From: an uncultured Gemmatimonadales bacterium
GTDB lineage: Bacteria > Gemmatimonadota > Gemmatimonadetes > Gemmatimonadales > GWC2-71-9
Length of the DNA stretch: 64,000 bases
Direction of reading: 5' to 3'
Assembly (NCBI GenBank): GCA_963730185.1
Contig: CAVSQW010000006.1
Location: forward strand, 288,001 to 352,000
The notes beneath the pieces are model-generated. The model had not been told where the DNA came from, did no database searches, and saw only the letters and a list, made by a program, of their open reading frames with translations. How positions within the stretch are numbered: position 1 is the stretch's first letter; each line of letters starts with the position of its first letter. Made by a program: the position numbers and the translations under genes. This document shows, piece by piece, positions 1 to 64,000 of the stretch.

Positions 1-1249
1 CCGTGAGGCCGGCGTCCAGCATGGCCCGAACCGGATAGACTCGGGGCAGGAAGCCGTCCGGCAAGTAGCGGCGGAAGTTCCGCCCGAGCGCCGGGAGAAA
101 CACCGTCTGGGGCACCGCGATCGCGCCGAGCCGTGACGCGCGAGCCAGCTGGCGGGCGTCGGGCAGGCCGAGGTGCTCGATCCGAGGCCGCGGCCCGCCC
201 GGCCCGAGCGACTCGAACACGCCGAGCACCTGATCGATCGTCGCGTCGCCGATGGCATGAATCGCGAGGCGATACCCGCGCCGGTACGCCTCGCCGGCCA
301 GCGCCAACAGCTCGTCGGCGGCAAAGCGGAGAACGCCGCGGGTGTCCGCGTGGCGGTATGGAACGGTGAGCGCGGCCGTGGCCCCGCTCAGGCCGCCGTC
401 CGCCAGAAATTTGATCGTGTCCACCCGGAGGTAGTCCGACTCATGCCGGGCCGGCAGCGGCGCCAACCCGCTGCCTTCCACCATCCGGAGCGCCATCACG
501 TTCACCCGGACCGGGAGCGCGTGCTCCCGGTCCATCCGGCGGTAGGCCTCGAGGATCGGTGGGCTCACGCCGGCGTCGGTGCTCGAGGTGATCCCCAGCG
601 CCAACTGGTGCCGGAGCGCGGCACCGATCATCGCGGCGTAGTCGTCGCTGGTCGGCGCCGGCTGGCACGCGGTCACCAGTCCCATGGCCGTCTCGTGCAG
701 GAGCCCGCTCGGCTCGCCATCCGCCCGCCGGCCGATCACCCCGCCGGGCGGATCGGGTGAGTCCCGGGTGATCCCGGCCCGGGAGAGCGCGGCGCTGTTG
801 ACCGAGCAGATGTGGCCGCAGGTGCGGGTCAGCATCACCGGGCGGTCGCCGAACAGCCGATCCAGGTCGTGCCGGACCGGTGGCCGCCCTTCGGCGAGGC
901 GGGCCTCGTTGTAGCCTCGGCCGAGAAGCCAGGTACCCGCGGGCCGGCCGGCGGCCGCGCGCTGGAGCCGCTCCCCGACCTCGCCCAGACTGGTGGCGCC
1001 GCGCAAGTCGACCATCGTGGTCAGCAGGTGGCCGATCTTCCACAGGTGGGCATGCGCGTCGTTGAAGCCCGGTACCACGGTCCGACCACCCAGATCGATC
1101 GTCCGGGTGGCGGGCCCCGCCAGAGCGACCACGTCTTCGTCCCGGCCCACGGCCACGATCCGGCCGGCCCGGACCGCGAGAGCCTGGGCCACGGGCGCTT
1201 CGGAATCCTGGGTCAGCAGCGCGCCGTTGCGAAGGATCAGGTCCACCAC
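1..1249 (-). CDS. Amidohydrolase family 3 (YtcJ-like) metal-dependent hydrolase, truncated at window edge
   Basis: Not in the ORF track; manual translation from GTG 1249 gives VDLILRNG...PGFNDAHAHLW, IKFLADGG, LAIHAIGD and RIEHLG, the motifs typical of this family. Confidence 0.85.
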   Translation of the reverse strand, partial: MVDLILRNGALLTQDSEAPVAQALAVRAGRIVAVGRDEDVVALAGPATRTIDLGGRTVVPGFNDAHAHLWKIGHLLTTMVDLRGATSLGEVGERLQRAAAGRPAGTWLLGRGYNEARLAEGRPPVRHDLDRLFGDRPVMLTRTCGHICSVNSAALSRAGITRDSPDPPGGVIGRRADGEPSGLLHETAMGLVTACQPAPTSDDYAAMIGAALRHQLALGITSSTDAGVSPPILEAYRRMDREHALPVRVNVMALRMVEGSGLAPLPARHESDYLRVDTIKFLADGGLSGATAALTVPYRHADTRGVLRFAADELLALAGEAYRRGYRLAIHAIGDATIDQVLGVFESLGPGGPRPRIEHLGLPDARQLARASRLGAIAVPQTVFLPALGRNFRRYLPDGFLPRVYPVRAMLDAGLT

Positions 1250-1265
1250 GAGAGCGCGCTCTGCC

Positions 1266-2618
1266 TCAGACGGCGGCCAGCCGGGCCGCGTCCGTCTCCG
1301 CGATGGCCGCGCCCAACACGCCGAGCCCCTCGCGCAGTTGGTCCTCCGTGATCACCAGAGGAGGCAGGAGACGGATCCCATTGCTGAAGAGGCCGGCCCG
1401 CATGGCCAGGACGCCATTCTGGACCGTGCGGCGGATGATGGCGAGCGTCTCCTCCGGAGCCGGGGTCTTCGCCTCCCGGTCGCGGACCAGCTCCACCAGG
1501 CGCATGGCTCCGAGTCCCCGCGCGTCGCCCACGAGCGAGTAGCGAGCTCTCCAGTCCTCCATCACCTCCACCATCACCTGCCCCAGCCGCTCCACATGGG
1601 CCAGGAAGGCTGGGTCCCGCACGATCCGGATCGCCGCGAGGGCCGCGGCGCAGGCCACCGGGCTCCCTCCGTAGGTCCCGCCGATCCCTCCCTTGTGGGC
1701 CGAGTCGAGGATCTCCGCCCGGCCGGTCACGGCACTGATCGGCATGCCCGCGCCCAGCGACTTGGCCATGACCACGAGGTCGGGTACCACCGACGCATGC
1801 TCGATCGCGAACAGCCGGCCGGTCCGGCCGAACCCGCTCTGGACTTCGTCGGCGATCAGCACGATGCCGTGCTCGTCACAGCGGGCCCGGAGGTGGCGGA
1901 GAAAGCGGGCCGGAACGGGGATGAACCCACCCTCGCCCTGAACCGGCTCGATCAGGATCGCCGCGACCGCCGACGGATCCACCTGCGCCACGAACGCCTG
2001 ATCCAGCTGGATGAGGCACCAGTCGAGATAGGCCTCCTCGGTCATGCCGGCCGGACGCCGGTAGAGGTTGGGAATGGGAAGCCGGACGATCTCCGGCGCG
2101 AACGGGCCGAAGCCCTTCTTGAAGAGGCCGTACTTGCTGGTGAGGCTGAGCGCCAGCAGAGTCCGGCCGTGGTAGCCGCCCTCGAAGCAGATCACCGTGG
2201 GCCGCCCCGTGTAGCGCCGGGCCAGAAGCACCGCGTTCTCGACGCTCTCCGCTCCGCTGTTGGCGAGCAGGGTCTTCTTGGCGAATCCTCCGGGAGTGAT
2301 CTCGTTCAGCACCTCCGCCAACGCCACCAGAGGCTCGTAGGTCGCGACCAAGGCGCAGGGATGCAGCAGCTTGGCGGCCTGCTCGGCGATGGCGTCGACC
2401 ACCGCCGGAGGGCAATGGCCCACCGCCAGCATGCCGATCCCGCCCACCAGGTCGATGAGCGTGTTGCCGTCGACGTCGCGCACCAGGGCTCCCGTCGCGT
2501 CCGCCACCACCACGTCGGTCGCGTGGGCGAGTCCGGCGGCCACCGCCGCGGCGCGACGCTCGAGCAGGGCCCGGCTCCGGGGTCCGGGAATCGGGGTGGT
2601 CAGCTTGATGAAGGACAT
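1266..2618 (-). CDS. gabT: 4-aminobutyrate aminotransferase-like class III PLP aminotransferase
   Basis: NSGAESVENA, GYHGRT, IEPVQGEGG, LIADEVQSGFGRTG, PLP lysine in MAKSLGAG, GGTYGGSP. Confidence 0.85.
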   Translation of the reverse strand: MSFIKLTTPIPGPRSRALLERRAAAVAAGLAHATDVVVADATGALVRDVDGNTLIDLVGGIGMLAVGHCPPAVVDAIAEQAAKLLHPCALVATYEPLVALAEVLNEITPGGFAKKTLLANSGAESVENAVLLARRYTGRPTVICFEGGYHGRTLLALSLTSKYGLFKKGFGPFAPEIVRLPIPNLYRRPAGMTEEAYLDWCLIQLDQAFVAQVDPSAVAAILIEPVQGEGGFIPVPARFLRHLRARCDEHGIVLIADEVQSGFGRTGRLFAIEHASVVPDLVVMAKSLGAGMPISAVTGRAEILDSAHKGGIGGTYGGSPVACAAALAAIRIVRDPAFLAHVERLGQVMVEVMEDWRARYSLVGDARGLGAMRLVELVRDREAKTPAPEETLAIIRRTVQNGVLAMRAGLFSNGIRLLPPLVITEDQLREGLGVLGAAIAETDAARLAAV

Positions 2619-2620
2619 CG

Positions 2621-3316
2621 TTACCCCTCCCCGCTGGGCGGGCGAACCGCGCCGGACACGTCGTGACCCGCGTCCAACACGATCAGCACCGCGTAGTTGT
2701 CGCAGCCCGGGTCATCGAGATGATTCGGGAGCAGCGATCGGAGCTCGAAGCCGACCCGCCGCTGGGCGGCCAAGGTCGGGTCGGTCAAGCGGCCGTCCTT
2801 CACGGCGTCGAGGTAGGCCGCCGCCGTCATTCGATCTTTCACCCGGCCGTACCCGCTCAGCATTCCCGCGGTGATCTGGCCGCGCAGGCCGAGCCGCCAG
2901 ACCAGCTCCTGCCGGGCGGCGTAGAGCGCCCGGGCCAGTCCCCGTCGTCGGTACTCGGGATGAACCCCGACGTCGGCCCCGTAGAGCCAGTCGCCACCGG
3001 GCTGGTGCGAGGTGAGCCACCCTCCCTGAATGATCTCGTCGAAGGTGTGGCCGGGCGCCGCGAAGTCGAAGTGTCGTCGAAGCGTCGTCGTCGACGCGAC
3101 CACCCGGTCGCCGTCGACCACCACGAACTGCCCGTCGGGAAAGAGCTCGAGGTGCCGGCGATAGTGGGCCGCCTTGAACCGTTGAGTCTCTGCCAGCGTC
3201 GGAAAGACGAGCCGCTGGAGCCGCTCCAGCCGATCGGCGTGCCCGCCGGTCGTGGATACCAGCACCAGACCGTCGTCCAAGCGACGCCGGAACGGCATGC
3301 GAGACGGGAAGCTCAT
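2621..3316 (-). CDS. GNAT family N-acetyltransferase
   Basis: Acetyl-CoA binding motif VGVHPEYRRRGLARALY; tightly coupled to gabT. Confidence 0.8.
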   Translation of the reverse strand: MSFPSRMPFRRRLDDGLVLVSTTGGHADRLERLQRLVFPTLAETQRFKAAHYRRHLELFPDGQFVVVDGDRVVASTTTLRRHFDFAAPGHTFDEIIQGGWLTSHQPGGDWLYGADVGVHPEYRRRGLARALYAARQELVWRLGLRGQITAGMLSGYGRVKDRMTAAAYLDAVKDGRLTDPTLAAQRRVGFELRSLLPNHLDDPGCDNYAVLIVLDAGHDVSGAVRPPSGEG

Positions 3317-3433
3317 CGCCGCGGGGCCAGGGCTCCGATTTCGGGAGACCCTCTAAGCTAGAGCGTCGGCCTCGACTCGGCCAGCCGATGACGGGAAGGG
3401 AATCGCGGGGATCGATGCGGTTGCCATAACCCG

Positions 3434-4036
3434 TCAGGTCCTGACGACCGCTCGGCCACCGTCGCCCGACCCGAGCGCCCGCAGGGTCAGCGCCGTGAAG
3501 TGGTCGGCCACCTCGGCGATCGAAAGCGTGGCGGTGGGCTTGAACCACTGATAGCTCCAGTTGAGCACCGAGAGCACGTAGATCGCCGCGAGCTTGCTGC
3601 TCTCCACCCGGAAGACGCCCTGCCGCGCGCCCTGCTCGATCACCTGCCGGAACAGCCCCTCGTACTGGTCCCGCCGGGAAGCGATCTTGGCCCGCCGCCG
3701 GTCCGAGAGGCAGGTCCACTCGTTGAAGAACACGGTGGCGAAGTGGAGCTCCGACGCGACCGTCTCGAGGTGCGCCCGAACCAGCGCCGCCAGCCGGGCC
3801 TCCGGACCCAGCCCGGCCGGGACGGCATCCGCCGCGGCCTGGAACTTGGCGGCGACGGTATCGACGATCTGCCAGAGGAGGTCTTCCTTCGAATCCATGT
3901 GGGCGTAGAGGCTGCCGCCCTGCATGTCCAGCTCGCGGGCCACGTCCCGGACCGTCGTCCCGTGGTACCCAAGCCGGCTGAACAGCGCACCCGCCGCCGC
4001 GAGGAGCTCGGTTTTACGATCGGTGATCGTCGCCAT
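3434..4036 (-). CDS. TetR family regulator (PaaR/KstR2-like, probably acyl-CoA responsive)
   Basis: Real start MATITDRK at 4036 inside the long ORF; HTH LFSRLGYHGTTVRDVARELDMQGGSLYAHMDSKEDLL; C-terminal LNWSYQWFKP. Confidence 0.88.
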   Translation of the reverse strand: MATITDRKTELLAAAGALFSRLGYHGTTVRDVARELDMQGGSLYAHMDSKEDLLWQIVDTVAAKFQAAADAVPAGLGPEARLAALVRAHLETVASELHFATVFFNEWTCLSDRRRAKIASRRDQYEGLFRQVIEQGARQGVFRVESSKLAAIYVLSVLNWSYQWFKPTATLSIAEVADHFTALTLRALGSGDGGRAVVRT

Positions 4037-4094
4037 GCGATCGGTTCGCCTTGACCGGATTCGGGTGACAATATAGTGTGGTAGCCAGGTAGCG

Positions 4095-4125
4095 AACAAG
4101 CGTTTGTTTGCCGACCGACGGTCGG
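4095..4125. promoter_or_regulatory. Two adjacent palindromic operator-like sites between the divergent TetR and E1 genes
   Basis: AACAAGCGTTTGTT (4095-4108, arms AACAA/TTGTT) and perfect inverted repeat CCGACCG-A-CGGTCGG (4111-4125). Confidence 0.6.
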
Positions 4126-4135
4126 AGGTCTCTTC

Positions 4136-5176
4136 GTGTCCCAACCCCCCGGTCCCCCACCGGAACCGACGGACGACGAGCGCCGTCGCCTCTTCGCCGA
4201 CATGCTGGCGATCAGGCAGATGGACGAGCGCTTCGACGTCCTGGTCCGGACGGGCAAGGTCAGTATCATGACTCCCGCCGACGGGCATGAAGCGGCCCAC
4301 GTAGGCATCGCCCACGCGGTCCGACCGGGGGTGGACTGGGTCTTCCCCTACTATCGCGACCAGGGACTCCTCCTGGCCCTCGGCGTGCCGCCGGCCGAGC
4401 TCTTCGGCCAGATGCTCGCCACCCAGGCCGATCCCGGCCGGGGGCGCCAGACCCCGACCCACACGATGTCCCGCGCCCACCGGGTCTTCAGCATGTCGTC
4501 GCCGATCGGCTCCCACCTGCCGGTGGCGGTCGGCGCGGCGATGGCGCTCGAGCGCCGGGAACCGGGCGCCGCGGTGGTCTGCACCTTCGGCGATGGCGCC
4601 ACCTCCACCGGCGACTTCCACGGGGCGCTGACCCTGGCCGGCGTGGAGCGGGCGCCGATCGTGTTCGTCTGCGAGAACAACCGCTACGCCATCAGCGTGC
4701 CGCTCGAGCGCCAGTCGCCGGCCCAGACCATCGCGGCCAAGGCCGCGGGGTACGGGATGCCCGGCGAGCGGATCGACGGTCACGATCCCGTCCTGGTCTG
4801 GCGGGCCGTCGGCGCAGCGCTCGATCGGGCCCGCGCCGGCCGCGGCCCCTCGCTGCTCGAGCTCGACCTGTACCGGTTCGGGGCTCACTCTTCGTCGGAC
4901 GACGACAGCCGCTACCGTGACCCGGCCGAGGTCGAGGCCCGGCGGGAGGAGAACCCGGTGGCGCGGGGCCGGCGGGACCTCGAGGCGCGCGGCCTCTGGA
5001 CCGAGGCCTGGGAGCGCGGGGTCGCCGACCACTGGGGCCGGATCATGGACGACGCGATCGCCCGGGCCGAGGCCGCCGGCGCGATGCCGCCCGAGACGAT
5101 GTTCGACCAGGTCTTTTCCACCGAGCCCTGGCACCTGGCTGAGCAGCGCCGGCGGCTCACCCAGGACCTCGACTGA
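4136..5176 (+). CDS. 2-oxoacid dehydrogenase E1 alpha subunit (BCKDH/PDH type)
   Basis: TPP motif FGDGATSTGDFH...CENNRYAIS; YRFGAHSSSDDDSRY. Confidence 0.9.
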   Translation: MSQPPGPPPEPTDDERRRLFADMLAIRQMDERFDVLVRTGKVSIMTPADGHEAAHVGIAHAVRPGVDWVFPYYRDQGLLLALGVPPAELFGQMLATQADPGRGRQTPTHTMSRAHRVFSMSSPIGSHLPVAVGAAMALERREPGAAVVCTFGDGATSTGDFHGALTLAGVERAPIVFVCENNRYAISVPLERQSPAQTIAAKAAGYGMPGERIDGHDPVLVWRAVGAALDRARAGRGPSLLELDLYRFGAHSSSDDDSRYRDPAEVEARREENPVARGRRDLEARGLWTEAWERGVADHWGRIMDDAIARAEAAGAMPPETMFDQVFSTEPWHLAEQRRRLTQDLD

Positions 5177-5182
5177 GGCCCG

Positions 5183-6157
5183 ATGCCGACCCTCACCATG
5201 GTGCAGGCGATCGCCAGGACCCTCGACCAGGCGCTGGCCGAGGACGACGCGGTCATCCTCCTGGGCGAAGACATCGGCGCCCGGGGCGGCGTGTTCCTCG
5301 CCACCGACGGGCTCCAGGCGCGCTATGGTCCCCGCCGGGTGATCGACACCCCTCTCAACGAAGCTGCCATCATCGGGGCCGCCGTCGGGTTGGCCGCGAT
5401 GGGGATGCGGCCGGTGGCCGAGATCCAGTTCGCCGACTACGTCTTCCCGGGCATGGATCAGCTGGTCTCGCAGGCGGCCACCCTCCGCTACCGCACCGCC
5501 GGCGTTTTCACCGCACCCCTGGTGATCCGGATGCCGAGCGGCGGCGGCGTCCGGGGCGGGCTGTGGCACTCGCAGAGCCCCGAAGCCCACTTCATGCAGA
5601 CCCCGGGACTCATGGTCGCCGTTCCCTCGACCCCGGCCGACGCCAAGGGACTCCTCCGCACCGGGATTCGCGGCGACGACCCACTCGTCCTGCTCGAACC
5701 CAAGCGCCTCTACCGCGCGACCAAGGAGGACGTCCCGGACGGCGACCACCGCGTGCCGCTCGGCCAGGCGGCGGTTCGGCGCCCCGGCACCGACCTGACC
5801 CTGATCTCCTACGGCACCTCGATGCCCGAGGTGCTCCGCGCCGCCGAGGAGCTGGCGGGGGTCGGCGTGTCGGCGGAGGTCATCGATCTCCGGACCCTCT
5901 CACCCTGGGATCGGGACACGGTGCTTGGCTCGGTGGCCCGCACCGGCCGGGTGGTCCTGGTGGCCGACGCGCCGGGTCAGGCGAGCGTGGTGAGCGAGGT
6001 CGCCGCGACCATCGCGGAGCGGATCCTCGACCAGTTGGAAGGTCCGCCGGTCAGGGTGACCGGTTACGACATTCCCTACCCCTACGCCCACGACCGGCTC
6101 TACCTGCCCAGCGTGACCCGGATTCTCCACGCCGCCAAGCTCGCGATGGACTACTGA
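5183..6157 (+). CDS. 2-oxoacid dehydrogenase E1 beta subunit
   Basis: [34 protein letters not shown]. Confidence 0.92.
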
Positions 6158-6158
6158 C

Positions 6159-7409
6159 ATGGCCCGCGACATCCTCCTCCCCGAGCTCGCCGAGTCGATC
6201 GTCGAGGCCGAGATCCAACGGTGGCTGGTCGGCGAGGGCGATGCCGTGGCCAAGGACCAGCCGATCGTCGAGGTGATGACCGACAAGGCGACCGTCGAGC
6301 TGCCCAGCCCCTGGGCCGGGGTGATCGAGGCGCTCCTCGTCCAGGAAGGGCAGGTGGTCCCGATCCACACGGCCATCGCCCGGGTGGCGGTGAGCGGCGA
6401 GGCCCCGGCCGACGCCCAGCCGGCGCCCACCGAGCCGGCCCGCGACGCCTCGCTCTTCAAGCCGTCGGAGCAGCGCGAGACCGTCCGGAACCCGTTCACC
6501 TCGTCCCGTCCCCGGGCTACTCCGGCCGCCCGGCGGGTCGCCAAGGACCTCGGAGTGGATCTGGCCCGGGTGCCCGGCTCGGGCCCGGCCGGCCGGATCC
6601 GAACCGCCGACGTCAGGGCCGCCGCGACGCCGGGCGCGGCCCCCGGCCCGACGCTCCCGCCCCCGGCACCCTATCGCACGCCGGCGGGCTACCAAGACCG
6701 GGAGGAACGCCGCCCGCTCCGCGGGCTCCGGCGCGCCATCGCCCAGCAGATGACCGCCTCGCACCTGCACGCGGTCCGAACTCTCGCGGTCGACGAAGCC
6801 GACCTCACCGCGCTCATCGCGGCGCGGGACCGGCTCAAGCCCAGCGCGGAGGCCTCGGGGGTCGCCCTGACCTTCCTGCCGTTCGTGTTTCAGGCGCTGG
6901 CGCTCACCCTGGAACGGCACCCGGCCCTCAACTCGTCGCTCGATCCGGCGACCGAGGAGATCGTCCTCAAGCGGTACTGCCACCTGGGCCTGGCAGTGGC
7001 CACCGAAGCCGGCCTGGTGGTACCGGTGGTCCGGGACGTTCGCGGCCGGTCGCTCCTCGATCTGGCCGCCGGGATCGAGGCGCTCGCCCGCCGAGCCCGG
7101 GAGGGGCGGCTGGCGCCGGAGGAGCTGACGGGGTCGACCTTCACGGTCACCAGCATCGGCAAAGTCGGCACGCTCTTCACCTTCCCGATCATCAACGTGC
7201 CCGACGCCGCCATCCTCGGCGTCCACACCATCACCCGCCGGCCGGTCGCCCGGATCATCGACGGCGAGGAACGGATCGTGGTGCGCGACATGGTGTACCT
7301 GTCGCTGTCGTTCGACCACCGGCTGGTCGACGGTTTCACGGCGGCGACGTTCCTGCAGGACTTGATCGGACTCTTGGAAGCGCCCGACCGGCTGGCGCTG
7401 GAGGCGTAA
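6159..7409 (+). CDS. Dihydrolipoamide acyltransferase E2
   Basis: Lipoyl motif MTDKATVE, E3-binding GSGPAGRI, catalytic DHRLVDG. Confidence 0.92.
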   Translation: MARDILLPELAESIVEAEIQRWLVGEGDAVAKDQPIVEVMTDKATVELPSPWAGVIEALLVQEGQVVPIHTAIARVAVSGEAPADAQPAPTEPARDASLFKPSEQRETVRNPFTSSRPRATPAARRVAKDLGVDLARVPGSGPAGRIRTADVRAAATPGAAPGPTLPPPAPYRTPAGYQDREERRPLRGLRRAIAQQMTASHLHAVRTLAVDEADLTALIAARDRLKPSAEASGVALTFLPFVFQALALTLERHPALNSSLDPATEEIVLKRYCHLGLAVATEAGLVVPVVRDVRGRSLLDLAAGIEALARRAREGRLAPEELTGSTFTVTSIGKVGTLFTFPIINVPDAAILGVHTITRRPVARIIDGEERIVVRDMVYLSLSFDHRLVDGFTAATFLQDLIGLLEAPDRLALEA

Positions 7410-7420
7410 ATGATGCAAAC

Positions 7421-7446
7421 TGGAACCTCCCGGCGACGGGGCCGTA
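7421..7446 (+). promoter_or_regulatory. Putative ECF-sigma promoter
   Basis: TGGAAC-N16-CGTA, matching the AAC/CGT ECF pattern, about 50 bp before the serine hydrolase cluster. Confidence 0.45.
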
Positions 7447-7494
7447 CACAGTTTTGAATACATATTTCCGGCTTCAGCCGAGGTTCGCGCCCCC

Positions 7495-9432
7495 ATGCCG
7501 CTCATGCTAGGTCATCTCTTGTTGGCGGCGCCGCTCATCGCGGCCCCGCTGCCGCCGACTGCCCTCGCTCAGCGCGGCGCCGACACCACCGCCAGTCCCC
7601 GCCTCACCGCGGTCGATCTCGACGCCTTTCTGGACGGGGTCGTACCGGAAGCCCTCGCGAGCAGCGACGTGGCCGGAGCGGTGGTGGCGGTCGTCAAGGA
7701 CGGTCGGCTGCTCTTCGCCAAAGGATACGGGTACGCCGACGTCGGGCGGCGACTCCCGGTCCAGGCGGACAGCACCGTGTTCCGGATGGCCTCGATCTCC
7801 AAGCTCTTCAACGCTACCGCCGTGATGCAGCTGGTGGAGCAGGACAAGCTCGACCTCGACGCCGACATCGGTCAGTACCTGGACTTCACGCTGCCGCGCC
7901 GGTTCCCGGACAAGATCACGCTCCGGCATCTGCTGACCCACACCGCGGGCTTCGAGGACTCGTTCAAGCAACTGCCGGCCGACTCGGGCAAGGGCGTTCC
8001 GCTCCGGGAGTGGGTCACCAAGATGACGCCCCATCAGATCTACCGACCCGGAACCGTCACCTCCTACTCGAATTACGGCGCCGACCTGGCGGGGTACATC
8101 GTCCAGCGGGTGTCGGGCCAGCCGTTCGCCGAGTACATCGAGGCCCACATCCTCGCCCCGCTCGGGATGCGGCAATCGTCGATCGCCGAGCCGTTGCCGC
8201 CCGAGATTCGGGCCAACCTGTCCCAGGAGTATCCCTCGGCGTCGGAGCCTCCGGGCGAGTTCGAGGTGCTCCAGGGTGAGCCGTCGGGAAACCTGTCCGC
8301 CACCGCGACCGACATGGCGAAGTTCATGCTCGCCCACCTGGCGCTGGGGCGGCTGGGCGACGTCCGCATTCTCGCGGATTCGACCGCCCGCCTGATGGCC
8401 ACGACCCAGTTCCGGACCCATCCGGAGGTCCCGGGCATGGGCCTGGGCTTCTTCGAGGAGTCACGGAACGGCTACCGGATCATCGGTCATGGCGGCGATC
8501 TGTCCCGCTTCCACAGCCACCTCTCACTCCTGATGGACGAAGGCGTCGGGTTTTTCGTCGCCGTCAACAGCACCGGCCGGGGCTCGACCTTCTCCGGCCC
8601 CCGTGAGGTGGTGCGCGACGCCTTCCTGGACCGGTACTTCCCCCGCCGGGTTCCGCTCGAGTCGGCCCTCGCCGACGCCCTCGCCCGGTCGCGCCGGTAC
8701 GCGGGATCGTACACGCTCTCTCGCCGGGGGGAGACGGGGTTGGGGCGGATGGCCGGCCTGCTCGTGAATCTGGACGTTCGGGCCAACGACGACGGCAGCC
8801 TCGAGATCCCCTTCGTCACCGGTCCGGCCGGGCTCCCGGTCCGGTGGTACCCGATCGACTCCACCCTGTTCCGCACCGGGGATGGGAGCCAGCGACTCGG
8901 CTACGTACCGGCGACCGACGGCCTGCCGGACCGGTTCGGTTTCCTCGGGGGCCACGAGCTCCACCGGGTGGGCGTCCTGGACAGCCGGGTCTTCAACCTC
9001 ACGCTCCTGGCCGCGGTCGTGGCGACCTTCGTCGCCACGTTGCTGCTCTGGCCGGTGTCGGTCCTGGTCCGGTGGCGCCACGGCGCGAGATTCGTCGACG
9101 ACGGCGTCTCCCGGGGCCTTCGGCTCGTGACCCGGCTCGGGGCCTTGCTTCCGCTCCTCTTCCTGGCTGGCTTCGCCGCGTTCCTGATGATGGGACTCGG
9201 CGGGACCATCACGCTCGACAGCCGGCTGGACCCGGTCCTGGCCGCCATCCGGCTCGTGGGCCTGCTCGGCGCTCTGGCCACGATCGGCTCGATGGTGGCC
9301 CTGGTCCGCTCCATTCGCGGAGCGCGGAACGGATGGGCCCGAATCAAGTACGCCGCTCTCGCGGCGGCCGGGCTCGGGTTCACCTGGTTTGCGATCCACT
9401 GGAACCTCCTCGCCTGGAGCTTCCGGTATTGA
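7495..9432 (+). CDS. Serine hydrolase (beta-lactamase/S12 family) with C-terminal membrane helices
   Basis: Signal peptide, SISK (SxxK), YSN, GHGG, three hydrophobic C-terminal segments. Confidence 0.87.
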   Translation: MPLMLGHLLLAAPLIAAPLPPTALAQRGADTTASPRLTAVDLDAFLDGVVPEALASSDVAGAVVAVVKDGRLLFAKGYGYADVGRRLPVQADSTVFRMASISKLFNATAVMQLVEQDKLDLDADIGQYLDFTLPRRFPDKITLRHLLTHTAGFEDSFKQLPADSGKGVPLREWVTKMTPHQIYRPGTVTSYSNYGADLAGYIVQRVSGQPFAEYIEAHILAPLGMRQSSIAEPLPPEIRANLSQEYPSASEPPGEFEVLQGEPSGNLSATATDMAKFMLAHLALGRLGDVRILADSTARLMATTQFRTHPEVPGMGLGFFEESRNGYRIIGHGGDLSRFHSHLSLLMDEGVGFFVAVNSTGRGSTFSGPREVVRDAFLDRYFPRRVPLESALADALARSRRYAGSYTLSRRGETGLGRMAGLLVNLDVRANDDGSLEIPFVTGPAGLPVRWYPIDSTLFRTGDGSQRLGYVPATDGLPDRFGFLGGHELHRVGVLDSRVFNLTLLAAVVATFVATLLLWPVSVLVRWRHGARFVDDGVSRGLRLVTRLGALLPLLFLAGFAAFLMMGLGGTITLDSRLDPVLAAIRLVGLLGALATIGSMVALVRSIRGARNGWARIKYAALAAAGLGFTWFAIHWNLLAWSFRY

Positions 9433-9512
9433 CGGCCGCGGCGACTTCGCGGCCCTACTCACAGCGCCGGCCGGATCGGGCGATCCGGGCCGAGCGACGA
9501 GGATCCGATTCG

Positions 9513-11309
9513 ATGCGACGCTTCTCTGTCCTGGCGGGCCTTCTCCTCCTGAGCGTGTCGCTTCCCGCGCCGCAACTCCGGGCCCAGACGGCGAACGATC
9601 AGGAGCCCGACGTCGACCTCACCTGGGGCGTCAAGATTCCGCTCCGGGACGGGGTGCGCTTGAACGCCACCCTCTACCGGCCGGCCGGCCAGAGCGGTCC
9701 GCTGCCGGTGGTGTTCACGCTCACGCCCTACATCTCGGACAGCTACCACCCCCGGGCGATGTACTTCGCCCGCCACGGCTACGTGTTCGCCCTGGTGGAC
9801 GTCCGGGGGCGGGGCAACTCCGAGGGTGAGTTCGAGCCGATGGCCAACGAGGGACGCGACGGCCATGACGTGGTGGAGTGGCTGGCCCAGCAACCCTGGT
9901 CCGATGGCAAGGTCACGATGTGGGGCGGCTCGTACGCCGGGTACGACCAGTGGTCGACCCTGAAGGAGTTCCCGCCCCACCTGGCGACCATCGTCCCGGC
10001 GGCGGCGGCCCACCCGGCGATCGACTTCCCCTTTCAGGGAGGCATCTACTCGACCTACATCGTGCAGTGGATGACGTTCACCAGCGGAGTGACCGGGAAC
10101 GGCAACCTGTTCGGCGACGGGTCGTTCTGGCGGGCCAAGTACACCAAGCTCTTCCAAGGGGAGCAGTCCTATCGCACCCTGGATCGGCTGGTCGGCAACC
10201 CGCTCAAGTACTTCCAGAAGTGGGTGGACCATCCGACCCCCGACGCCTACTGGGACGCGATGGCGCCCGACTCGGCCGACTACGCCCGGATCGCGGTGCC
10301 GATCCTGACCATCACCGGCGATTACGACGGCGACCAAGCCGGCGCGATGGAGTACTATCGGCGCCACATGCGCTGGGGCAACCCCGCCGCCAAGGCGACC
10401 CATTACCTGATCGTCGGCCCATGGGACCACGCCGGCACCCGGACGCCCCTCCCCGACGTGGGCGGCCTCCACTTCGGACCGGCCAGCGTCCTGGACCTGA
10501 ACGACCTGCACCGGCAGTGGTACGACTGGACCATGAAGAGCGGGGCCAAACCCGAGTTCCTCGAGGATCGGGTGGCTTACTATGTGGTCGGACCGGGAGC
10601 CGAGCGGTGGAGGTACGCCCCGGACCTCGAGTCGGTGACCGCCTCGCGCCGGACCTTGTATCTCGGCTCGAGCGGGTCGGCGGGGAGCGTCTTCGGCTCG
10701 GGGCGGCTGAGCGACCAGACGCCGACCGCGAGCGCGGCGCAGGCCGCGGACCGATACACCTACGACCCGCTCGACCTCCGGCCCGCCGCGCTGGAGCAAC
10801 ATCCAGCCTCGGCCTATCTGATGGACCAGACGGCGGCGCTCAACCTGTTCGGCAATGGGCTGGTCTACCACACCGAGCCCTTCCCCGAAGCCACCGAGGT
10901 CAGCGGGTACGTGAAGCTGGTGGCCTGGATGTCGCTCGACGTGCCCGACACCGACTTCCAGGTCTCCCTCTACGAGATCCTGCCCGACGGGTCGAGCGTC
11001 CTGCTCACCTCGGACGGGCTTCGGGCGCGGTACCGCGAGTCGCCCCGGGTCGAGCACCTGATCAAGCCCGGCGCGATTCTGCCCTACACGTTCGACGGCT
11101 TCGCCTTCTTCTCGCGGCGGGTCCAGAAAGGGAGCCGGCTCCGGCTCCTGATCAGCTCGCCCAACTCCATCCAATTGGAGAAGAACTTCAACTCCGGCGG
11201 GGTGGTAGCCGAGGAGACCCGGCGAGACGCCCGCACCGCGCACGTGGTGCTGTACCACGACCCCGCCCATCCGAGCCACCTCGAGCTTCCCATCGGACGG
11301 CAGCCATGA
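9513..11309 (+). CDS. CocE/NonD family hydrolase (peptidase S15-like), secreted
   Basis: Start MRRFSVL with signal peptide; TPY, DVRGRGNSEG, nucleophile WGGSYAG, GPWDH. Confidence 0.88.
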   Translation: MRRFSVLAGLLLLSVSLPAPQLRAQTANDQEPDVDLTWGVKIPLRDGVRLNATLYRPAGQSGPLPVVFTLTPYISDSYHPRAMYFARHGYVFALVDVRGRGNSEGEFEPMANEGRDGHDVVEWLAQQPWSDGKVTMWGGSYAGYDQWSTLKEFPPHLATIVPAAAAHPAIDFPFQGGIYSTYIVQWMTFTSGVTGNGNLFGDGSFWRAKYTKLFQGEQSYRTLDRLVGNPLKYFQKWVDHPTPDAYWDAMAPDSADYARIAVPILTITGDYDGDQAGAMEYYRRHMRWGNPAAKATHYLIVGPWDHAGTRTPLPDVGGLHFGPASVLDLNDLHRQWYDWTMKSGAKPEFLEDRVAYYVVGPGAERWRYAPDLESVTASRRTLYLGSSGSAGSVFGSGRLSDQTPTASAAQAADRYTYDPLDLRPAALEQHPASAYLMDQTAALNLFGNGLVYHTEPFPEATEVSGYVKLVAWMSLDVPDTDFQVSLYEILPDGSSVLLTSDGLRARYRESPRVEHLIKPGAILPYTFDGFAFFSRRVQKGSRLRLLISSPNSIQLEKNFNSGGVVAEETRRDARTAHVVLYHDPAHPSHLELPIGRQP

Positions 11310-13225
11310 CCTGCTCCGCATTTCGACTCGGCGGGCTCGGCCCCGCCACGCTGCTCGCCGGCCTGCTGCTCGGCTCGGCTCTGGCCCCGACCGGCCTTCA
11401 GGCGCAGGAACCTGCCCGCGGTCTCCGAGGCTCGGCCGAGCTCGAGGCGTTTCTCGACGGGGTCATGACGGTCGACCTTCGCGACAAGCACATCGCCGGC
11501 GCGATGGTCGCCGTGGTCAAGGACGGCGCGCTGGTGCTGGCCAAGGGCTACGGGTACGCCGACCTGGCCCGGCGGATCCCGGTCGACCCCGAGCGGACCC
11601 TGTTCCGCCCCGGGTCCGTCAGCAAGCTCTTCACCTGGACCGCGGTGATGCAGCTGGTCGAGCAGGGGAAGCTCGACCTCACCACCGACGTGAACCAGTA
11701 CCTGGACTTCAAGCTCCCGGCGACCTATCCGGAGCCGATCACCCTCAAGGACCTGATGACCCACTCGGCCGGATTCGAGGAGGATCCCCGGGGCCTCATC
11801 AGCGACGACTCGACCAGCATCGAGCCCATGGGCCAGTGGCTCCAGGCCCATCGACCGGCGCGGGTCCGGCCGCCGGGGCAGTACTCCTCCTACTCGAACT
11901 ACGGCACCGCGCTGGCCGGATATATCGTCCAGCGGGTCTCGGGCGAGTCCTTCGCGGACTACGTCCAGCATCACATCCTCGACCCGCTCGGCATGGCGCA
12001 CACCACGGCCCATCAGCCGCTCCCGGCCACCCTGGCGCCGGACATGTCGGTGGGCTACGAGTGGCGGAACGGGGCGTTCGTGCCGCACGGCTTCGAGTAC
12101 CTGCCGGGCGCGGCGCCGGCGGGCGTGATCAGCACCACCGCGGCCGACATGGCGAAGTTCATGATTGCCCATCTCCAGAACGGCCGGCTCGGCGACGCCC
12201 GGATCCTGGCGGACAGCACCGCAGAACGGATGCACACCCGCGCCTTCGGCGGCGACCGCCGGGTCAACGGCTTCGCGCTCGGCTTCTACGAGAAGTCGAG
12301 CCACGGGCTCCGGATCATCGGGCACGGCGGCGACTCGCAGTGGTTCCACACCGACCTCGCCTTGATCCCGAGCGAGCATCTCGGCGTGTACCTGTCGTTC
12401 AACACCAACACCGGCGGCCAGCTGACCTTCCGGCCGTTCCTGGAGGAGTTCCTCGACCATTACTACCCGGAGACCCTGCCGGCGATCACCGCCCCGGCCG
12501 GCTTCCTCGCAACGGCCGATCGCTTCACCGGCCTCTATCGCAGCAATCGGCGAGCCTACACCACCTACCTCAAAGCCCTGGGCCTGGCGGGCGCCACGAG
12601 TGTTTCGGTGGGCGACGACAGCACCCTGGTGATGGGCGGCTCCGACGACCCGCTTCGGCTGGTGCCGATCGACTCCCTGCTCTTCCGGGAAAAGAACGGC
12701 AATCAGCGAGTCGCCTTCTCGGTCGACGCGTCGGGCCGGATCACCCACGCGTTCATGGGGGGAGACCCGACCTCGGTGCTCGACAAGCAGGCCTGGTACG
12801 AGGGCACGAACCTCCATCTCTTCCTCTGGGCGTTCGCGACACTGGTCTCGATCGGGCTGGTCGGAGGAGGGATCCGGCGGTTGTTCCTCTCCCGGGCGCG
12901 AGGTGAGCCCGGCGTCCGAATGGCCGGGAAGTGGCTGATGGCGGCCGCCCTGGCGGAGCTGGCGTTCATGCTGGCGCTCGTCAAGGTGAGCGGCGACCTG
13001 ATCACCCTCCTCCTGAACGGCAACCAGACACCGATCCTGATCGCGCTGGCGTTTCCGGTGCTGCTCGCCCTCTTCCTGCTCGGCGCGCTGATCGTCGGGT
13101 TCCGCCAATGGAACGCCCCCCGGGTCTCGACCGGCGCCCGGCTCCGGTTCATGGGCACCGTCCTCGTGCTCCTGCTCTTTCTCTGGTCGCTCAATCAGTG
13201 GAACCTGCTCGGCTGGAAGGTTTAG
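11306..13225 (+). CDS. Serine hydrolase (S12 family) with C-terminal membrane helices, paralog 2
   Basis: ATGA overlap with the CocE gene; SVSK, YSN, GHGG; C-terminal TM helices. Confidence 0.87.
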   Translation: MTCSAFRLGGLGPATLLAGLLLGSALAPTGLQAQEPARGLRGSAELEAFLDGVMTVDLRDKHIAGAMVAVVKDGALVLAKGYGYADLARRIPVDPERTLFRPGSVSKLFTWTAVMQLVEQGKLDLTTDVNQYLDFKLPATYPEPITLKDLMTHSAGFEEDPRGLISDDSTSIEPMGQWLQAHRPARVRPPGQYSSYSNYGTALAGYIVQRVSGESFADYVQHHILDPLGMAHTTAHQPLPATLAPDMSVGYEWRNGAFVPHGFEYLPGAAPAGVISTTAADMAKFMIAHLQNGRLGDARILADSTAERMHTRAFGGDRRVNGFALGFYEKSSHGLRIIGHGGDSQWFHTDLALIPSEHLGVYLSFNTNTGGQLTFRPFLEEFLDHYYPETLPAITAPAGFLATADRFTGLYRSNRRAYTTYLKALGLAGATSVSVGDDSTLVMGGSDDPLRLVPIDSLLFREKNGNQRVAFSVDASGRITHAFMGGDPTSVLDKQAWYEGTNLHLFLWAFATLVSIGLVGGGIRRLFLSRARGEPGVRMAGKWLMAAALAELAFMLALVKVSGDLITLLLNGNQTPILIALAFPVLLALFLLGALIVGFRQWNAPRVSTGARLRFMGTVLVLLLFLWSLNQWNLLGWKV

Positions 13226-13247
13226 CCTCGAACCCCGGGAGATCTCC

Positions 13248-13589
13248 ATGACCGCCGACGACCTCCGCGCCATGTTTCGGGCGATCGACGCCTGCGACTG
13301 GGACACGCTGGACCGCTACCTCCACCCCGACCTGGAGTACCTTCGGCCGGGGTTGGACCCGCTGAAGGGCGCCGCGGCGTTCAGCAAGTTCTACCGTGAG
13401 GTTCGGAGTCTCCGCGGTGAGCACCGCTTCGACGCGGTGATCGTCGACGGCGACCAGGGCGCCTGTTGGGGCCGCTTCGTCGGCAAGAACGCCAACGGTC
13501 CGGTCGACGTGGAGTTCGCCGACTGCTACGGCTTCCGCGACGGGAAGCTCTGGCGCCGGAAGTCGTTCTTCTACGTGCCCGTGGTCTGA
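13248..13589 (+). CDS. NTF2/SnoaL-like domain protein
   Basis: 113 aa, N-terminal helix then beta strands (FADCYGFRDGKL); RBS GGGAGA. Confidence 0.75.
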   Translation: MTADDLRAMFRAIDACDWDTLDRYLHPDLEYLRPGLDPLKGAAAFSKFYREVRSLRGEHRFDAVIVDGDQGACWGRFVGKNANGPVDVEFADCYGFRDGKLWRRKSFFYVPVV

Positions 13590-13604
13590 GCCCGAGGTTA
13601 GGCC

Positions 13605-15533
13605 ATGCGGGTCCGCCCCTCCACGGCAATGCTGGTCTCGGCGGCCGTCCTGGGCGGCGGTTCGCTCGGGCCGAGCGACCGAGCGGCGACCGTCGAGCCA
13701 CGACCGGCGTCATCCCTCGAGGACACCGTGGCGCTGGGCGCCTTCGTCGACGGGGTCATGGAGGCCCACCTCGACCGGCTCGACCTTCCGGCCGCCGCGG
13801 TGGTCGTCGTCAAGGGCACCCGGATCCTCTACACCAGGGGCTACGGCTATCAGGACCGGGAGGCCGGGACACCGATCGACCCGGCGACGAGCATGTTCCA
13901 CATCGGCTCGACCGGCAAGCTCTTCACCTGGACCGCCGTGATGCAGCTGGTCGAGCAAGGCAAGCTCGACCTCGACGCTGACGTCAACACCTACCTCCGC
14001 ACCTTCCAGATTCCGCCCACGTTCCCCGAACCCATCACCCTCCGGCACCTGATGACCCACACGGCCGGGTTTCAGGAGGGGATCCTGGGCTACTTCATCG
14101 GCAACGACACCACCGACATCCGCTCCATCGAGGAGACCGTGCGGGCCCACGTCCCGACCCGGGTTCGCCCGCCCGGCCGCCTGGCGTCGTACTCGAACTA
14201 CGGCGCCGCCCTCGCCGGGCTCATCGTCGAAGAGGTGAGCGGCGAGCCCTTCGCCGAGTACATCGAGCGGCACATCTACCGGCCGCTCGGGATCCACTAT
14301 GCGACCTTCCGCGAGCCGATCCCGGCGGCCCTTCGGCCTAGCGCGGTGGTCGGCTACCGGAAGGAAGACGGCGTCTACGTCAGGCAGCCGTTCGAGATCG
14401 ATGGCGGCCTCGTCCCCGCCGGCGGCACCGTGATGGCCACGCTCGAGATGGCGAAGTTCATGATCGCCCACCTCCACGACGGCCGATACGGCGACCGGCA
14501 GATCCTCGAGCCCGCGACGGCCGAGCTCATGCACCGGACCGCCTTCGCGCCCGACCCGCGCCTGCCAGGCGTCGCCCTCGGCTTCATCGAGTCGAGCTAC
14601 AACGGGCACCGGGTCATCGGACACGACGGTGACAGCCAGGACTTCCACGTCAGCATGCTGCTGCTTCCGGAGGACACCGTCGGGATCTTCCTGGCGTACG
14701 AGGGAGGCGGCGGGATCGAGGCCCGCGAAGGCATGGCCCGCGCCTTCTTCGATCGGTACTACCCGGCCCCGACGCCGGCGGCGGCGCCGATCGCGGTAGA
14801 CCAGGCGACGCTCGGGTCGTATGCCGGCCAGTACCGCATGATCCGGATGAACTACACCGACCTCGACAAGCTGATCTACTTCCTGGCCCTCGGCCCGGTG
14901 GAGGTATCGGCGCTTCGGAGCGGTCGACTGCTGGTGAGCGGACCGGTCGGCTCGCGCGACGGGCCCGCCCAGTACCTGCCCACCGGACCGGGGCTCTTCG
15001 AGGAGGTCGGAGGCCATCGGCGAATCGCGTTCCACGCCGACTCGGGTACCGGGGTGATGCGAGCCTACTTCGACCCCACCGTCGACACCGAGCCGGTGCC
15101 TTGGACCGAAGGCCGCTCCTTCTGGTTCCCGGCACTCGGCCTGGCACTCCTGATGTTCCTCTCCGTGCTGGTGGGCACCGCCTGTCGCCGCGGGGCGATT
15201 CGCGCCATGCCGCCGGGCGAGCGGCGGGCCCAGTGGCTTGCCGCCCTGACGGCGGGGTGGCTGATGCTCAGCCTGGTGGCCGCGCTGGCCGTGGTCGGCA
15301 GGTACCAGATGGCCATCCTGGAGCGGATCCCGGTGGCCCTCGACCTGGTCCTGGCAATGCCGCTCGGGTTCGTGGTGCTCACCGGGGCGCTCACGATCGC
15401 CGCATTCCGGGCGTGGAGGAGCGGCTACTGGACCTTCGGCCGCCGGGTTCACTTCACGGCAGTGGCCGTCGCTGCCCTGCTGTTCTGCTGGTTCTTCTCC
15501 CAATTCAACGTGCTGGGCTGGCAGTTCGGCTGA
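13605..15533 (+). CDS. Serine hydrolase (S12 family) with C-terminal membrane helices, paralog 3
   Basis: STGK, YSN, GHDG; C-terminal TM helices ending FNVLGWQF like its paralogs. Confidence 0.87.
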   Translation: MRVRPSTAMLVSAAVLGGGSLGPSDRAATVEPRPASSLEDTVALGAFVDGVMEAHLDRLDLPAAAVVVVKGTRILYTRGYGYQDREAGTPIDPATSMFHIGSTGKLFTWTAVMQLVEQGKLDLDADVNTYLRTFQIPPTFPEPITLRHLMTHTAGFQEGILGYFIGNDTTDIRSIEETVRAHVPTRVRPPGRLASYSNYGAALAGLIVEEVSGEPFAEYIERHIYRPLGIHYATFREPIPAALRPSAVVGYRKEDGVYVRQPFEIDGGLVPAGGTVMATLEMAKFMIAHLHDGRYGDRQILEPATAELMHRTAFAPDPRLPGVALGFIESSYNGHRVIGHDGDSQDFHVSMLLLPEDTVGIFLAYEGGGGIEAREGMARAFFDRYYPAPTPAAAPIAVDQATLGSYAGQYRMIRMNYTDLDKLIYFLALGPVEVSALRSGRLLVSGPVGSRDGPAQYLPTGPGLFEEVGGHRRIAFHADSGTGVMRAYFDPTVDTEPVPWTEGRSFWFPALGLALLMFLSVLVGTACRRGAIRAMPPGERRAQWLAALTAGWLMLSLVAALAVVGRYQMAILERIPVALDLVLAMPLGFVVLTGALTIAAFRAWRSGYWTFGRRVHFTAVAVAALLFCWFFSQFNVLGWQFG

Positions 15534-15539
15534 GGCGGT

Positions 15540-15770
15540 TCAGACGGACGGGAAGCGTCGAGCCTGGGAGGAACCATCGAGCACCGTGATGGCGCCCGTG
15601 GGACAGTTCTCGGCCGCGTCGAGGACGGCGGCGCGGTCGGCGGCGCCGGCGTCGACCGCCACCGCCTGACCGTCGGGCCCGATCGCGAACACCCCGGGGG
15701 CCAGCCGGAGGCAGGTGCACGACCCCACACAGAGATCCCGATCGACGACGATCCGGAGCCCTTCGGTCAC
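15540..15770 (-). CDS. Ferredoxin (single-cluster, P450-associated type)
   Basis: GTGA overlap with the P450 stop; DLCVGSCTC...AENCPTGAI. Confidence 0.85.
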   Translation of the reverse strand: MTEGLRIVVDRDLCVGSCTCLRLAPGVFAIGPDGQAVAVDAGAADRAAVLDAAENCPTGAITVLDGSSQARRFPSV

Positions 15771-16990
15771 GTCGTCCACCGGACCGGCAGGGCCTCGGCC
15801 GCCCGGTTCACGATGGTCGGCTGGTACTCGACCCGATCGGTGGCAAGCCGGAGCTCGGGCAAGAGCTCGGCCATGGCCAGGTAGGTCTCCTGGAGCTCGA
15901 GCCGAGCCAGGGGCGCGCCGAGACAGATGTGGATCCCGTTGCCGAAGGCCAGGTGCGGGTTGGGGCTCCGGCTCACGTCGAAGCGATCGGGCTCGGCGAA
16001 CTTGGCGGGGTCGCGGTTGGCGGCGGCCAGCACGAGCAGGGCGCGATCGCCGGCGCGGAGAGTCTTCCCGCCGAGGGTCACGTCGGCCCGAATCGAGCGG
16101 AAGGTCGCCTTCACGGTGCCGTCGTACCGAAGGATCTCGTCGGCGGCGGTCCGGATCAGCGAGGGGTTGGCGCGGAGTCGCTCCCATTCGCCGGGGTGAC
16201 GGAGCAGGGCCAGCAGTCCGTTCACCAGCGTGAACGTGGTGCTCTCGTGGCCGGCGAAGAGGAGCAACGTGCAGGTGGCCAGCACCTCCTCCTCGGACAG
16301 GAGGTCGCCCCGCTCCTCCGCCTGAATCAGCGCCGAGATCAGGTCGTCGCGGGGATGGGCCCGGCGCTCGCGCACCAGCGGCTCGAAGTACCGGACCAGC
16401 TGGTCCAGCCCCCGCTGCGAGCGGGCCCGCCGGTCGGGCTCGTTGGCCTTGATGAAGAAGATCCCCGAGATCTCCTCCGACCACGCCTTGATCATGGTCC
16501 GGTCCTCGACCGGCACGCCGAGATACTCCGAGATCACGATCACGGGAAGGTGCTGGGCGAAGGCGGTGACGAACTCCATGCTCCTCGCGGACCGGGTCTC
16601 GGTCAGCATCTCCCGGACGATGACGCGGGTCCGGGCCCGGAGCTTCTCCGCGCTGGCGGGGGTGAACGCCTTGTTCACCAGCATCCGGGCCCGGGTGTGG
16701 TACGGCGGGTCGGCGAACACGAACCACTTGGCCAGGTAGCGGATCAGCAAGGCGTAGCGGTCGCGGTCGGCGGGGGGCAGCTCGGCCGACAGCGACGCCA
16801 TCCGGTCCGACGAGAAGTGCTCGTGATCGCGGAAGGCCCGCAGCACGTCGTCGTACCGGGTGATCAGCCAGCCGCCCCAGCGTTCGTTCCAGTACACGGG
16901 GTCGGTCTCGCGGATCCGGCCGTAGTAGGTGTACGGATCGGCGATCACGTCGGGGGCGAGGAGATCGTCGTCGATCGTGGCGTGAGGCAT
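15767..16990 (-). CDS. Cytochrome P450
   Basis: I-helix AGHEST, EILR (ExxR), heme motif FGNGIHICLG; likely start MPHATID at 16990. Confidence 0.95.
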   Translation of the reverse strand: MPHATIDDDLLAPDVIADPYTYYGRIRETDPVYWNERWGGWLITRYDDVLRAFRDHEHFSSDRMASLSAELPPADRDRYALLIRYLAKWFVFADPPYHTRARMLVNKAFTPASAEKLRARTRVIVREMLTETRSARSMEFVTAFAQHLPVIVISEYLGVPVEDRTMIKAWSEEISGIFFIKANEPDRRARSQRGLDQLVRYFEPLVRERRAHPRDDLISALIQAEERGDLLSEEEVLATCTLLLFAGHESTTFTLVNGLLALLRHPGEWERLRANPSLIRTAADEILRYDGTVKATFRSIRADVTLGGKTLRAGDRALLVLAAANRDPAKFAEPDRFDVSRSPNPHLAFGNGIHICLGAPLARLELQETYLAMAELLPELRLATDRVEYQPTIVNRAAEALPVRWTT

Positions 16991-17006
16991 CGGTTCCCGA
17001 GAGGCT

Positions 17007-17023
17007 AACAAGCGTTAGTTTGC
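17007..17023. promoter_or_regulatory. Second copy of the TetR operator-like motif
   Basis: AACAAGCGTTAGTTTGC, 16/17 identical to 4095-4111, 16 bp upstream of the P450 start. Confidence 0.6.
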
Positions 17024-17064
17024 AACCTAAGACGCGGCCGAACCCCAGTCAAGCGGGCCGGCAC

Positions 17065-18219
17065 TCAGTGCGTCGCGGGGCCGACCTCGCCGAGGGGCAC
17101 GAAGGTCCCGTCGTCGATCCGCCCGTTCTCGACGTGGTAAATCACGAAGCCCGACGGGAAGACCATGCCGGCGGCCTGGTTGGGTCCGACGATCGCGGCG
17201 GTCTGGTAGAACCGGGTGGGCACCCCCGCGTAGCGGATCTGCTCCCGGACGTGCATGTGGCCGGCCATGGCCAGCGGGTACGGGTGCGGCGCTACCGCGG
17301 CCAGGATCTCGCCCGCGTTCCGGACGGTGTGCCGGAAGTTCAGTTTCCCATCCACCGTGATGGTGCTCGGCGCGGGGGGCCCGTCCATGAACCCGAAGAC
17401 CGTCTCGTAGGCCGTGAAGAACGGGATGTGATTGAAGGTCACGACCGGGGTCGTGGCCGGCACCTGGGCCAGGTCGCGGGCCAGCCAGGCAACCTGAACG
17501 CTGTCGACGTGACCGTAGTAGGCCGTGTCGGCGATGTCGACGCTGTTGAGGCCGACGAAGTGGATCCCGCCGTAGGTGAAGGAGTAGTAGTCCGGACCGC
17601 GGTAGTGGCGGTACATCGCCCGCCCGTAGAGCGGGTTGTCGGGCGAGACGTGCGACTTGCTCCGCTCGATGCCGAAGTTCTCGTGATTGCCCGGCACGGT
17701 CCAAAGCGGGACCGTGAACCGGGAAGCCTCATCCTGGAAGAGCTGGTAGTAGCCGGTCGCCTCGGCCTCTCCGACCCGGAGGGCGTCCTTGACCAGGTCG
17801 CCCGTGACGATGGCGAAGTCAGGCCGGATCGAGTCGACCATCGTTCGGAACCGCTCGGTGCGGGCCCGACTCGCCGGGCTGATGTGGGTGTCGGACGCGT
17901 GGACGAAGGTGAACTCCGCTGGGGCCGGCGCCCGGGCCAGGCCGAAGGCGGCCGGGCCGTCGGCCGTGGCTCGCCAGAACGCTCCGACCGACCGATAGCC
18001 GTCCGGCACGCTCACGAAGACCACCCCGTAGCCGCGGGAGTCGGCGATCCGGAAGGCGCCGTCGCGACCGGTCACCACCACGTCGACCTGATCCGAGACG
18101 ACCACCCCGGGGAGACCGGGCTCGCCGGCGTCCCGCCGGCCGTTGGCGTTCCGGTCGAGGTAAACGGTGCCCGACACGTCGGCGAGCGAGACCGCGGCGA
18201 GCAGGAGCAGGCTGACCAT
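17065..18219 (-). CDS. Secreted calcineurin-like metallophosphoesterase with N-terminal SdrD-like/MetallophosN domain
   Basis: SDTH, TGDL, PGNHE, NHIP, AGHMH motifs; signal peptide; YLDRNANGRRDAGEPG. Confidence 0.85.
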   Translation of the reverse strand: MVSLLLLAAVSLADVSGTVYLDRNANGRRDAGEPGLPGVVVSDQVDVVVTGRDGAFRIADSRGYGVVFVSVPDGYRSVGAFWRATADGPAAFGLARAPAPAEFTFVHASDTHISPASRARTERFRTMVDSIRPDFAIVTGDLVKDALRVGEAEATGYYQLFQDEASRFTVPLWTVPGNHENFGIERSKSHVSPDNPLYGRAMYRHYRGPDYYSFTYGGIHFVGLNSVDIADTAYYGHVDSVQVAWLARDLAQVPATTPVVTFNHIPFFTAYETVFGFMDGPPAPSTITVDGKLNFRHTVRNAGEILAAVAPHPYPLAMAGHMHVREQIRYAGVPTRFYQTAAIVGPNQAAGMVFPSGFVIYHVENGRIDDGTFVPLGEVGPATH

Positions 18220-18225
18220 GGCGAC

Positions 18226-20179
18226 CTATCTTTCCAATCGAGGCGCGAGATAGCGGCCGAAGAACGCGGCCATGTCGACCATGACCCGGGCGACGTTCGG
18301 CGGCGAGGTAACGTAATACGTCTCGCCCGGGTAGCTCCGGTACCAGACCACCTTGTCCAGCCGCTCCAGGGCGTGGACGTACTCGATCGAGGCGGGGATC
18401 GGCAGCTCCCCCGGCCGCCAGGCGGGCGACCGGCCTTCGCCCTGGATCACGAAGACCGGAGCAGTAACCCGGCCGACCGCCTCGATCGAGGAATTCCGCC
18501 GATACACCTCGGCGCTGTCCGGCCACGGACCCCATTCGTACGCCAGGAGCTTGGTGTGCTGGAGCTCGGCGTTGTACTGCTGGAAGCTGACCCAGTCGGC
18601 GTAGCCCGACTGGGGGACCGCCGCCTGGAACACCTCGGGCGCCCGGGCCACCGCCGCCATGCTCATGATCCCGCCGTAGCTGATCCCGGTGATGCCGAGC
18701 CGGGTCGAGTCGACCTCCGGGAGCCGCTTCAGCAGCTCGGCGCCGGCGATCACGTCGCGGAGATCGCAGTGGGTCCAACAGGGATTGTTGGCGTCCTCGA
18801 ACGCCTTGCCGTAGCCCGAGCTCCCCCGGATGTTCGGCGCCAGCACCACGTAACCCATCCGGGCCAGGAACTGGGCCTGGGAGAGATAGGTATCGCTGAA
18901 CTGTCCGGTCGGTCCGCCGTGGATGTACATGATTCCCGGATGGCGGGGGCCGTTCGGCGCGCCGGGCGGCGGACGGAACAGATAGCCCGCGATCGTGAAG
19001 CTGTCGCTCGGATAGGTGATCTTCTCAGGCCGGATCAGCGCGGCTTCGACGGCCGGCGCCACCGACACGGTCAGTCGGGTTGGAGCTCCGCCCGTTGCCG
19101 CCACGACGTAGAGCTCGGGCGGCCGGGTGGGCGTGGCCATCGTGAACGCGATCCGGCGACCGTCGGGCGACCAGGCCGGCTCCGTCGCGACGCCGACATC
19201 GGGCGCCACGACCGCCCGCACCCCGCCCTCGCCGCTGGCCTCCGCGACTCGGATCGAGAAGGTCCCCCCGTGGTTCGAGACGAAGGCGACCTCCCGCCCG
19301 TCGGGCGACCAGACCGCGTCGCTCTGATCGGCCGACTCGGGCGCCAGCGCGCGAACCGGCGCGTTCCCGTCGACCGACGCCACCCAGTAGTTGACCCAAC
19401 CGCTCCGATGCGAGGGAAAGAGCACCCATCGCCCGTCGGGCGACCCCTGCGGCGCGCCGAACCGCGGTCGGATGCCGATCGTGCCGTAGTCGAAGAGATC
19501 GTGGTCGGTCGCCACGATCCGGGCCGAGCCGCCCTCGAGCGGAATCGTCATCACCTCGTGGTCGGCCCACCGATCGTCGGAGCGGACGTAGAAGAGGCTC
19601 CGCCCGTCGGGGCTCCAGGCCGGCGCGGTCTCGAACCGGGGGTCGGTGGTCATTCGCCGGACCCGGCCGGTCGCGACCTCCACCGTCCACACGTCGAACT
19701 GCCCGTAGCGGAGCGCCGAGAAGGCGATCGTGGCGGCGTCCGGTGACCAGGCAACCGCGTTGATCCGGGCCCCGAGGTCGGTCAGGCGCCGAGCCGGGCC
19801 GCCGCCGAGCGGTCGAAGCCAGATCTCGGGATAGCCGCTCTGGTCGGAGAGATAGGCCAGCCGGTCACCCCGCGGCGAGAGCCGGACCAGCTGTGACGGC
19901 AGCTCGCGCACGACCGGGGTCGCGGCGCCGCCCGCGGCCGGCACGCTCCAGAGCCCGCCCCGGCCGGCGAGGTAGAGCACCCGGGCGCCGTCGAGGCTCC
20001 AGAAGAGGGCATCGCCGGCCACGGACGGCGCGAGATTGGCCAACCGGGTCGCCACCGCGGTGGCGGCGGTCGAGCCGGCTTCGCCCTGGGCGACGGCAGC
20101 CGGCCGCGCCGGGGCCGACTGCCAGGATCGCGGCAAGCAAGACACTGGCCGCCCGACCGGTGGTGGGGCATCGCAACAT
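18226..20179 (-). CDS. S9 family peptidase-like protein with PD40/TolB propeller; frameshift near N-terminus
   Basis: Repeated WSPDG, HGGP, RGSSGYG, GISYGG; the signal peptide (MLRCPTTGRAASVLLAAILAV) lies in another frame and joins near 20100. Confidence 0.8.
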
Positions 20180-20285
20180 GAGATCGGCTCCTCGGCTCCA
20201 GGTGGCTGGCGATGGGCGAAAGGCCCGTCGACTCGAAGCTTAGCGCGCGACGCGGATCGGGTCGAGCCCGGCGGGCTGACGGCGA

Positions 20286-20323
20286 GTCGGTCGAAATGAT
20301 GGGGGTCGGTCGAAATGATGGGG
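20286..20323. repeat. Perfect 19-bp tandem duplication
   Basis: GTCGGTCGAAATGATGGGG x2 in a divergent intergenic region. Confidence 0.9.
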
Positions 20324-20429
20324 GAATGACGGGCGTTGAGCGGCGGCTGACGCCAAGCGCCGACCTTGGCGCGCGGATACCGGATCCGGCCAGCGAACGG
20401 CCGGTCCTCAACCCCCGAACGAGGTTCCC

Positions 20430-21243
20430 ATGCCGCGCACCGGACTGATCCCCCTCATCGTCACGATCTCGCTCGCTCTGGGCCGCGCCCGTCCGCGGCC
20501 AGGCGATGGGCGATCCGGCCCTGGAGAAGAAGCTGGCCGACTGCCTCGGGATCGACCAACAGACCTACCACGACGCGACCAACCCCACCAACGGCGAGCC
20601 CCGCCGGCCGACCAAGGACGAGCAGGAGCGCAACATGGCCTGCGCTCACGCTGCTCAACAAGATCCCCAAAACCCGGGTCAAGGACTGCAACGACAAGCT
20701 GGTCTACGGAAACCTCAGCGCCATGACACCGCAGATCGATCAGCTCACCAAGGCCGCCAAGGCGCAGATGGAAAGCGGCAAGGTTCCGGGCGAGGCCGAT
20801 CCCGCGGCAACCCGTCCCCACCCAGCCCATCACCTGGACTCTCACGCCGGTGGCGCCGGCGGGACCGGCCGTGACCGGCTACCAGGCGTCACCATCCGGC
20901 ATCAAGGCCGTGCTCCGCTGGACCCCCGCTACCGGCGCTACGTCGTACAAGGTGTATCGGAGCCAGCCACCGAACGTTTCGGCGGCGGAGCGTCCTCGGC
21001 CTGGGCGAGGGCGACCAGCCGATCGGCATCGCCGACACGGTCAACAGCCAGATCGTCTATCACCCCAAGGTGATTCCGCTCAGCTACGACCTGGCGGAGA
21101 GCCTGCTCTCGGGCACCTTCCGGGTGGGATCCCTGGCCCCGGGCGAGTTCCAGATCGAGTACCGGGACGGCTCCGGCTACCAGGGCGACTATACCCTGAC
21201 GTTCCTGGTGAAGAGGTGCGCCAGCATGAACGGCCCGTGTTGA
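20430..21243 (+). pseudogene. Fragmented secreted protein (Cys-containing helical region, partial FN3-like strands, unrelated C-terminus)
   Basis: Signal peptide MPRTGLIPLIVTISLALG; coding-like segments switch frame several times (AVLRWTPATGATSYKVYR; ...YQGDYTLTFLVKRCASMNGPC*). Confidence 0.5.
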
Positions 21244-21278
21244 CGACGCCCCCGTCGCGACCCTGACCCGGAGAGACC

Positions 21279-21673
21279 ATGCTCGAGCTTCGGACGATAG
21301 CGATGGTGGGCCTCGTGACGGTCGCGCTCGGGTCGCGACCCTTGGCGGCCCCCTGGCCTGGCCGGCGACCGGCGCCTTCCGGGCGACGGCTGCGCTCGGC
21401 ACTCCCTGCGTCTATGCGGCGGCCGGCGGGGTGATCAATCCCTATCCGAACGGCGTCACGATCACCGTCACCAACCGGAAGACGAATCGGAGCGCCAGCC
21501 GCGCCTACCCCGCTCCGACCTGGACGCCGAAGAACCCGAGCATCGCGCCCTGCCTCGCGCTCTATCTGCTCAGGCTGGCGGACAGCCTGCCGGTGGACTA
21601 CGTGGCGATGGCGGAGACGACCGATCTGAACCGGCTTCGCCACACCGGCACGGCCACGCTCACGAAGCCGTGA
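21279..21673 (+). pseudogene. Fragmented secreted protein
   Basis: RBS GGAGAG plus signal peptide MLELRTIAMVGLVTVALG, joined out of frame to a C-terminal segment ending ...TATLTKP*. Confidence 0.45.
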
Positions 21674-21707
21674 ACCACTCGCGGTCCTCTCGCGGAAGGA
21701 GCACCCG

Positions 21708-22128
21708 ATGAATCGTGGCCAAGGCGGGAGGAACGGCGACGAGCTACACCGACCGGTTTCTCTATCCGGGGACCACCTACCAGTATCAGATTTCGGCGGA
21801 GTACTACCGCGTCGGGACCTCCGGCCTGACCCAGGCGACCTCGATCACCACGCTGCCCGGAGCCCCACCGAGCGCCCTGACCGCGGCGGTCAGCGGCCCT
21901 GGGACGGTCACGCTGAGCTGGCAGGCGGCGTACGAGGCCGCGGGGTACGCCGTCTGGCGCGACGGAACGCCGTTGACCCAGTCCGTCACTGGAACCACCT
22001 ACCTCGACTCCAAGGCGCCTCACGGATCTCACCGGTACACCGTCGGATCGATGTTCCGAGTCCTGACGGGCCACCTGGTCGAAGGCGCCTTGACCGGCCT
22101 GCCGTCCGCGACGGTCAACGTGCCCTGA
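21708..22128 (+). pseudogene. Fibronectin type III domain protein fragment
   Basis: RBS GGAAGGAG plus ATG joined out of frame to TSYTD..LYPGTTYQYQI and VTLSW...GYAVWRDG...TYLD (FN3 signatures). Confidence 0.6.
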
Positions 22129-22132
22129 GCCG

Positions 22133-23353
22133 TCAGCAGCGCTCGAGCACCATGGCCATGCCCTGGCCCACGCCGACGCAGAGAGTGCAGAGCGCATAGC
22201 GGCCCTTTCGGGCCTCGAGCTCCAGCATGGCGGTGAGCAGGAGCCGGGCGCCCGACATCCCGAGCGGATGGCCTAACGCGATGGCGCCGCCGTTCGGGTT
22301 GACTCGGGGGTCGTCGTCGGAGATCTCGAGTGCCCGGAGGCAGGAGAGCACCTGCGCGGCGAAGGCCTCGTTGATCTCGATCACGTCCATCTGATCGACC
22401 CGAAGCCCGGTCCGGGCCATCACCTTACGGGTGGCCTCGACCGGACCGATGCCCATGATCCGGGGCTCGACGCCCGCCACGGCGCTCCCGACGATCCGGG
22501 CTCGGGGCGTGAGCCCATGCTCCTTGATCCCTTCCTCCGAGGCCAGGAGCAGCGCCGCCGCGCCGTCGTTCAACCCCGAGGCGTTGCCGGCGGTGACGGT
22601 CCCCTTCCCGTCCTTACGAAAGGCCGGACGAAGCTTCGCCAGGATCTCCAGGGTCGAGTCGGCCCGGATGAACTCGTCCTGCTCGAACCGGCCGGGCGGT
22701 TTGCCCTTGCCCGCCGGCGGGAGCGGCACCGGCACGATCTCCTGGGCAAAGCGTCCGCTCGCTCGGGCGGCGGCGGCCTTCTGCTGAGATCCGAGGGCGA
22801 ACCGGTCCTGATCCTCGCGGGAGATGGTCCGCGTCTCCAGCAGGTTTTCGGCGGTCTGGCCCATCGCGTCGGTGCCGAAGCGCTCTTCCATCTTCGGGTT
22901 GACGAAACGCCACCCGAGGCTGGTATCGAAGAGCTCGACGTCTCGGGCCCAGGGACGGCTGGCCTTGGACAGCACGAAGGGGGCTCGCGTCATCTGCTCC
23001 ACGCCACCCGCCAGGTAGAGGTCGCCGTCACCGACCATGATGGCCCGGGCGGCGTTGGCGGCCGCGGCCATGCCCGAGGCGCAGAGCCGATTGACGGTTT
23101 CGCCCGGGACGGACGCCGGGATGCCGGCGAGGAGGAGCGCCATCCGGGCCACGTTGCGGTTATCCTCGCCCGCCTGGTTGGCGCAGCCCATCACCACGTC
23201 GACCAGGGCGGCCGGGTCGAGATCGGGATGCCGGGCCAGGAGCGAGGACATGACGTGGGCGGCGAGGTCGTCGGCCCGGACCGGCGACAAGCTGCCGCCG
23301 AGGCTGCCGATCGGGGTCCGGACCCCGGCGACGAGATAGGCTGATTGGGTCAT
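22133..23353 (-). CDS. pcaF: 3-oxoadipyl-CoA/3-oxo-5,6-dehydrosuberyl-CoA thiolase (PcaF/PaaJ type)
   Basis: [52 protein letters not shown]. Confidence 0.88.
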
Positions 23354-23362
23354 GGTGAAAAG

Positions 23363-24490
23363 CTAACGGAGGTCACTGGGCGGGCGGAAACGGCCCCGTC
23401 GCGGGGGATCGATCGAGAGGATCACTTTCCCGATCACCTTCCGGGCGTGGAGGTAGCGATGCGCTTCGACCGCGCCGGCGCGATCGAGCGGGAAGACGCG
23501 GTCGACCAGCGGTTCCAGGTCGCCGGCCGACACCGCAGCGAAGATCTCGGCGAGCGCCGGCCGGAGCAGGGGCTCCTTCGACCCGAGGTGCAGCAGGTGG
23601 ATCCCGGCGACCCCGACGTTCGGCTCGATCAGCTCGAGCGGGTGGAGGCGGCCGGTGCGAAGCCACGCCCGGATCATGGCCGGCCAGCTCTTCCGGCCCC
23701 CGGGAAGGGCGTCGCTCAGGCCGTAGAAGACCAGCCGCCCCAGCGGCGCCAGGAGCCGCCGGCAGGTTCGGGTGGCCCGGCCGCCCACCGCATCGAGGGC
23801 CACGTCGATCCCGCGCGGCCCGACCAGCTTCTCCACCTCGGTCCCCCAGTCACCGGCGGAGTCGAAGCAGGCCCGGGCGCCGAGCCGCTCGGTGACGAAT
23901 CGGCGCTTCCGCTCCGAGCCCGCCGTGCCGAGCACCGAGAGGCCATGGCGCCGGGCCAGCTGCACCGCAGCGGACCCCACACCGCCGGCCGCGTTCAGCA
24001 CCAGCGCGGTCTCACCCGGGCGGACCCGGGCCGATTCGAAGAGGGCGACGTAGGCCGTGAGGAAGGCGACCGGGACGGCGGCCGCCTGAACCGGCGACAG
24101 CGGGGCCGGGTACCGGAACAGATTCGCGGTGGGGACGATCAGGTCGCGGGCATAGCCGCCGTACCGGACCAGGGCGACGGCCCGGTCGCCCTCGGCCCAG
24201 TCGGCGACATCCCGGCCGACCCGACGGATCACGCCCGCCGCTTCGAAGCCGGGGCTGTAGGGCATCGGGGGGACCGTGCCGTATAGTCCGGCGCGCATCA
24301 GGAGGTCGGCGAAGTTGACCCCGGTGGCCTCGACTTCGAGGTGGACCTGATCGGGGCCTGGATCCGGGAGCGGCATGGTCCGCTCGACGAGAACCTCGGG
24401 CGGGCCGTGGCGCTCGATCAGCAAGGCGCGCGTCGTGCCGGAGGCCGAAGGGTCAGGCCGGGGGCGAGCCTCGTTCGCTGGGTGGGTCAC
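23363..24490 (-). CDS. MDR/NADPH:quinone oxidoreductase (VAT-1-like)
   Basis: GVNFADLLMRAGLY, PGFEAAG, AAGGVG, GKVIL; start position uncertain. Confidence 0.82.
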   Translation of the reverse strand: MTHPANEARPRPDPSASGTTRALLIERHGPPEVLVERTMPLPDPGPDQVHLEVEATGVNFADLLMRAGLYGTVPPMPYSPGFEAAGVIRRVGRDVADWAEGDRAVALVRYGGYARDLIVPTANLFRYPAPLSPVQAAAVPVAFLTAYVALFESARVRPGETALVLNAAGGVGSAAVQLARRHGLSVLGTAGSERKRRFVTERLGARACFDSAGDWGTEVEKLVGPRGIDVALDAVGGRATRTCRRLLAPLGRLVFYGLSDALPGGRKSWPAMIRAWLRTGRLHPLELIEPNVGVAGIHLLHLGSKEPLLRPALAEIFAAVSAGDLEPLVDRVFPLDRAGAVEAHRYLHARKVIGKVILSIDPPRRGRFRPPSDLR

Positions 24491-27400
24491 GGCGGAATGG
24501 CCTGGATCGTGGATCCCGTAACATACCGTCGGCACGTTCGGGTCGGTGGGGAACCGAGTCCAGGAGCTGCCAGTCGAGATCCTGCCGAATCCCGCGCCAC
24601 AACTCGACCGGGCCAACGACGAGGTTCGTACCCGCACTGTTCCCCTCCAGCCAAACTCGATATCGGGCGTTTCGGGACACCCGCTGCTCCGAGCGCCACA
24701 CCGGCACGCCGTCGACGGCTATCCCGCAGGTGCCGTCGGGGAAGAGCTGGAGTCGGACCACGTGCCAGGCCCCCTCGCGCCATGACGAATCGGCGGGGCT
24801 CCGGGGCGTGGCGCCGCCGGCGCTGAACGAGAAGCGGCCGAGCGCCGACAGCCCTTCGCCGCTGGGATATGCGAAGGCGCACTCATCCCCGCTGGCCGCG
24901 CGATCACGCCAAGGGTAGCCCGAGCGCCGGTCCCAGCCGTCCACGACAACCGAACGCTCGGAACGGAGAGCAATGATCTGCTGTTGCCACTGCGACCGCG
25001 ACACGGGCAAGGACACCTTCGCCTCGAGCCCGAGCCCGCGCGAGACGTCGAACCGATCAGTCGAGAAGACACCGCTGGTGTAGCGGCCGTCGCCACCGTT
25101 GTTGAGTCCTCGGACACCCCCCGGGCCGCTCGTGAGGCGAGGAGGGGGCTCGCCGAAGTCGCGCCAGCGGGCCGCATCGATCGCGGCCCACCGTTCGCTG
25201 AAGATCGTCTCCGCGGTGTCGGCCCTCACCACGACCTCAATCGAGTCGCGGGCAACGCCCCCGAAATCAGCGGTCACGACGGTGCGCCCCAATCTCCGGG
25301 CCGTGATCCGCCCGGATGCCGAGGCGACCGCCACGATCGTGGTGTCTCGACTGCTCCAGTAGAGCGCACTGGCCGGGAGGAGGACGCGGTCGCCCGCGGT
25401 GTCGACCACCGTCGCGGTACCGTCATATGAGGCGCCGAGGGGGAGACGGAGCGCATCGCGCGGTTGGATCCGGACCCGAACCCGTTCTCCCCGATCCGGC
25501 CGCGGTGCCCAGCCGAAGGCCACCGGGTCTCGGACGCCCGTCAGGGGGCGGGAGGAAAGCCAATCGTCGATCGGGAAGACCGACCAGACCGGCGGCTCGT
25601 TGGCGTCGCGAGCGCAGAGACAGACCACCCACCGCCCGTCGGGGCTGAGGTTGGGAAGGGTCACAGCGCCCCGGGCAAGGATCCTGAATTGATCCGCTGC
25701 CAGATCCCAGCTGGCCAGCTGGATCCGCTCCTGATAGTCGACCGTCAGCAGAACCTTCCCGCCGTCCAGCCAACCGACGATCTCCGAGACTTCGCCGATC
25801 GTCGACGCCACGCAGTGTGATACTCGACCGTCGGGGGTGATCCAGCAGGCTTGGCGGGGTCGGAGCTCTCGGGGTTGCCGATGGAAAGCGATCAGGCCGC
25901 CGTGCGGCGCCCACGCCGGCGACCCGTCGAAGTCACTGGTCGCCGTGAGGCGCCGGAGCGAGTCGCCGGCCGGCCAATCGGTGATCGCGAGGTCGTAGTC
26001 GTCTCCACCGGCCGGCGACCAGCGCGCGGTCAGGAACACCAAATGCCGGTCGTCCGGTGACCAGACGGGTGAGACATCGTCACGACCCGCGGGGAACAGC
26101 CGGCGGGTGTGGTCGTGCTCGCGAACGAAGATGTCGTCAGTGTAGAAGTTGTCCACCGCTGCGTTGAAGGCCAGACGGCCGTCGGCGGTAAGGTCGAGTC
26201 GAGTGTTGCGCACTCTGGCCAACATGGAGTCACGGATCGTCTCGGCCGTGCGAGGCAGACGGAAGGCCACCCCACCTCGCCAGCCGCGCCGGGTCACACC
26301 CACCGTCCTCAGGTCGACGGCCATCGAATCTCCCGGATGCGGCGTGGCGATGAGCAGCTCCGCGTCGGGCGGCAGGCCCACCGTCGCCCGGGCAATCACC
26401 CAGGCCGAGGTTCCCAGCGCGAACGCCGCCAGACCCGCCGCGGCCAGACGAGCATTGGAATGGAGCCCGATCCGGGTCCGGATCGGCAAGCTCCTGACCA
26501 GCCGCGCCGCGGTGGCCTCGTCGCCCCCGCTCACGGCCTCGGCCAGGGCCCGGCTGCCGCGGCGATCACCGGCCTGCCGAGCGACCTGCACGGCCCGCCG
26601 GTACGCCAACCGGAGCGCATGGTCGTCGCCGGCCGCTCCAAAATGCCGCGCGGCCTGGAGCACGGGGTCGAGCCGTCGGCCTGCGTTGTCGACCAGAATG
26701 CGCCCCACCGCGCCATGCGCGGCCCGGCGCCGCTCGGCAGTTTCCTGATCCTGGGCGGCCGCGGCAATCTCGTCGTGCGCCGGCTCCCATGAAGTCTCCG
26801 AATGGCGGAGAAACCCCTTCCGCTCGAGTGCCCAGAGCTGCTCGTCCACCCGCCCCCGCGCCCGGAGCGCGGTGCTCAGCTCGGCCACGGTGAGCGGCGT
26901 GCCGGCGGTGGCCAGCACGAGCAGCACCCAGGCCGCATCGGCATCCAGCGTCGCCAGGCGCGAGCGGACCGCGTTGCCTCGCTCGAGCTCCGCCAGCAAT
27001 TGGGCCGGGTCGGGCACGGCCCAGACTCCGTCGGCCAGCACCGCCGTGCCCCGGTCCAACGCGAGCTGCAGGGCCTCCAGCACGAGAAGCGGCGATCCTC
27101 CGGACGACGCCTCGAGCTGGCGGAAGATCGCGTCCAGGAGCGGTTCGTCGGCCAGCCGGCCCAAGCTCACGAACAGCGCCCTGATCTCGGCCGGGCCGAG
27201 CGGCTCGAGCCCCACGTCGACCGAGCCCGCCGTCAGCACCGTCCGCCCGACACCAGGCCGTCCCGCCGTCAGCACCAGCACGGGGGCCCGGTCCAGCCGG
27301 TGTATCACCCCGTCCAGCACCTGCCACGATTCGGCGTCGAGCCAGTGCACGTCGTCCACGACCAGGGCGAGCGGATGCTCCTCGGCGATGGCGTGCACGG

Positions 27401-28568
27401 CCTCGACCAGGGCCGCGGTCCGGAGACGGAGGGAGTCGCCGTCGGCGGCGCGGGGTTGGGCCGATGCGAAGCGGCTGGAGAGCGAGGGACTCAGGCCCAC
27501 GAGCACGTCCGCCGTGGCCGGCGACACGGCCGCCAAACCCGGGAGTCCCCCGAGGGCCGTGGCGAGATCGCCGGCGAATGCGTACGGCACGCTCCGGTCG
27601 CCCGGGTTGGCGCGCACCTGCACCACCCGGGCCCCGATCGACCTGAGCCGATGGGCCACGTCGCCGAGCAACCGGCTCTTACCCAGTCCAGCCGGCGCCC
27701 CGACGTGCACATGCCGGCCGGGACCCCGGCTCGCCTGGCTCCACACCTCGAGGAGGGCGGCGAACTCCCGTTCCCGCCCTACCAACTCGGCCATCAGACT
27801 CTCGTCCCGGTCATGACCGTCTTCGACGCCTTCGCCTTGCGCCCGTCGGAGGGTCGCAAGAATCGCCGTCGTCGCCGGCTCCGGGTCCCGACCGTCCGCG
27901 ATCAGCGACGAGCGGAGTGAGTCGGCCTCGACAGCCGCCTGCACGAGGTCGCGGTGAGCGACCAAGGATTCGATCAGCAGCCGCCAGCCGGCTTCGCTCA
28001 GGCGGTCGGCGTCGCGCATCCGCCGAGCCACGTCCTGCGCGTCCCGGAATCGGCCGGCCGCCAGCCGGCGGCGAACGGCGAGCTCGGCCGTGCGGAGGAA
28101 CGCCGCCCGGAGCCGGTTCCGCTCGATGTCGGCCCAGTGTTCGAACTCGGTCGAGCCGGGCAGCGCGAAGCCCGGCAGAAACTCGCCTCGATAGAGGGCG
28201 ATCGATGCCTCCGGATCGCGGGCCTCGACGGCGGCCAGGAAGCGATCGCGGTCGCTCTCGATGGCGATGCTGAGCGTCAGCTCCTCACGCCCGGTCAGGA
28301 CAGACTCGCCCAGAAGTTGGCGAAGCTGCCAGAGCGTCTGCCGCAGGGCGTGCCGAGCCCGGTCGCGACCGAGGTCGGCCCAGAGCAGATCGAGGAGGAA
28401 CTCGCGGGTGGCCGAACGGCCCGGGGCGAGGGCGAGGTAGGTGACCAGCGCGAGCGGCTTGCCCGGGGCCAGAAGGGGGTCGGCCCCGGACGCCAGGCTC
28501 GCCCCACCCAAGGTCGTGAGGGCAAGGGGGATGGCGGAAGAACCGGATTCGGGAAAACCAGTCGCCAT
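24453..28568 (-). CDS. Large transmembrane regulator: BTAD + AAA ATPase + TM + PD40 propeller + Ig-like + beta-sandwich domain
   Basis: N-terminal SARP/BTAD (LLWADL, ALYRGEFL, FEHWAD); LVGRERE, Walker A APAGLGKS, Walker B VVDDVHW; TM LAAAGLAAFALGTSAWVIA; WSPD/WAPH repeats; WSSRDTTIVAV. Confidence 0.8.
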   Translation of the reverse strand: MATGFPESGSSAIPLALTTLGGASLASGADPLLAPGKPLALVTYLALAPGRSATREFLLDLLWADLGRDRARHALRQTLWQLRQLLGESVLTGREELTLSIAIESDRDRFLAAVEARDPEASIALYRGEFLPGFALPGSTEFEHWADIERNRLRAAFLRTAELAVRRRLAAGRFRDAQDVARRMRDADRLSEAGWRLLIESLVAHRDLVQAAVEADSLRSSLIADGRDPEPATTAILATLRRAQGEGVEDGHDRDESLMAELVGREREFAALLEVWSQASRGPGRHVHVGAPAGLGKSRLLGDVAHRLRSIGARVVQVRANPGDRSVPYAFAGDLATALGGLPGLAAVSPATADVLVGLSPSLSSRFASAQPRAADGDSLRLRTAALVEAVHAIAEEHPLALVVDDVHWLDAESWQVLDGVIHRLDRAPVLVLTAGRPGVGRTVLTAGSVDVGLEPLGPAEIRALFVSLGRLADEPLLDAIFRQLEASSGGSPLLVLEALQLALDRGTAVLADGVWAVPDPAQLLAELERGNAVRSRLATLDADAAWVLLVLATAGTPLTVAELSTALRARGRVDEQLWALERKGFLRHSETSWEPAHDEIAAAAQDQETAERRRAAHGAVGRILVDNAGRRLDPVLQAARHFGAAGDDHALRLAYRRAVQVARQAGDRRGSRALAEAVSGGDEATAARLVRSLPIRTRIGLHSNARLAAAGLAAFALGTSAWVIARATVGLPPDAELLIATPHPGDSMAVDLRTVGVTRRGWRGGVAFRLPRTAETIRDSMLARVRNTRLDLTADGRLAFNAAVDNFYTDDIFVREHDHTRRLFPAGRDDVSPVWSPDDRHLVFLTARWSPAGGDDYDLAITDWPAGDSLRRLTATSDFDGSPAWAPHGGLIAFHRQPRELRPRQACWITPDGRVSHCVASTIGEVSEIVGWLDGGKVLLTVDYQERIQLASWDLAADQFRILARGAVTLPNLSPDGRWVVCLCARDANEPPVWSVFPIDDWLSSRPLTGVRDPVAFGWAPRPDRGERVRVRIQPRDALRLPLGASYDGTATVVDTAGDRVLLPASALYWSSRDTTIVAVASASGRITARRLGRTVVTADFGGVARDSIEVVVRADTAETIFSERWAAIDAARWRDFGEPPPRLTSGPGGVRGLNNGGDGRYTSGVFSTDRFDVSRGLGLEAKVSLPVSRSQWQQQIIALRSERSVVVDGWDRRSGYPWRDRAASGDECAFAYPSGEGLSALGRFSFSAGGATPRSPADSSWREGAWHVVRLQLFPDGTCGIAVDGVPVWRSEQRVSRNARYRVWLEGNSAGTNLVVGPVELWRGIRQDLDWQLLDSVPHRPERADGMLRDPRSRPFRRDPPSERGSPPA

Positions 28569-28916
28569 GACGGTCCAATGACGTAGGGTGACTAACTCAC
28601 CAACGTCACGCTCCCGCCACCGCTGGTCCGGCGGTTTACGAACTCAAGCCTCGTAACCTGAGAACGTAGGCCTGGACGGGTGGGTCGGCAAGGCGCCCCT
28701 GCGGCGCGGTCGGGAGTGTGCCCCCAACCCGCTCGAAGCAGATATACGAGTTGAGACGTTTTCGAAATTGGCGAGCGAACGACCGCCCACCCAGGTACCC
28801 GGTCGCACGACTCGCGGACGCCGCCCTCCGAATCGAGCCCACGCCCGCGGGACGCCTGGACCACGATCGCTGACCGGAGGGGCCCCGAGCGCGACCCCAC
28901 CCCCAGCTACATTGCC

Positions 28917-29513
28917 GTGATGGAGACCCCGCCCCTCGACGGCATCCTCGCCTTCCTCCGCTCCGCCGAGCGCCTGAAGGTCACCCGCCGGAGCGCGTAC
29001 ACCACGACCGGTGAGGTCGAGAGCGTGGCGGAGCACACCTGGCGCCTCTGCCTGATGGCGCTGGTGCTGGGCCGGGCCCTTCCCGGCACGGATGTCGACA
29101 AGCTGATCCGGATCTGCCTGGTCCACGACCTCGGCGAAGCGATCTCGGGCGACGTGCCGGCGCCCGAGCAGGTCCGGCGCCTGGCCCGGGACCCGACCGA
29201 CGCCAAGGCGGCCGCCGAACGCCGCGACCTCCTCACCCTGCTCGAGCCGCTCCCGGAAGCGATCCGGGCCGAGCTCACGGCGCTCTGGGACGAGTACGAG
29301 GCGGCCAAGTCGCCCGAGGCCCGCCTGGCCAAGGCGCTCGACAAACTGGAGACCATCCTCCAGCACACCCAGGGCAAGAACCCGCCCGGGTTCGACTACC
29401 GCTTCAACCTGGGCTACGGCCGCGAGTACACGAGCGGGCCGCCGCTGGTCGCCGCCCTCCGCGACCGGCTCGACCGTGAAACCGAGCGACGCGCCACCGA
29501 GCCCGGGGGGTGA
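28917..29513 (+). CDS. HD domain hydrolase (HDDC2/YfbR-like)
   Basis: ESVAEHTWR, VHDLGEA, DKLETILQH. Confidence 0.85.
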   Translation: MMETPPLDGILAFLRSAERLKVTRRSAYTTTGEVESVAEHTWRLCLMALVLGRALPGTDVDKLIRICLVHDLGEAISGDVPAPEQVRRLARDPTDAKAAAERRDLLTLLEPLPEAIRAELTALWDEYEAAKSPEARLAKALDKLETILQHTQGKNPPGFDYRFNLGYGREYTSGPPLVAALRDRLDRETERRATEPGG

Positions 29514-29562
29514 TAAGTTTCCCGCCCCCGACCCCACTAGGACCCTCGACCCGGGACTCGAC

Positions 29563-30339
29563 ATGAGCCAGGACCCCATTCTGCTCGAGACGCGCGACGC
29601 CATCGCCCGGATCACCCTCAACCGCCCCGACGTCCTCAACAGCTTCGACGACTCGATGTTCGCTCGAACCCTCGAGGTGCTGGATACCGTGGCCCGAGAT
29701 CCCTCGATCCGCGCCGTCTATCTCACCGGCGCGGGCCGGGCGTTCTGCGCCGGCCAGGACATCAGCCGCGGGGTTCCCAAAGGGGCCTATGGCGACCACC
29801 TCCGTCGCCACTGGAACCCGATCGTGCTCGCGATGCGCGCCCTCGACCGGCCCATCGTCTGCGCCGTGAACGGGGTGGCGGCGGGCGCCGGCGCCAACCT
29901 CGCCCTCGCCGCCGATTTCGTCGTCGCGGCCGAGGAGGCCTCGTTCATCCAGGCGTTCATCAACATCGGCCTGGTGCCCGATACCGGCGGAACCTGGACC
30001 CTCCCGAAGCTGGTCGGCCCCGCGCGCGCCGCCCAGCTGCTGATGCTCGGCGAGAAGCTGCCGGCACGCCAGGCGGCCGAGTGGGGCCTGATCTACCAGG
30101 CCTGCCCCCTGGCCGACCTGGAAAAGGAGGCCTGGGCCCTGGCAACCCGGCTGGCCGCAATGCCGACCCTTGCCTTCGGCCTGCTCAAGCACTTGATCGA
30201 CGGATCCGGCCACCGGACCCTGGCCGCCCAGCTCGAGGCGGAAGCCGACGCCCAGACCATCGCCGGCCGAAGTGCGGATCATCAGGAGGGCGTCCAGGCG
30301 TTCGGCCAGAAGCGGAAGCCGGCGTTCGGAGGGAAGTAG
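29563..30339 (+). CDS. paaG: 2-(1,2-epoxy-1,2-dihydrophenyl)acetyl-CoA isomerase
   Basis: Crotonase AFCAGQD, AAGAGANLALA, IGLVPDTGG; heads the paaG-H-I run. Confidence 0.82.
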   Translation: MSQDPILLETRDAIARITLNRPDVLNSFDDSMFARTLEVLDTVARDPSIRAVYLTGAGRAFCAGQDISRGVPKGAYGDHLRRHWNPIVLAMRALDRPIVCAVNGVAAGAGANLALAADFVVAAEEASFIQAFINIGLVPDTGGTWTLPKLVGPARAAQLLMLGEKLPARQAAEWGLIYQACPLADLEKEAWALATRLAAMPTLAFGLLKHLIDGSGHRTLAAQLEAEADAQTIAGRSADHQEGVQAFGQKRKPAFGGK

Positions 30340-30387
30340 GCCGGTGGACGGACCGACGCCTGGACCGAACGCAACCGAAACGGGAGA

Positions 30388-31584
30388 GTGGATCGCGTGA
30401 CGACGCTGGATGGAAAGACGGTGGTCGGAGTGCTGGGAGCCGGGACGATGGGCGCCGGGATCGCGCAGGTAGCGGCGGTCGCCGGGCACCGGGTCGTCGT
30501 GGTCGACGCCCGCCCCGACGCCGTCGACACCGCCCGCGCCTCGGTCTCCAAAATCCTTGCCCGCCAGGTCGAGAAGGGGCGGATGACGGCCGAGCAGGTG
30601 GCCGACGTCGAGGGCCGGATGACCTTCACCCCCGCGACGGAGGCGCTGGCGGAGCTCGCCCCCGCCGGTCTCGTGATCGAGGCCATCGTCGAAGATCTCG
30701 CCGTCAAGCGCGACGTCTTCCGCCGCCTCGAGGCCGCGACCGGCGCCGACACCGTGCTCGGCACCAACACCTCGTCGCTCTCCGTCACCGCCATCGCGGC
30801 GGCCTGCGAGAGGCCCGAACGGGTGATCGGCATCCACTTCTTCAATCCGGCGCCGCTCCTGCCCCTGGTCGAAGTGGTCCCCGGGCTCGCGACCACCTCG
30901 GCGCTGGTCGATCGGGTCCGCGGGCTGATGACCGCCTGGGGCAAGTCGCCGGCGGTGGCGTCGGACACGCCCGGGTTCATCGTCAACCGGGTCGCCCGGC
31001 CCTTCTACAGCGAGGCACTCCGGATCGCCGAGGAAGGGCTGGCCTCGCCGGCGACGATCGACTGGGCGATGCGCGAGGGCGGCAAGTTCCGGATGGGACC
31101 GTTCGAGTTGATGGACCTGATCGGCCACGACGTGAACTACGCCGTGACCGAGTCGGTCTTCGCGGCGTTCGGCTACGATCCCCGGTACCGGCCGTCGGTG
31201 CTCCAGCGCCGCCTGGTCGACGCGGGCCGGCTGGGCCGCAAGTCGGGCCAGGGGTTCTTCGACTACCGGGGCGGCGCCGTGAACCCGGAGCCCGATCGAG
31301 ACCAGGCGAACATCACTCTGGTCTTCCCCCGGATCCTGGCCCTGCTGGTGAATCAGGCCGCCGATGCGCTCTTCTGGGGAGTGGCCAGCCGGGAGGACAT
31401 CGACACCGCCATGACCAAAGGCGTGAACTACCCCAAGGGTCTCCTGGCCTGGGGCGACGAGATCGGCCTCCCCGAGATCCTGGACCGGCTCGACCAGCTC
31501 CACACCGAATACGGCGAGGATCGCTACCGGGCCAGCCCCCTGCTCCGCCGCTTGGCGGGCGAGGGGACGACCTTCTTCGGATGA
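30388..31584 (+). CDS. paaH: 3-hydroxyadipyl-CoA dehydrogenase
   Basis: GAGTMGAGIA, TNTSSLS, HFFNPA, GFIVNRVARPFY; duplicated C-terminal domain (GVNYPKG). Confidence 0.85.
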   Translation: MDRVTTLDGKTVVGVLGAGTMGAGIAQVAAVAGHRVVVVDARPDAVDTARASVSKILARQVEKGRMTAEQVADVEGRMTFTPATEALAELAPAGLVIEAIVEDLAVKRDVFRRLEAATGADTVLGTNTSSLSVTAIAAACERPERVIGIHFFNPAPLLPLVEVVPGLATTSALVDRVRGLMTAWGKSPAVASDTPGFIVNRVARPFYSEALRIAEEGLASPATIDWAMREGGKFRMGPFELMDLIGHDVNYAVTESVFAAFGYDPRYRPSVLQRRLVDAGRLGRKSGQGFFDYRGGAVNPEPDRDQANITLVFPRILALLVNQAADALFWGVASREDIDTAMTKGVNYPKGLLAWGDEIGLPEILDRLDQLHTEYGEDRYRASPLLRRLAGEGTTFFG

Positions 31585-32024
31585 CCGACCCGGCCGGGCA
31601 GGCGCTCGCGGAACAGGTGGTCGCGGCCATGATGGCGAGCGACCAGTACAGCCGCTGGCTGGGCGTCGAGATTCTCGACGTGAAGCCGGCTCGGGTGTCG
31701 ATCCGGATGACCGTTCGGCGGGAGATGCTCAACGGGTTCGCCGTCTGCCACGGCGGGGTGACCTTCGCGTTCGCCGACTCGGCCTTCGCGTTCGCCTGCA
31801 ACACTCAGGGCAACGTGGCGGTGAGCATCCAGAACAGCATGACCTACCCGGCGGCGGTCCGCGAGGGCGACGTGCTCACCGCCGACGCCCGGGAAACCAG
31901 CCGCAGCAACCGGATCCTCTATTACGACGTGGCGGTGACCCGCGCCGACGGCACGACCGTTGGGCTCTTCCGGGGCACCGCCTACCGAACCGAGAAGCCC
32001 CATCCCGCACGAGGCCAAGCGTGA
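31581..32024 (+). CDS. paaI: Hydroxyphenylacetyl-CoA thioesterase (hotdog fold)
   Basis: ATGA overlap; MLNGFAVCHGGVTFAFADSAFAFACN. Confidence 0.88.
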   Translation: MTDPAGQALAEQVVAAMMASDQYSRWLGVEILDVKPARVSIRMTVRREMLNGFAVCHGGVTFAFADSAFAFACNTQGNVAVSIQNSMTYPAAVREGDVLTADARETSRSNRILYYDVAVTRADGTTVGLFRGTAYRTEKPHPARGQA

Positions 32025-34087
32025 GTCACGAGATCGACTGGAAGCGAGTTTACACCCTGACCCTGGTGTCCCGGGCCCTCGACGACATCGAAGAGCACCG
32101 TCTGGTCCCCGAGAAGAAGGTGGCCTACCAGTTCTCGGCCCGAGGTCATGACGTGGCCCAGATCATCCTGGGGTCGCTGCTTACCCACCAGCACGACGGG
32201 GCCAGCGCCTACTACCGGTCCAGGCCACTCCTGCTCACGCTGGGGCTCGGGATCGGGGATGCGTTCGCCGGCCCGATGGGCAAGTCCGGCGGCTTCAGCG
32301 ACGGGCGGGACATCGGCGTGGTCTGCAACCTCCCCAACGTGCCCGGCCCGGTAGTGCTGCCGATGGCCGGCGACGTGGGCTCCCAATACACCCCCTGCGC
32401 CGGCTGGGCCCAGGCCATCACCTACCATCGCGACGTGCTCCAGGACGCCGCCTATCAGGGCGCCATCGGCTGCGTGCTCGGGGGCGAGGCGTCGGCTGCC
32501 ACCAACGGCTTCTGGTCGTCGCTCACCATCGCGACCACGCTCGAGCTCCCGATGGTCTTCTACATCGAGGACAACGGCTACGGGATCTCGGTCCCGTCGC
32601 TGCTCCAGACGCCGGGCGCCAACATCGCCGACAACCTGGCCTCCTTCAAGAACCTCCGGATCACGCAGGGCGACGGCACCGACCCTGCCCAGTCGGCCCA
32701 GCTGCTCGGCGATGCGATCGCCCACGCCCGGGCCGGCAACGGTCCCGCGCTGGTCCGGCTCACCGTGCCCCGGCTGTCGGGGCACTCGGGACAGGACACC
32801 CAGGCCTACAAGCCGCCCGAGCTGCTGAAGCGGGAGCAGGCCCAAGACCCCCTGCCCAAGCTTCGGGCCTTCCTGCTCGGCCAGGGACTGACCGACGCCG
32901 ACCTGAACGCGATCGCCGACCAGGTCAATCGCGACATCGAGGCCGGACTGGCCGAGGCCCTCGGCCGTCCCGATCCCGACCCGAGCACGATCACCCGCTA
33001 TTGCTTCGCCGAGACCGCCGACGACGGAACACCCGACCTTCAGATCCGGGGTGGACTGGCGCCCGCCGGGCATCGGTTTCCGGCCTCCACCGAGACGCCG
33101 CATCCTGATGGGCCCCGCATCAACCTCCTCACCGCCGTTCGCAAGACCCTCGAGCACGAGCTGGCCACCAACCCCAAGCTCCTGGTGTTCGGCGAGGACG
33201 TGGGCCCCAAAGGCGGCGTCCACGCGGCGACGCTCGGCCTCCAGGAGGCCTTCGGCGACCGGCGAGTGTTCGATACCAGCCTGTCCGAGGAGGGTATCAT
33301 CGGCCGCTCGGTCGGCATGGCGCTCGCGGGTCTGATGCCGGTCCCCGAGATCCAGTTCCGGAAGTACGCCGACCCCGCCACCGAGCAGCTCAACAACTGC
33401 GGCACCATCCGCTGGCGGACTCACAACCGCTGGGCGGCCCCGATCGTGGTCCGGCTCCCGGGTGGGTACGCACCTAAGTGCGGCGACCCGTGGCACAGCG
33501 TCTCGGGCGAGGTGACGTGGGCCCACGCGACCGGCTGGCAGGTGGCCTACCCGTCGAACGCCGAAGACGCCGTGGGTCTTCTCCGCGCCGCGCTCCGCGA
33601 CAACAACCCGACCATCTTCTTCGAGCACCGCGCCCTGCTGGACGGCGCCTGGGCCCGCCGGCCGTATCCCGGTGACGACTACGTCGTTCCGTTCGGGCGG
33701 GCGCGGACCATCGTCGAGGGTGACCGGCTGACCTGCGTCACCTGGGGGGCCATGACCGAACGGTGCGAGGCCGCGGCCAAGCAGAGCGGCTACCCGGTTC
33801 ACCTGCTCGATCTCCGGACCATCGCCCCCTGGGACCGCGAGGCGGTGCTCGGCTCGGTCAAGGCGACCCGCCGGTGCCTGGTCGTCCACGAGGACACCAT
33901 CACCGCCGGCTTCGGCGCCGAGATCGCGGCGACCATCGCCCAGGAAGCGTTTCTGTCGCTGGACGCGCCGGTCAGCCGGATGGCGATCCCGGACGTGCCC
34001 ACCCCCTACAACGTGGGCCTGATGAACGCCGTCCTACCTCAGGTCGACGACATCACCGCCCGGATGGTGGATCTCATCGAGTTCTAA
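32021..34087 (+). CDS. Fused alpha/beta E1 of a 2-oxoacid dehydrogenase
   Basis: YQFSARGH, TPP motif GEA...EDNGYGIS, beta part GEDVGPKGGVH, EIQFRKY; GTGA overlap with paaI. Confidence 0.87.
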   Translation: MSHEIDWKRVYTLTLVSRALDDIEEHRLVPEKKVAYQFSARGHDVAQIILGSLLTHQHDGASAYYRSRPLLLTLGLGIGDAFAGPMGKSGGFSDGRDIGVVCNLPNVPGPVVLPMAGDVGSQYTPCAGWAQAITYHRDVLQDAAYQGAIGCVLGGEASAATNGFWSSLTIATTLELPMVFYIEDNGYGISVPSLLQTPGANIADNLASFKNLRITQGDGTDPAQSAQLLGDAIAHARAGNGPALVRLTVPRLSGHSGQDTQAYKPPELLKREQAQDPLPKLRAFLLGQGLTDADLNAIADQVNRDIEAGLAEALGRPDPDPSTITRYCFAETADDGTPDLQIRGGLAPAGHRFPASTETPHPDGPRINLLTAVRKTLEHELATNPKLLVFGEDVGPKGGVHAATLGLQEAFGDRRVFDTSLSEEGIIGRSVGMALAGLMPVPEIQFRKYADPATEQLNNCGTIRWRTHNRWAAPIVVRLPGGYAPKCGDPWHSVSGEVTWAHATGWQVAYPSNAEDAVGLLRAALRDNNPTIFFEHRALLDGAWARRPYPGDDYVVPFGRARTIVEGDRLTCVTWGAMTERCEAAAKQSGYPVHLLDLRTIAPWDREAVLGSVKATRRCLVVHEDTITAGFGAEIAATIAQEAFLSLDAPVSRMAIPDVPTPYNVGLMNAVLPQVDDITARMVDLIEF

Positions 34088-34133
34088 CCGGCGGGGGGCT
34101 TGCTGGCGGGGGCCGGGCCCCCGACCTTCGGAT

Positions 34134-35240
34134 ATGTCTCCGACCCGGGGCCGGGCCCGAACCCGGTGGTGGTCCGGCGCCGCGACGACCCTCCTCCTCG
34201 CCGCGTGTCTCGACGGGCCGACCGCTCCGTCGGCGCCGGAGGACCTGTCGGGGCCCTGGCCGACCGCGTCGCCGGCCTCGCAGTCGATCGACCCGGACCT
34301 CCTCAATCGGGCGGTGGACCACGCCGCGACCCTTTCCCGGCTCCGGAGCCTCGTGGTGATTCGCCACGGGTTCCTGGTGTTGGACCGGTACTTCAACGGC
34401 AGCCGGGCCGACCAGCTCGACGACGTCCGATCGGTCACCAAGACCGTCGTGTCGACGCTGGTCGGCATCGCGATCGGGCGGGGCGAGCTGCCAGGTGTCG
34501 ACGCGCCCATCAGCGACTATCTCGACCCCGGACATCTCGCCGGCCTGGACCCGACCAAGCAAGCCATCACCGTCGGCCAGCTCCTCAGGATGTCGTCGGG
34601 GTTCCAATGGGACGAGTCCACCACCGCCGGCTACAACGCGTGGGTCGCGGCGCCGGATCCGATCCAGTATCTCCTGGACCAGCCCCTGATCGCGACGCCG
34701 GGCACCACCTTCCGCTACAACACCGCCGGCATCGACCTCGTGAGCTACCTCCTGACCCGGGTCACCGGCGTCCCGCTACCGCAATACGCCGCCGACCACC
34801 TCTTCGGGCCCCTGGGCATCACGGACGTCGCCTGGGAGCTCTTCGCGGACGGACGCGCCAACGGCGGGTCGGGCATCGACCTTCGGCCCCTCGACCTCGC
34901 CAAGCTGGGTGAGCTCTTTCTTCGCCAGGGGGCGACCAGCGCCGGACCCGTCGTGCCCCCGGACTGGGTGGCGACCGCCACCGCCCCCCACTACCCCTTC
35001 TGGTCCTCCTCGCCCCCGCTGGGCCGCCAGAGCTACGGCTTCGGCTGGTGGGTCAATCAGAGCGGCGGCCGCACCGACTACTTCGCCTGGGGCTACGGTG
35101 GCCAGTTCGTCTGGGTCTCGCCCGACCTCGATCTGGTCGTCGTCGTGACCGACAGCTGGCAGGGCGACCCCGATCCCGGCCTCCGCGAGGTCAATGGGCT
35201 CGGCCTGATCCTCGATTGGGTCGTCCCGGCGGTTCATTAG
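34134..35240 (+). CDS. Lipoprotein serine hydrolase (class C beta-lactamase/NylB-like)
   Basis: Lipobox LLLAAC, SVTK, FRYN, AWGYGGQ. Confidence 0.82.
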   Translation: MSPTRGRARTRWWSGAATTLLLAACLDGPTAPSAPEDLSGPWPTASPASQSIDPDLLNRAVDHAATLSRLRSLVVIRHGFLVLDRYFNGSRADQLDDVRSVTKTVVSTLVGIAIGRGELPGVDAPISDYLDPGHLAGLDPTKQAITVGQLLRMSSGFQWDESTTAGYNAWVAAPDPIQYLLDQPLIATPGTTFRYNTAGIDLVSYLLTRVTGVPLPQYAADHLFGPLGITDVAWELFADGRANGGSGIDLRPLDLAKLGELFLRQGATSAGPVVPPDWVATATAPHYPFWSSSPPLGRQSYGFGWWVNQSGGRTDYFAWGYGGQFVWVSPDLDLVVVVTDSWQGDPDPGLREVNGLGLILDWVVPAVH

Positions 35241-35760
35241 CCCTCACGGCCGGGTCTCGGGCCCCGCCGTCCCGCCAGCGCCCCATCAGCCCCCACCCAC
35301 CGAAGACATCAGCCACCGCCACGATCAGCTCGTTCTCGCCGGCTCGAAGGGGGAGATACACCGTGGCCTGGTCGAGCCCGATCAGGCCGTCCCGCCGCGG
35401 CTGGTCGAAGCTGTATCCGGCCCGGGCCGAGAGGATCGGGCGGCCGTTCAGAAGCACCGTGGCGTCGTCACTGAGGCCGAGATCGAGAGCCCGGACCTGG
35501 TCGCCCGGTACGTGCAGCCGGAGCCGGGCCAGCACCGCGGACCGCCGCGCCCCGTCGGGGGGGGCCAGATATCGGTCCAGCACCACCAGCGACGACGGCT
35601 CGGCGGCCACGGTCTGCCAAGGGCCGGTCAGGATCGACGCGGGTAGCCGATCGACCACGCCGGTATCGAGCGGAAACGGCCGGAAGAGCTCCCAGCGGGT
35701 GACCGCACCCGGCGGGGCGGGCTCCTTCACCGGGTAACCCGCAAGTTCTAATGGTACTTT
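35191..35760 (-). pseudogene. C-terminal fragment of a beta-rich hypothetical protein
   Basis: LGLSDDATVLLNG...LRAGENELIVAVADVFGGWG reads as coding, but there is no convincing start. Confidence 0.5.
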
Positions 35761-35763
35761 TCG

Positions 35764-35966
35764 ATGATGCCACGGCACCCCGAGACGACCGGCCGGCCAC
35801 CGATCCGGCGGATCGAGTTCGCCCGCCGCAGTACGGTCCCGAGCTGCTGGTCACCGCCGGCGAGGGTGAGCTCTGGCTCGACGACGGCCGGATCACGGTC
35901 GAGCCGGGAAGGGCGCCCAACCGGCACCGGCGCTCCGGATCGACCCCGACGAGGTCCGCCGCTTGA
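35764..35966 (+). pseudogene. Internally deleted AraC-family regulator remnant
   Basis: Pieces IRRIEFARR-YGPELLV, cupin-like VTAGEGELWLDDGRITVEPG and an HTH-end-like RRSGSTPT within 200 bp, with a frame switch. Confidence 0.45.
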
Positions 35967-36103
35967 TTCGTCGGGAGGTGGGGGAGACGCCCGACCGCTT
36001 CCGTCGCACCCTGTGACTCCGCTGGCGGACCGGCCCAGGACGTTCTACCATGGAAGGAGACACCGTCGCCGGTCCAACCCGTCAACGAAACCCGGAGGAG
36101 CCC

Positions 36104-37066
36104 ATGCAGACCCGCCGCATGCTCGCTTGGTCGTCCGTTCTCGCCGCCGGCATCGCCCTCTCCGCCTGCTCCGACGCGCTCGAGCCGCCTCGGACCCAGG
36201 ACCCGTCGGCCCCGGTGCTCTCCGTCGGGGGAACGGGATCGGCGGCCGCCTCGATCCTCGACCTGATGGACCATATCAACACGGGACTCGAGCTCCAGGG
36301 TGCCGACTACCGGGTCGAGATGGCCGAGTACCTGACCTCGCCGGCGGGTGGCGACGAGGCCGGCGCCACCCTGCTGGCTCGCGATCTGGGCAACAAGCGC
36401 CTCTCGGCCGACTTCGTGCCCTTCGATCCGCGCCGGACCTGGAGCGGCTCGGCCACGGGCTCCGACGACATCACCTACGCGATCGACCAGACCGGTGACG
36501 CCGTGCCGCCCTTCGGCGGCGCGACGGCCGCCGCCACGACCGCCGCGATCCAAGCCGCGATGGGCACCTGGAGCGGCGTCCCCTGCTCCAATCTGGCAAT
36601 CGACCAGGTCGCCGACTTCGGCCTCGATCTCGGCGTGGTGGCGTATCTCAACGGCCTGGGCGGGAGCCCCTTCGTGGTCGCCGACGTGATGCACGCCGGA
36701 TGGCGTGACATCGATTTCGCCGGCGGGGTCCTGGGCGTGACCTTCACCTTCGTCTTCACCTCGGGCAGCGTGCCGACCGACATCGACGCCAACGGCCGGG
36801 ACGACGTCGCCTTCCGCGAGATCTATTACGACCCCAGCTGGCTCTGGCAGGTCGGGAGCGACATCGACGTCGAGACGGTCGCCCTCCACGAATCCGGCCA
36901 CGGCCTGAGCCAGGCGCACTTCGGCAACATCTTCGCCAAGAAGGGCGTGCTCACCGCCTCGCCGCGCGCGGTGATGAACGCCATCTACGGCGGCGTTCTC
37001 CACGACCTCACCGGGACCGATCGCGGAGGTCACTGCGGCAACTGGGCCAACTGGCCGGGCCGCTGA
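36104..37066 (+). CDS. Lipoprotein, metzincin (matrixin-like) zinc metallopeptidase
   Basis: RBS GGAGG, lipobox IALSAC, VALHESGHGLSQAH, Met-turn AVMN. Confidence 0.75.
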   Translation: MQTRRMLAWSSVLAAGIALSACSDALEPPRTQDPSAPVLSVGGTGSAAASILDLMDHINTGLELQGADYRVEMAEYLTSPAGGDEAGATLLARDLGNKRLSADFVPFDPRRTWSGSATGSDDITYAIDQTGDAVPPFGGATAAATTAAIQAAMGTWSGVPCSNLAIDQVADFGLDLGVVAYLNGLGGSPFVVADVMHAGWRDIDFAGGVLGVTFTFVFTSGSVPTDIDANGRDDVAFREIYYDPSWLWQVGSDIDVETVALHESGHGLSQAHFGNIFAKKGVLTASPRAVMNAIYGGVLHDLTGTDRGGHCGNWANWPGR

Positions 37067-37109
37067 ACCAGCGTGGCGGAGGGCGGGTCGGCCCCGCTAC
37101 ACTCCGTCC

Positions 37110-38300
37110 ATGCGATACTCGTCTCTCACCTCCCGCATCGCGGGAGAAGGCTCCGATGCGTGGGAAGTCCATGACCTCGCCGTGGCCCGACAGGGCCGCG
37201 GCGAGGACATCTTCCTGCTCTCCATCGGCGATCCCGATTTCGACACCCCCGCCTCGATCCGCCAGGCGGCGGTCGACGCTCTGAATCGCGGCCGGACTCA
37301 CTACGCCCCGATCGGGGGTGAGCCGGCCCTGCTCCAGGCGATCGCCGGCGAAGCGGCCACGCAGCTGGGGCGGCCGGTCGAGCCCGCCCAGGTGACCGTC
37401 TACCCCGGGGCCCAGGCCGCGCTGTTCGCGGTGGCGCAGTGCCTGTTCGACGTGGGTGACGAGGTGATCGTGGTCGAGCCCACCTACGTCACCTACGAAG
37501 CCGTTCTCGGGGCGCCTGGTGCCCGGATGGTGCAGCTGTCGCTCCGGCCCGAGCAGGGATTCCATCTCGATCTCGACCAGTTGGCGAGCGCCATCACCCC
37601 GAAGACCAGGGGCCTGCTCCTCAACTTCCCGCACAATCCCACCGGCGCCTGCCTGTCGCCGGAGGCGGCGAGCACGGTCGCGGCGCTCTGCCGGAAGCAC
37701 GATCTCTGGTTGGTGTCCGACGAAGTCTACGGCAAGCTCACTTTCGCCCGACCTCACGTGAGCCCGGCCGCCGAGCCGGGCATGGCCGAGCGGTCGGTGG
37801 TGATCTCGAGCCTGTCGAAGTCGCACGCGATGACGGGCTGGCGCTGCGGCTGGTCGGTCACCCCGCTGCCGCTCGCCCGGCATCTCGCCAATCTGGCGCG
37901 GGCCATGTATTTCGGCGTGGCCCAGTTCGTTCAGGACGCCGCCGCGACCGCGGTGACCTCGTCGGGCGAGGACCTTCGGGCCATCCGGGCGTCCTACCGG
38001 CGGCGAGCCAAGGTGGTGGTCGAAGCTCTGGCTGGGGCGCCGGGCATCGTGGCCCGGATGCCGGAAGGCGGGATGTACGTGTTCGTGGACGTCCGGGGCA
38101 CCGGGATGGACGGCAAGCAATTCGCCCGGGCGTTGCTCGACGCCGAGGCCGTGGCGGTCACCCCGGGCGAGGGGTTCGGGCCGAGCGGGGCCGGGCACGT
38201 CCGACTGACGCTCGGCACCGACGAGACCCGGCTGGCCGAGGCCTGCGCCCGCATCGCGCGGTTCGCGGGCGAGCGCAGTCCTGCGGCCGAGGTTAGCTAG
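37110..38300 (+). CDS. Class I/II PLP aminotransferase (AruH/aspartate aminotransferase-like)
   Basis: LSIGDPDF, NFPHNPTG, SDEVY, SLSKSHAMTGWRCG. Confidence 0.88.
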   Translation: MRYSSLTSRIAGEGSDAWEVHDLAVARQGRGEDIFLLSIGDPDFDTPASIRQAAVDALNRGRTHYAPIGGEPALLQAIAGEAATQLGRPVEPAQVTVYPGAQAALFAVAQCLFDVGDEVIVVEPTYVTYEAVLGAPGARMVQLSLRPEQGFHLDLDQLASAITPKTRGLLLNFPHNPTGACLSPEAASTVAALCRKHDLWLVSDEVYGKLTFARPHVSPAAEPGMAERSVVISSLSKSHAMTGWRCGWSVTPLPLARHLANLARAMYFGVAQFVQDAAATAVTSSGEDLRAIRASYRRRAKVVVEALAGAPGIVARMPEGGMYVFVDVRGTGMDGKQFARALLDAEAVAVTPGEGFGPSGAGHVRLTLGTDETRLAEACARIARFAGERSPAAEVS

Positions 38301-38307
38301 GCGGGCC

Positions 38308-39084
38308 TCAGGCCGGCTTCGCTGAGTGGACCGCGAAGACGGCCCCCTGCGGGTCCGTCCCGATCGCGATCCGGTCGCCGCCCGGCACCTCCATCGGCTC
38401 GATCATCAGCGTGCCCCCGTTGGCCTTGGCGCGGGCCGCCGACTCGTCGGCGCTCGCCACCTTGGCGTAGGGCTGCCAGTTGGGCCTCGGGGCCTGATCG
38501 GGCTTCCGCATGATCCCGCCCATCTGAACGCCCTTGAGGCCGAACAGGGTGTACATCCCCATCGCCCCCATGTCGAACTCCCCCATCTTCTCCCAACCGA
38601 AGAGGTCGGCGTAGAACTCGAACGCCTGCACCGGATCGGGGGCCGTCAGCTCGTGCCAGGAGAACTCCCCGACCGCCGGCACCCCGTCGGGGCCCGGTGG
38701 ATCGCCCTCCGCCGTGAAGGCACAGAACGTCGCCCCACCGGGATCGGCCACGACGGCAAACCGCCCGACCGTGGGGATCTGTTCCGGTCCCTTGAGTACC
38801 TTGCCGCCCCGGGCCTTCGCATCCTTGCAGGTGGCGTCGAGGTCCGGCGTGCCGATGTAGCTGAGCCAGTGCGGAGGCATCCCGGCCGCCTTGACCTCGG
38901 CGGGCAGCGCCAGGCAGCCGCCGACCGGGACCTCGCCGTTCATCCAGATGGTGTACGACCCGTCCGGCCCCCAGGGCTGGGTGCCCCAACCGACCACCTT
39001 GGTGTAGAACTGCTGGGCTCCGGCGGGATCGGAGGTCATGCACTCGTGCCAGACGAACTGGCCCCGCGGCGTGGGCTTCGCCAT
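38308..39084 (-). CDS. Two-domain VOC/glyoxalase family protein
   Basis: Two repeats of FxWHE..xD...FY..xGW...DPxGAxF; start MAKPTP after RBS AGGAG. Confidence 0.87.
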   Translation of the reverse strand: MAKPTPRGQFVWHECMTSDPAGAQQFYTKVVGWGTQPWGPDGSYTIWMNGEVPVGGCLALPAEVKAAGMPPHWLSYIGTPDLDATCKDAKARGGKVLKGPEQIPTVGRFAVVADPGGATFCAFTAEGDPPGPDGVPAVGEFSWHELTAPDPVQAFEFYADLFGWEKMGEFDMGAMGMYTLFGLKGVQMGGIMRKPDQAPRPNWQPYAKVASADESAARAKANGGTLMIEPMEVPGGDRIAIGTDPQGAVFAVHSAKPA

Positions 39085-39310
39085 CTCGACTTCTCCTGAC
39101 CAGTGAGGTTCCCCCGATGGGACCGGAACGGGGTCCGGCCCCGAGAATCGACCGCAAGCGTCTCTCCCTACGACCCACCTTTCGGTGGTGTTTCGGGGTA
39201 CCGAACCCATACAATCTCGCCCGGTCGATCCTTTAGCCACCCCCGCGCGGGTGTTAGAATGCGGTCACGATTTCACTTCGAACCGACCGACCCCGCGCAC
39301 CGGAACCCCG

Positions 39311-40513
39311 ATGGCAACCCTGACCGATATCGTGCTCCCGGCCGACCAGACCGAAGGGACCACCAACCTGGTGGGGACCTGGTTCAAGCAGGTCGGCGAC
39401 GAAGTGGCCGTGAACGACCCCCTGCTGGAGATCACGACCGACAAAGTCACGGTCGAGATCGCGGCCCCCGCGGCAGGTGTGCTGGTCGAGGTCCTGAAGG
39501 CGGAGGGTGAGGAGGTCACTCCCGGCGACGTCCTGGGTCGGATCGGGCCGGCCGGATCGGCGCCGGCGGCGACGTCGGCCGGCGCCCCATCGGCAGGCGC
39601 GACCAGCGGGCGGACCGCCGAGTTCGCCCGGCCGGCCGCCCCACCGGCGGGCGAGGTGACCGAGTTGAGCCCGGCCGTCCGCCGATTGCTCAAGCAGCAC
39701 GACCTCGATCCGGCCGCGGTTTCCGGCACGGGGCGGGGCGGACGGATCACCGTCGAGGACGTCGAGCAGGCGGTGGCGGAGCGGGCCGGGGCTCCGCCGC
39801 CCGCGTCGGAGCCCAAAGCCGGCCAGCCGGCCGGCCGGCGGGTGCCCCATTCCCAGATGCGGAAGTCGGTCGCGGCGCACATGGCCAAGAGCATGGCGAC
39901 CGCGCCCCACGTCACCTCGGTCTTCGAGGCCGACCTGACCGCGATCCTGGCCCACCGCGCGGCCCACAAGGCCGGGGCGGAGAGCCGGGGATCCAAACTC
40001 ACCCTCACCGCCTACTTCGTCCGCGCCACCGTCCTGGCGCTCCAGAGCGTTCCCGAGGTGAACAGCCGCTGGCACGACGACGCCCTCGAGCTGTTCGACG
40101 ACTGTAACATCGGGGTCGGCACCGCTCTGGAGGCCGGCGGGCTCATCGTGCCGGTCGTCCATCGAGCCCAAACGCTCGACCTCGATCAGACGGCCGACCG
40201 GCTCCACGACCTCACCACCCGGGCCCGGGCTGGCTCGCTCGCCCCCGCCGACGTCCAGGGTGGCACCTTCTCGATCTCCAACCACGGGGTGAGCGGGAGC
40301 CTGGTGGCGGCCCCGATCATCATCAACCAGCCCCAGTCGGCCATCCTCGGCACCGGCAAGCTCGAGCAACGCCCCGTGGTCGACGCGACCGGCCAGATCG
40401 TCGCCCGGCCGATGATCTACGTCACCCTGACCATCGACCACCGCGTGCTCGACGGATTCCAGGCCAACGCATTCCTGACCCGGTGGGTCGAGGTTATCGA
40501 GCGCTGGTCCTGA
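39311..40513 (+). CDS. Dihydrolipoamide acyltransferase E2 (second copy)
   Basis: ITTDKVTVE, SPAVRRL...GTGRGGRIT, DHRVLDG. Confidence 0.9.
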   Translation: MATLTDIVLPADQTEGTTNLVGTWFKQVGDEVAVNDPLLEITTDKVTVEIAAPAAGVLVEVLKAEGEEVTPGDVLGRIGPAGSAPAATSAGAPSAGATSGRTAEFARPAAPPAGEVTELSPAVRRLLKQHDLDPAAVSGTGRGGRITVEDVEQAVAERAGAPPPASEPKAGQPAGRRVPHSQMRKSVAAHMAKSMATAPHVTSVFEADLTAILAHRAAHKAGAESRGSKLTLTAYFVRATVLALQSVPEVNSRWHDDALELFDDCNIGVGTALEAGGLIVPVVHRAQTLDLDQTADRLHDLTTRARAGSLAPADVQGGTFSISNHGVSGSLVAAPIIINQPQSAILGTGKLEQRPVVDATGQIVARPMIYVTLTIDHRVLDGFQANAFLTRWVEVIERWS

Positions 40514-40701
40514 GCCCAGCGCCCGAATGACATCCACCGCTCACTGGACCTTCACTCCGCTTTAACCGACCCCTGGCGAGATTGGGACCGCAATGCCTCC
40601 AAGGGGGCTCGGCCCGCCCGCTCGCGGCCGCCCGGACCGACGACAAAGCCCCGCCCAGGCAGGTTCTGCCTGCCAAGCGTGCCGCGAACCGGGAGGGTCG
40701 T

Positions 40702-41535
40702 ATGCAAAGGACCATGTCCGTGGTCGCGGCCGCATTGGTGTCGGCAGCTGCGCTGGCTTGCGAGACACCGACCGCCACGCCAACGAGCCCCGAAACCGAC
40801 GTCGCTGCCGCTCCCATGGCCCCTGATGTCGGCCCGAAGTACGAGGAGTTCACCGTCTGCAAGTTCGGTTCTGGCGGCGACTTCGTCTACACCATCGCCA
40901 ATCGCAACACCGAAGCCACCACGACCGGCACCATCGAGATGGCCCAGGGAACCTGCCGGACCGTCGCCGTGGTCGACCGTCTCGGTGCCGAAGTCACCAT
41001 CTGGGAGAAATTCGTATTCCCGGAGGCGGGGTATCGGCTCGACAAGGTCGTCGTCACCCGGATGACCAGGGTCGAAGGGCAGGACCAGCTGGTCACGACC
41101 GTCGAGCCCGGCCCGAGCGTCACCGGGTTCATCGCCGGCGGCGCCAGCGGGCAGCTCCGGGGCGTCCTGGCGGTGTTCTACAACGTGAAGGGTGGACAGG
41201 GCTGCGGCCCGGAATTCTGGAGTGGTCACCGTGATCTCTGGCCCGCACCGTATCGGCCCGACCAGCTCTTCGTGACGTACTTCGTGAACGCCTTCCCGGG
41301 GAAGACGCTCTACCAGGTACTGACGACGCCGGGCGGCGGGATGAAGGCGTTCGGGCGGCAGGCCGTGGCCGCGCTGCTCAACGCGGCGTCGCCCAAGGTG
41401 AGCTACGATCTGACGGTGGCCCAGGTGAAGGCCACGTTCCGCGACGGATACCGGAGCGAGCACTACGCCGGCGACTATCAGCGCCTGCTCAAGTTCAACA
41501 CGCAGGGCTGCCCGCTCGTGCCGCCCGCCAACTGA
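40702..41535 (+). CDS. Hypothetical lipoprotein
   Basis: RBS GGGAGG, lipobox AALAC, C-terminal GGQGCGPEFW..H...VAALLNA segment. Confidence 0.65.
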   Translation: MQRTMSVVAAALVSAAALACETPTATPTSPETDVAAAPMAPDVGPKYEEFTVCKFGSGGDFVYTIANRNTEATTTGTIEMAQGTCRTVAVVDRLGAEVTIWEKFVFPEAGYRLDKVVVTRMTRVEGQDQLVTTVEPGPSVTGFIAGGASGQLRGVLAVFYNVKGGQGCGPEFWSGHRDLWPAPYRPDQLFVTYFVNAFPGKTLYQVLTTPGGGMKAFGRQAVAALLNAASPKVSYDLTVAQVKATFRDGYRSEHYAGDYQRLLKFNTQGCPLVPPAN

Positions 41536-41542
41536 AGGCGCA

Positions 41543-41575
41543 GAGGTCCGGGACCGCGGTCGGGTCCCGGACCTC
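41543..41575. terminator. 13-bp perfect hairpin between convergent genes
   Basis: GAGGTCCGGGACC-N7-GGTCCCGGACCTC; no U-tract. Confidence 0.55.
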
Positions 41576-41602
41576 GGCCCCACCGACACCGCGCCACCCG
41601 GC

Positions 41603-42115
41603 TCAGATGCTCTTGAAGTGCTCGAAGGGCTGGTGACAGCTCAGGCAGGCGTGGATCGACTTGCAGGCGGTGGAGCCGAACTCGCTCTCGAGGCGGGTCT
41701 GCTTCGACCCGCAGTAAGGACAGGCGACCGAGCGGGCCGGCCCCATCAAGGGGACCAGCTCCTGCGACGCGCCCCCGGTGGGACCGGGCGGCGCGATGCC
41801 GTAGACCCGGAGCTTCTCCCGCGCCTCCGCCGACATCCAGTCGGTGGTCCACGGCGGGTTGAAGACGGTGCGCACCGTGACCTCGGCCACCCCGTGGCGC
41901 TGGAGCGCGGCCTCGATCTCGGTCTCGATCAGCCGCATGGCCGGACAGCCCGAATAGGTCGGGGTAATGTCGACCGTGACCCGGTCTCCCACGATCGTGG
42001 CGCCGCGCACCACGCCCAGCTCGACCACGTCGATCACCGGCACTTCGGGGTCCTTCACCTCGTGCAGGATCTCGATCACGTCCGCCGGCGTGGCGGGCAG
42101 GGTGCCGCGGGTCAC
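41603..42115 (-). CDS. paaD: Phenylacetyl-CoA epoxidase maturation subunit PaaD
   Basis: VKDPEVP, TPTYSGCPAM, PPWTTDW, CPYCGS...FGSTACK...CLSC..PFEHFK. Confidence 0.92.
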   Translation of the reverse strand: MTRGTLPATPADVIEILHEVKDPEVPVIDVVELGVVRGATIVGDRVTVDITPTYSGCPAMRLIETEIEAALQRHGVAEVTVRTVFNPPWTTDWMSAEAREKLRVYGIAPPGPTGGASQELVPLMGPARSVACPYCGSKQTRLESEFGSTACKSIHACLSCHQPFEHFKSI

Positions 42116-42894
42116 CAGGAAGCCCCCGGATGCGACCGGGCCACGATCTGCATCTCGGCCAGCATGTGGCCCAGGAACTCCGAGTGCCGGCCCCTCCGCC
42201 CGCCCACCATCCGCATCGGAACGTCGGGCACGGTCAGCGTGGCCCGGCTCAGGACGTCCTTGACCAGCGCGTCGTAGCCAGGCCGCAAGGTCTCCGGATC
42301 GGGCGCCAGCCCCTCGGCCTGGAGGGAGCGGTCGACGTCGTCCTGATACCAGAATTCCACCGTCCACGGCCAGAGCTCGTCCAGCGCGGACTGGGCTCGC
42401 CGGTGGCTCTCGTCGGTGCCGTCGCCGAGCCGGACGACCCACTCCCCGGCGTGGCGCAGGTGGTATCGGTTTTCCTTGGCGGCCTTGGCGGCAATGCCGG
42501 CCAGATCGTCGTGCCCGACGGAGGCCAAGGCCTCCAGCTGCCCGTGGGCCCAGGCCGAAAAGAGAAACTGGCGGACCACCGTGAACGCGAAGTCGCCCGG
42601 GGGAAGCTCCACCAGTTGGACGTTCCGGAACCCGGTCTCGTCGCGCCAGTAGGCCAGGGCGTCGGCGTCGCGGCCCTCCCCCTCCGTTTGCCCGGCCAGG
42701 TTCAGGAACAGCTGCGCCTCGCCGACCAGATCGAGCGACACGTTGGCCAGGGCGATGTCCTCCTCGAGGATCGGCCCGTGCCCACACCACTCCGAGGTCC
42801 GGTGCCCGAGCACCAATCGATCGTCGCCCAACCGCAGCAGGTACTCGACCAGTGCCCCCGGCCTTCCCACCGTCCGCCCGCCGGCCCGACTCAT
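42112..42894 (-). CDS. paaC: Phenylacetyl-CoA epoxidase subunit PaaC
   Basis: LRLGDDRLVLGHRTSEWCGHGPILEEDIAL; GRHSEFLGHMLAEMQ...HPGASW. Confidence 0.93.
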   Translation of the reverse strand: MSRAGGRTVGRPGALVEYLLRLGDDRLVLGHRTSEWCGHGPILEEDIALANVSLDLVGEAQLFLNLAGQTEGEGRDADALAYWRDETGFRNVQLVELPPGDFAFTVVRQFLFSAWAHGQLEALASVGHDDLAGIAAKAAKENRYHLRHAGEWVVRLGDGTDESHRRAQSALDELWPWTVEFWYQDDVDRSLQAEGLAPDPETLRPGYDALVKDVLSRATLTVPDVPMRMVGGRRGRHSEFLGHMLAEMQIVARSHPGASW

Positions 42895-43196
42895 CAGAAC
42901 ACCCTGACGCCCCGGGGCGTCTTGTAGAATTGTGGGTGCCGGTAGGCCTTGTCGTTGCCAGGGTCGAAGAACGGCCCCGCGTCGCCCGGGCTCGACGCCG
43001 AGATCATCGTGCTCGGCACCACCCAGAGGCTCACCGCTTCGCCCCGGCGGGCGTACACGTCGCGCGCGTTCTGCATTGCCATCTCGGCGTCGGGCGCGTG
43101 GACGCTGCCGGCGTGCTCATGGGGCGCCCCGCTCTTGGGCTGGGTAAAGACCTCCCAGAGAGGCCACTGTCCCACGGCATCGGCTTCGGTCGCCAT
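42894..43196 (-). CDS. paaB: Phenylacetyl-CoA epoxidase subunit PaaB
   Basis: WPLWEVF...HAGSVHAPDAEMA..NARDVYARR...KAYRHP. Confidence 0.93.
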   Translation of the reverse strand: MATEADAVGQWPLWEVFTQPKSGAPHEHAGSVHAPDAEMAMQNARDVYARRGEAVSLWVVPSTMISASSPGDAGPFFDPGNDKAYRHPQFYKTPRGVRVF

Positions 43197-43220
43197 CGTG
43201 CTATTCCACTCCGTCAGAGG

Positions 43221-44189
43221 TCAGGCCGCGGTGGATCGCGCCCGGGCCGCCTGCTTGGCGGCAAAGGCGTCGGCGGCTTCGCGAACCCAGGATCCCCGCT
43301 CGTGCGCCTCCCGGCGGGCGGCCAGCCGTTCGTGATTGCAGGGCCCGTTGCCCTTGATGACCTGGAAGAACTCGGCCCAGTCGATCGGGCCGATCTCCCA
43401 GTCCTTGGTCTCCTCGTTGTAGGTCAGGACGGGATCCGGGACCGTAAGCCCGATCGACTGGGCCTGCGGAATCGTCAGGTTGACGAAGCGCTGGCGGAGC
43501 TCGTCGTTGCTCTTCTGCTTGACCCGCCAGCGAAGCAGCTCGGCGCTATTGGGCGATTCCTTGTCCGACGGACCAAACATCATCAGCGACGGCCACCACC
43601 AGCGATTTACCGCGTCCTGCGCCATGGCTTTCTGGGCCGGGGTGCCCCGGGCCAGCGTGGTCATGATCTCGTAGCCCTGCCGCTTGTGGAAGTTCTCTTC
43701 CTTGCAGATCCGGATCATCGCCCGGGCGTACGGGCCGTAGGAGGCCTTGGCCAGCATCGTCTGGTTCACGATCGCGGCGCCGTCCACCAGCCACCCGATG
43801 GCGCCCATGTCGGCCCAGGTCAGGGTCGGATAGTTGAAGATGCTGGAGTACTTCGCCTTGCCTTCGAGCAGCTGGTCGATCAGCTCGGCCCGATCCACGC
43901 CCAGCGTCTCGGTCCCGCAGTAGATATAGAGGCCGTGCCCGGCCTCGTCCTGGACCTTGGCCAAGAGGGCCATCTTCCGGCGAAGGTTCGGAGCCCGGGT
44001 GATCCAGTTGCCCTCCGGCAGCATCCCGACCACCTCGGAGTGGGCGTGCTGCGACATCATCCGGATCAGCTGCTTCCGATACCGCTCCGGCATCCAATCC
44101 TTGGGCTCGATCGTCTCACCGGCCGCGATCCGGGCCTCGAATGCCTCGTTGGCCGGGTCGCGGTCGGGGGTCGGGATGTTGCTCGCCAT
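43221..44189 (-). CDS. paaA: Phenylacetyl-CoA epoxidase catalytic subunit PaaA
   Basis: [29 protein letters not shown], di-iron DEAGH and EENFH. Confidence 0.95.
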
Positions 44190-44364
44190 GGCGCGGTTCC
44201 TTCCATCAAAGAGTCCTACCCAGCAATCTACACCCCGGGCTGAAATGGGCCAAGTCCGCATATGACATTACTTTAGACCGTCTTCACGGGCTCGCGTCCT
44301 GACCCGGATGCCCTTCGGCGATCATCCCGCTATACTCCCGGTCCCCGACTCACGAGGAGTGAAG

Positions 44365-45000
44365 ATGGCCGTTCGTCTCGGCGACACCGCACCCGACTTT
44401 CAGGCCGACACCACCCAGGGCCCGATCCGCTTCCACGAGTGGAAGGGCGACTCCTGGGCCGTGCTCTTCTCGCACCCCAAGGACTTCACCCCGGTCTGCA
44501 CCACCGAGCTCGGCACGGTGGCCCGGCTCAAGCCGGAATTCGACCGCCGGAACGTGAAGGTCATCGGCCTCTCGGTCGACCCGGTGCCGTCGCACCTGGA
44601 GTGGGAGAAGGACATCACCGACGTCACCGGTCAGACCGTGAACTTCCCGATGATCGGCGATCCGGATCGGAAGGTCACCACCCTCTACGACATGATCCAT
44701 CCGAACGCCAACGACACCCTCACGGTCCGCTCGGTGTTCGTGATCGGTCCCGATCACAAGGTGAAGCTGACGCTGACCTATCCGGCCAGCGCGGGTCGGA
44801 ACTTCGACGAACTCCTCAGGGTCATCGATTCCCTGCAGCTCACCGCGCGGTACGCGGTCTCCACGCCGGCCGATTGGCAGGACGGCGACGACGTCATCAT
44901 CTCGCCCGCCTTGAGCGACGCCGACGCCAAGCAGAAGTTCCCGAAAGGCTTCGTGACCAAGAAGCCGTACCTCCGGGTCACCCCCCAACCCAACCGCTGA
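44365..45000 (+). CDS. 1-Cys peroxiredoxin (Prx6)
   Basis: FSHPKDFTPVCTTELG, YPASAGRNFDE, KPYLR. Confidence 0.92.
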   Translation: MAVRLGDTAPDFQADTTQGPIRFHEWKGDSWAVLFSHPKDFTPVCTTELGTVARLKPEFDRRNVKVIGLSVDPVPSHLEWEKDITDVTGQTVNFPMIGDPDRKVTTLYDMIHPNANDTLTVRSVFVIGPDHKVKLTLTYPASAGRNFDELLRVIDSLQLTARYAVSTPADWQDGDDVIISPALSDADAKQKFPKGFVTKKPYLRVTPQPNR

Positions 45001-45044
45001 GCCGGGAGGCGATTCTGTCCCACGATCCGACGCAGGACGGCCGA

Positions 45045-45782
45045 GTGACGTCGACCCCTCGGGAGGGCGTCACCACCATCGAATTCGGGCACCCCAAGAG
45101 CAACTCCCTCCCCGGCCGGATCCTCGGCCAGCTGGCCGACGCGATCACGGCCGCGGGACGGGACGAACGCTGTCGGGTGATCGTGCTCCGCGGCGAAGGC
45201 ACCCGGGCCTTCTGCGCCGGCGCCTCGTTCGACGAGCTCCGTGCCGTGGCCGATCCCGCCGCCGGCCAACAGTTCTTCTCGGGCTTCGCCCGGGTCATCC
45301 TGGCCATGATCCGGGCCCCGCAGTTCGTCGTGGCGCGGGTCCATGGCAAGGCGGCCGGCGGGGGGGTCGGGTTGATCGCGGCCGCGGATTACGCCATCGC
45401 CACCAGCGGCGCGTCCGTCAAGCTCAGCGAGCTGGCGGTCGGGATCGGACCGTTCGTGGTGGGTCCGGTGATCGAGCGGAAGGTCGGACTCGGCGCCTTC
45501 GCGGCGCTCTCGGTCGACGCCGATTGGCGGTCGGCCGCATGGGCCGCCGAGCAGGGGCTCTACGCGGTCGTCACCGAGGACATCGCCGGACTCGACCAGG
45601 CGGTCGCCGGCCGGGCGGCGTGGCTGGCCGCCGCCAACGTCGAGGCGATGCGTGAGCTCAAGCGGATGTTCTGGCACGGCACGGAGTCCTGGGACGCGCT
45701 CCTGGCGGAGCGTGCGGCGATCAGCGGCCGCCTGGTCCTGACCCCGGCGGCCCGGGCCGCGATCGAGGCCGTCGGCCGCTAG
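45045..45782 (+). CDS. Enoyl-CoA hydratase/isomerase family (methylglutaconyl-CoA hydratase-like)
   Basis: AFCAGASFDEL, GGGVGL, LSELAVGIGPFVV; start may be upstream at about 45015. Confidence 0.8.
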   Translation: MTSTPREGVTTIEFGHPKSNSLPGRILGQLADAITAAGRDERCRVIVLRGEGTRAFCAGASFDELRAVADPAAGQQFFSGFARVILAMIRAPQFVVARVHGKAAGGGVGLIAAADYAIATSGASVKLSELAVGIGPFVVGPVIERKVGLGAFAALSVDADWRSAAWAAEQGLYAVVTEDIAGLDQAVAGRAAWLAAANVEAMRELKRMFWHGTESWDALLAERAAISGRLVLTPAARAAIEAVGR

Positions 45783-46807
45783 GGCCGGGCCACCGTCATC
45801 CGGACGATCCGGCCCTCCGGACCGACCATCCAACCCACCCCACGGGGCGAGAAGGCCGCCGCCCAGTACTCGGCGTCGTCGAGGCGACGCCAGCTGGTCC
45901 CGTCGTCCTGGGACCAGGACGCCCCCCGGGGCCCGACCGCGACCAACACCGGCCCGGGCCCGTACACCAGACCATAAACCGGCCCCGGAAAGCTGGGCCG
46001 GCCGCCCAACCGCCAGCTCTGGCCGCCGTCCCGGGTGACGATCACGTTGTCGGTGTAGACGTCCTGCTTGCCCAGATCGCCGCCGGCCGCGACTCCGATC
46101 TTCTCCGAGCGGAACGCCAGCGACGCGATCCCGGCCGAGCCGCCGTGGATCATCGGGGTCGCGGTCACCTCCACCCCGCGCTGGGTGGCCCGGATCACCC
46201 GGCCACCCAACGCCGTCCCCAACCAGAACCCGCCGTCTTCCGCCACCACGATGCAGGTCCCGCTGGCGGCGAACGCGCCTTCGCCCGGAAGGGCCCGGAT
46301 CGAATCGTAGCCCGGCGGCTCGAAAGGCTCCCACGAGCGCCCGCCGTTTCGGGTCCGAAGCAACGGGAAGTGCCCGCCCACCTCGTCGCTCACCGCCACG
46401 CCGAACGAGCCCGCGAAGTCGATGCAGTCGTAGAACGCCTTGGGCTCACGATTGGTGAAGACCAGGATCCAGCTTCGGCCCCCGTCCTCGGTCCGGTAAA
46501 GGCGCGACTTCTCGCCGGGGCCGGCGGCGAGGAGGACGGCTCGGCGGGCATCGAAGGCATGCACGTCGCGGAACTCGAGCGAGTCCGCACCGGGCACCAC
46601 GTGCGCTTCCCAGGTCTTCCCGCCGTTCTCGGTCCGTGCGAACGTGCCACCGGTCCCGCTCACCCACACCACATCGGGGCTGACCACGGAGATCGCCTGC
46701 AACCGGGCAGTCGTACCCGAGCGTTGCGGCTCCAACCGCGGCGGCACCTGGGCCAGGATGGCGGTCGGGAGGGCCAGGAACAGGCCGTACCAGAAATGTC
46801 GTCGCAT
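45779..46807 (-). CDS. Secreted YCF48/BNR (Asp-box) beta-propeller protein
   Basis: Signal peptide; repeats TENGGKTW, TEDGGRSW, TRNGGRSW, TRDGGQSW, SQDDGTSW. Confidence 0.8.
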   Translation of the reverse strand: MRRHFWYGLFLALPTAILAQVPPRLEPQRSGTTARLQAISVVSPDVVWVSGTGGTFARTENGGKTWEAHVVPGADSLEFRDVHAFDARRAVLLAAGPGEKSRLYRTEDGGRSWILVFTNREPKAFYDCIDFAGSFGVAVSDEVGGHFPLLRTRNGGRSWEPFEPPGYDSIRALPGEGAFAASGTCIVVAEDGGFWLGTALGGRVIRATQRGVEVTATPMIHGGSAGIASLAFRSEKIGVAAGGDLGKQDVYTDNVIVTRDGGQSWRLGGRPSFPGPVYGLVYGPGPVLVAVGPRGASWSQDDGTSWRRLDDAEYWAAAFSPRGVGWMVGPEGRIVRMTVARP

Positions 46808-46970
46808 CGACCTCGTCGGGGCGGGAGGCAACCTGTCGTCGCCAGTTCAGGGTGGCACCGTCGCAGGGCCATCAACGCCCGGCTCGGCGCCGAAAGCTAC
46901 TTGGATACCTCGGGATTCGCCCACCGCCCAACCACCCACCGCTCCGACGATGGGGGCGGGGATCACAGCG

Positions 46971-47531
46971 TCAGACGAGCTCGGCTGCCTCTCGGACCAG
47001 GCTCTCGGCCAGGGCCCGAAGTCGCTCCGTCGTTCTCTCGGCCGGAAGCAGGGCATCGAGGCGCCCGAAGTCGCGAACCAATCCGTCCTGCCGGGCCGGC
47101 GAGAGCAGCTCATCCGCCATCGGGAACACCAGGTCGTCTTCCTTCTGGATATGATCCCGAAGCAGCGCGACGTAGCCTCGGGTGGCCGAGATCAGCGGGT
47201 CCCGCGCGGTGGGATCGGCTTCGGCCAGTCGGGTCGCCGCGTCACGGATGGCGCCGGCGTATCGGCGCCCCTCCTGGTGTTCCTCCAGCATGACGGCGAT
47301 CGGCCCACCGCCGACGAGCGTGCCTCCCTCGATCATCGCCGGGAAGAGCACGCCTTCCTCCTTCTGGTGATGACAGCCGTCGGCGAACCCGGTAATGAAG
47401 GTGACCGCGTCGAGAAAGAAGGCGGGCCTCACGGACCGGGCCCGAGCCAAATGATCCGCGGCCAGCTCGAGCGCATCCAGTACGGGCTCGATGGTCCGGT
47501 GCTCGTCCATCAGAATGTCGATCGCTCGCAT
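46971..47531 (-). CDS. Hemerythrin (HHE) domain protein
   Basis: LMDEHRTI, CHHQKEEGVLFP, MLEEHQEGR, HIQKEDDLVFP. Confidence 0.88.
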   Translation of the reverse strand: MRAIDILMDEHRTIEPVLDALELAADHLARARSVRPAFFLDAVTFITGFADGCHHQKEEGVLFPAMIEGGTLVGGGPIAVMLEEHQEGRRYAGAIRDAATRLAEADPTARDPLISATRGYVALLRDHIQKEDDLVFPMADELLSPARQDGLVRDFGRLDALLPAERTTERLRALAESLVREAAELV

Positions 47532-47565
47532 CGTGCCTCCTGGCCTGCGCTCCCCGCCACACCCT

Positions 47566-48641
47566 TCACGCCGGGGTCAGCACGGCCCGCCGCGACAGTT
47601 GTCCGTGGTGGGCCGCATCGAAAACCTGATTGATCTCGTTCAGCGGGTGGCGCTCGACGAACGGTCTGACCTTGATCCGACCCTGGCCGATCCAGGCCAG
47701 CAGCTCGGGATAGACCGAACGGGTCGGCGCCCCAGTTGCCTCGTGCCACGGCATCATAGGCCATGAGGTTCGACAGGGAGACTTCCATCTGGTCCATCGT
47801 GAACCCGACCACCGCCAGCGTGGCGCCGAATCCGAGGAGGCCGAACGCGGTCTCTTGCCCCGCCCGGGTGCCCGAGGTCTCGAAGATCTTCCAGAGGTGG
47901 GGCGGCGCTCCATCTGCTCGGCTTCGGCTCTGACCCGCTTCCGCATCTCCTTCACCGCGAGTCCGCGCAGATTCAAGACCGCCCGGGCGCCGGCTTGCCT
48001 GGGCCTGCTCCAGCTTGCCGTCGTCGACATCCAGCGCGATCACCAGGCCCCCGGACGCCGACGCGATCTGCACCGCGTGAATCCCGATCCCGCCGACCCC
48101 GACGACGACGGCCAGCTCGCCCTCGGCCAGGCCCGATCGCTGCACCGCCTGGAAGGGAGTCGCCACCGCGTCCGACACCACGGCGAGCTCCCAGAGCTCG
48201 TGCGGTCGCGAGCACCGCGTCCGGCACCGGACAGAGAAACCGGGCCGGCACGGTGACGTGGCTGGCATAGCCGCCGTCGCGGTCGTTGCCGGGCATCACC
48301 TGGCGGCGGCAGATCGTGCGGTGGCCGGCTCGGCAGAGATCGCACTCGCCGCAGGGCAGAACGGCCGGCACGATCACCGGCCGCCCCAGCAGCGACCGGT
48401 CCACGCCGGACCCGATCTCGGTCACCACCCCACTGATCTCGTGGCCCAGGACGAGGGGAAGCGCCTCCCGGGTCTTCACGCCCTGGTAGAGAAAGGAGAG
48501 ATCGGTGTGGCACACCCCGCACCCGGCCACCTCGACGACCGCTTCGCCGGCCACGGGAGCCACCGGCGGACCCCGCCGGTGCTCCAGCCGAGCTCCGATC
48601 GCGGTCATCGGCCACGCCTCCCATTGCTGGGGACTCGTCAT
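47566..48641 (-). CDS. had: 6-hydroxycyclohex-1-ene-1-carbonyl-CoA dehydrogenase (Zn-MDR), about 4 frameshifts
   Basis: AGCGVCHTD, LGHEISG, PAVLPCGECDLC...C..QVMPGND, SDAVATP, WKIFETSG, LSNLMAYDA...GNWG split over several frames. Confidence 0.85.
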
Positions 48642-48667
48642 CGTCCGCCTCCTTGCGGGTCGCCCGC

Positions 48668-50545
48668 CTAATCTCCGAAGACGAAGTTGCCGCACTCATG
48701 ACAGCGATCGAGCGTCCGGTCCCGCCCCGCGAAGCAGGGTCGGTCGTCCGGGCCCAACCGCATCACCTTGCGCAGGAACCGGCAGTCGCAATCCTCCGCC
48801 GGTTCGTAGACCGCATCGAGATACTCCTTCCGCGCCTCGAAGCACGTTCCGGAATCGGACCTTGAGGGACGGGGTGAGCTCCTGCTCCTCGACCGAGAGC
48901 TCCTTGCTGATCACGGCGAAGGCCTGGATCCGCTCGTACTTGACCGGGTGCGACAGCGTTGAACGCCAGCACCGACTCGCGAAGGGCCTGTTTCACCGCT
49001 CGGTCCGCGGCGGCCCGATCCTCGCCGAACTCTTCCTCGATCCGGAAGAAGTCGGGAAAGATCAGGGCACGCAGAAAATCACGTCCCTCGCCGGTCACGA
49101 TCACGTGACGAATGTACGGGCTCATCCCCGCCAGCCGGTTCTCGAGCTCGGTCGGGCACCACCTTCTCGGCGTTGAGCAGCTTGAAGACGCGGTCCTTCC
49201 GGGTGACGAGCCGGAGACCGGCCCCGACGAACTCACCCAGATCGCCGGTGTGAAACCACCCGTCGCCGGGCAACGCCCGCGCGGTGGCCTCCGGACTGTC
49301 GAAGTAACCCGGCATGACGTTGGGGCCCCGTACCAGGATCTCTCCGTCCGCCGCCAGCCGCAGCCGGACGCCGGGAATGGGATAGCCGACCATGCCCGGC
49401 GTGGTCCGCGGCTCGGCGGGATCGGTCACCGTGCAGCAGGGGGCGGTTTCGGTGAGCCCCCAACCCTCCTGCACCGCAATGCCGCGAGCCGCGAAGAAGG
49501 CCGAAAGGTTGGCCGGAAGCGGAGCCGCCGCGGTGAACACGAAGCGAAGCTCCGGGTGAAAGAGGCCGTCCGCGTCGGCCGGGTGCGTCTCGGCGTGACC
49601 GACGAGCTGCTGAAACACCTTCGGCACGCTGAAGTAGACCGTGGGCCGGACGGTCAGCCAGTTGGCGAGCAAGCGGTCGAAGTCCCGCCCGTAACTGTCG
49701 TCGAGAACGAGAAGGGCGCCGTTGTGGAGGGCCGCGTACTTCTCGAAGTTGCCGCCGAAGCTGTGATGCCAGGGGAGGTACGAGAGAAATCGGTCCTCGG
49801 CCGTCACCGACCAGACCGCCGCGGCCAGGGCCCGTTGCTGCGAGAGCAGGTTGTCGTGGGTGAGCAGCACACCCTTGTTCAGTCCGGTGGTCCCCGAGGT
49901 ATAGAGCATCAGGCACGCGGCGTCGGGATCGACTGCCACCGCCCGCGCCAGAAATCGGTCCGGAGCAACCGACCCGGCCCCAGCCAGGATCTCGTCCAAC
50001 CAGGTGTATCCCAGCGAGCGGCCGAGTCCGGCCGCCGCCAGCTCGCCCGTCGTGATCGGGTCGAAGGAGACAATCTCCCGGACCGAGGTCGGGACTCGCA
50101 CCCGGGCCAGCTGCCCGGCGTCGGCGAGCACGAGCACCGCCGGACGGGCCTGCCCGGCGAGCGCGCTGGCCTGCTCCATTGGGTAGCCGGCGAACACCGG
50201 TACGTGAATCGCGCCCAGGCCCATGACGGCGAACTCTGTCACCAGGAGCTCCCGTCGGTTCGGCGAAAAGGCGACGACCCGGTCGCCGGGGATTACGCCG
50301 ACCTCTTCCAGGTGTGCCGCCAACCGCGCCACGTCCGCGAGGAACGACCGCCAGCTCAGGGCTTCGAAGTCGCTCCCCCGGCGCTCCCACAGCATCGCGC
50401 GGTCGCCGAACCGCTCGACGTTTCGGGCCAGGAGCCCTCCCATCGACTCCCGCGGGCCGTCCACGGCCAGGGCCGAATGGATCTCGTCGCCGTCGCGAAC
50501 GGCGGCCCGAGCATGCCGTGCACTCGAACTGCCGCGCTCGTTCAT
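48668..50545 (-). CDS. AMP-forming acyl-CoA ligase (FadD-like) with Cys-rich C-terminal tail, about 3 frameshifts near the 3' end
   Basis: YTSGTTGLNKG, SYLPWHH, GWGLTE, WFHTGDLG, ELTPSLK; reconstructed end ...CHECGNFVFGD* with stop at 48668. Confidence 0.82.
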
Positions 50546-51369
50546 GGCGTCCTCCTGGAGTCCCGGTCGGCGGCGCGGGCGGCGCTCGGCCCGACGGACG
50601 GGGAGCCTTCCCGGGCGGCGAGCGCGGCCCCGATGGCGCCGATTTCCTGCGGATGGGGCGGGAGGATCACCTGCCGCTGGAGCACCCGCTCCAGCAGATC
50701 GACCATCGTCCGGTGATGAGCCACGACGCCGCCGGTGACGACTACGGTGCCCTGAAAGACGTCCATCTCGATCACCCGCTTGACCAGCGAGCGGTACGCC
50801 GCCCGGGCGAGGTCGGGCGGCCGCTTGCCGGCCCGGATCAGCGACAGGAGCTCGGTGCCCGCGAAGACGGTGCAGAAGCTGCCCAGCTCGATGTCCTCCG
50901 TGGCTCCGCCGGCCAATTGGTCGAGCTCGTCGACCACGATGCCCAGACGGAGGGCGATCTCCTCCAGAAAACTGCCCGTGCCCGCGGCGCATTTCCGGTT
51001 CATCCGGTGCGCCACCCGCCGGCCTGAGTCATCGAGGCGGATGACTTTGGCGTCCTGACCACCGATGTCGAGCACCACGAGCGGACCGTCCACGTAATGG
51101 GCCACCCCGCGCGCGTGGCAGTCGAGCTCCGTCCGAGACCCGTCGGCGAAGGGAATCGCTTCCCGGCCGAAGCCGGTGGCCCAGACGGCTTCGATCTCCG
51201 AACGGGCCACGCCGGCTCCCGCGAGCGCCAGCGCGAAGGCCCGTTCCGCGGCGGCGGCGAGATCGGCTCCCGAGCGCACCACGCCGGTGCCGGCGACGTC
51301 GCCCCGGGCATCGAGAATCGCGGCCTTGGTGTTCCACGAGCCACTGTCGATACCGGCGAACCAGGTCAT
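50542..51369 (-). CDS. ATP-dependent CoA-substrate-specific enzyme activase (HgdC/FldI/BcrA-D family), canonical
   Basis: GIDSGSWNTKA, ATGFGR, LDIGGQDAK, MNRKCAAGTG, SFCTVFA, TGGV. Confidence 0.9.
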   Translation of the reverse strand: MTWFAGIDSGSWNTKAAILDARGDVAGTGVVRSGADLAAAAERAFALALAGAGVARSEIEAVWATGFGREAIPFADGSRTELDCHARGVAHYVDGPLVVLDIGGQDAKVIRLDDSGRRVAHRMNRKCAAGTGSFLEEIALRLGIVVDELDQLAGGATEDIELGSFCTVFAGTELLSLIRAGKRPPDLARAAYRSLVKRVIEMDVFQGTVVVTGGVVAHHRTMVDLLERVLQRQVILPPHPQEIGAIGAALAAREGSPSVGPSAARAADRDSRRTP

Positions 51370-52610
51370 CCGGGCCTCGCTCGCCGCCCCGCCATCCGGG
51401 CATCCGCGAGGAGCTCGACGAAGCCCTCGAGGTTGGTGCGCGACTGCTCGTCGGAGAAACACCGGAGATCGTTCACATCGCCGTCGAGCACCAACGTGGG
51501 AATGCCCATCCGTTCCGCGAGGCGGCGGGGCATGCCATACCGGGTGTTGGTGTTGTTGGGGCAGGTCCGGCAATCATGGAAGACGATTCCGTCGACATCG
51601 TAAAACCTCGCCATCTCCTCGATGTAGCGTTCCTTCGGCTCCTCCGACCGGACGATGAACAGCTCGAGTGAGGCCCGGGCCATCGACCGAACCGGATCGG
51701 CCGGGTCGAGCGCCGAGAAGATCCAGCTGTTGCAGTAGGTGGACGCCACGACCGCGGTACGGAAGTCCGCCAGCAGGGTGCCGAGCGCTCGGAGTCGACC
51801 CCAGATCGGCATCCCCTCCCAGTAGAGTCGGTACGACTCGTCCGGGACCGCCGCGTCGCCGGCGGCTGCCCGCCCCTCCAGCTCGGCGAGCAAGGTCCGG
51901 TAATAGGCCGGGGCCTCCGGCGCCCCCCGCAGCACCACCGCCGGTCCCATGTGGATGGTGCCATCGAAAAAGGTGAGCGGCGCCGGATGATGCGCCCCGG
52001 TCTCCAGACAGGCTCGCCAGAGCTCCGAGCAGTCCCGCGACACCTGAACCGCCTCGGCCAGCCGGGTCGGGTCGAGTCGCCGTCCCGCCACCGCTTCGAG
52101 CGGAGGGATCAGGGCCTCGATCTGGGAGGCCACGCCGTCGACGTCGTCGGGTCGGACCTCGTCGATCGAGCGGGGTGAGCGAATCCCCACGACGGGCGCC
52201 CCCCAGCGCCGGCCGTAGAACTCGAACCAGTCCCGCACGTCGCGGCACTGGTTGGTGTTGAAGACCAGCACGTCCGCCCGGGGTACGCCACCGAGGCCGA
52301 ATCCCGCCAGCGGGGTTTCGCCGGCCAGGAACGCGCCGATGTCGCTCGTCAGGTAGGAGCAGATGTCCGGGGAGTACCCCAGGGCGTGAGCCCGGGGCAT
52401 CAGGTCGTTGGCCCGCCGGGTGGCCCCCAGCATGGCCGCGTGATTCTCCGGAAAGAACACCTGAAAACCCAGGGCCCGGAGCAACTCCGCCGGCCCGACG
52501 CTGGTGCACCAGGCGACCGGTGCCGTCTTCCGGGTCACGGCGTCGCCCAGGGCCGCGTAGTACGCGGCCATCGTCTCCTTGAGCGCCCCGGTGCTGGCCA
52601 GGGGGCTCAT
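51366..52610 (-). CDS. 2-hydroxyacyl-CoA dehydratase/BcrB-family Fe-S subunit, canonical
   Basis: FPENHA, PDICSY, TNQCRD, HDCRTCP, LDGDVND; ATGA overlaps on both sides. Confidence 0.88.
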   Translation of the reverse strand: MSPLASTGALKETMAAYYAALGDAVTRKTAPVAWCTSVGPAELLRALGFQVFFPENHAAMLGATRRANDLMPRAHALGYSPDICSYLTSDIGAFLAGETPLAGFGLGGVPRADVLVFNTNQCRDVRDWFEFYGRRWGAPVVGIRSPRSIDEVRPDDVDGVASQIEALIPPLEAVAGRRLDPTRLAEAVQVSRDCSELWRACLETGAHHPAPLTFFDGTIHMGPAVVLRGAPEAPAYYRTLLAELEGRAAAGDAAVPDESYRLYWEGMPIWGRLRALGTLLADFRTAVVASTYCNSWIFSALDPADPVRSMARASLELFIVRSEEPKERYIEEMARFYDVDGIVFHDCRTCPNNTNTRYGMPRRLAERMGIPTLVLDGDVNDLRCFSDEQSRTNLEGFVELLADARMAGRRARPG

Positions 52611-53389
52611 GCGCGCCAGGCCTGGAGCGCCGCGCCGAGCGCGGCGGTGTGAATTGGGTCGGCCACGATCCGGACCGGGGTCCCGGCCATCGCCTCCAGG
52701 GCATGGACGACCCCCGGGAAGTACTCGGCCACGCCGCCGCACGCCGCCACCGGCGCCTCCAGGCCACCGATCTCGACGATCCGCTCGGCGATCGAGTGCA
52801 TGCTGCCGAGCGCGACCTCCTCGCAGGTGGCACCGTCGCGGAGCCGTTCCAGGATCTCGGTGCTCGAAAAGACCGAGCAGTAGCTGCTCACCGGCACCGG
52901 TCGGTCGCCCCCGGCCGCCAGCTCCTGGAGCCGGGTCGGATGGACGTCGAGGTGGCGCGCCGTGAACATCAGGAAGCTCCCGATCCCGAGCGCGCAGCGG
53001 CGCGACCCTCGGGCGTCCCCTCGGATCCCACTCCGGTCGACGGCCACCACCTGGGGCTCCCGTCCTCCGATCACGATCAGGGTCGCCGCCTCTCCCAGAT
53101 GATGGAACGCACCCAGGGCGTGGCACGTCGCCTCGGTGGCCGTTGCCGAAGCCCCCTTCACGCAGGCGGCCCCAAACCCGGTGGCCCAGACGCCGTCGAG
53201 GTCGGCGGCGGCACGCTGGGCATCGTCGAGGGCTGCCGTCAGCACCTCGTAGGCACAGGCCTGGAAGTAGCCCCGGGTCGGTACCACGGCCCGGCCCAGA
53301 ACCCGTTCCCCGGCTCCGAGCACGACCGCCTTGACACACTCGGTGCCGACGTCGACGCCGGCCACGATGCGATTCGTTTGTTCCGTCAT
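52607..53389 (-). CDS. Activase-family (ASKHA) protein, degenerate
   Basis: GVDVGTECVK, ATGFG, TEATCHALG, RRCALGIG, SYCSVFS; LDIGGQD replaced by IVIGGRE. Confidence 0.82.
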   Translation of the reverse strand: MTEQTNRIVAGVDVGTECVKAVVLGAGERVLGRAVVPTRGYFQACAYEVLTAALDDAQRAAADLDGVWATGFGAACVKGASATATEATCHALGAFHHLGEAATLIVIGGREPQVVAVDRSGIRGDARGSRRCALGIGSFLMFTARHLDVHPTRLQELAAGGDRPVPVSSYCSVFSSTEILERLRDGATCEEVALGSMHSIAERIVEIGGLEAPVAACGGVAEYFPGVVHALEAMAGTPVRIVADPIHTAALGAALQAWRA

Positions 53390-53400
53390 CGGTCCCTCCT

Positions 53401-55680
53401 TCAACTCGCGGGGCCGGCGGCGTACGCCGCCCCCCGCCGCTCCAGGAAGTCGGCCAGCAGGGCGCTGACCCGCTCCCCGGAGAAGAGTCGCGGATCGTGC
53501 GAGTCGGCCTCGAGAACCAGGGTCGGTACCCCGGTCGACGCCGTCAGCTTGCCCGCCAGCCCGTAGCGGACGTGGCTGGTCTCGGGCGTGGTGCGGCAAT
53601 CGTGCAGCAGAGCGGCGTCGACCCCGTACTCGTGCAGCGCGGAGGCCAGGAACGCCGTCTGGAAGGCCTCGGAGCGGTTGGCGAAGACGGCGCTGTAGCT
53701 CCGCGCCAGGCTGCCGATCGGATCGATCGGGTCGAGTCCCTCCAGCACGAACGACTCGCAGAAGGTCGACGCGACGATGGCGGTGCCGGACTCCGCGAAG
53801 ATCCGCGACAGCGGCCGGAGCGCGCACCAGATCGGCGGCCCGTCCCAGTAGAAGCGGAACCGCTCGCCCGGCACGGCGGCGACCCCCTGCGCCACCCGCT
53901 CCGTCAGCTCGTCTCGAAGGAGCTCGTAGTACTCGACGGCCGCCGGGGTCCCGCGGAGCAGGACCATCGGCGTGACGTGGATCAGCGTGTCGAAGAAGGT
54001 GAAGGGCGCCGGCACCGCCCGGGCCAGATCCAGGATCTCTCCCCAGAGCGTCGCGGCTCGGGCGGTGCAGGTCACCAGCTCCGACAGGCGGTCGAGGTCC
54101 AGCCCGCGATGGGTGATCTCCTCGAGGCGGGATGCCATCCGCAGCAGCTGCTGGATCGCGGCGTTCTCGTCGATCCGCTCGAGCTCGCCCAGCGCGGCCG
54201 GAGGATGGAGCCCGATGACCGGCACGTGGTAGTGCGTCCCGTAGAAATCGAACCAGTTGACCAGCGCTCGCCCGATGTTGGTGCTGTAGACCACCACGTC
54301 CGGCCGGGGCGGACCGCTCACGCCGTGGGCGCTCACCAGCGGGCTGTCGCCGGCCAGCAAGGCGCCCACGTCGGCCCGCATCGCCGAGCTGGCAAACTGC
54401 GAATAGCCCTCGGCCGTGGCCCGGGCGATGTACTTGGCCGCCTGACCGCTCGCCCCGATCAGCGCGGCGTGATTTTCCGGGAGGTAGGGCACCAGGTCCA
54501 GCGCTCGGACCAGCTCCACCGGGCCCAAACTGGAGCAGACCGCCACCTGGCGGTCCGGATCCTCGGACGCCGCGTCGAGATCGCGGTAGTACTCGTGGAT
54601 CAGCTCCTTGAGGCGCCGGGTGCTCTCCAGCGGCGGCCCGCTCGCCGGGATCCCGCCATCGCCCACCCGGCGCGTTGCCCGCCGCGCCGCCCGGGACGAC
54701 GGGGCGGCCTGGGGCGTCGGCAGCGCGACCTTCCGGGCGATTTCCTGCTTTCTAAGGAAGGTCTGCCGCTCCCGCGAGTGGATGAAATGCACCAGCGCGG
54801 CACAATGAGGCGCCGACAAGCCGACCCGGTCCGCCTCGGTGACGACGGCGCCGTTGATCGCATCGACCTCGGTCCGCTGGCCTCGCGCCAGGTCCTGCCA
54901 CATCGACGGACGATTCTTCGCGAGGGCCGTGAGCGAGCCGATCAGCGGGCGGAACGGATCCTCTTCGTCGACGATCGGCACGCCCCGAGCCCGCATCACC
55001 GCGACGATCTCGCCGCAGAGATCGCGCATGAACGCCATCAGGTCTTCGTCGCCCATCATCTCCCGGCAGCTCAGACCGGTCAGCGCCGAGACCGGGTTGA
55101 TCACCGCGTTGTGCAGCAGCTTCTGCCACACCACATGGTCCACGTTCGGGACCACGTTGGTCTCCAGCCCCGCCCGGCGGAACACCGTCCCGATCGCCTC
55201 GATCTCCGGCGTGATCGCCCCGGCGAACGGTGCGATCTGGATCGGCTTGATGCCCGGCCGATACTGGAGCCGACCCGGACCGGAGTGTTGGATGCTGTGG
55301 TAGGTGATGCCGGTGAGAACCCGGGCCGGACCGACCAGCCCGGCGATGGTCTCCGCGTTACCGAAGCCGTTCTGCATCGAGAGAAAGCGGGTGCTCGCGG
55401 TGGTGGCAGCGAGAATTCCGCGGGTTGCCGCTTCGGTCTGGTAGCTCTTGACGGCGATGAACACCAGATCGAACGGCGCGAGGCCATCGATTGCCGTCAC
55501 CACCGACACGGGGAAGTTGGCCTCCGCCTCGCCCACCTTCGACACCAGGAGACCGAACTCGATCAGGTGGCGGGCCCGGGCCTGATTGGCCTCGAGCAGC
55601 ACCACGTCCTCGCCCGCCCGGGTCAGGTAGGCACCGACCATCCCGCCCAACGCTCCCGCGCCCACGATCAGAATTCGCAT
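53401..55680 (-). CDS. Fusion: PanE/ApbA-family 2-oxoacid reductase + 2-hydroxyacyl-CoA dehydratase-like domain
   Basis: N-terminal GAGALGG, AVKSY, SMQNG, WQKLLHN, SMWQD...TEVDAING; C-terminal half aligns with 51366-52610 (LPENHAALIGA, RFYWDGPP, LEADSHDPR). Confidence 0.85.
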   Translation of the reverse strand: MRILIVGAGALGGMVGAYLTRAGEDVVLLEANQARARHLIEFGLLVSKVGEAEANFPVSVVTAIDGLAPFDLVFIAVKSYQTEAATRGILAATTASTRFLSMQNGFGNAETIAGLVGPARVLTGITYHSIQHSGPGRLQYRPGIKPIQIAPFAGAITPEIEAIGTVFRRAGLETNVVPNVDHVVWQKLLHNAVINPVSALTGLSCREMMGDEDLMAFMRDLCGEIVAVMRARGVPIVDEEDPFRPLIGSLTALAKNRPSMWQDLARGQRTEVDAINGAVVTEADRVGLSAPHCAALVHFIHSRERQTFLRKQEIARKVALPTPQAAPSSRAARRATRRVGDGGIPASGPPLESTRRLKELIHEYYRDLDAASEDPDRQVAVCSSLGPVELVRALDLVPYLPENHAALIGASGQAAKYIARATAEGYSQFASSAMRADVGALLAGDSPLVSAHGVSGPPRPDVVVYSTNIGRALVNWFDFYGTHYHVPVIGLHPPAALGELERIDENAAIQQLLRMASRLEEITHRGLDLDRLSELVTCTARAATLWGEILDLARAVPAPFTFFDTLIHVTPMVLLRGTPAAVEYYELLRDELTERVAQGVAAVPGERFRFYWDGPPIWCALRPLSRIFAESGTAIVASTFCESFVLEGLDPIDPIGSLARSYSAVFANRSEAFQTAFLASALHEYGVDAALLHDCRTTPETSHVRYGLAGKLTASTGVPTLVLEADSHDPRLFSGERVSALLADFLERRGAAYAAGPAS

Positions 55681-55710
55681 GGTCCCGCTCCCGCCGCCCG
55701 ACTGCGCGGC

Positions 55711-56484
55711 TCAGCTGTTGCTCCAGACCGGCGCCCGCTTCTCCGCGAACGAGGCGATGCCCTCACGTACGTCGGCCAGGTTCATCAGCTCCCCGAGGAA
55801 GACCCGCTCGGCCTCGAGCCGAGCCGCCTCGAAGGGCCGATCGCCAAGGGTCCGAACCATCCGGACGTTGAGGCGCATGACGGCCGGACTCGCCCGGCCC
55901 AGGTCGGTCAACACCGTCGTCATCGCGGCGTCGAGCTCGCTCGGGGCGACGACCCGGGTCACCAGCCCCATCGCGTGCATCTCGGCCGCCGAATAGGTGC
56001 GTCCCGTCCCGGTGACCTCCACCGCCCGTCCCGCCCCGATCCGCCGGGCGAGCCACGCGACGCCCACCGGCGCGAAGAAGCCCAGGCGGATCTCGGGTTG
56101 CCCGAATGCGGCCCGGTCAGAGGCCAGCAGAACGTCGGCCATCATCGCGATCTCGAACCCGCCACCCAGTGCGGCGCCGTCCACCGCCATCACCAGGGGA
56201 AGCTCGATCGCCCCCAACCGGCGAAAGAGCCGGCTGAACGAACCGATCATCGCGGGAGCCTGCTCGGGGCGATGCTCGCCGACGTCGGCGCCGGCCGAGA
56301 ACGCCTTGCCGTTGGCGCAGATCGCCACCGCCGTGAGAGTGCGGTCCCGGTCGGCGCGCTCCAAGGCGGCCTCGAGCTGGTCCATCATGCTCGCGGTGAG
56401 GATGTTGAGGGGCGGGGCGTCGAGCGTGATTCGGGCCGTCGAGCCCGTCACCTCGTACTGCACCAGCGCGCGATCGTTCGCCAT
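55711..56484 (-). CDS. dch: Cyclohexa-1,5-diene-1-carbonyl-CoA hydratase
   Basis: LDAPPLNIL, FSAGADVGEH, ALGGGFE, GQPEIRLGFFAP, EAERVFLGELM; bcr context. Confidence 0.8.
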   Translation of the reverse strand: MANDRALVQYEVTGSTARITLDAPPLNILTASMMDQLEAALERADRDRTLTAVAICANGKAFSAGADVGEHRPEQAPAMIGSFSRLFRRLGAIELPLVMAVDGAALGGGFEIAMMADVLLASDRAAFGQPEIRLGFFAPVGVAWLARRIGAGRAVEVTGTGRTYSAAEMHAMGLVTRVVAPSELDAAMTTVLTDLGRASPAVMRLNVRMVRTLGDRPFEAARLEAERVFLGELMNLADVREGIASFAEKRAPVWSNS

Positions 56485-56495
56485 GGAGCCCCCTC

Positions 56496-57245
56496 CTACA
56501 TGTACTGGCCGCCGTCGACCCGAATCACCGTCCCGGTGAGATGCCGGGCGGGTCCCGAACACAGAAAGGTCACCACCGCCGCCACGTCCTCCGGCGTCCC
56601 CGCCCGGCCGAGGGCGCTCTCGGCCAGGGCCCGCTCCCGAACTGCCGCCGGCAGGTCGGCCGTCATCCCGGTGGCCACGAGCCCGGGTGCCACACAGTTC
56701 ACGGTGACCCCGGCCGGCCCGAGCTCGCGCGCCACCGTCTTGGTCAGGGCGATGACCCCGGCCTTCGACGCCGCGTAGTTGGCCTGGCCGGCCTTGCCCC
56801 GGATCCCGTTGATCGACGCCACCGTCACGATCCGCCCCCGCTGCTGGGCCCGGAACCGCGGCGCCACCGCTCGACAGAAGGTGAAGCAGCCCTTGAGATT
56901 CACGGCCAACACCTGATCCCAGGCGGCCTCGGTCAACTTCCACACCACGCCGTCCCGGGTGATGCCCGCGTTGCAGACCAGGATGTCGAGCCCGCCCAAC
57001 TCCTCGACCGTACGGGTTACGGCCGCCTCCGCCTGGTCGAGACTGGTCACGTCCGCCTCGATCGCGAGCGCCGGCCGGCCTTCCGATCGGAGCCGGGCCG
57101 CGAGCAATTGCGCCTGGTCGTGGCCCGCGAGGTCCACGAGCGCAACCGGGCAACCCTCGCCCGCCAGGCTGGTGGCGATCGTCGCCCCGATCCCACGCCC
57201 GGCGCCGGTCACCAGCGCCACCCGACCCGCCAACTCCAGGTCCAT
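56496..57245 (-). CDS. SDR, FabG-like (candidate 3-hydroxypimeloyl-CoA dehydrogenase/BzdZ-like)
   Basis: TGAGRGIG, CNAGITRD, NYAASKAG, VDGG. Confidence 0.85.
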   Translation of the reverse strand: MDLELAGRVALVTGAGRGIGATIATSLAGEGCPVALVDLAGHDQAQLLAARLRSEGRPALAIEADVTSLDQAEAAVTRTVEELGGLDILVCNAGITRDGVVWKLTEAAWDQVLAVNLKGCFTFCRAVAPRFRAQQRGRIVTVASINGIRGKAGQANYAASKAGVIALTKTVARELGPAGVTVNCVAPGLVATGMTADLPAAVRERALAESALGRAGTPEDVAAVVTFLCSGPARHLTGTVIRVDGGQYM

Positions 57246-57247
57246 CG

Positions 57248-58204
57248 TCAGCCGAGCTTGGCGCCGCAGCCGCCACAGAAGGTGAATTCGGACGGGATCC
57301 CGGTGGCCCCGCAGGACGGACAATCGAGGGCGTACGGTCCCCAGAGGAACTCGCTGCTTCCCCCAGCAGCTGCTTTGACCCGGAGGGCCCGCGGGTTGGA
57401 CTTTCGCTTCTCGACGAAGGCCCGCATCCCTTCGTACGGCTCGACCGTCGTGAAATGGGTGGAGAGCCAGTCCCGGGCGTGGCCGATGGTGGCATACCAG
57501 GCGGACTCCTTCCAGTAGTTCACCTGCTGCTTGGTGTAGCGGGTGCACTCGGGGAAGGTCTCAAGCACCTTCTCGGCGATGGCCTGGACCTCGTCGTCCA
57601 GCTTGGCGCGGGGCACCACCCGGTTGACCAGACCCCACTCCAGCGCCTGCTGGGCGGGGATCTTCGGGTTGAGGAACAGCATCTCACGGGCTCGCCGGTC
57701 GCCCACGTGGATCGAGAGCCACTGGGTCGCGCCCCCGGCGGCCACGCTCCCGACGCTGCTGCCCACCTGGCCGAGGTAGGTGTCGTCGGCCATGACGGCG
57801 AGATCGCAGGCCAGCTGCGACTCGTTCCCCCCACCCACCGCCATCCCGTTGATCCGGGCGATGGTCACCTTGCCGTTCCGGAAGATGCTCTCCAGGTACC
57901 GGCTGAAGAGGCCCATGTACTTCCAGTAGTCCCGGGGCCGCTTGGTGTATACGGCGGCGTACTCCTTGACGTCGCCCCCGGTACAGAAGGCCCGGTCGCC
58001 CGCGCCCGTGAACACCACGGCGCCGACCTGATCGTCGCAGGCGGCGTCCTCGAAGGCCGTGATCAGCTCGCGCAGGGTGTCGGTGGTGTAGGCGTTGTAC
58101 GCCCCGGGCCGGTTGATCGTGACCCGGGCGACCATGTCTTTCTTTTCGTACAGGATGTCCCGGAAGCCGAAGCCGTCAGCCGGTTTCGAAGCAAAGTATT
58201 CCAT
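57248..58204 (-). CDS. oah: 6-oxocyclohex-1-ene-1-carbonyl-CoA hydrolase (ring-opening) with C-terminal zinc ribbon
   Basis: YNAYTT, AFCTGGDVKEYA, RINGMAVGGGNE, GGATQWL; CPSCG...CGGCG tail; bcr context. Confidence 0.78.
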   Translation of the reverse strand: MEYFASKPADGFGFRDILYEKKDMVARVTINRPGAYNAYTTDTLRELITAFEDAACDDQVGAVVFTGAGDRAFCTGGDVKEYAAVYTKRPRDYWKYMGLFSRYLESIFRNGKVTIARINGMAVGGGNESQLACDLAVMADDTYLGQVGSSVGSVAAGGATQWLSIHVGDRRAREMLFLNPKIPAQQALEWGLVNRVVPRAKLDDEVQAIAEKVLETFPECTRYTKQQVNYWKESAWYATIGHARDWLSTHFTTVEPYEGMRAFVEKRKSNPRALRVKAAAGGSSEFLWGPYALDCPSCGATGIPSEFTFCGGCGAKLG

Positions 58205-58227
58205 CGTCCGCTCGTCCTCTCGTCCCG

Positions 58228-59439
58228 TCAGTGTACGTTGACCTTCAGCACCACCGCCGCCGCGCTGTCACCGGCCGCACAACCGGTGAACAGGCCGTAC
58301 CCCCCGCCCGTCAGCGCCAGATCCTCGATCAGCTCGATCACCGACCGAAGTCCGGTCGGTCCCTGCGGGTGCCCCCAGACGAGCGAGCAGCCGCGCCGGT
58401 TCATCCGCTCGGGGTCGAGGCCCAGCTCGCGAGACAGATACACGTCGTTCACCGCAAACGGGTTATGGGTCGTGATCCCGGCGAGGTCCGCCGGGCCGAT
58501 CCCGGCGGCCTCCAAGGCCCGCCGCGCGGCCGGGACCGTGGCCATCGGCATCATCCCCTTGTCCACCCGGGCCTGGCCGAAGCCCCTGAGCTGGATCTCG
58601 ACGGCCGGGTCGCGGGCGAGAGCCCGGGCCCGTTCCCGCGACCCGGCCACCAGAAGGCCGGCGCTCCCGTCGGCAGGGTGGGTCTGGGTCCCGAAGGTCA
58701 CCGTGCCGTTCTCGAGCACCGGCTTGAGCCCAGCCAGCCCCGCCGCCGTCGTCCCGTGCACCCCTTCGTCTCCCGGGACGGTGGCAAGCACCTTCCGGCC
58801 GCGAGCGTCCTTGATCTCCACCGGGCGGATCATGTAGCGGGCCTGGAAGGCGCCGTCATCCGCGAGGGCGTCGGCGTACTGCCGGTATCGCAGCAACGTG
58901 ATCTCTTCCTGGGCCGCCCGGCTGATGTCCGCGGCCCGCGCCACGTTCTCCGCCGTCTGGAGCATCGAGTTCCGGGCCCAGGGATCGTGGCCGAAGCTGT
59001 CCAGCACCCAATCCTCCCGATCGCCCGTTCCTCCGGGGCCGGCGGGATTCGGGTAGTAGAGGTGTGGTCCGTTGCTGGTCCGATCGGCCGCGACCGTGAG
59101 GTGAACCGTCGCCGCCCCGCTCGCGACCTCGCCCGCCGCGTGGGCCAGGCATCGGGCCGAGGTCGCGCAGGCCTGGTTGATGGTGGGACCGGTCAGGTGG
59201 GGGAGCCCCGCCAGGCCGGCGAACCACGGCGCCCCGTAGAACGAGTACTTGCTCGGAATCGTGGTCCCGAAGCTCAGACCGTCGAGATCGGCCGGCGCGA
59301 CCCCGCGCGCCTCCAGCGCTTGATGCGCCAGGCTCGCGGCCAGAGGAATCGGCGGCTGGGTGGCGAAGCTGCCCTGCCAGGCACAAAACGGCGACGTCCA
59401 GTAGCCACCGTAGGGAATCCACACGTCATTGACCCGCAT
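58228..59439 (-). CDS. Thiolase (candidate 3-oxopimeloyl-CoA thiolase)
   Basis: NQACATS, HPADG, THNPFA, GHPQG, GCAAGD. Confidence 0.85.
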   Translation of the reverse strand: MRVNDVWIPYGGYWTSPFCAWQGSFATQPPIPLAASLAHQALEARGVAPADLDGLSFGTTIPSKYSFYGAPWFAGLAGLPHLTGPTINQACATSARCLAHAAGEVASGAATVHLTVAADRTSNGPHLYYPNPAGPGGTGDREDWVLDSFGHDPWARNSMLQTAENVARAADISRAAQEEITLLRYRQYADALADDGAFQARYMIRPVEIKDARGRKVLATVPGDEGVHGTTAAGLAGLKPVLENGTVTFGTQTHPADGSAGLLVAGSRERARALARDPAVEIQLRGFGQARVDKGMMPMATVPAARRALEAAGIGPADLAGITTHNPFAVNDVYLSRELGLDPERMNRRGCSLVWGHPQGPTGLRSVIELIEDLALTGGGYGLFTGCAAGDSAAAVVLKVNVH

Positions 59440-60139
59440 CCGTGCCTCGCTTGGCTCCCGTGGACCGGAGGGTGGGACGACCCATGGCGGGTGCCAATCC
59501 ATGCTTCACGCCGTTCAGCACCAGCGCCACCATCTCCTCGCCCAATTCGTCGAGGGGCGCATCTCGGGTCGGATCGTACCACATGAACACCCAGTTCAGC
59601 ATGCCGAAGACGAAGAGGGTCGCGTGCCGGCTCTGACGGGACTCCGTCCCATCGCCCGCCGGGCCGTCCATCAGCTCGCGGACCCGCTCCGCCATCATCC
59701 GGTAGTAGCGCCGCCGGACCCCCTCCACCTCGTGATACGCCTCACCCTGGAGCGACTCGAGCTCGTAGGTGCAGACCTTCAGCTCGTTGGGATGGCGGGC
59801 GAAAAAGGCCAGGTGGCCGATCACCAGCCTCCGAAACCGCTCCTCGGGGGAGCCCGGCAGGGCGTCGATCCGTTCCTGCGCTTCGAGCAACTGAGCGAAG
59901 GTCCGGTATTGGATCTGGTAGAGCAGATCTTCCTTGCTGCGGAAGTAGTAGTACATCCCCCCCAGACTCTTGTCGGCTTCGCGGCCCACGTCCCGGATCG
60001 AGGTCGCCTCGAACCCCTTGTCCGCGATGAGGGCGGCCGCCCGTTCGAGGAGATGCTCGAGCTTCTGCTGCGTCGCGGCCCGGGGCCCGCGTCCCCGCCG
60101 GGCCAGGGCCGGTCCATCCTGGCGGCGTCCCTCCGTCAT
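59426..60139 (-). CDS. TetR family regulator
   Basis: KGFEATSIRDVG...GGMYYYFRSKEDLL; FGMLNWVFMWY. Confidence 0.87.
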   Translation of the reverse strand: MTEGRRQDGPALARRGRGPRAATQQKLEHLLERAAALIADKGFEATSIRDVGREADKSLGGMYYYFRSKEDLLYQIQYRTFAQLLEAQERIDALPGSPEERFRRLVIGHLAFFARHPNELKVCTYELESLQGEAYHEVEGVRRRYYRMMAERVRELMDGPAGDGTESRQSRHATLFVFGMLNWVFMWYDPTRDAPLDELGEEMVALVLNGVKHGLAPAMGRPTLRSTGAKRGTDAGQ

Positions 60140-60357
60140 GCGACCTCGATCCAGCAGGAGGGGGCGAGGAGATGGGCGGACGTGAGGGGCCCCCGCCCCT
60201 TCAACCCGTTCAGGATCCTTTTGGGGATGATCGGTAGCTCCGTCACACGCACCTCACGGGCACCGTAGATCGCAGTGGCGATCGCCCCCAGCATGGGCAG
60301 CAAGGATCCCTCACCGATCTCTTTGGCCTCAAACGGTCCTCGAGCAGTGCACGCCAT
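60136..60357 (-). pseudogene. Remnant of a xanthine-oxidase-family Mo subunit C-terminus (HcrA-like)
   Basis: GPFEAKEIGEG...AIATAIY..VRVTELPIIPKRIL matches the family end motif GPxGAKxxGE...AIxxAxGVRxxxLPITPxxI. Confidence 0.7.
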
Positions 60358-60369
60358 GTCCGGCGCCCC

Positions 60370-60828
60370 TCAGTCGGGCCCGGCGACAGCGCGCTCCAGC
60401 ACCAGCCGCGGGACCGGCATGAAGCGGGACCGACCGAAGAAGCCGAGGAGCTCGAGCTCGCTCCACGCTACCTCGGTCCGCAGTCGCTCGATCCGGAGTC
60501 CCGACAGATTGAGCAGCAGCTGTTCCAGCAGCGCCGTCGCGATCCCCTGACGGGCAAAGGCCCGGTCCACCAGGATCGTGTCCAGCACCGCGACCGGCTC
60601 GGGCTGGCCAAATTCGCCATAGTGCACCGAACCCAACAACGCGCCGACCAGGGTTCCGTCCATCTCGGCCCCCAGCGAGATGTTCACGTCGGTGTCGGCG
60701 AGGGCTCGCTGGATCTTGCCTTCGTACCAGGCGGGCCGCTTCCGCCCGCTGACCTGGAAATCCATGGTCACGAGCCGGGCGCAGTCGGCCAGCCGGAGGG
60801 CCCGGATCGTCAGTTCGTCGCCGCCCAT
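60370..60828 (-). CDS. GNAT acetyltransferase (possibly BadL-like)
   Basis: GEFGQPEPVAVLDTILVDRAFARQGIATALL; directly downstream of bcrD. Confidence 0.78.
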   Translation of the reverse strand: MGGDELTIRALRLADCARLVTMDFQVSGRKRPAWYEGKIQRALADTDVNISLGAEMDGTLVGALLGSVHYGEFGQPEPVAVLDTILVDRAFARQGIATALLEQLLLNLSGLRIERLRTEVAWSELELLGFFGRSRFMPVPRLVLERAVAGPD

Positions 60829-61661
60829 GCCACGCCTCCCTGTCCGAGCTTCCGGTAGCGGAAGCCGCCCCAGAGCGCCGCGCCGATGGCGCCGGCGAAG
60901 ATCGCCTGGTCGTGCGTCATGACCTCGACGGCGGCCGCCTCGGCGCCGAGCCGTTTGACCAGCGCGTCACGCAGGGCGGCAAGCAGGCCCGGGTCGCCGG
61001 CCAAGCCACCGCTCACGAACACGACGCCGTCGAGGTGCAACGATCGGAGCAACCGCGCGAACCGATCGGCCATGCTCTCGTGTACCCCCCGGAGGATGTC
61101 CGCCGTGGCGATCCCCCGGGAGACCATGTTGATCACGTCGGTCTCGGCCAGCACCGCGCAGATCGAGCTCACCTTCTCCGGCTGCTTGGCCTGGAGCGAG
61201 AGAGGTCCGATTTCGTCGTGCGAAACTCCCAAATACCGGGCGATGTTCTCCAGAAACTGACCCGAGCCCGAGGCGCACTGGCTGGTCATCTTGTAGTCCG
61301 TGACCCGACCCCGCGGGTCCATCGCGACCGCTCTGGTGTGCAGCGCGCCGACGTCCAACACCGCCCGCGACCGGGGCTCCAGATAGAGCGCCCCGCGCGC
61401 GTGCGTCGTCATCCCGTAGAAGTGGCCGGTGGCGAAGGGGACCTCCTCCCCCTCCCCCGTCGTCGCGATGTAGTCGATGTGATCCACACCCGCCTCGGTG
61501 CGGGCCGCCTCGAACACCTCGTCGATCACCTTGGCGACCTCTCGGCGGCGGATTCGGGCCGAGGTTCGGCTCAACAGCTGCTCCATGCCTGCGTCGTCGG
61601 TCGCCATGAAGACCGTCTTGACGGCGCCACTTCCCACGTCGATGCCCGCGCTGATTTGCAT
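60810..61661 (-). CDS. bcrD: Benzoyl-CoA reductase subunit D (class I)
   Basis: AGIDVGSGAVK, ATTGEGE, GHFYGMTTHARG, YKMTSQCASGSGQFLENIARYLG, SSICAVLAETD. Confidence 0.93.
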   Translation of the reverse strand: MQISAGIDVGSGAVKTVFMATDDAGMEQLLSRTSARIRRREVAKVIDEVFEAARTEAGVDHIDYIATTGEGEEVPFATGHFYGMTTHARGALYLEPRSRAVLDVGALHTRAVAMDPRGRVTDYKMTSQCASGSGQFLENIARYLGVSHDEIGPLSLQAKQPEKVSSICAVLAETDVINMVSRGIATADILRGVHESMADRFARLLRSLHLDGVVFVSGGLAGDPGLLAALRDALVKRLGAEAAAVEVMTHDQAIFAGAIGAALWGGFRYRKLGQGGVAWAATN

Positions 61662-62933
61662 CAGGCCACCATCCGATGCGCAAAGAGGGCCGCGCCCCAC
61701 GCCCCGGTGAAGATGCTGTCGGGCGAGATGTTGATGGTCCGCTCGCCGTAGTTCTCCTGCACCAGCTCCCGCACCGCCCGGACCGCCGCCGGGTTCTTGG
61801 CGACACCGCCGGTGAAGGTGAACTCGTCGGAGACGCCTCCCGAGCGCGCCAGGAGGCTCATCGCGCGAAGGATGATCGCCCGATGGAGACCGGCCAGGAT
61901 GTCCTCCCGACGCTCACCGAGGGAGAGCAGCTCCCGAAGCTCGGCCCCGGCGAACACCGTACAGGTCGAATTGATCTTGACGCAGCGGGTCGACTGCTCG
62001 GCCAGGGGGCCGAGCTCGTGGAGGCCCAGGTTCATTTCGTCCGCGATGTACCCCAGATACCGGCCGCAGCCGGCCGCGCACCGGTCGTTCATCTGAAAGC
62101 CGGTCACGATGCCCTGGCCGTCCACCTGAATGGCCTTGGTGTCCTGCCCACCGATGTCCAGCACCGTGCGCGAGGCTGGGAACATCGCGTGCGCCCCCAA
62201 CCCGTGGCAGAGAATCTCGGAGCGGATCTGCTCCTTGGGGAACGGCAGCCGGGCCCGGCCATAGCCGGTGCCGACCGTGGCGGCCGGTTCCAGGTCGGCC
62301 GCCATCGCCGCGTCGACCGCCGCCGCCAACTCCGGCGGCGCCTTGAGCCGTTTGAGGGCGGAGCCGATGTGGTCTCGGAAGTCGAGCGCCAGCGGCTCGT
62401 TCTCGACCCGGATGATGCACTTGTCGTAGACCCCCACCAGGTGGTCGAACGACACCCCGTTGGGATCGGCCACCAGCTCGGCCAGCCGCATGAAGGCCGA
62501 CCCGGCCGCGTCCCGGAAGAAGTCGGACCGCGGCGGGGGCTGGAGCTGCTTGAAGCGATGCTCCTCCTCCTCGACGATCCGGCGGCAGATGGTGCCGATC
62601 GCCGCCGCGAAGGCGGGCCGGGACCGGGATCCGGATCGCTCGACCTCTTCCAGCATCAGCGCTTCCAGGTGCCGGCAGCTGGTGCAGCGTCTGCTCCAGG
62701 CGAAAGGCCCGCCGCAGCCGCTGCACCTGCACCGCACCGATCTCCCCCTCGACCCGCTTCTGGACCAGGGCGAACCGGGCGTTGATGAACGCCTCGGTCC
62801 GAGCGACCCCGGCGGCCAGGTCGTAGTTCGATCGCGAGTTGGTGATGCCCCGCCCGAGTACCTCCTGGCGCTCGTCGAGGATCACCGCCTTGGTGGTGGT
62901 GGAGCCGAGATCGATCCCGATGACGCAGCTCAT
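61661..62933 (-). CDS. bcrA: Benzoyl-CoA reductase subunit A (class I), one frameshift at about 62675
   Basis: [11 protein letters not shown]...[55 protein letters not shown]. Confidence 0.92.
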
Positions 62934-64000
62934 ACCGCGGCCACCTCTCCGGCGCGCCGCGCCTCGATCATCTGGAAATAGCTCTCCAGCCGGTTCTTGA
63001 TGTTCGCGGCCCCGAAATAGCGGGGATCGACCAGGTCGGACTCGATGAAGCCGCCGGGGATCCCGGTTCGAGCCTCGACTTCGCGAAGCATCATCAGCTG
63101 ACCGGCGGAGAAGGAGTTGCAGGACTTGACCGAATTGATCAGGAAGCCATCGGCCTCGTACTCACGGACGTAGCGGGCCAGCATCTCGATCCGGGAGGGG
63201 AGGTTGAGGTTGGTGTAGCAGCCGCTGCAGTAGTCGGCCATCGTCCCGATCGGATCGTCGGGATCATGACGGAACCCGAAGTCGTAGGTGCCGCCGACCT
63301 TGGTGTAGGTCGACGCCACCACCACCGCGCCCTCATCGGCAAACATCTTCCAGAAGTCGCGGAAGTGGGTCCAGTTGGGCGGCCCCTCCACCACCAGCCG
63401 ATACTTCTGATCGTTGAGCGGCCCCTCGGGGGTGATCGGTCCGAGGCCCAGACGGATCCGCTCCTCGATCTCGGCTCGGAGGGCGCGGTAGTACTCGACC
63501 CCCTCGGGGGTGCCCCGGAACGCGCTGAAGATCGGCCCGACGTAGTACACCGTTCCGAAGTAGCCGTCGATCGGACTCGGTCGCCGCTTCGCCGCGTGCA
63601 GCACCGCGACCAGGTCGTCCTCGGCCTGGGCAGCCAGAGCCAGCCGCTCCCGGAGCTTGTCCTCGTCGTACTTGCGGCCGGTGGCCTGCTTCCAGCGCCG
63701 GGATCACCTGCTCGCGGAGCTGCCGGATCATGTAGCTCCCGGTGCTCCGGCTCGAGCCGCCCATCACCCTGGTAGGGCACGTGGAAGAAGACGATGGGGC
63801 AGTCGTACTCCTCGCGGAGCAGCTCGAACCACTTCATGAAGGTGTAGCAGCCGGTGTAGGACAGCAGCAGCAGGTCGGGCTTGGGGAGCCGGGTACCGGC
63901 CGGACCGATGTTGCCGGACTTGAGCATGCCGAGGTCGCACTTGACGTAGGTGCAGACGTCTTCCGAATGCCCCGCCCGCTCCGCCTCCGCGATGTAGTCG
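62930..64000 (-). CDS. bcrB: Benzoyl-CoA reductase subunit B (class I), 5' truncated by window, two frameshifts at about 63690-63745
   Basis: GHSEDVCTYVK, LLSYTGCYTFMKWFELL, SPIDGYFG, VVEGPPNW, SVKSCNSFSAGQ, ESDLVDPRYF. Confidence 0.92.

What the first reader, a model, noticed from the sequence alone, without database searches (positions are those of the whole stretch)
48668..55680. Candidate new system: PanE-reductase/radical-dehydratase/CoA-ligase module embedded in a benzoyl-CoA reductase operon
Seen: five genes with ATGA overlaps or an 11-bp gap sit between dch and had. They are a 759-aa fusion of an intact PanE/ApbA reductase (Rossmann GAGALGG, catalytic Lys in WQKLLHN, Glu in TEVDAING) to a 2-hydroxyacyl-CoA dehydratase-like domain, two activase ATPases, a second dehydratase subunit, and an AMP-forming CoA ligase. 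Known: some PanE-family enzymes are (R)-2-hydroxyacid dehydrogenases, and clostridial Hgd/Fld/Had systems use a separate D-LDH-type dehydrogenase and a CoA-transferase. I do not know a described system with a fused PanE plus a ligase. Inference: 2-oxoacid -> (R)-2-hydroxyacid -> CoA ester -> enoyl-CoA, for example phenylpyruvate -> phenyllactyl-CoA -> cinnamoyl-CoA -> benzoyl-CoA, funnelling into BCR. Alternatively, the 2 ATPase + 2 dehydratase-fold layout is a second BCR-like reductase or dehydroxylase for substituted aroyl-CoAs.
Basis: partly seen in the sequence, partly recalled or inferred. Interest (0 to 1): 0.9.

Follow-up and report, generated by a model that had tools for sequence, protein, structure and literature searches.

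The report
Radical dehydratase with cluster-less partner subunit
Inside the oxygen-free aromatic-ring degradation genes of many uncultured bacteria sits an unstudied enzyme set that probably turns keto acids from phenylalanine or tyrosine into benzoyl-CoA precursors; it lacks the usual electron-relay subunit and instead carries a metal-free copy of the catalytic subunit fused to a keto-acid reductase.

Summary
The five-gene module and the 759-aa PanE::HGD-D fusion are real: 120 full-length homologues, and one open frame in 79 of 80 genome loci. The fused HGD-D domain has lost all three iron-sulfur cysteines. The second subunit is another catalytic-type (HadB-like) subunit, not a beta subunit. 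One activase is atypical. The layout looks like a duplicated subunit+activase pair from a wider family that has one subunit, one activase, a ligase and a 2-hydroxyacid dehydrogenase. The module occurs with Bcr-type, Bzd-like and class II benzoyl-CoA reductases. Nine genomes that carry it show no beta-type subunit at all, so it is an add-on, not a second ring reductase. The ligase slot is filled by three unrelated ligases. Best reading (0.45): an ATP-primed radical 2-hydroxyacyl-CoA dehydratase route from arylpyruvates via cinnamoyl-CoA to benzoyl-CoA. The substrate is inferred from gene context only. The intact subunit keeps two extra invariant cysteines at double-cubane positions. My searches of the open-access library found no description of it. 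This scan noted the same fusion and the one-subunit relatives before on other DNA. New variant of a known kind; interest 0.7.

The parts
54763..55680 (-). PanE/ApbA-family 2-oxoacid reductase domain (residues 1-306 of the fusion); catalytic residues intact; acidic residue 30 suggests NADH
   Evidence: Pfam/TIGR00745 242 bits over cut-off; alignment with E. coli PanE; conservation
54631..54762 (-). Flexible linker (38-63 aa in homologues, about 39% identity, low pLDDT)
53401..54630 (-). HgdF: HadB-fold domain that lacks all three [4Fe-4S] cysteines (pseudo-subunit), 42% identical to Hgd2
   Evidence: fold matches HadB 3o3m, TM 0.91 on target
52607..53389 (-). Act1: atypical ASKHA activase; both cluster cysteines kept (72/72); phosphate-loop Gln replaced by Arg (67/72); always directly after the fusion
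51366..52610 (-). Hgd2: intact catalytic-type subunit; Ser37, Glu55, Cys84, Cys122, Cys350 invariant, plus extra invariant Cys35 and Cys293
50542..51369 (-). Act2: canonical HadI/HgdC-type activase
   Evidence: TIGR00241 205 bits; canonical motifs in 56-57 of 57 rows
48668..50545 (-). AMP-forming acyl-CoA ligase (about 630-660 aa in relatives), split by three single-base frameshifts in this assembly
47566..48641 (-). had (6-hydroxycyclohex-1-ene-1-carbonyl-CoA dehydrogenase), frameshifted here; a relative scores over the TIGR03201 cut-off
55711..56484 (-). Dch-like enoyl-CoA hydratase (below TIGR03189 cut-off); in 63 of 80 fusion loci
56496..59439 (-). SDR, Oah/BadI-like ring hydrolase and thiolase of the same operon
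59426..60139 (-). TetR regulator conserved in the cluster
60199..60345 (-). 3' remnant of a 4-hydroxybenzoyl-CoA reductase-like Mo subunit; the roughly 4-kb hcrB/hcrCA block that relatives carry here is missing in this assembly
60810..64000 (-). bcrD (intact), bcrA and bcrB (frameshifted); bcrC lies just beyond the window

Best explanation
The module is a beta-subunit-free radical (R)-2-hydroxyacyl-CoA dehydratase system that feeds the benzoyl-CoA pathway. The PanE domain reduces a 2-oxoacid, most likely phenylpyruvate or 4-hydroxyphenylpyruvate from Phe/Tyr, with NADH. The ligase makes the CoA ester. Hgd2 receives an ATP-energised electron from the activase dimer (Act2, probably with Act1) and eliminates water to give cinnamoyl- or coumaroyl-CoA. 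Neighbouring hydratase/dehydrogenase and thiolase genes shorten this to (4-hydroxy)benzoyl-CoA for Hcr and BCR. The system descends from a one-subunit/one-activase ancestor by duplication. One copy (HgdF) lost its cluster and most likely serves as the structural half of the dimer, tethering the reductase. Shown: gene anatomy, residue losses, phylogenetic placement, co-occurrence. Inferred: chemistry, direction, substrate, Hgd2-HgdF and Act1-Act2 pairing.
For: Hgd2 is closest to the dehydratase HadB by sequence (170 vs 106 and 67 bits for MbdO and BzdO; profile 234/157/117) and by fold (Z 49.5, rmsd 1.8 A vs BzdO Z 47.7 and MbdO 42.5). It keeps HadB's Ser37, Glu55 and three cluster cysteines in 59 of 59 rows. 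Hgd2 and HgdF fall in one 38-row clade (SH-aLRT 99) apart from HadB, BcrB and BzdO-like rows (quick tree). Relatives in metagenomes have one subunit, one activase and a ligase, with PanE separate, fused to the activase, or fused to an intact subunit (P0122). In L118/L125 a GlcD-type FAD 2-hydroxyacid dehydrogenase stands where PanE would be. Some of these loci carry indolepyruvate oxidoreductase genes and a PaaK-like ligase (L159, L179, L180) or amino-acid-type transporters. In split loci Hgd2-Act2-ADP-forming ligase-sodium symporter form an operon beside a hydratase/dehydrogenase and thiolase, which suits uptake, activation, dehydration and beta-oxidation. panB is missing from 7 of 14 near-complete module genomes, so pantoate synthesis does not explain the reductase. 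No beta-type subunit was found in 9 of 9 low-count genomes versus 3 of 3 controls; 6 of the 7 genomes with only Hgd2+HgdF have class II BamB. In DCCP:DCCP-R the activase sits on the dimer axis about 17 A from both subunits (PMC9351452), so direct delivery to Hgd2 is geometrically plausible.
Against: No activity, expression or complex data. Substrate clues are mixed. Saccharopine-dehydrogenase-like and piperideine-6-carboxylate dehydrogenase genes near some one-subunit relatives point to lysine-derived 2-oxoadipate. Hcr lies in 43 of 46 fusion loci with enough upstream DNA and in none of 12 module-less BCR loci, but 29 of 30 module-less genomes carry an HcrA-like gene elsewhere, so Hcr is weak support for tyrosine. 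The phenylglyoxylate route (PadI) is over cut-off in 0 of 50 genomes with or without the module, so its absence does not single out module carriers. The PanE domain keeps the Asn aligned with E. coli Asn241 (78/78), a ketopantoate-binding residue by my recall. Characterised dehydratases carry two clusters (PMC5897657), and two extra invariant cysteines in Hgd2 could mean different chemistry. The fold scores for HadB and BzdO are only 1.8 Z apart.
Confidence: 0.45

Rival explanations
1. Same radical dehydratase chemistry, but on an aliphatic or dicarboxylic 2-hydroxyacid (2-hydroxyadipate from lysine, 2-hydroxyglutarate, or branched-chain acids). It joins or drains the lower benzoyl-CoA pathway at the enoyl-CoA or glutaconyl-CoA level.
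For: Saccharopine-dehydrogenase-like gene inside bcr operons that hold one-subunit relatives (6 loci) and a piperideine-6-carboxylate dehydrogenase gene near L178/L181; Liv-type transporters in L108/L118/L125; ligases look like long-chain acyl-CoA or ADP-forming synthetases rather than aryl-CoA ligases; gcdH-like genes near some loci. A glutaconyl-CoA to 2-hydroxyglutarate link in Syntrophus is recalled, not retrieved (one search found nothing).
Against: HgdF was found only with a BcrB-like gene in the phylum sample (15 of 15). An aliphatic route would not need ring-reduction genes. A symporter plus ligase suggests import and activation rather than release of an internal intermediate. Gly39 in Hgd2, where HadB has Phe and BzdO Trp46, suggests a roomier pocket (weak).
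Confidence: 0.23
2. A second ATP-driven aroyl-CoA reductase or dehydroxylase for substituted benzoyl-CoAs, possibly using an extended Fe-S centre in Hgd2.
For: Position between Dch-like and had genes (63 and 55 of 80 loci); two activases as in BCRs; Hgd2 has five of the six double-cubane ligand positions; fold close to BzdO.
Against: No electron-storing beta subunit; HgdF has no cluster ligands; Act1 groups with Act2 and the single activases, not with BcrA/BcrD (weak support 81-87); a complete BCR of some class is present in the same genomes; the steady partnership with a 2-hydroxyacid dehydrogenase is unexplained.
Confidence: 0.12
3. Architecture rival, compatible with either substrate: Hgd2 and Act2 work as independent homodimers like the one-subunit relatives. 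The fusion's HgdF domain with Act1 is a dead enzyme/activase pair that senses CoA esters, ATP or redox state and controls the attached reductase.
For: Act1 follows the fusion in 72 of 72 loci, whereas Hgd2-Act2 often move to a separate operon with ligase and transporter. One-subunit systems without HgdF exist in complete operons (L103, L116, L133). HgdF keeps the Glu55 equivalent (119/120) and Act1 keeps its cluster cysteines.
Against: Hgd2 accompanies HgdF in 15 of 15 phylum genomes, and the two pairs are adjacent in most Gemmatimonadota, Myxococcota and Acidobacteriota loci, as expected for a heterotetramer.
Confidence: 0.3
4. The PanE domain is an ordinary ketopantoate reductase that boosts CoA supply for a CoA-hungry pathway.
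For: Over the TIGR00745 cut-off; keeps E. coli PanE active-site residues including the Asn241 equivalent; in G087 it is the only PanE found and panB is present.
Against: panB missing in 7 of 14 near-complete module genomes; this genome has another full PanE; acidic residue 30 (Glu 96/Asp 16 of 120) points to NADH; replacement by a GlcD-type enzyme in relatives.
Confidence: 0.05

Closest known systems
(R)-2-hydroxyisocaproyl-CoA dehydratase system HadBC + HadI (PDB 3o3m, 4eht) and the related phenyllactate system FldBC/FldI/FldA/FldH of Clostridium sporogenes
   Same: Catalytic-type subunit with three cluster cysteines, Glu55 and Ser37; ASKHA activase with a bridging cluster; a 2-hydroxyacid dehydrogenase and a CoA-activation step in the same unit.
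   Different: No beta subunit; the partner is a cluster-less paralogue of the catalytic subunit; PanE-family reductase fused in, instead of a separate dehydrogenase; ligase instead of CoA-transferase; two extra invariant cysteines; linked to benzoyl-CoA degradation rather than fermentative reduction.
Class I benzoyl-CoA reductases BcrCBAD, BzdNOPQ, MbdONPQ (PDB 8s02, 9g87, 9gai)
   Same: Same fold family; two subunit-like and two activase-like genes; same operon.
   Different: No BcrC/BzdN-type subunit; scores far below cut-offs (BcrB 127 vs 487, BzdO 68 vs 449); separate clade; co-occurs with a full BCR of any class.
Double-cubane cluster protein DCCP with DCCP-R (PDB 6eno, 7yyl) and YjiM/YjiL
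   Same: One subunit type with its own activase in the ancestral form; Hgd2 has cysteines at five of the six ligand positions (Cys293 by alignment, Cys35 by motif spacing).
   Different: Sixth ligand absent; the non-ligating seventh Cys is Glu as in HadB; double_cubane model only 42 bits vs 350; CoA-linked gene context.
PanE-family D-2-hydroxyacid dehydrogenases (D-mandelate dehydrogenase 3wfi/8wl1, L. lactis PanE, P. aeruginosa KPR2)
   Same: PanE fold and catalytic residues, with activity on other 2-oxoacids including phenylpyruvate (bioRxiv 10.1101/2024.01.05.573888).
   Different: These are stand-alone enzymes at 21-30% identity; none is fused to a radical-enzyme subunit in the structures searched.

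Membership tests
2-hydroxyacyl-CoA dehydratase (HadBC/FldBC/HgdAB type) | Catalytic alpha subunit with three [4Fe-4S] cysteines and active-site Glu/Ser | tested here: met
   Hgd2: 59 of 59 rows
2-hydroxyacyl-CoA dehydratase (HadBC/FldBC/HgdAB type) | Beta subunit carrying a second cluster | tested here: not met
   None in the module; partner lacks ligands; no beta-type match in 9 of 9 draft genomes tested (completeness not given). BcrC cannot be excluded as a partner where present.
2-hydroxyacyl-CoA dehydratase (HadBC/FldBC/HgdAB type) | ATP-dependent activase with bridging cluster | tested here: met
   Act2 canonical, Act1 atypical
2-hydroxyacyl-CoA dehydratase (HadBC/FldBC/HgdAB type) | Dehydrates (R)-2-hydroxyacyl-CoA to enoyl-CoA | not testable with these tools
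   needs an anaerobic assay
HadB equivalog NF052455 | Score over curated cut-off 750 | tested here: not met
   Hgd2 191, HgdF 143 bits
Class I benzoyl-CoA reductase | Catalytic subunit in BcrB/BzdO/MbdO clades | tested here: not met
   below cut-offs; separate clade in quick tree
Class I benzoyl-CoA reductase | Electron-relay subunit BcrC/BzdN in the unit | tested here: not met
Class I benzoyl-CoA reductase | Heterodimeric ATPase module | tested here: inconclusive
   two activase genes present, but they group with each other's family rather than BcrA/D (weak support); pairing untested
Double-cubane cluster proteins | Six ligating cysteines of the 7-Cys motif | tested here: not met
   five positions kept, third distal ligand absent
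PanE/ApbA fold family (TIGR00745) | Two-domain fold with catalytic Lys and Glu | tested here: met
   242 vs 141 bits
True ketopantoate reductase (CoA biosynthesis) | Host makes ketopantoate (panB) | tested here: inconclusive
   panB in 7 of 14 near-complete module genomes, 16 of 25 overall
True ketopantoate reductase (CoA biosynthesis) | NADPH-dependent reduction of ketopantoate | not testable with these tools
   residue 30 acidic in 112 of 120 suggests NADH; assay needed

The most novel reading that the evidence does not exclude
This is a new architecture of the BCR/HAD/DCCP family. A single catalytic subunit with a non-standard, five-cysteine metal centre runs ATP-primed radical chemistry without a relay subunit. 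A cluster-less paralogue fused to the 2-oxoacid reductase completes the dimer. Together they form an undescribed anaerobic route from phenylalanine and tyrosine to benzoyl-CoA in uncultured Gemmatimonadota, Acidobacteriota, Krumholzibacteriota, Eisenbacteria and Myxococcota.
Probability: 0.2. Interest if true: 0.88.

Novelty: new variant of a known kind. Interest (0 to 1): 0.7.

Why it matters
Characterised 2-hydroxyacyl-CoA dehydratases and class I BCRs use two cluster-bearing subunits. A widespread system with one catalytic subunit and either no partner or a cluster-less one would test directly whether the second cluster is needed for radical storage. It would also add an end point to the DCCP to BCR to HAD series of cluster losses proposed in PMC11971306. 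If the substrate is an arylpyruvate, it is an oxidative use of a fermentative enzyme type. That would give abundant uncultured soil and sediment bacteria a route from protein-derived aromatics to benzoyl-CoA that avoids the phenylacetyl-CoA/phenylglyoxylate route. The two subunits and the activases are routinely annotated as BCR subunits, so the module may also inflate BCR counts in metagenome surveys.

Tried and rejected
Fusion as assembly artefact: rejected. Stand-alone HgdF: one search lists shorter hits, nearly all seen on one short contig and many with a reductase remnant, so they look like cut fusions; a few on 7-19 kb contigs could not be checked. Hgd2 borrowing BcrC as beta subunit: not needed, since class II genomes hold only Hgd2 and HgdF. 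Hcr linkage as proof of a tyrosine substrate: downgraded. Complementarity with the Pad route: no signal. ESM Atlas gave only generic HGD-D clusters. Promoter/terminator scan gave nothing above shuffles. No RNA holder listed. The careful tree did not finish; one search is the quick tree without bootstrap and held no named HgdA, FldB or LcdA row; cluster look-ups did not name any. Literature searches for the combination found 0 papers or none that describe the system in listing or passages. The library lacks most subscription papers and I opened no supplements.


Full report
Observation. The window is contig C6 of a 5.27-Mb, 82%-complete genome; the closest named relatives are Gemmatimonadales. 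On the minus strand the order is bcrC (just outside), bcrB, bcrA, bcrD, GNAT, TetR, thiolase, Oah/BadI-like, SDR, Dch-like, the 759-aa fusion, Act1, Hgd2, Act2, ligase, had. Gaps are 30 bp, 11 bp and three 4-bp overlaps. The fusion has ApbA, ApbA_C and HGD-D domains. The AlphaFold model has two confident halves and a low-confidence linker that match PanE structures and HadB.

The fusion is real. One search found 399 proteins among 7,999 scored; the 120 listed all carry the three domains at 61-100% identity. One search found 107 related loci in GTDB genomes and kept 80, with titles naming Gemmatimonadota, Acidobacteriota, Krumholzibacteriota, Eisenbacteria, Myxococcota and others. Of these, 79 hold both domains in one open frame (the search favoured fused forms). 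A near-relative contig crosses the 54752 stop without a gap. Shorter HgdF-like proteins are nearly all single-contig fragments. The ligase, had, bcrA and bcrB are frameshifted here: at least 7 shifts in about 16.5 kb against 5 in 54 other orthologues, 0.066 per kb. The three ligase shifts are single extra bases absent from relatives' contigs, which suits assembly error. Decay of the cluster in this strain is not excluded, since only a 3' remnant of the Hcr-like gene is left at 60199-60345.

Against HadB (3o3m), Hgd2 keeps Ser37, Glu55 and the cluster ligands Cys84, Cys122 and Cys350 in 59 of 59 rows. The fused domain HgdF has Ser 105/Asn 11, Gly 120 and Thr 77/Ala 20/Ser 13/Cys 9 at those three positions in 120 homologues, yet stays 66% identical on average. 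It is a conserved cluster-less pseudo-subunit. Both domains are catalytic-type and 42% identical to each other; the module has no beta-type subunit. Hgd2 has two more invariant cysteines. Cys293 aligns with a DCCP cysteine. Cys35 fits the first position of the DCCP 7-Cys motif by spacing (PMC7317905). The remaining distal ligand is absent, so this is not a standard double cubane. In HgdF the two positions are Cys in 118 and 75 of 120. Act2 is canonical. Act1 keeps both cluster cysteines (72/72) and mostly the Glu and Asp matching DCCP-R E69 and D94 (PMC9351452), but has Arg for the phosphate-loop Gln in 67 of 72. I call it atypical, not dead. The PanE domain keeps Lys78, Asn104, Lys187, Asn191, Asn256, Ser259 and Glu271 in register with E. 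coli PanE. It has Glu or Asp at residue 30 in 112 of 120, which points to NADH; the roles of the E. coli residues are recalled.

Neighbourhood. Act1 follows the fusion in 72 of 72 loci with enough sequence. Among 55 loci with 5 kb downstream, Had occurs in 49, Hgd2 and Act2 in 41, and some ligase in 43: window type 26, a second AMP type 11, ADP-forming 9. In many Krumholzibacteriota-type loci Hgd2-Act2-ADP-forming ligase-sodium symporter form a separate operon beside a hydratase/dehydrogenase and a thiolase. An Hcr-like Mo enzyme (918 bits, cut-off 995) lies in 43 of 46 loci with 9 kb upstream and in none of 12 module-less BCR-type loci. However, 29 of 30 module-less genomes carry one elsewhere, so this link says little about substrate.

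Genome level. In 401 sampled genomes of the own phylum, 15 have HgdF; all 15 have Hgd2 and a third, BcrB-like subunit (five tested pass the BcrB cut-off). Another 69 have only distant catalytic-type matches (25-32% identity); 12 fetched regions show compact BCR-type operons without the module. So the module goes with BCR, but BCR does not need it. A PF06050 census of 50 of the 80 locus genomes mostly gives four matches. Seven genomes have only two, and six of these carry class II BamB. No beta-type subunit was found in 9 such low-count genomes against 3 of 3 controls (completeness of these drafts is not given). Bzd-like operons accompany others. panB is missing from 7 of 14 near-complete module genomes. 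PadI passes its cut-off in 0 of 50 genomes with or without the module.

Origin. In a quick tree of 84 rows, Hgd2, HgdF and a set of uncharacterised proteins form one clade (SH-aLRT 99), apart from a HadB-cut-off protein, BcrB and BzdO-like rows (no bootstrap). A metagenome scan with P0122, an intact subunit fused to a different PanE, gave 270 relatives, 80 kept. Only 4 of these loci hold HgdF. The other 68 distinct subunit rows keep the three ligands and Cys35 (68/68) and Cys293 (64/68). Some short loci may be split-type, but long ones (L103, L116, L133, L135) show one subunit, one activase, a ligase and PanE inside benzoyl-CoA operons. PanE is separate or fused to the activase, and L118/L125 have a GlcD-type FAD enzyme instead. 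Act1 branches beside Act2 and these single activases, not with BcrA/BcrD, with weak support. The window's layout is therefore best read as a duplicated subunit+activase pair in which one copy lost its cluster.

Mechanism. Three different fusions and one non-homologous replacement tie a 2-hydroxyacid dehydrogenase to this subunit family. Three unrelated ligases fill the activation slot. Hgd2 is nearest to HadB by sequence and fold. That supports 2-oxoacid -> (R)-2-hydroxyacid -> CoA ester -> enoyl-CoA (about 0.7). For the substrate, the benzoyl-CoA linkage, the extra beta-oxidation genes, and indolepyruvate oxidoreductase plus PaaK-like genes beside some relatives favour arylpyruvates. Lysine-catabolic genes beside others favour 2-oxoadipate. 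I put the aromatic route at 0.45 overall. The DCCP:DCCP-R structure places the activase on the dimer axis near both subunits, so electron delivery without a relay is plausible. Whether HgdF pairs with Hgd2 or acts with Act1 as a separate sensor is open.

Known systems and print. Closest are HadBC/HadI and the Fld system; the membership feature 'beta subunit' fails, while 'works like' stands. PMC13416013 (passages) invokes a phenyllactyl-CoA to benzoyl-CoA route hypothetically in a benzene degrader, with other genes. A phenyllactate pathway in Archaeoglobus fulgidus and amino-acid routes in Ferroglobus are recalled and were not retrieved. Papers seen: PMC11971306 (outline, results part 1, sections 9 and 12); PMC7317905 (passages, section 7 part 1); PMC9351452, PMC5897657, PMC13416013, bioRxiv 2023.07.10.548433 and 2024.01.05.573888 (passages). 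Searches showed no description of this system. Subscription papers are largely outside the library, and supplements, unopened, of BCR phylogeny papers may include these sequences. Earlier notes of this scan report the same fusion (e1-984267) and the one-subunit relatives; they are not independent support.

Verdict. Real, widespread and uncharacterised; a new variant of the radical dehydratase kind with an unusual subunit make-up. Interest 0.7; most novel reading 0.2 likely, 0.88 if true.

Noticed in passing
window 60199-60345 (-): Only the 3' end of the Hcr-like Mo subunit remains; the roughly 4-kb hcrB/hcrCA block of relatives is missing, and no close HcrA-like gene was found elsewhere in this genome (best 434 bits).
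   Followed up: partly
window 47566-64000: Frameshift density in the cluster (about 0.4 per kb) is several times the genome background (0.066 per kb); the four radical-module genes themselves are intact.
   Followed up: partly
L183-L193 (module-less Gemmatimonadota): Many Gemmatimonadota carry a compact BCR-type operon whose catalytic subunit scores only about 170-230 bits on TIGR02260 (cut-off 487): a divergent class I BCR clade common in the phylum.
   Followed up: partly
window 29476-44261 and L001 7015-10459: Aerobic aromatic genes nearby: paaA/C-type genes, enoyl-CoA hydratase, 3-hydroxyacyl-CoA dehydrogenase, a fused 2-oxoacid dehydrogenase E1, E2 and a class I/II aminotransferase; boxC/boxB-like ORFs beyond bcrC (named from recall).
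   Followed up: no
P0122 (GAB4289179.1) and L116:9211-11046: Two further fusion types in the family: PanE joined to an intact subunit, and PanE joined to the activase.
   Followed up: yes
L124:1766-2680 and 12 other metagenome loci: An MBL-fold hydrolase gene precedes one-subunit relatives that lack a PanE neighbour in the fetched DNA (13 loci; far below beta-lactamase cut-offs); role unknown.
   Followed up: no
L158:4134-5273: A saccharopine-dehydrogenase-like gene in 6 loci, in five of them inserted between bcrA and bcrD.
   Followed up: no
window 60370-60828 and 46971-47531: A small GNAT-fold gene after bcrD and a hemerythrin-domain gene after had recur in related clusters (4 and 19 of 80 loci); possibly acyl-CoA and oxygen sensing.
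   Followed up: no
L064:2607-3761 with L072:8773-9228 type genes: A thiolase plus zinc-ribbon/OB-fold pair sits between SDR and the Dch-like gene in 23 of 80 loci, mostly where the window-type thiolase is absent.
   Followed up: partly
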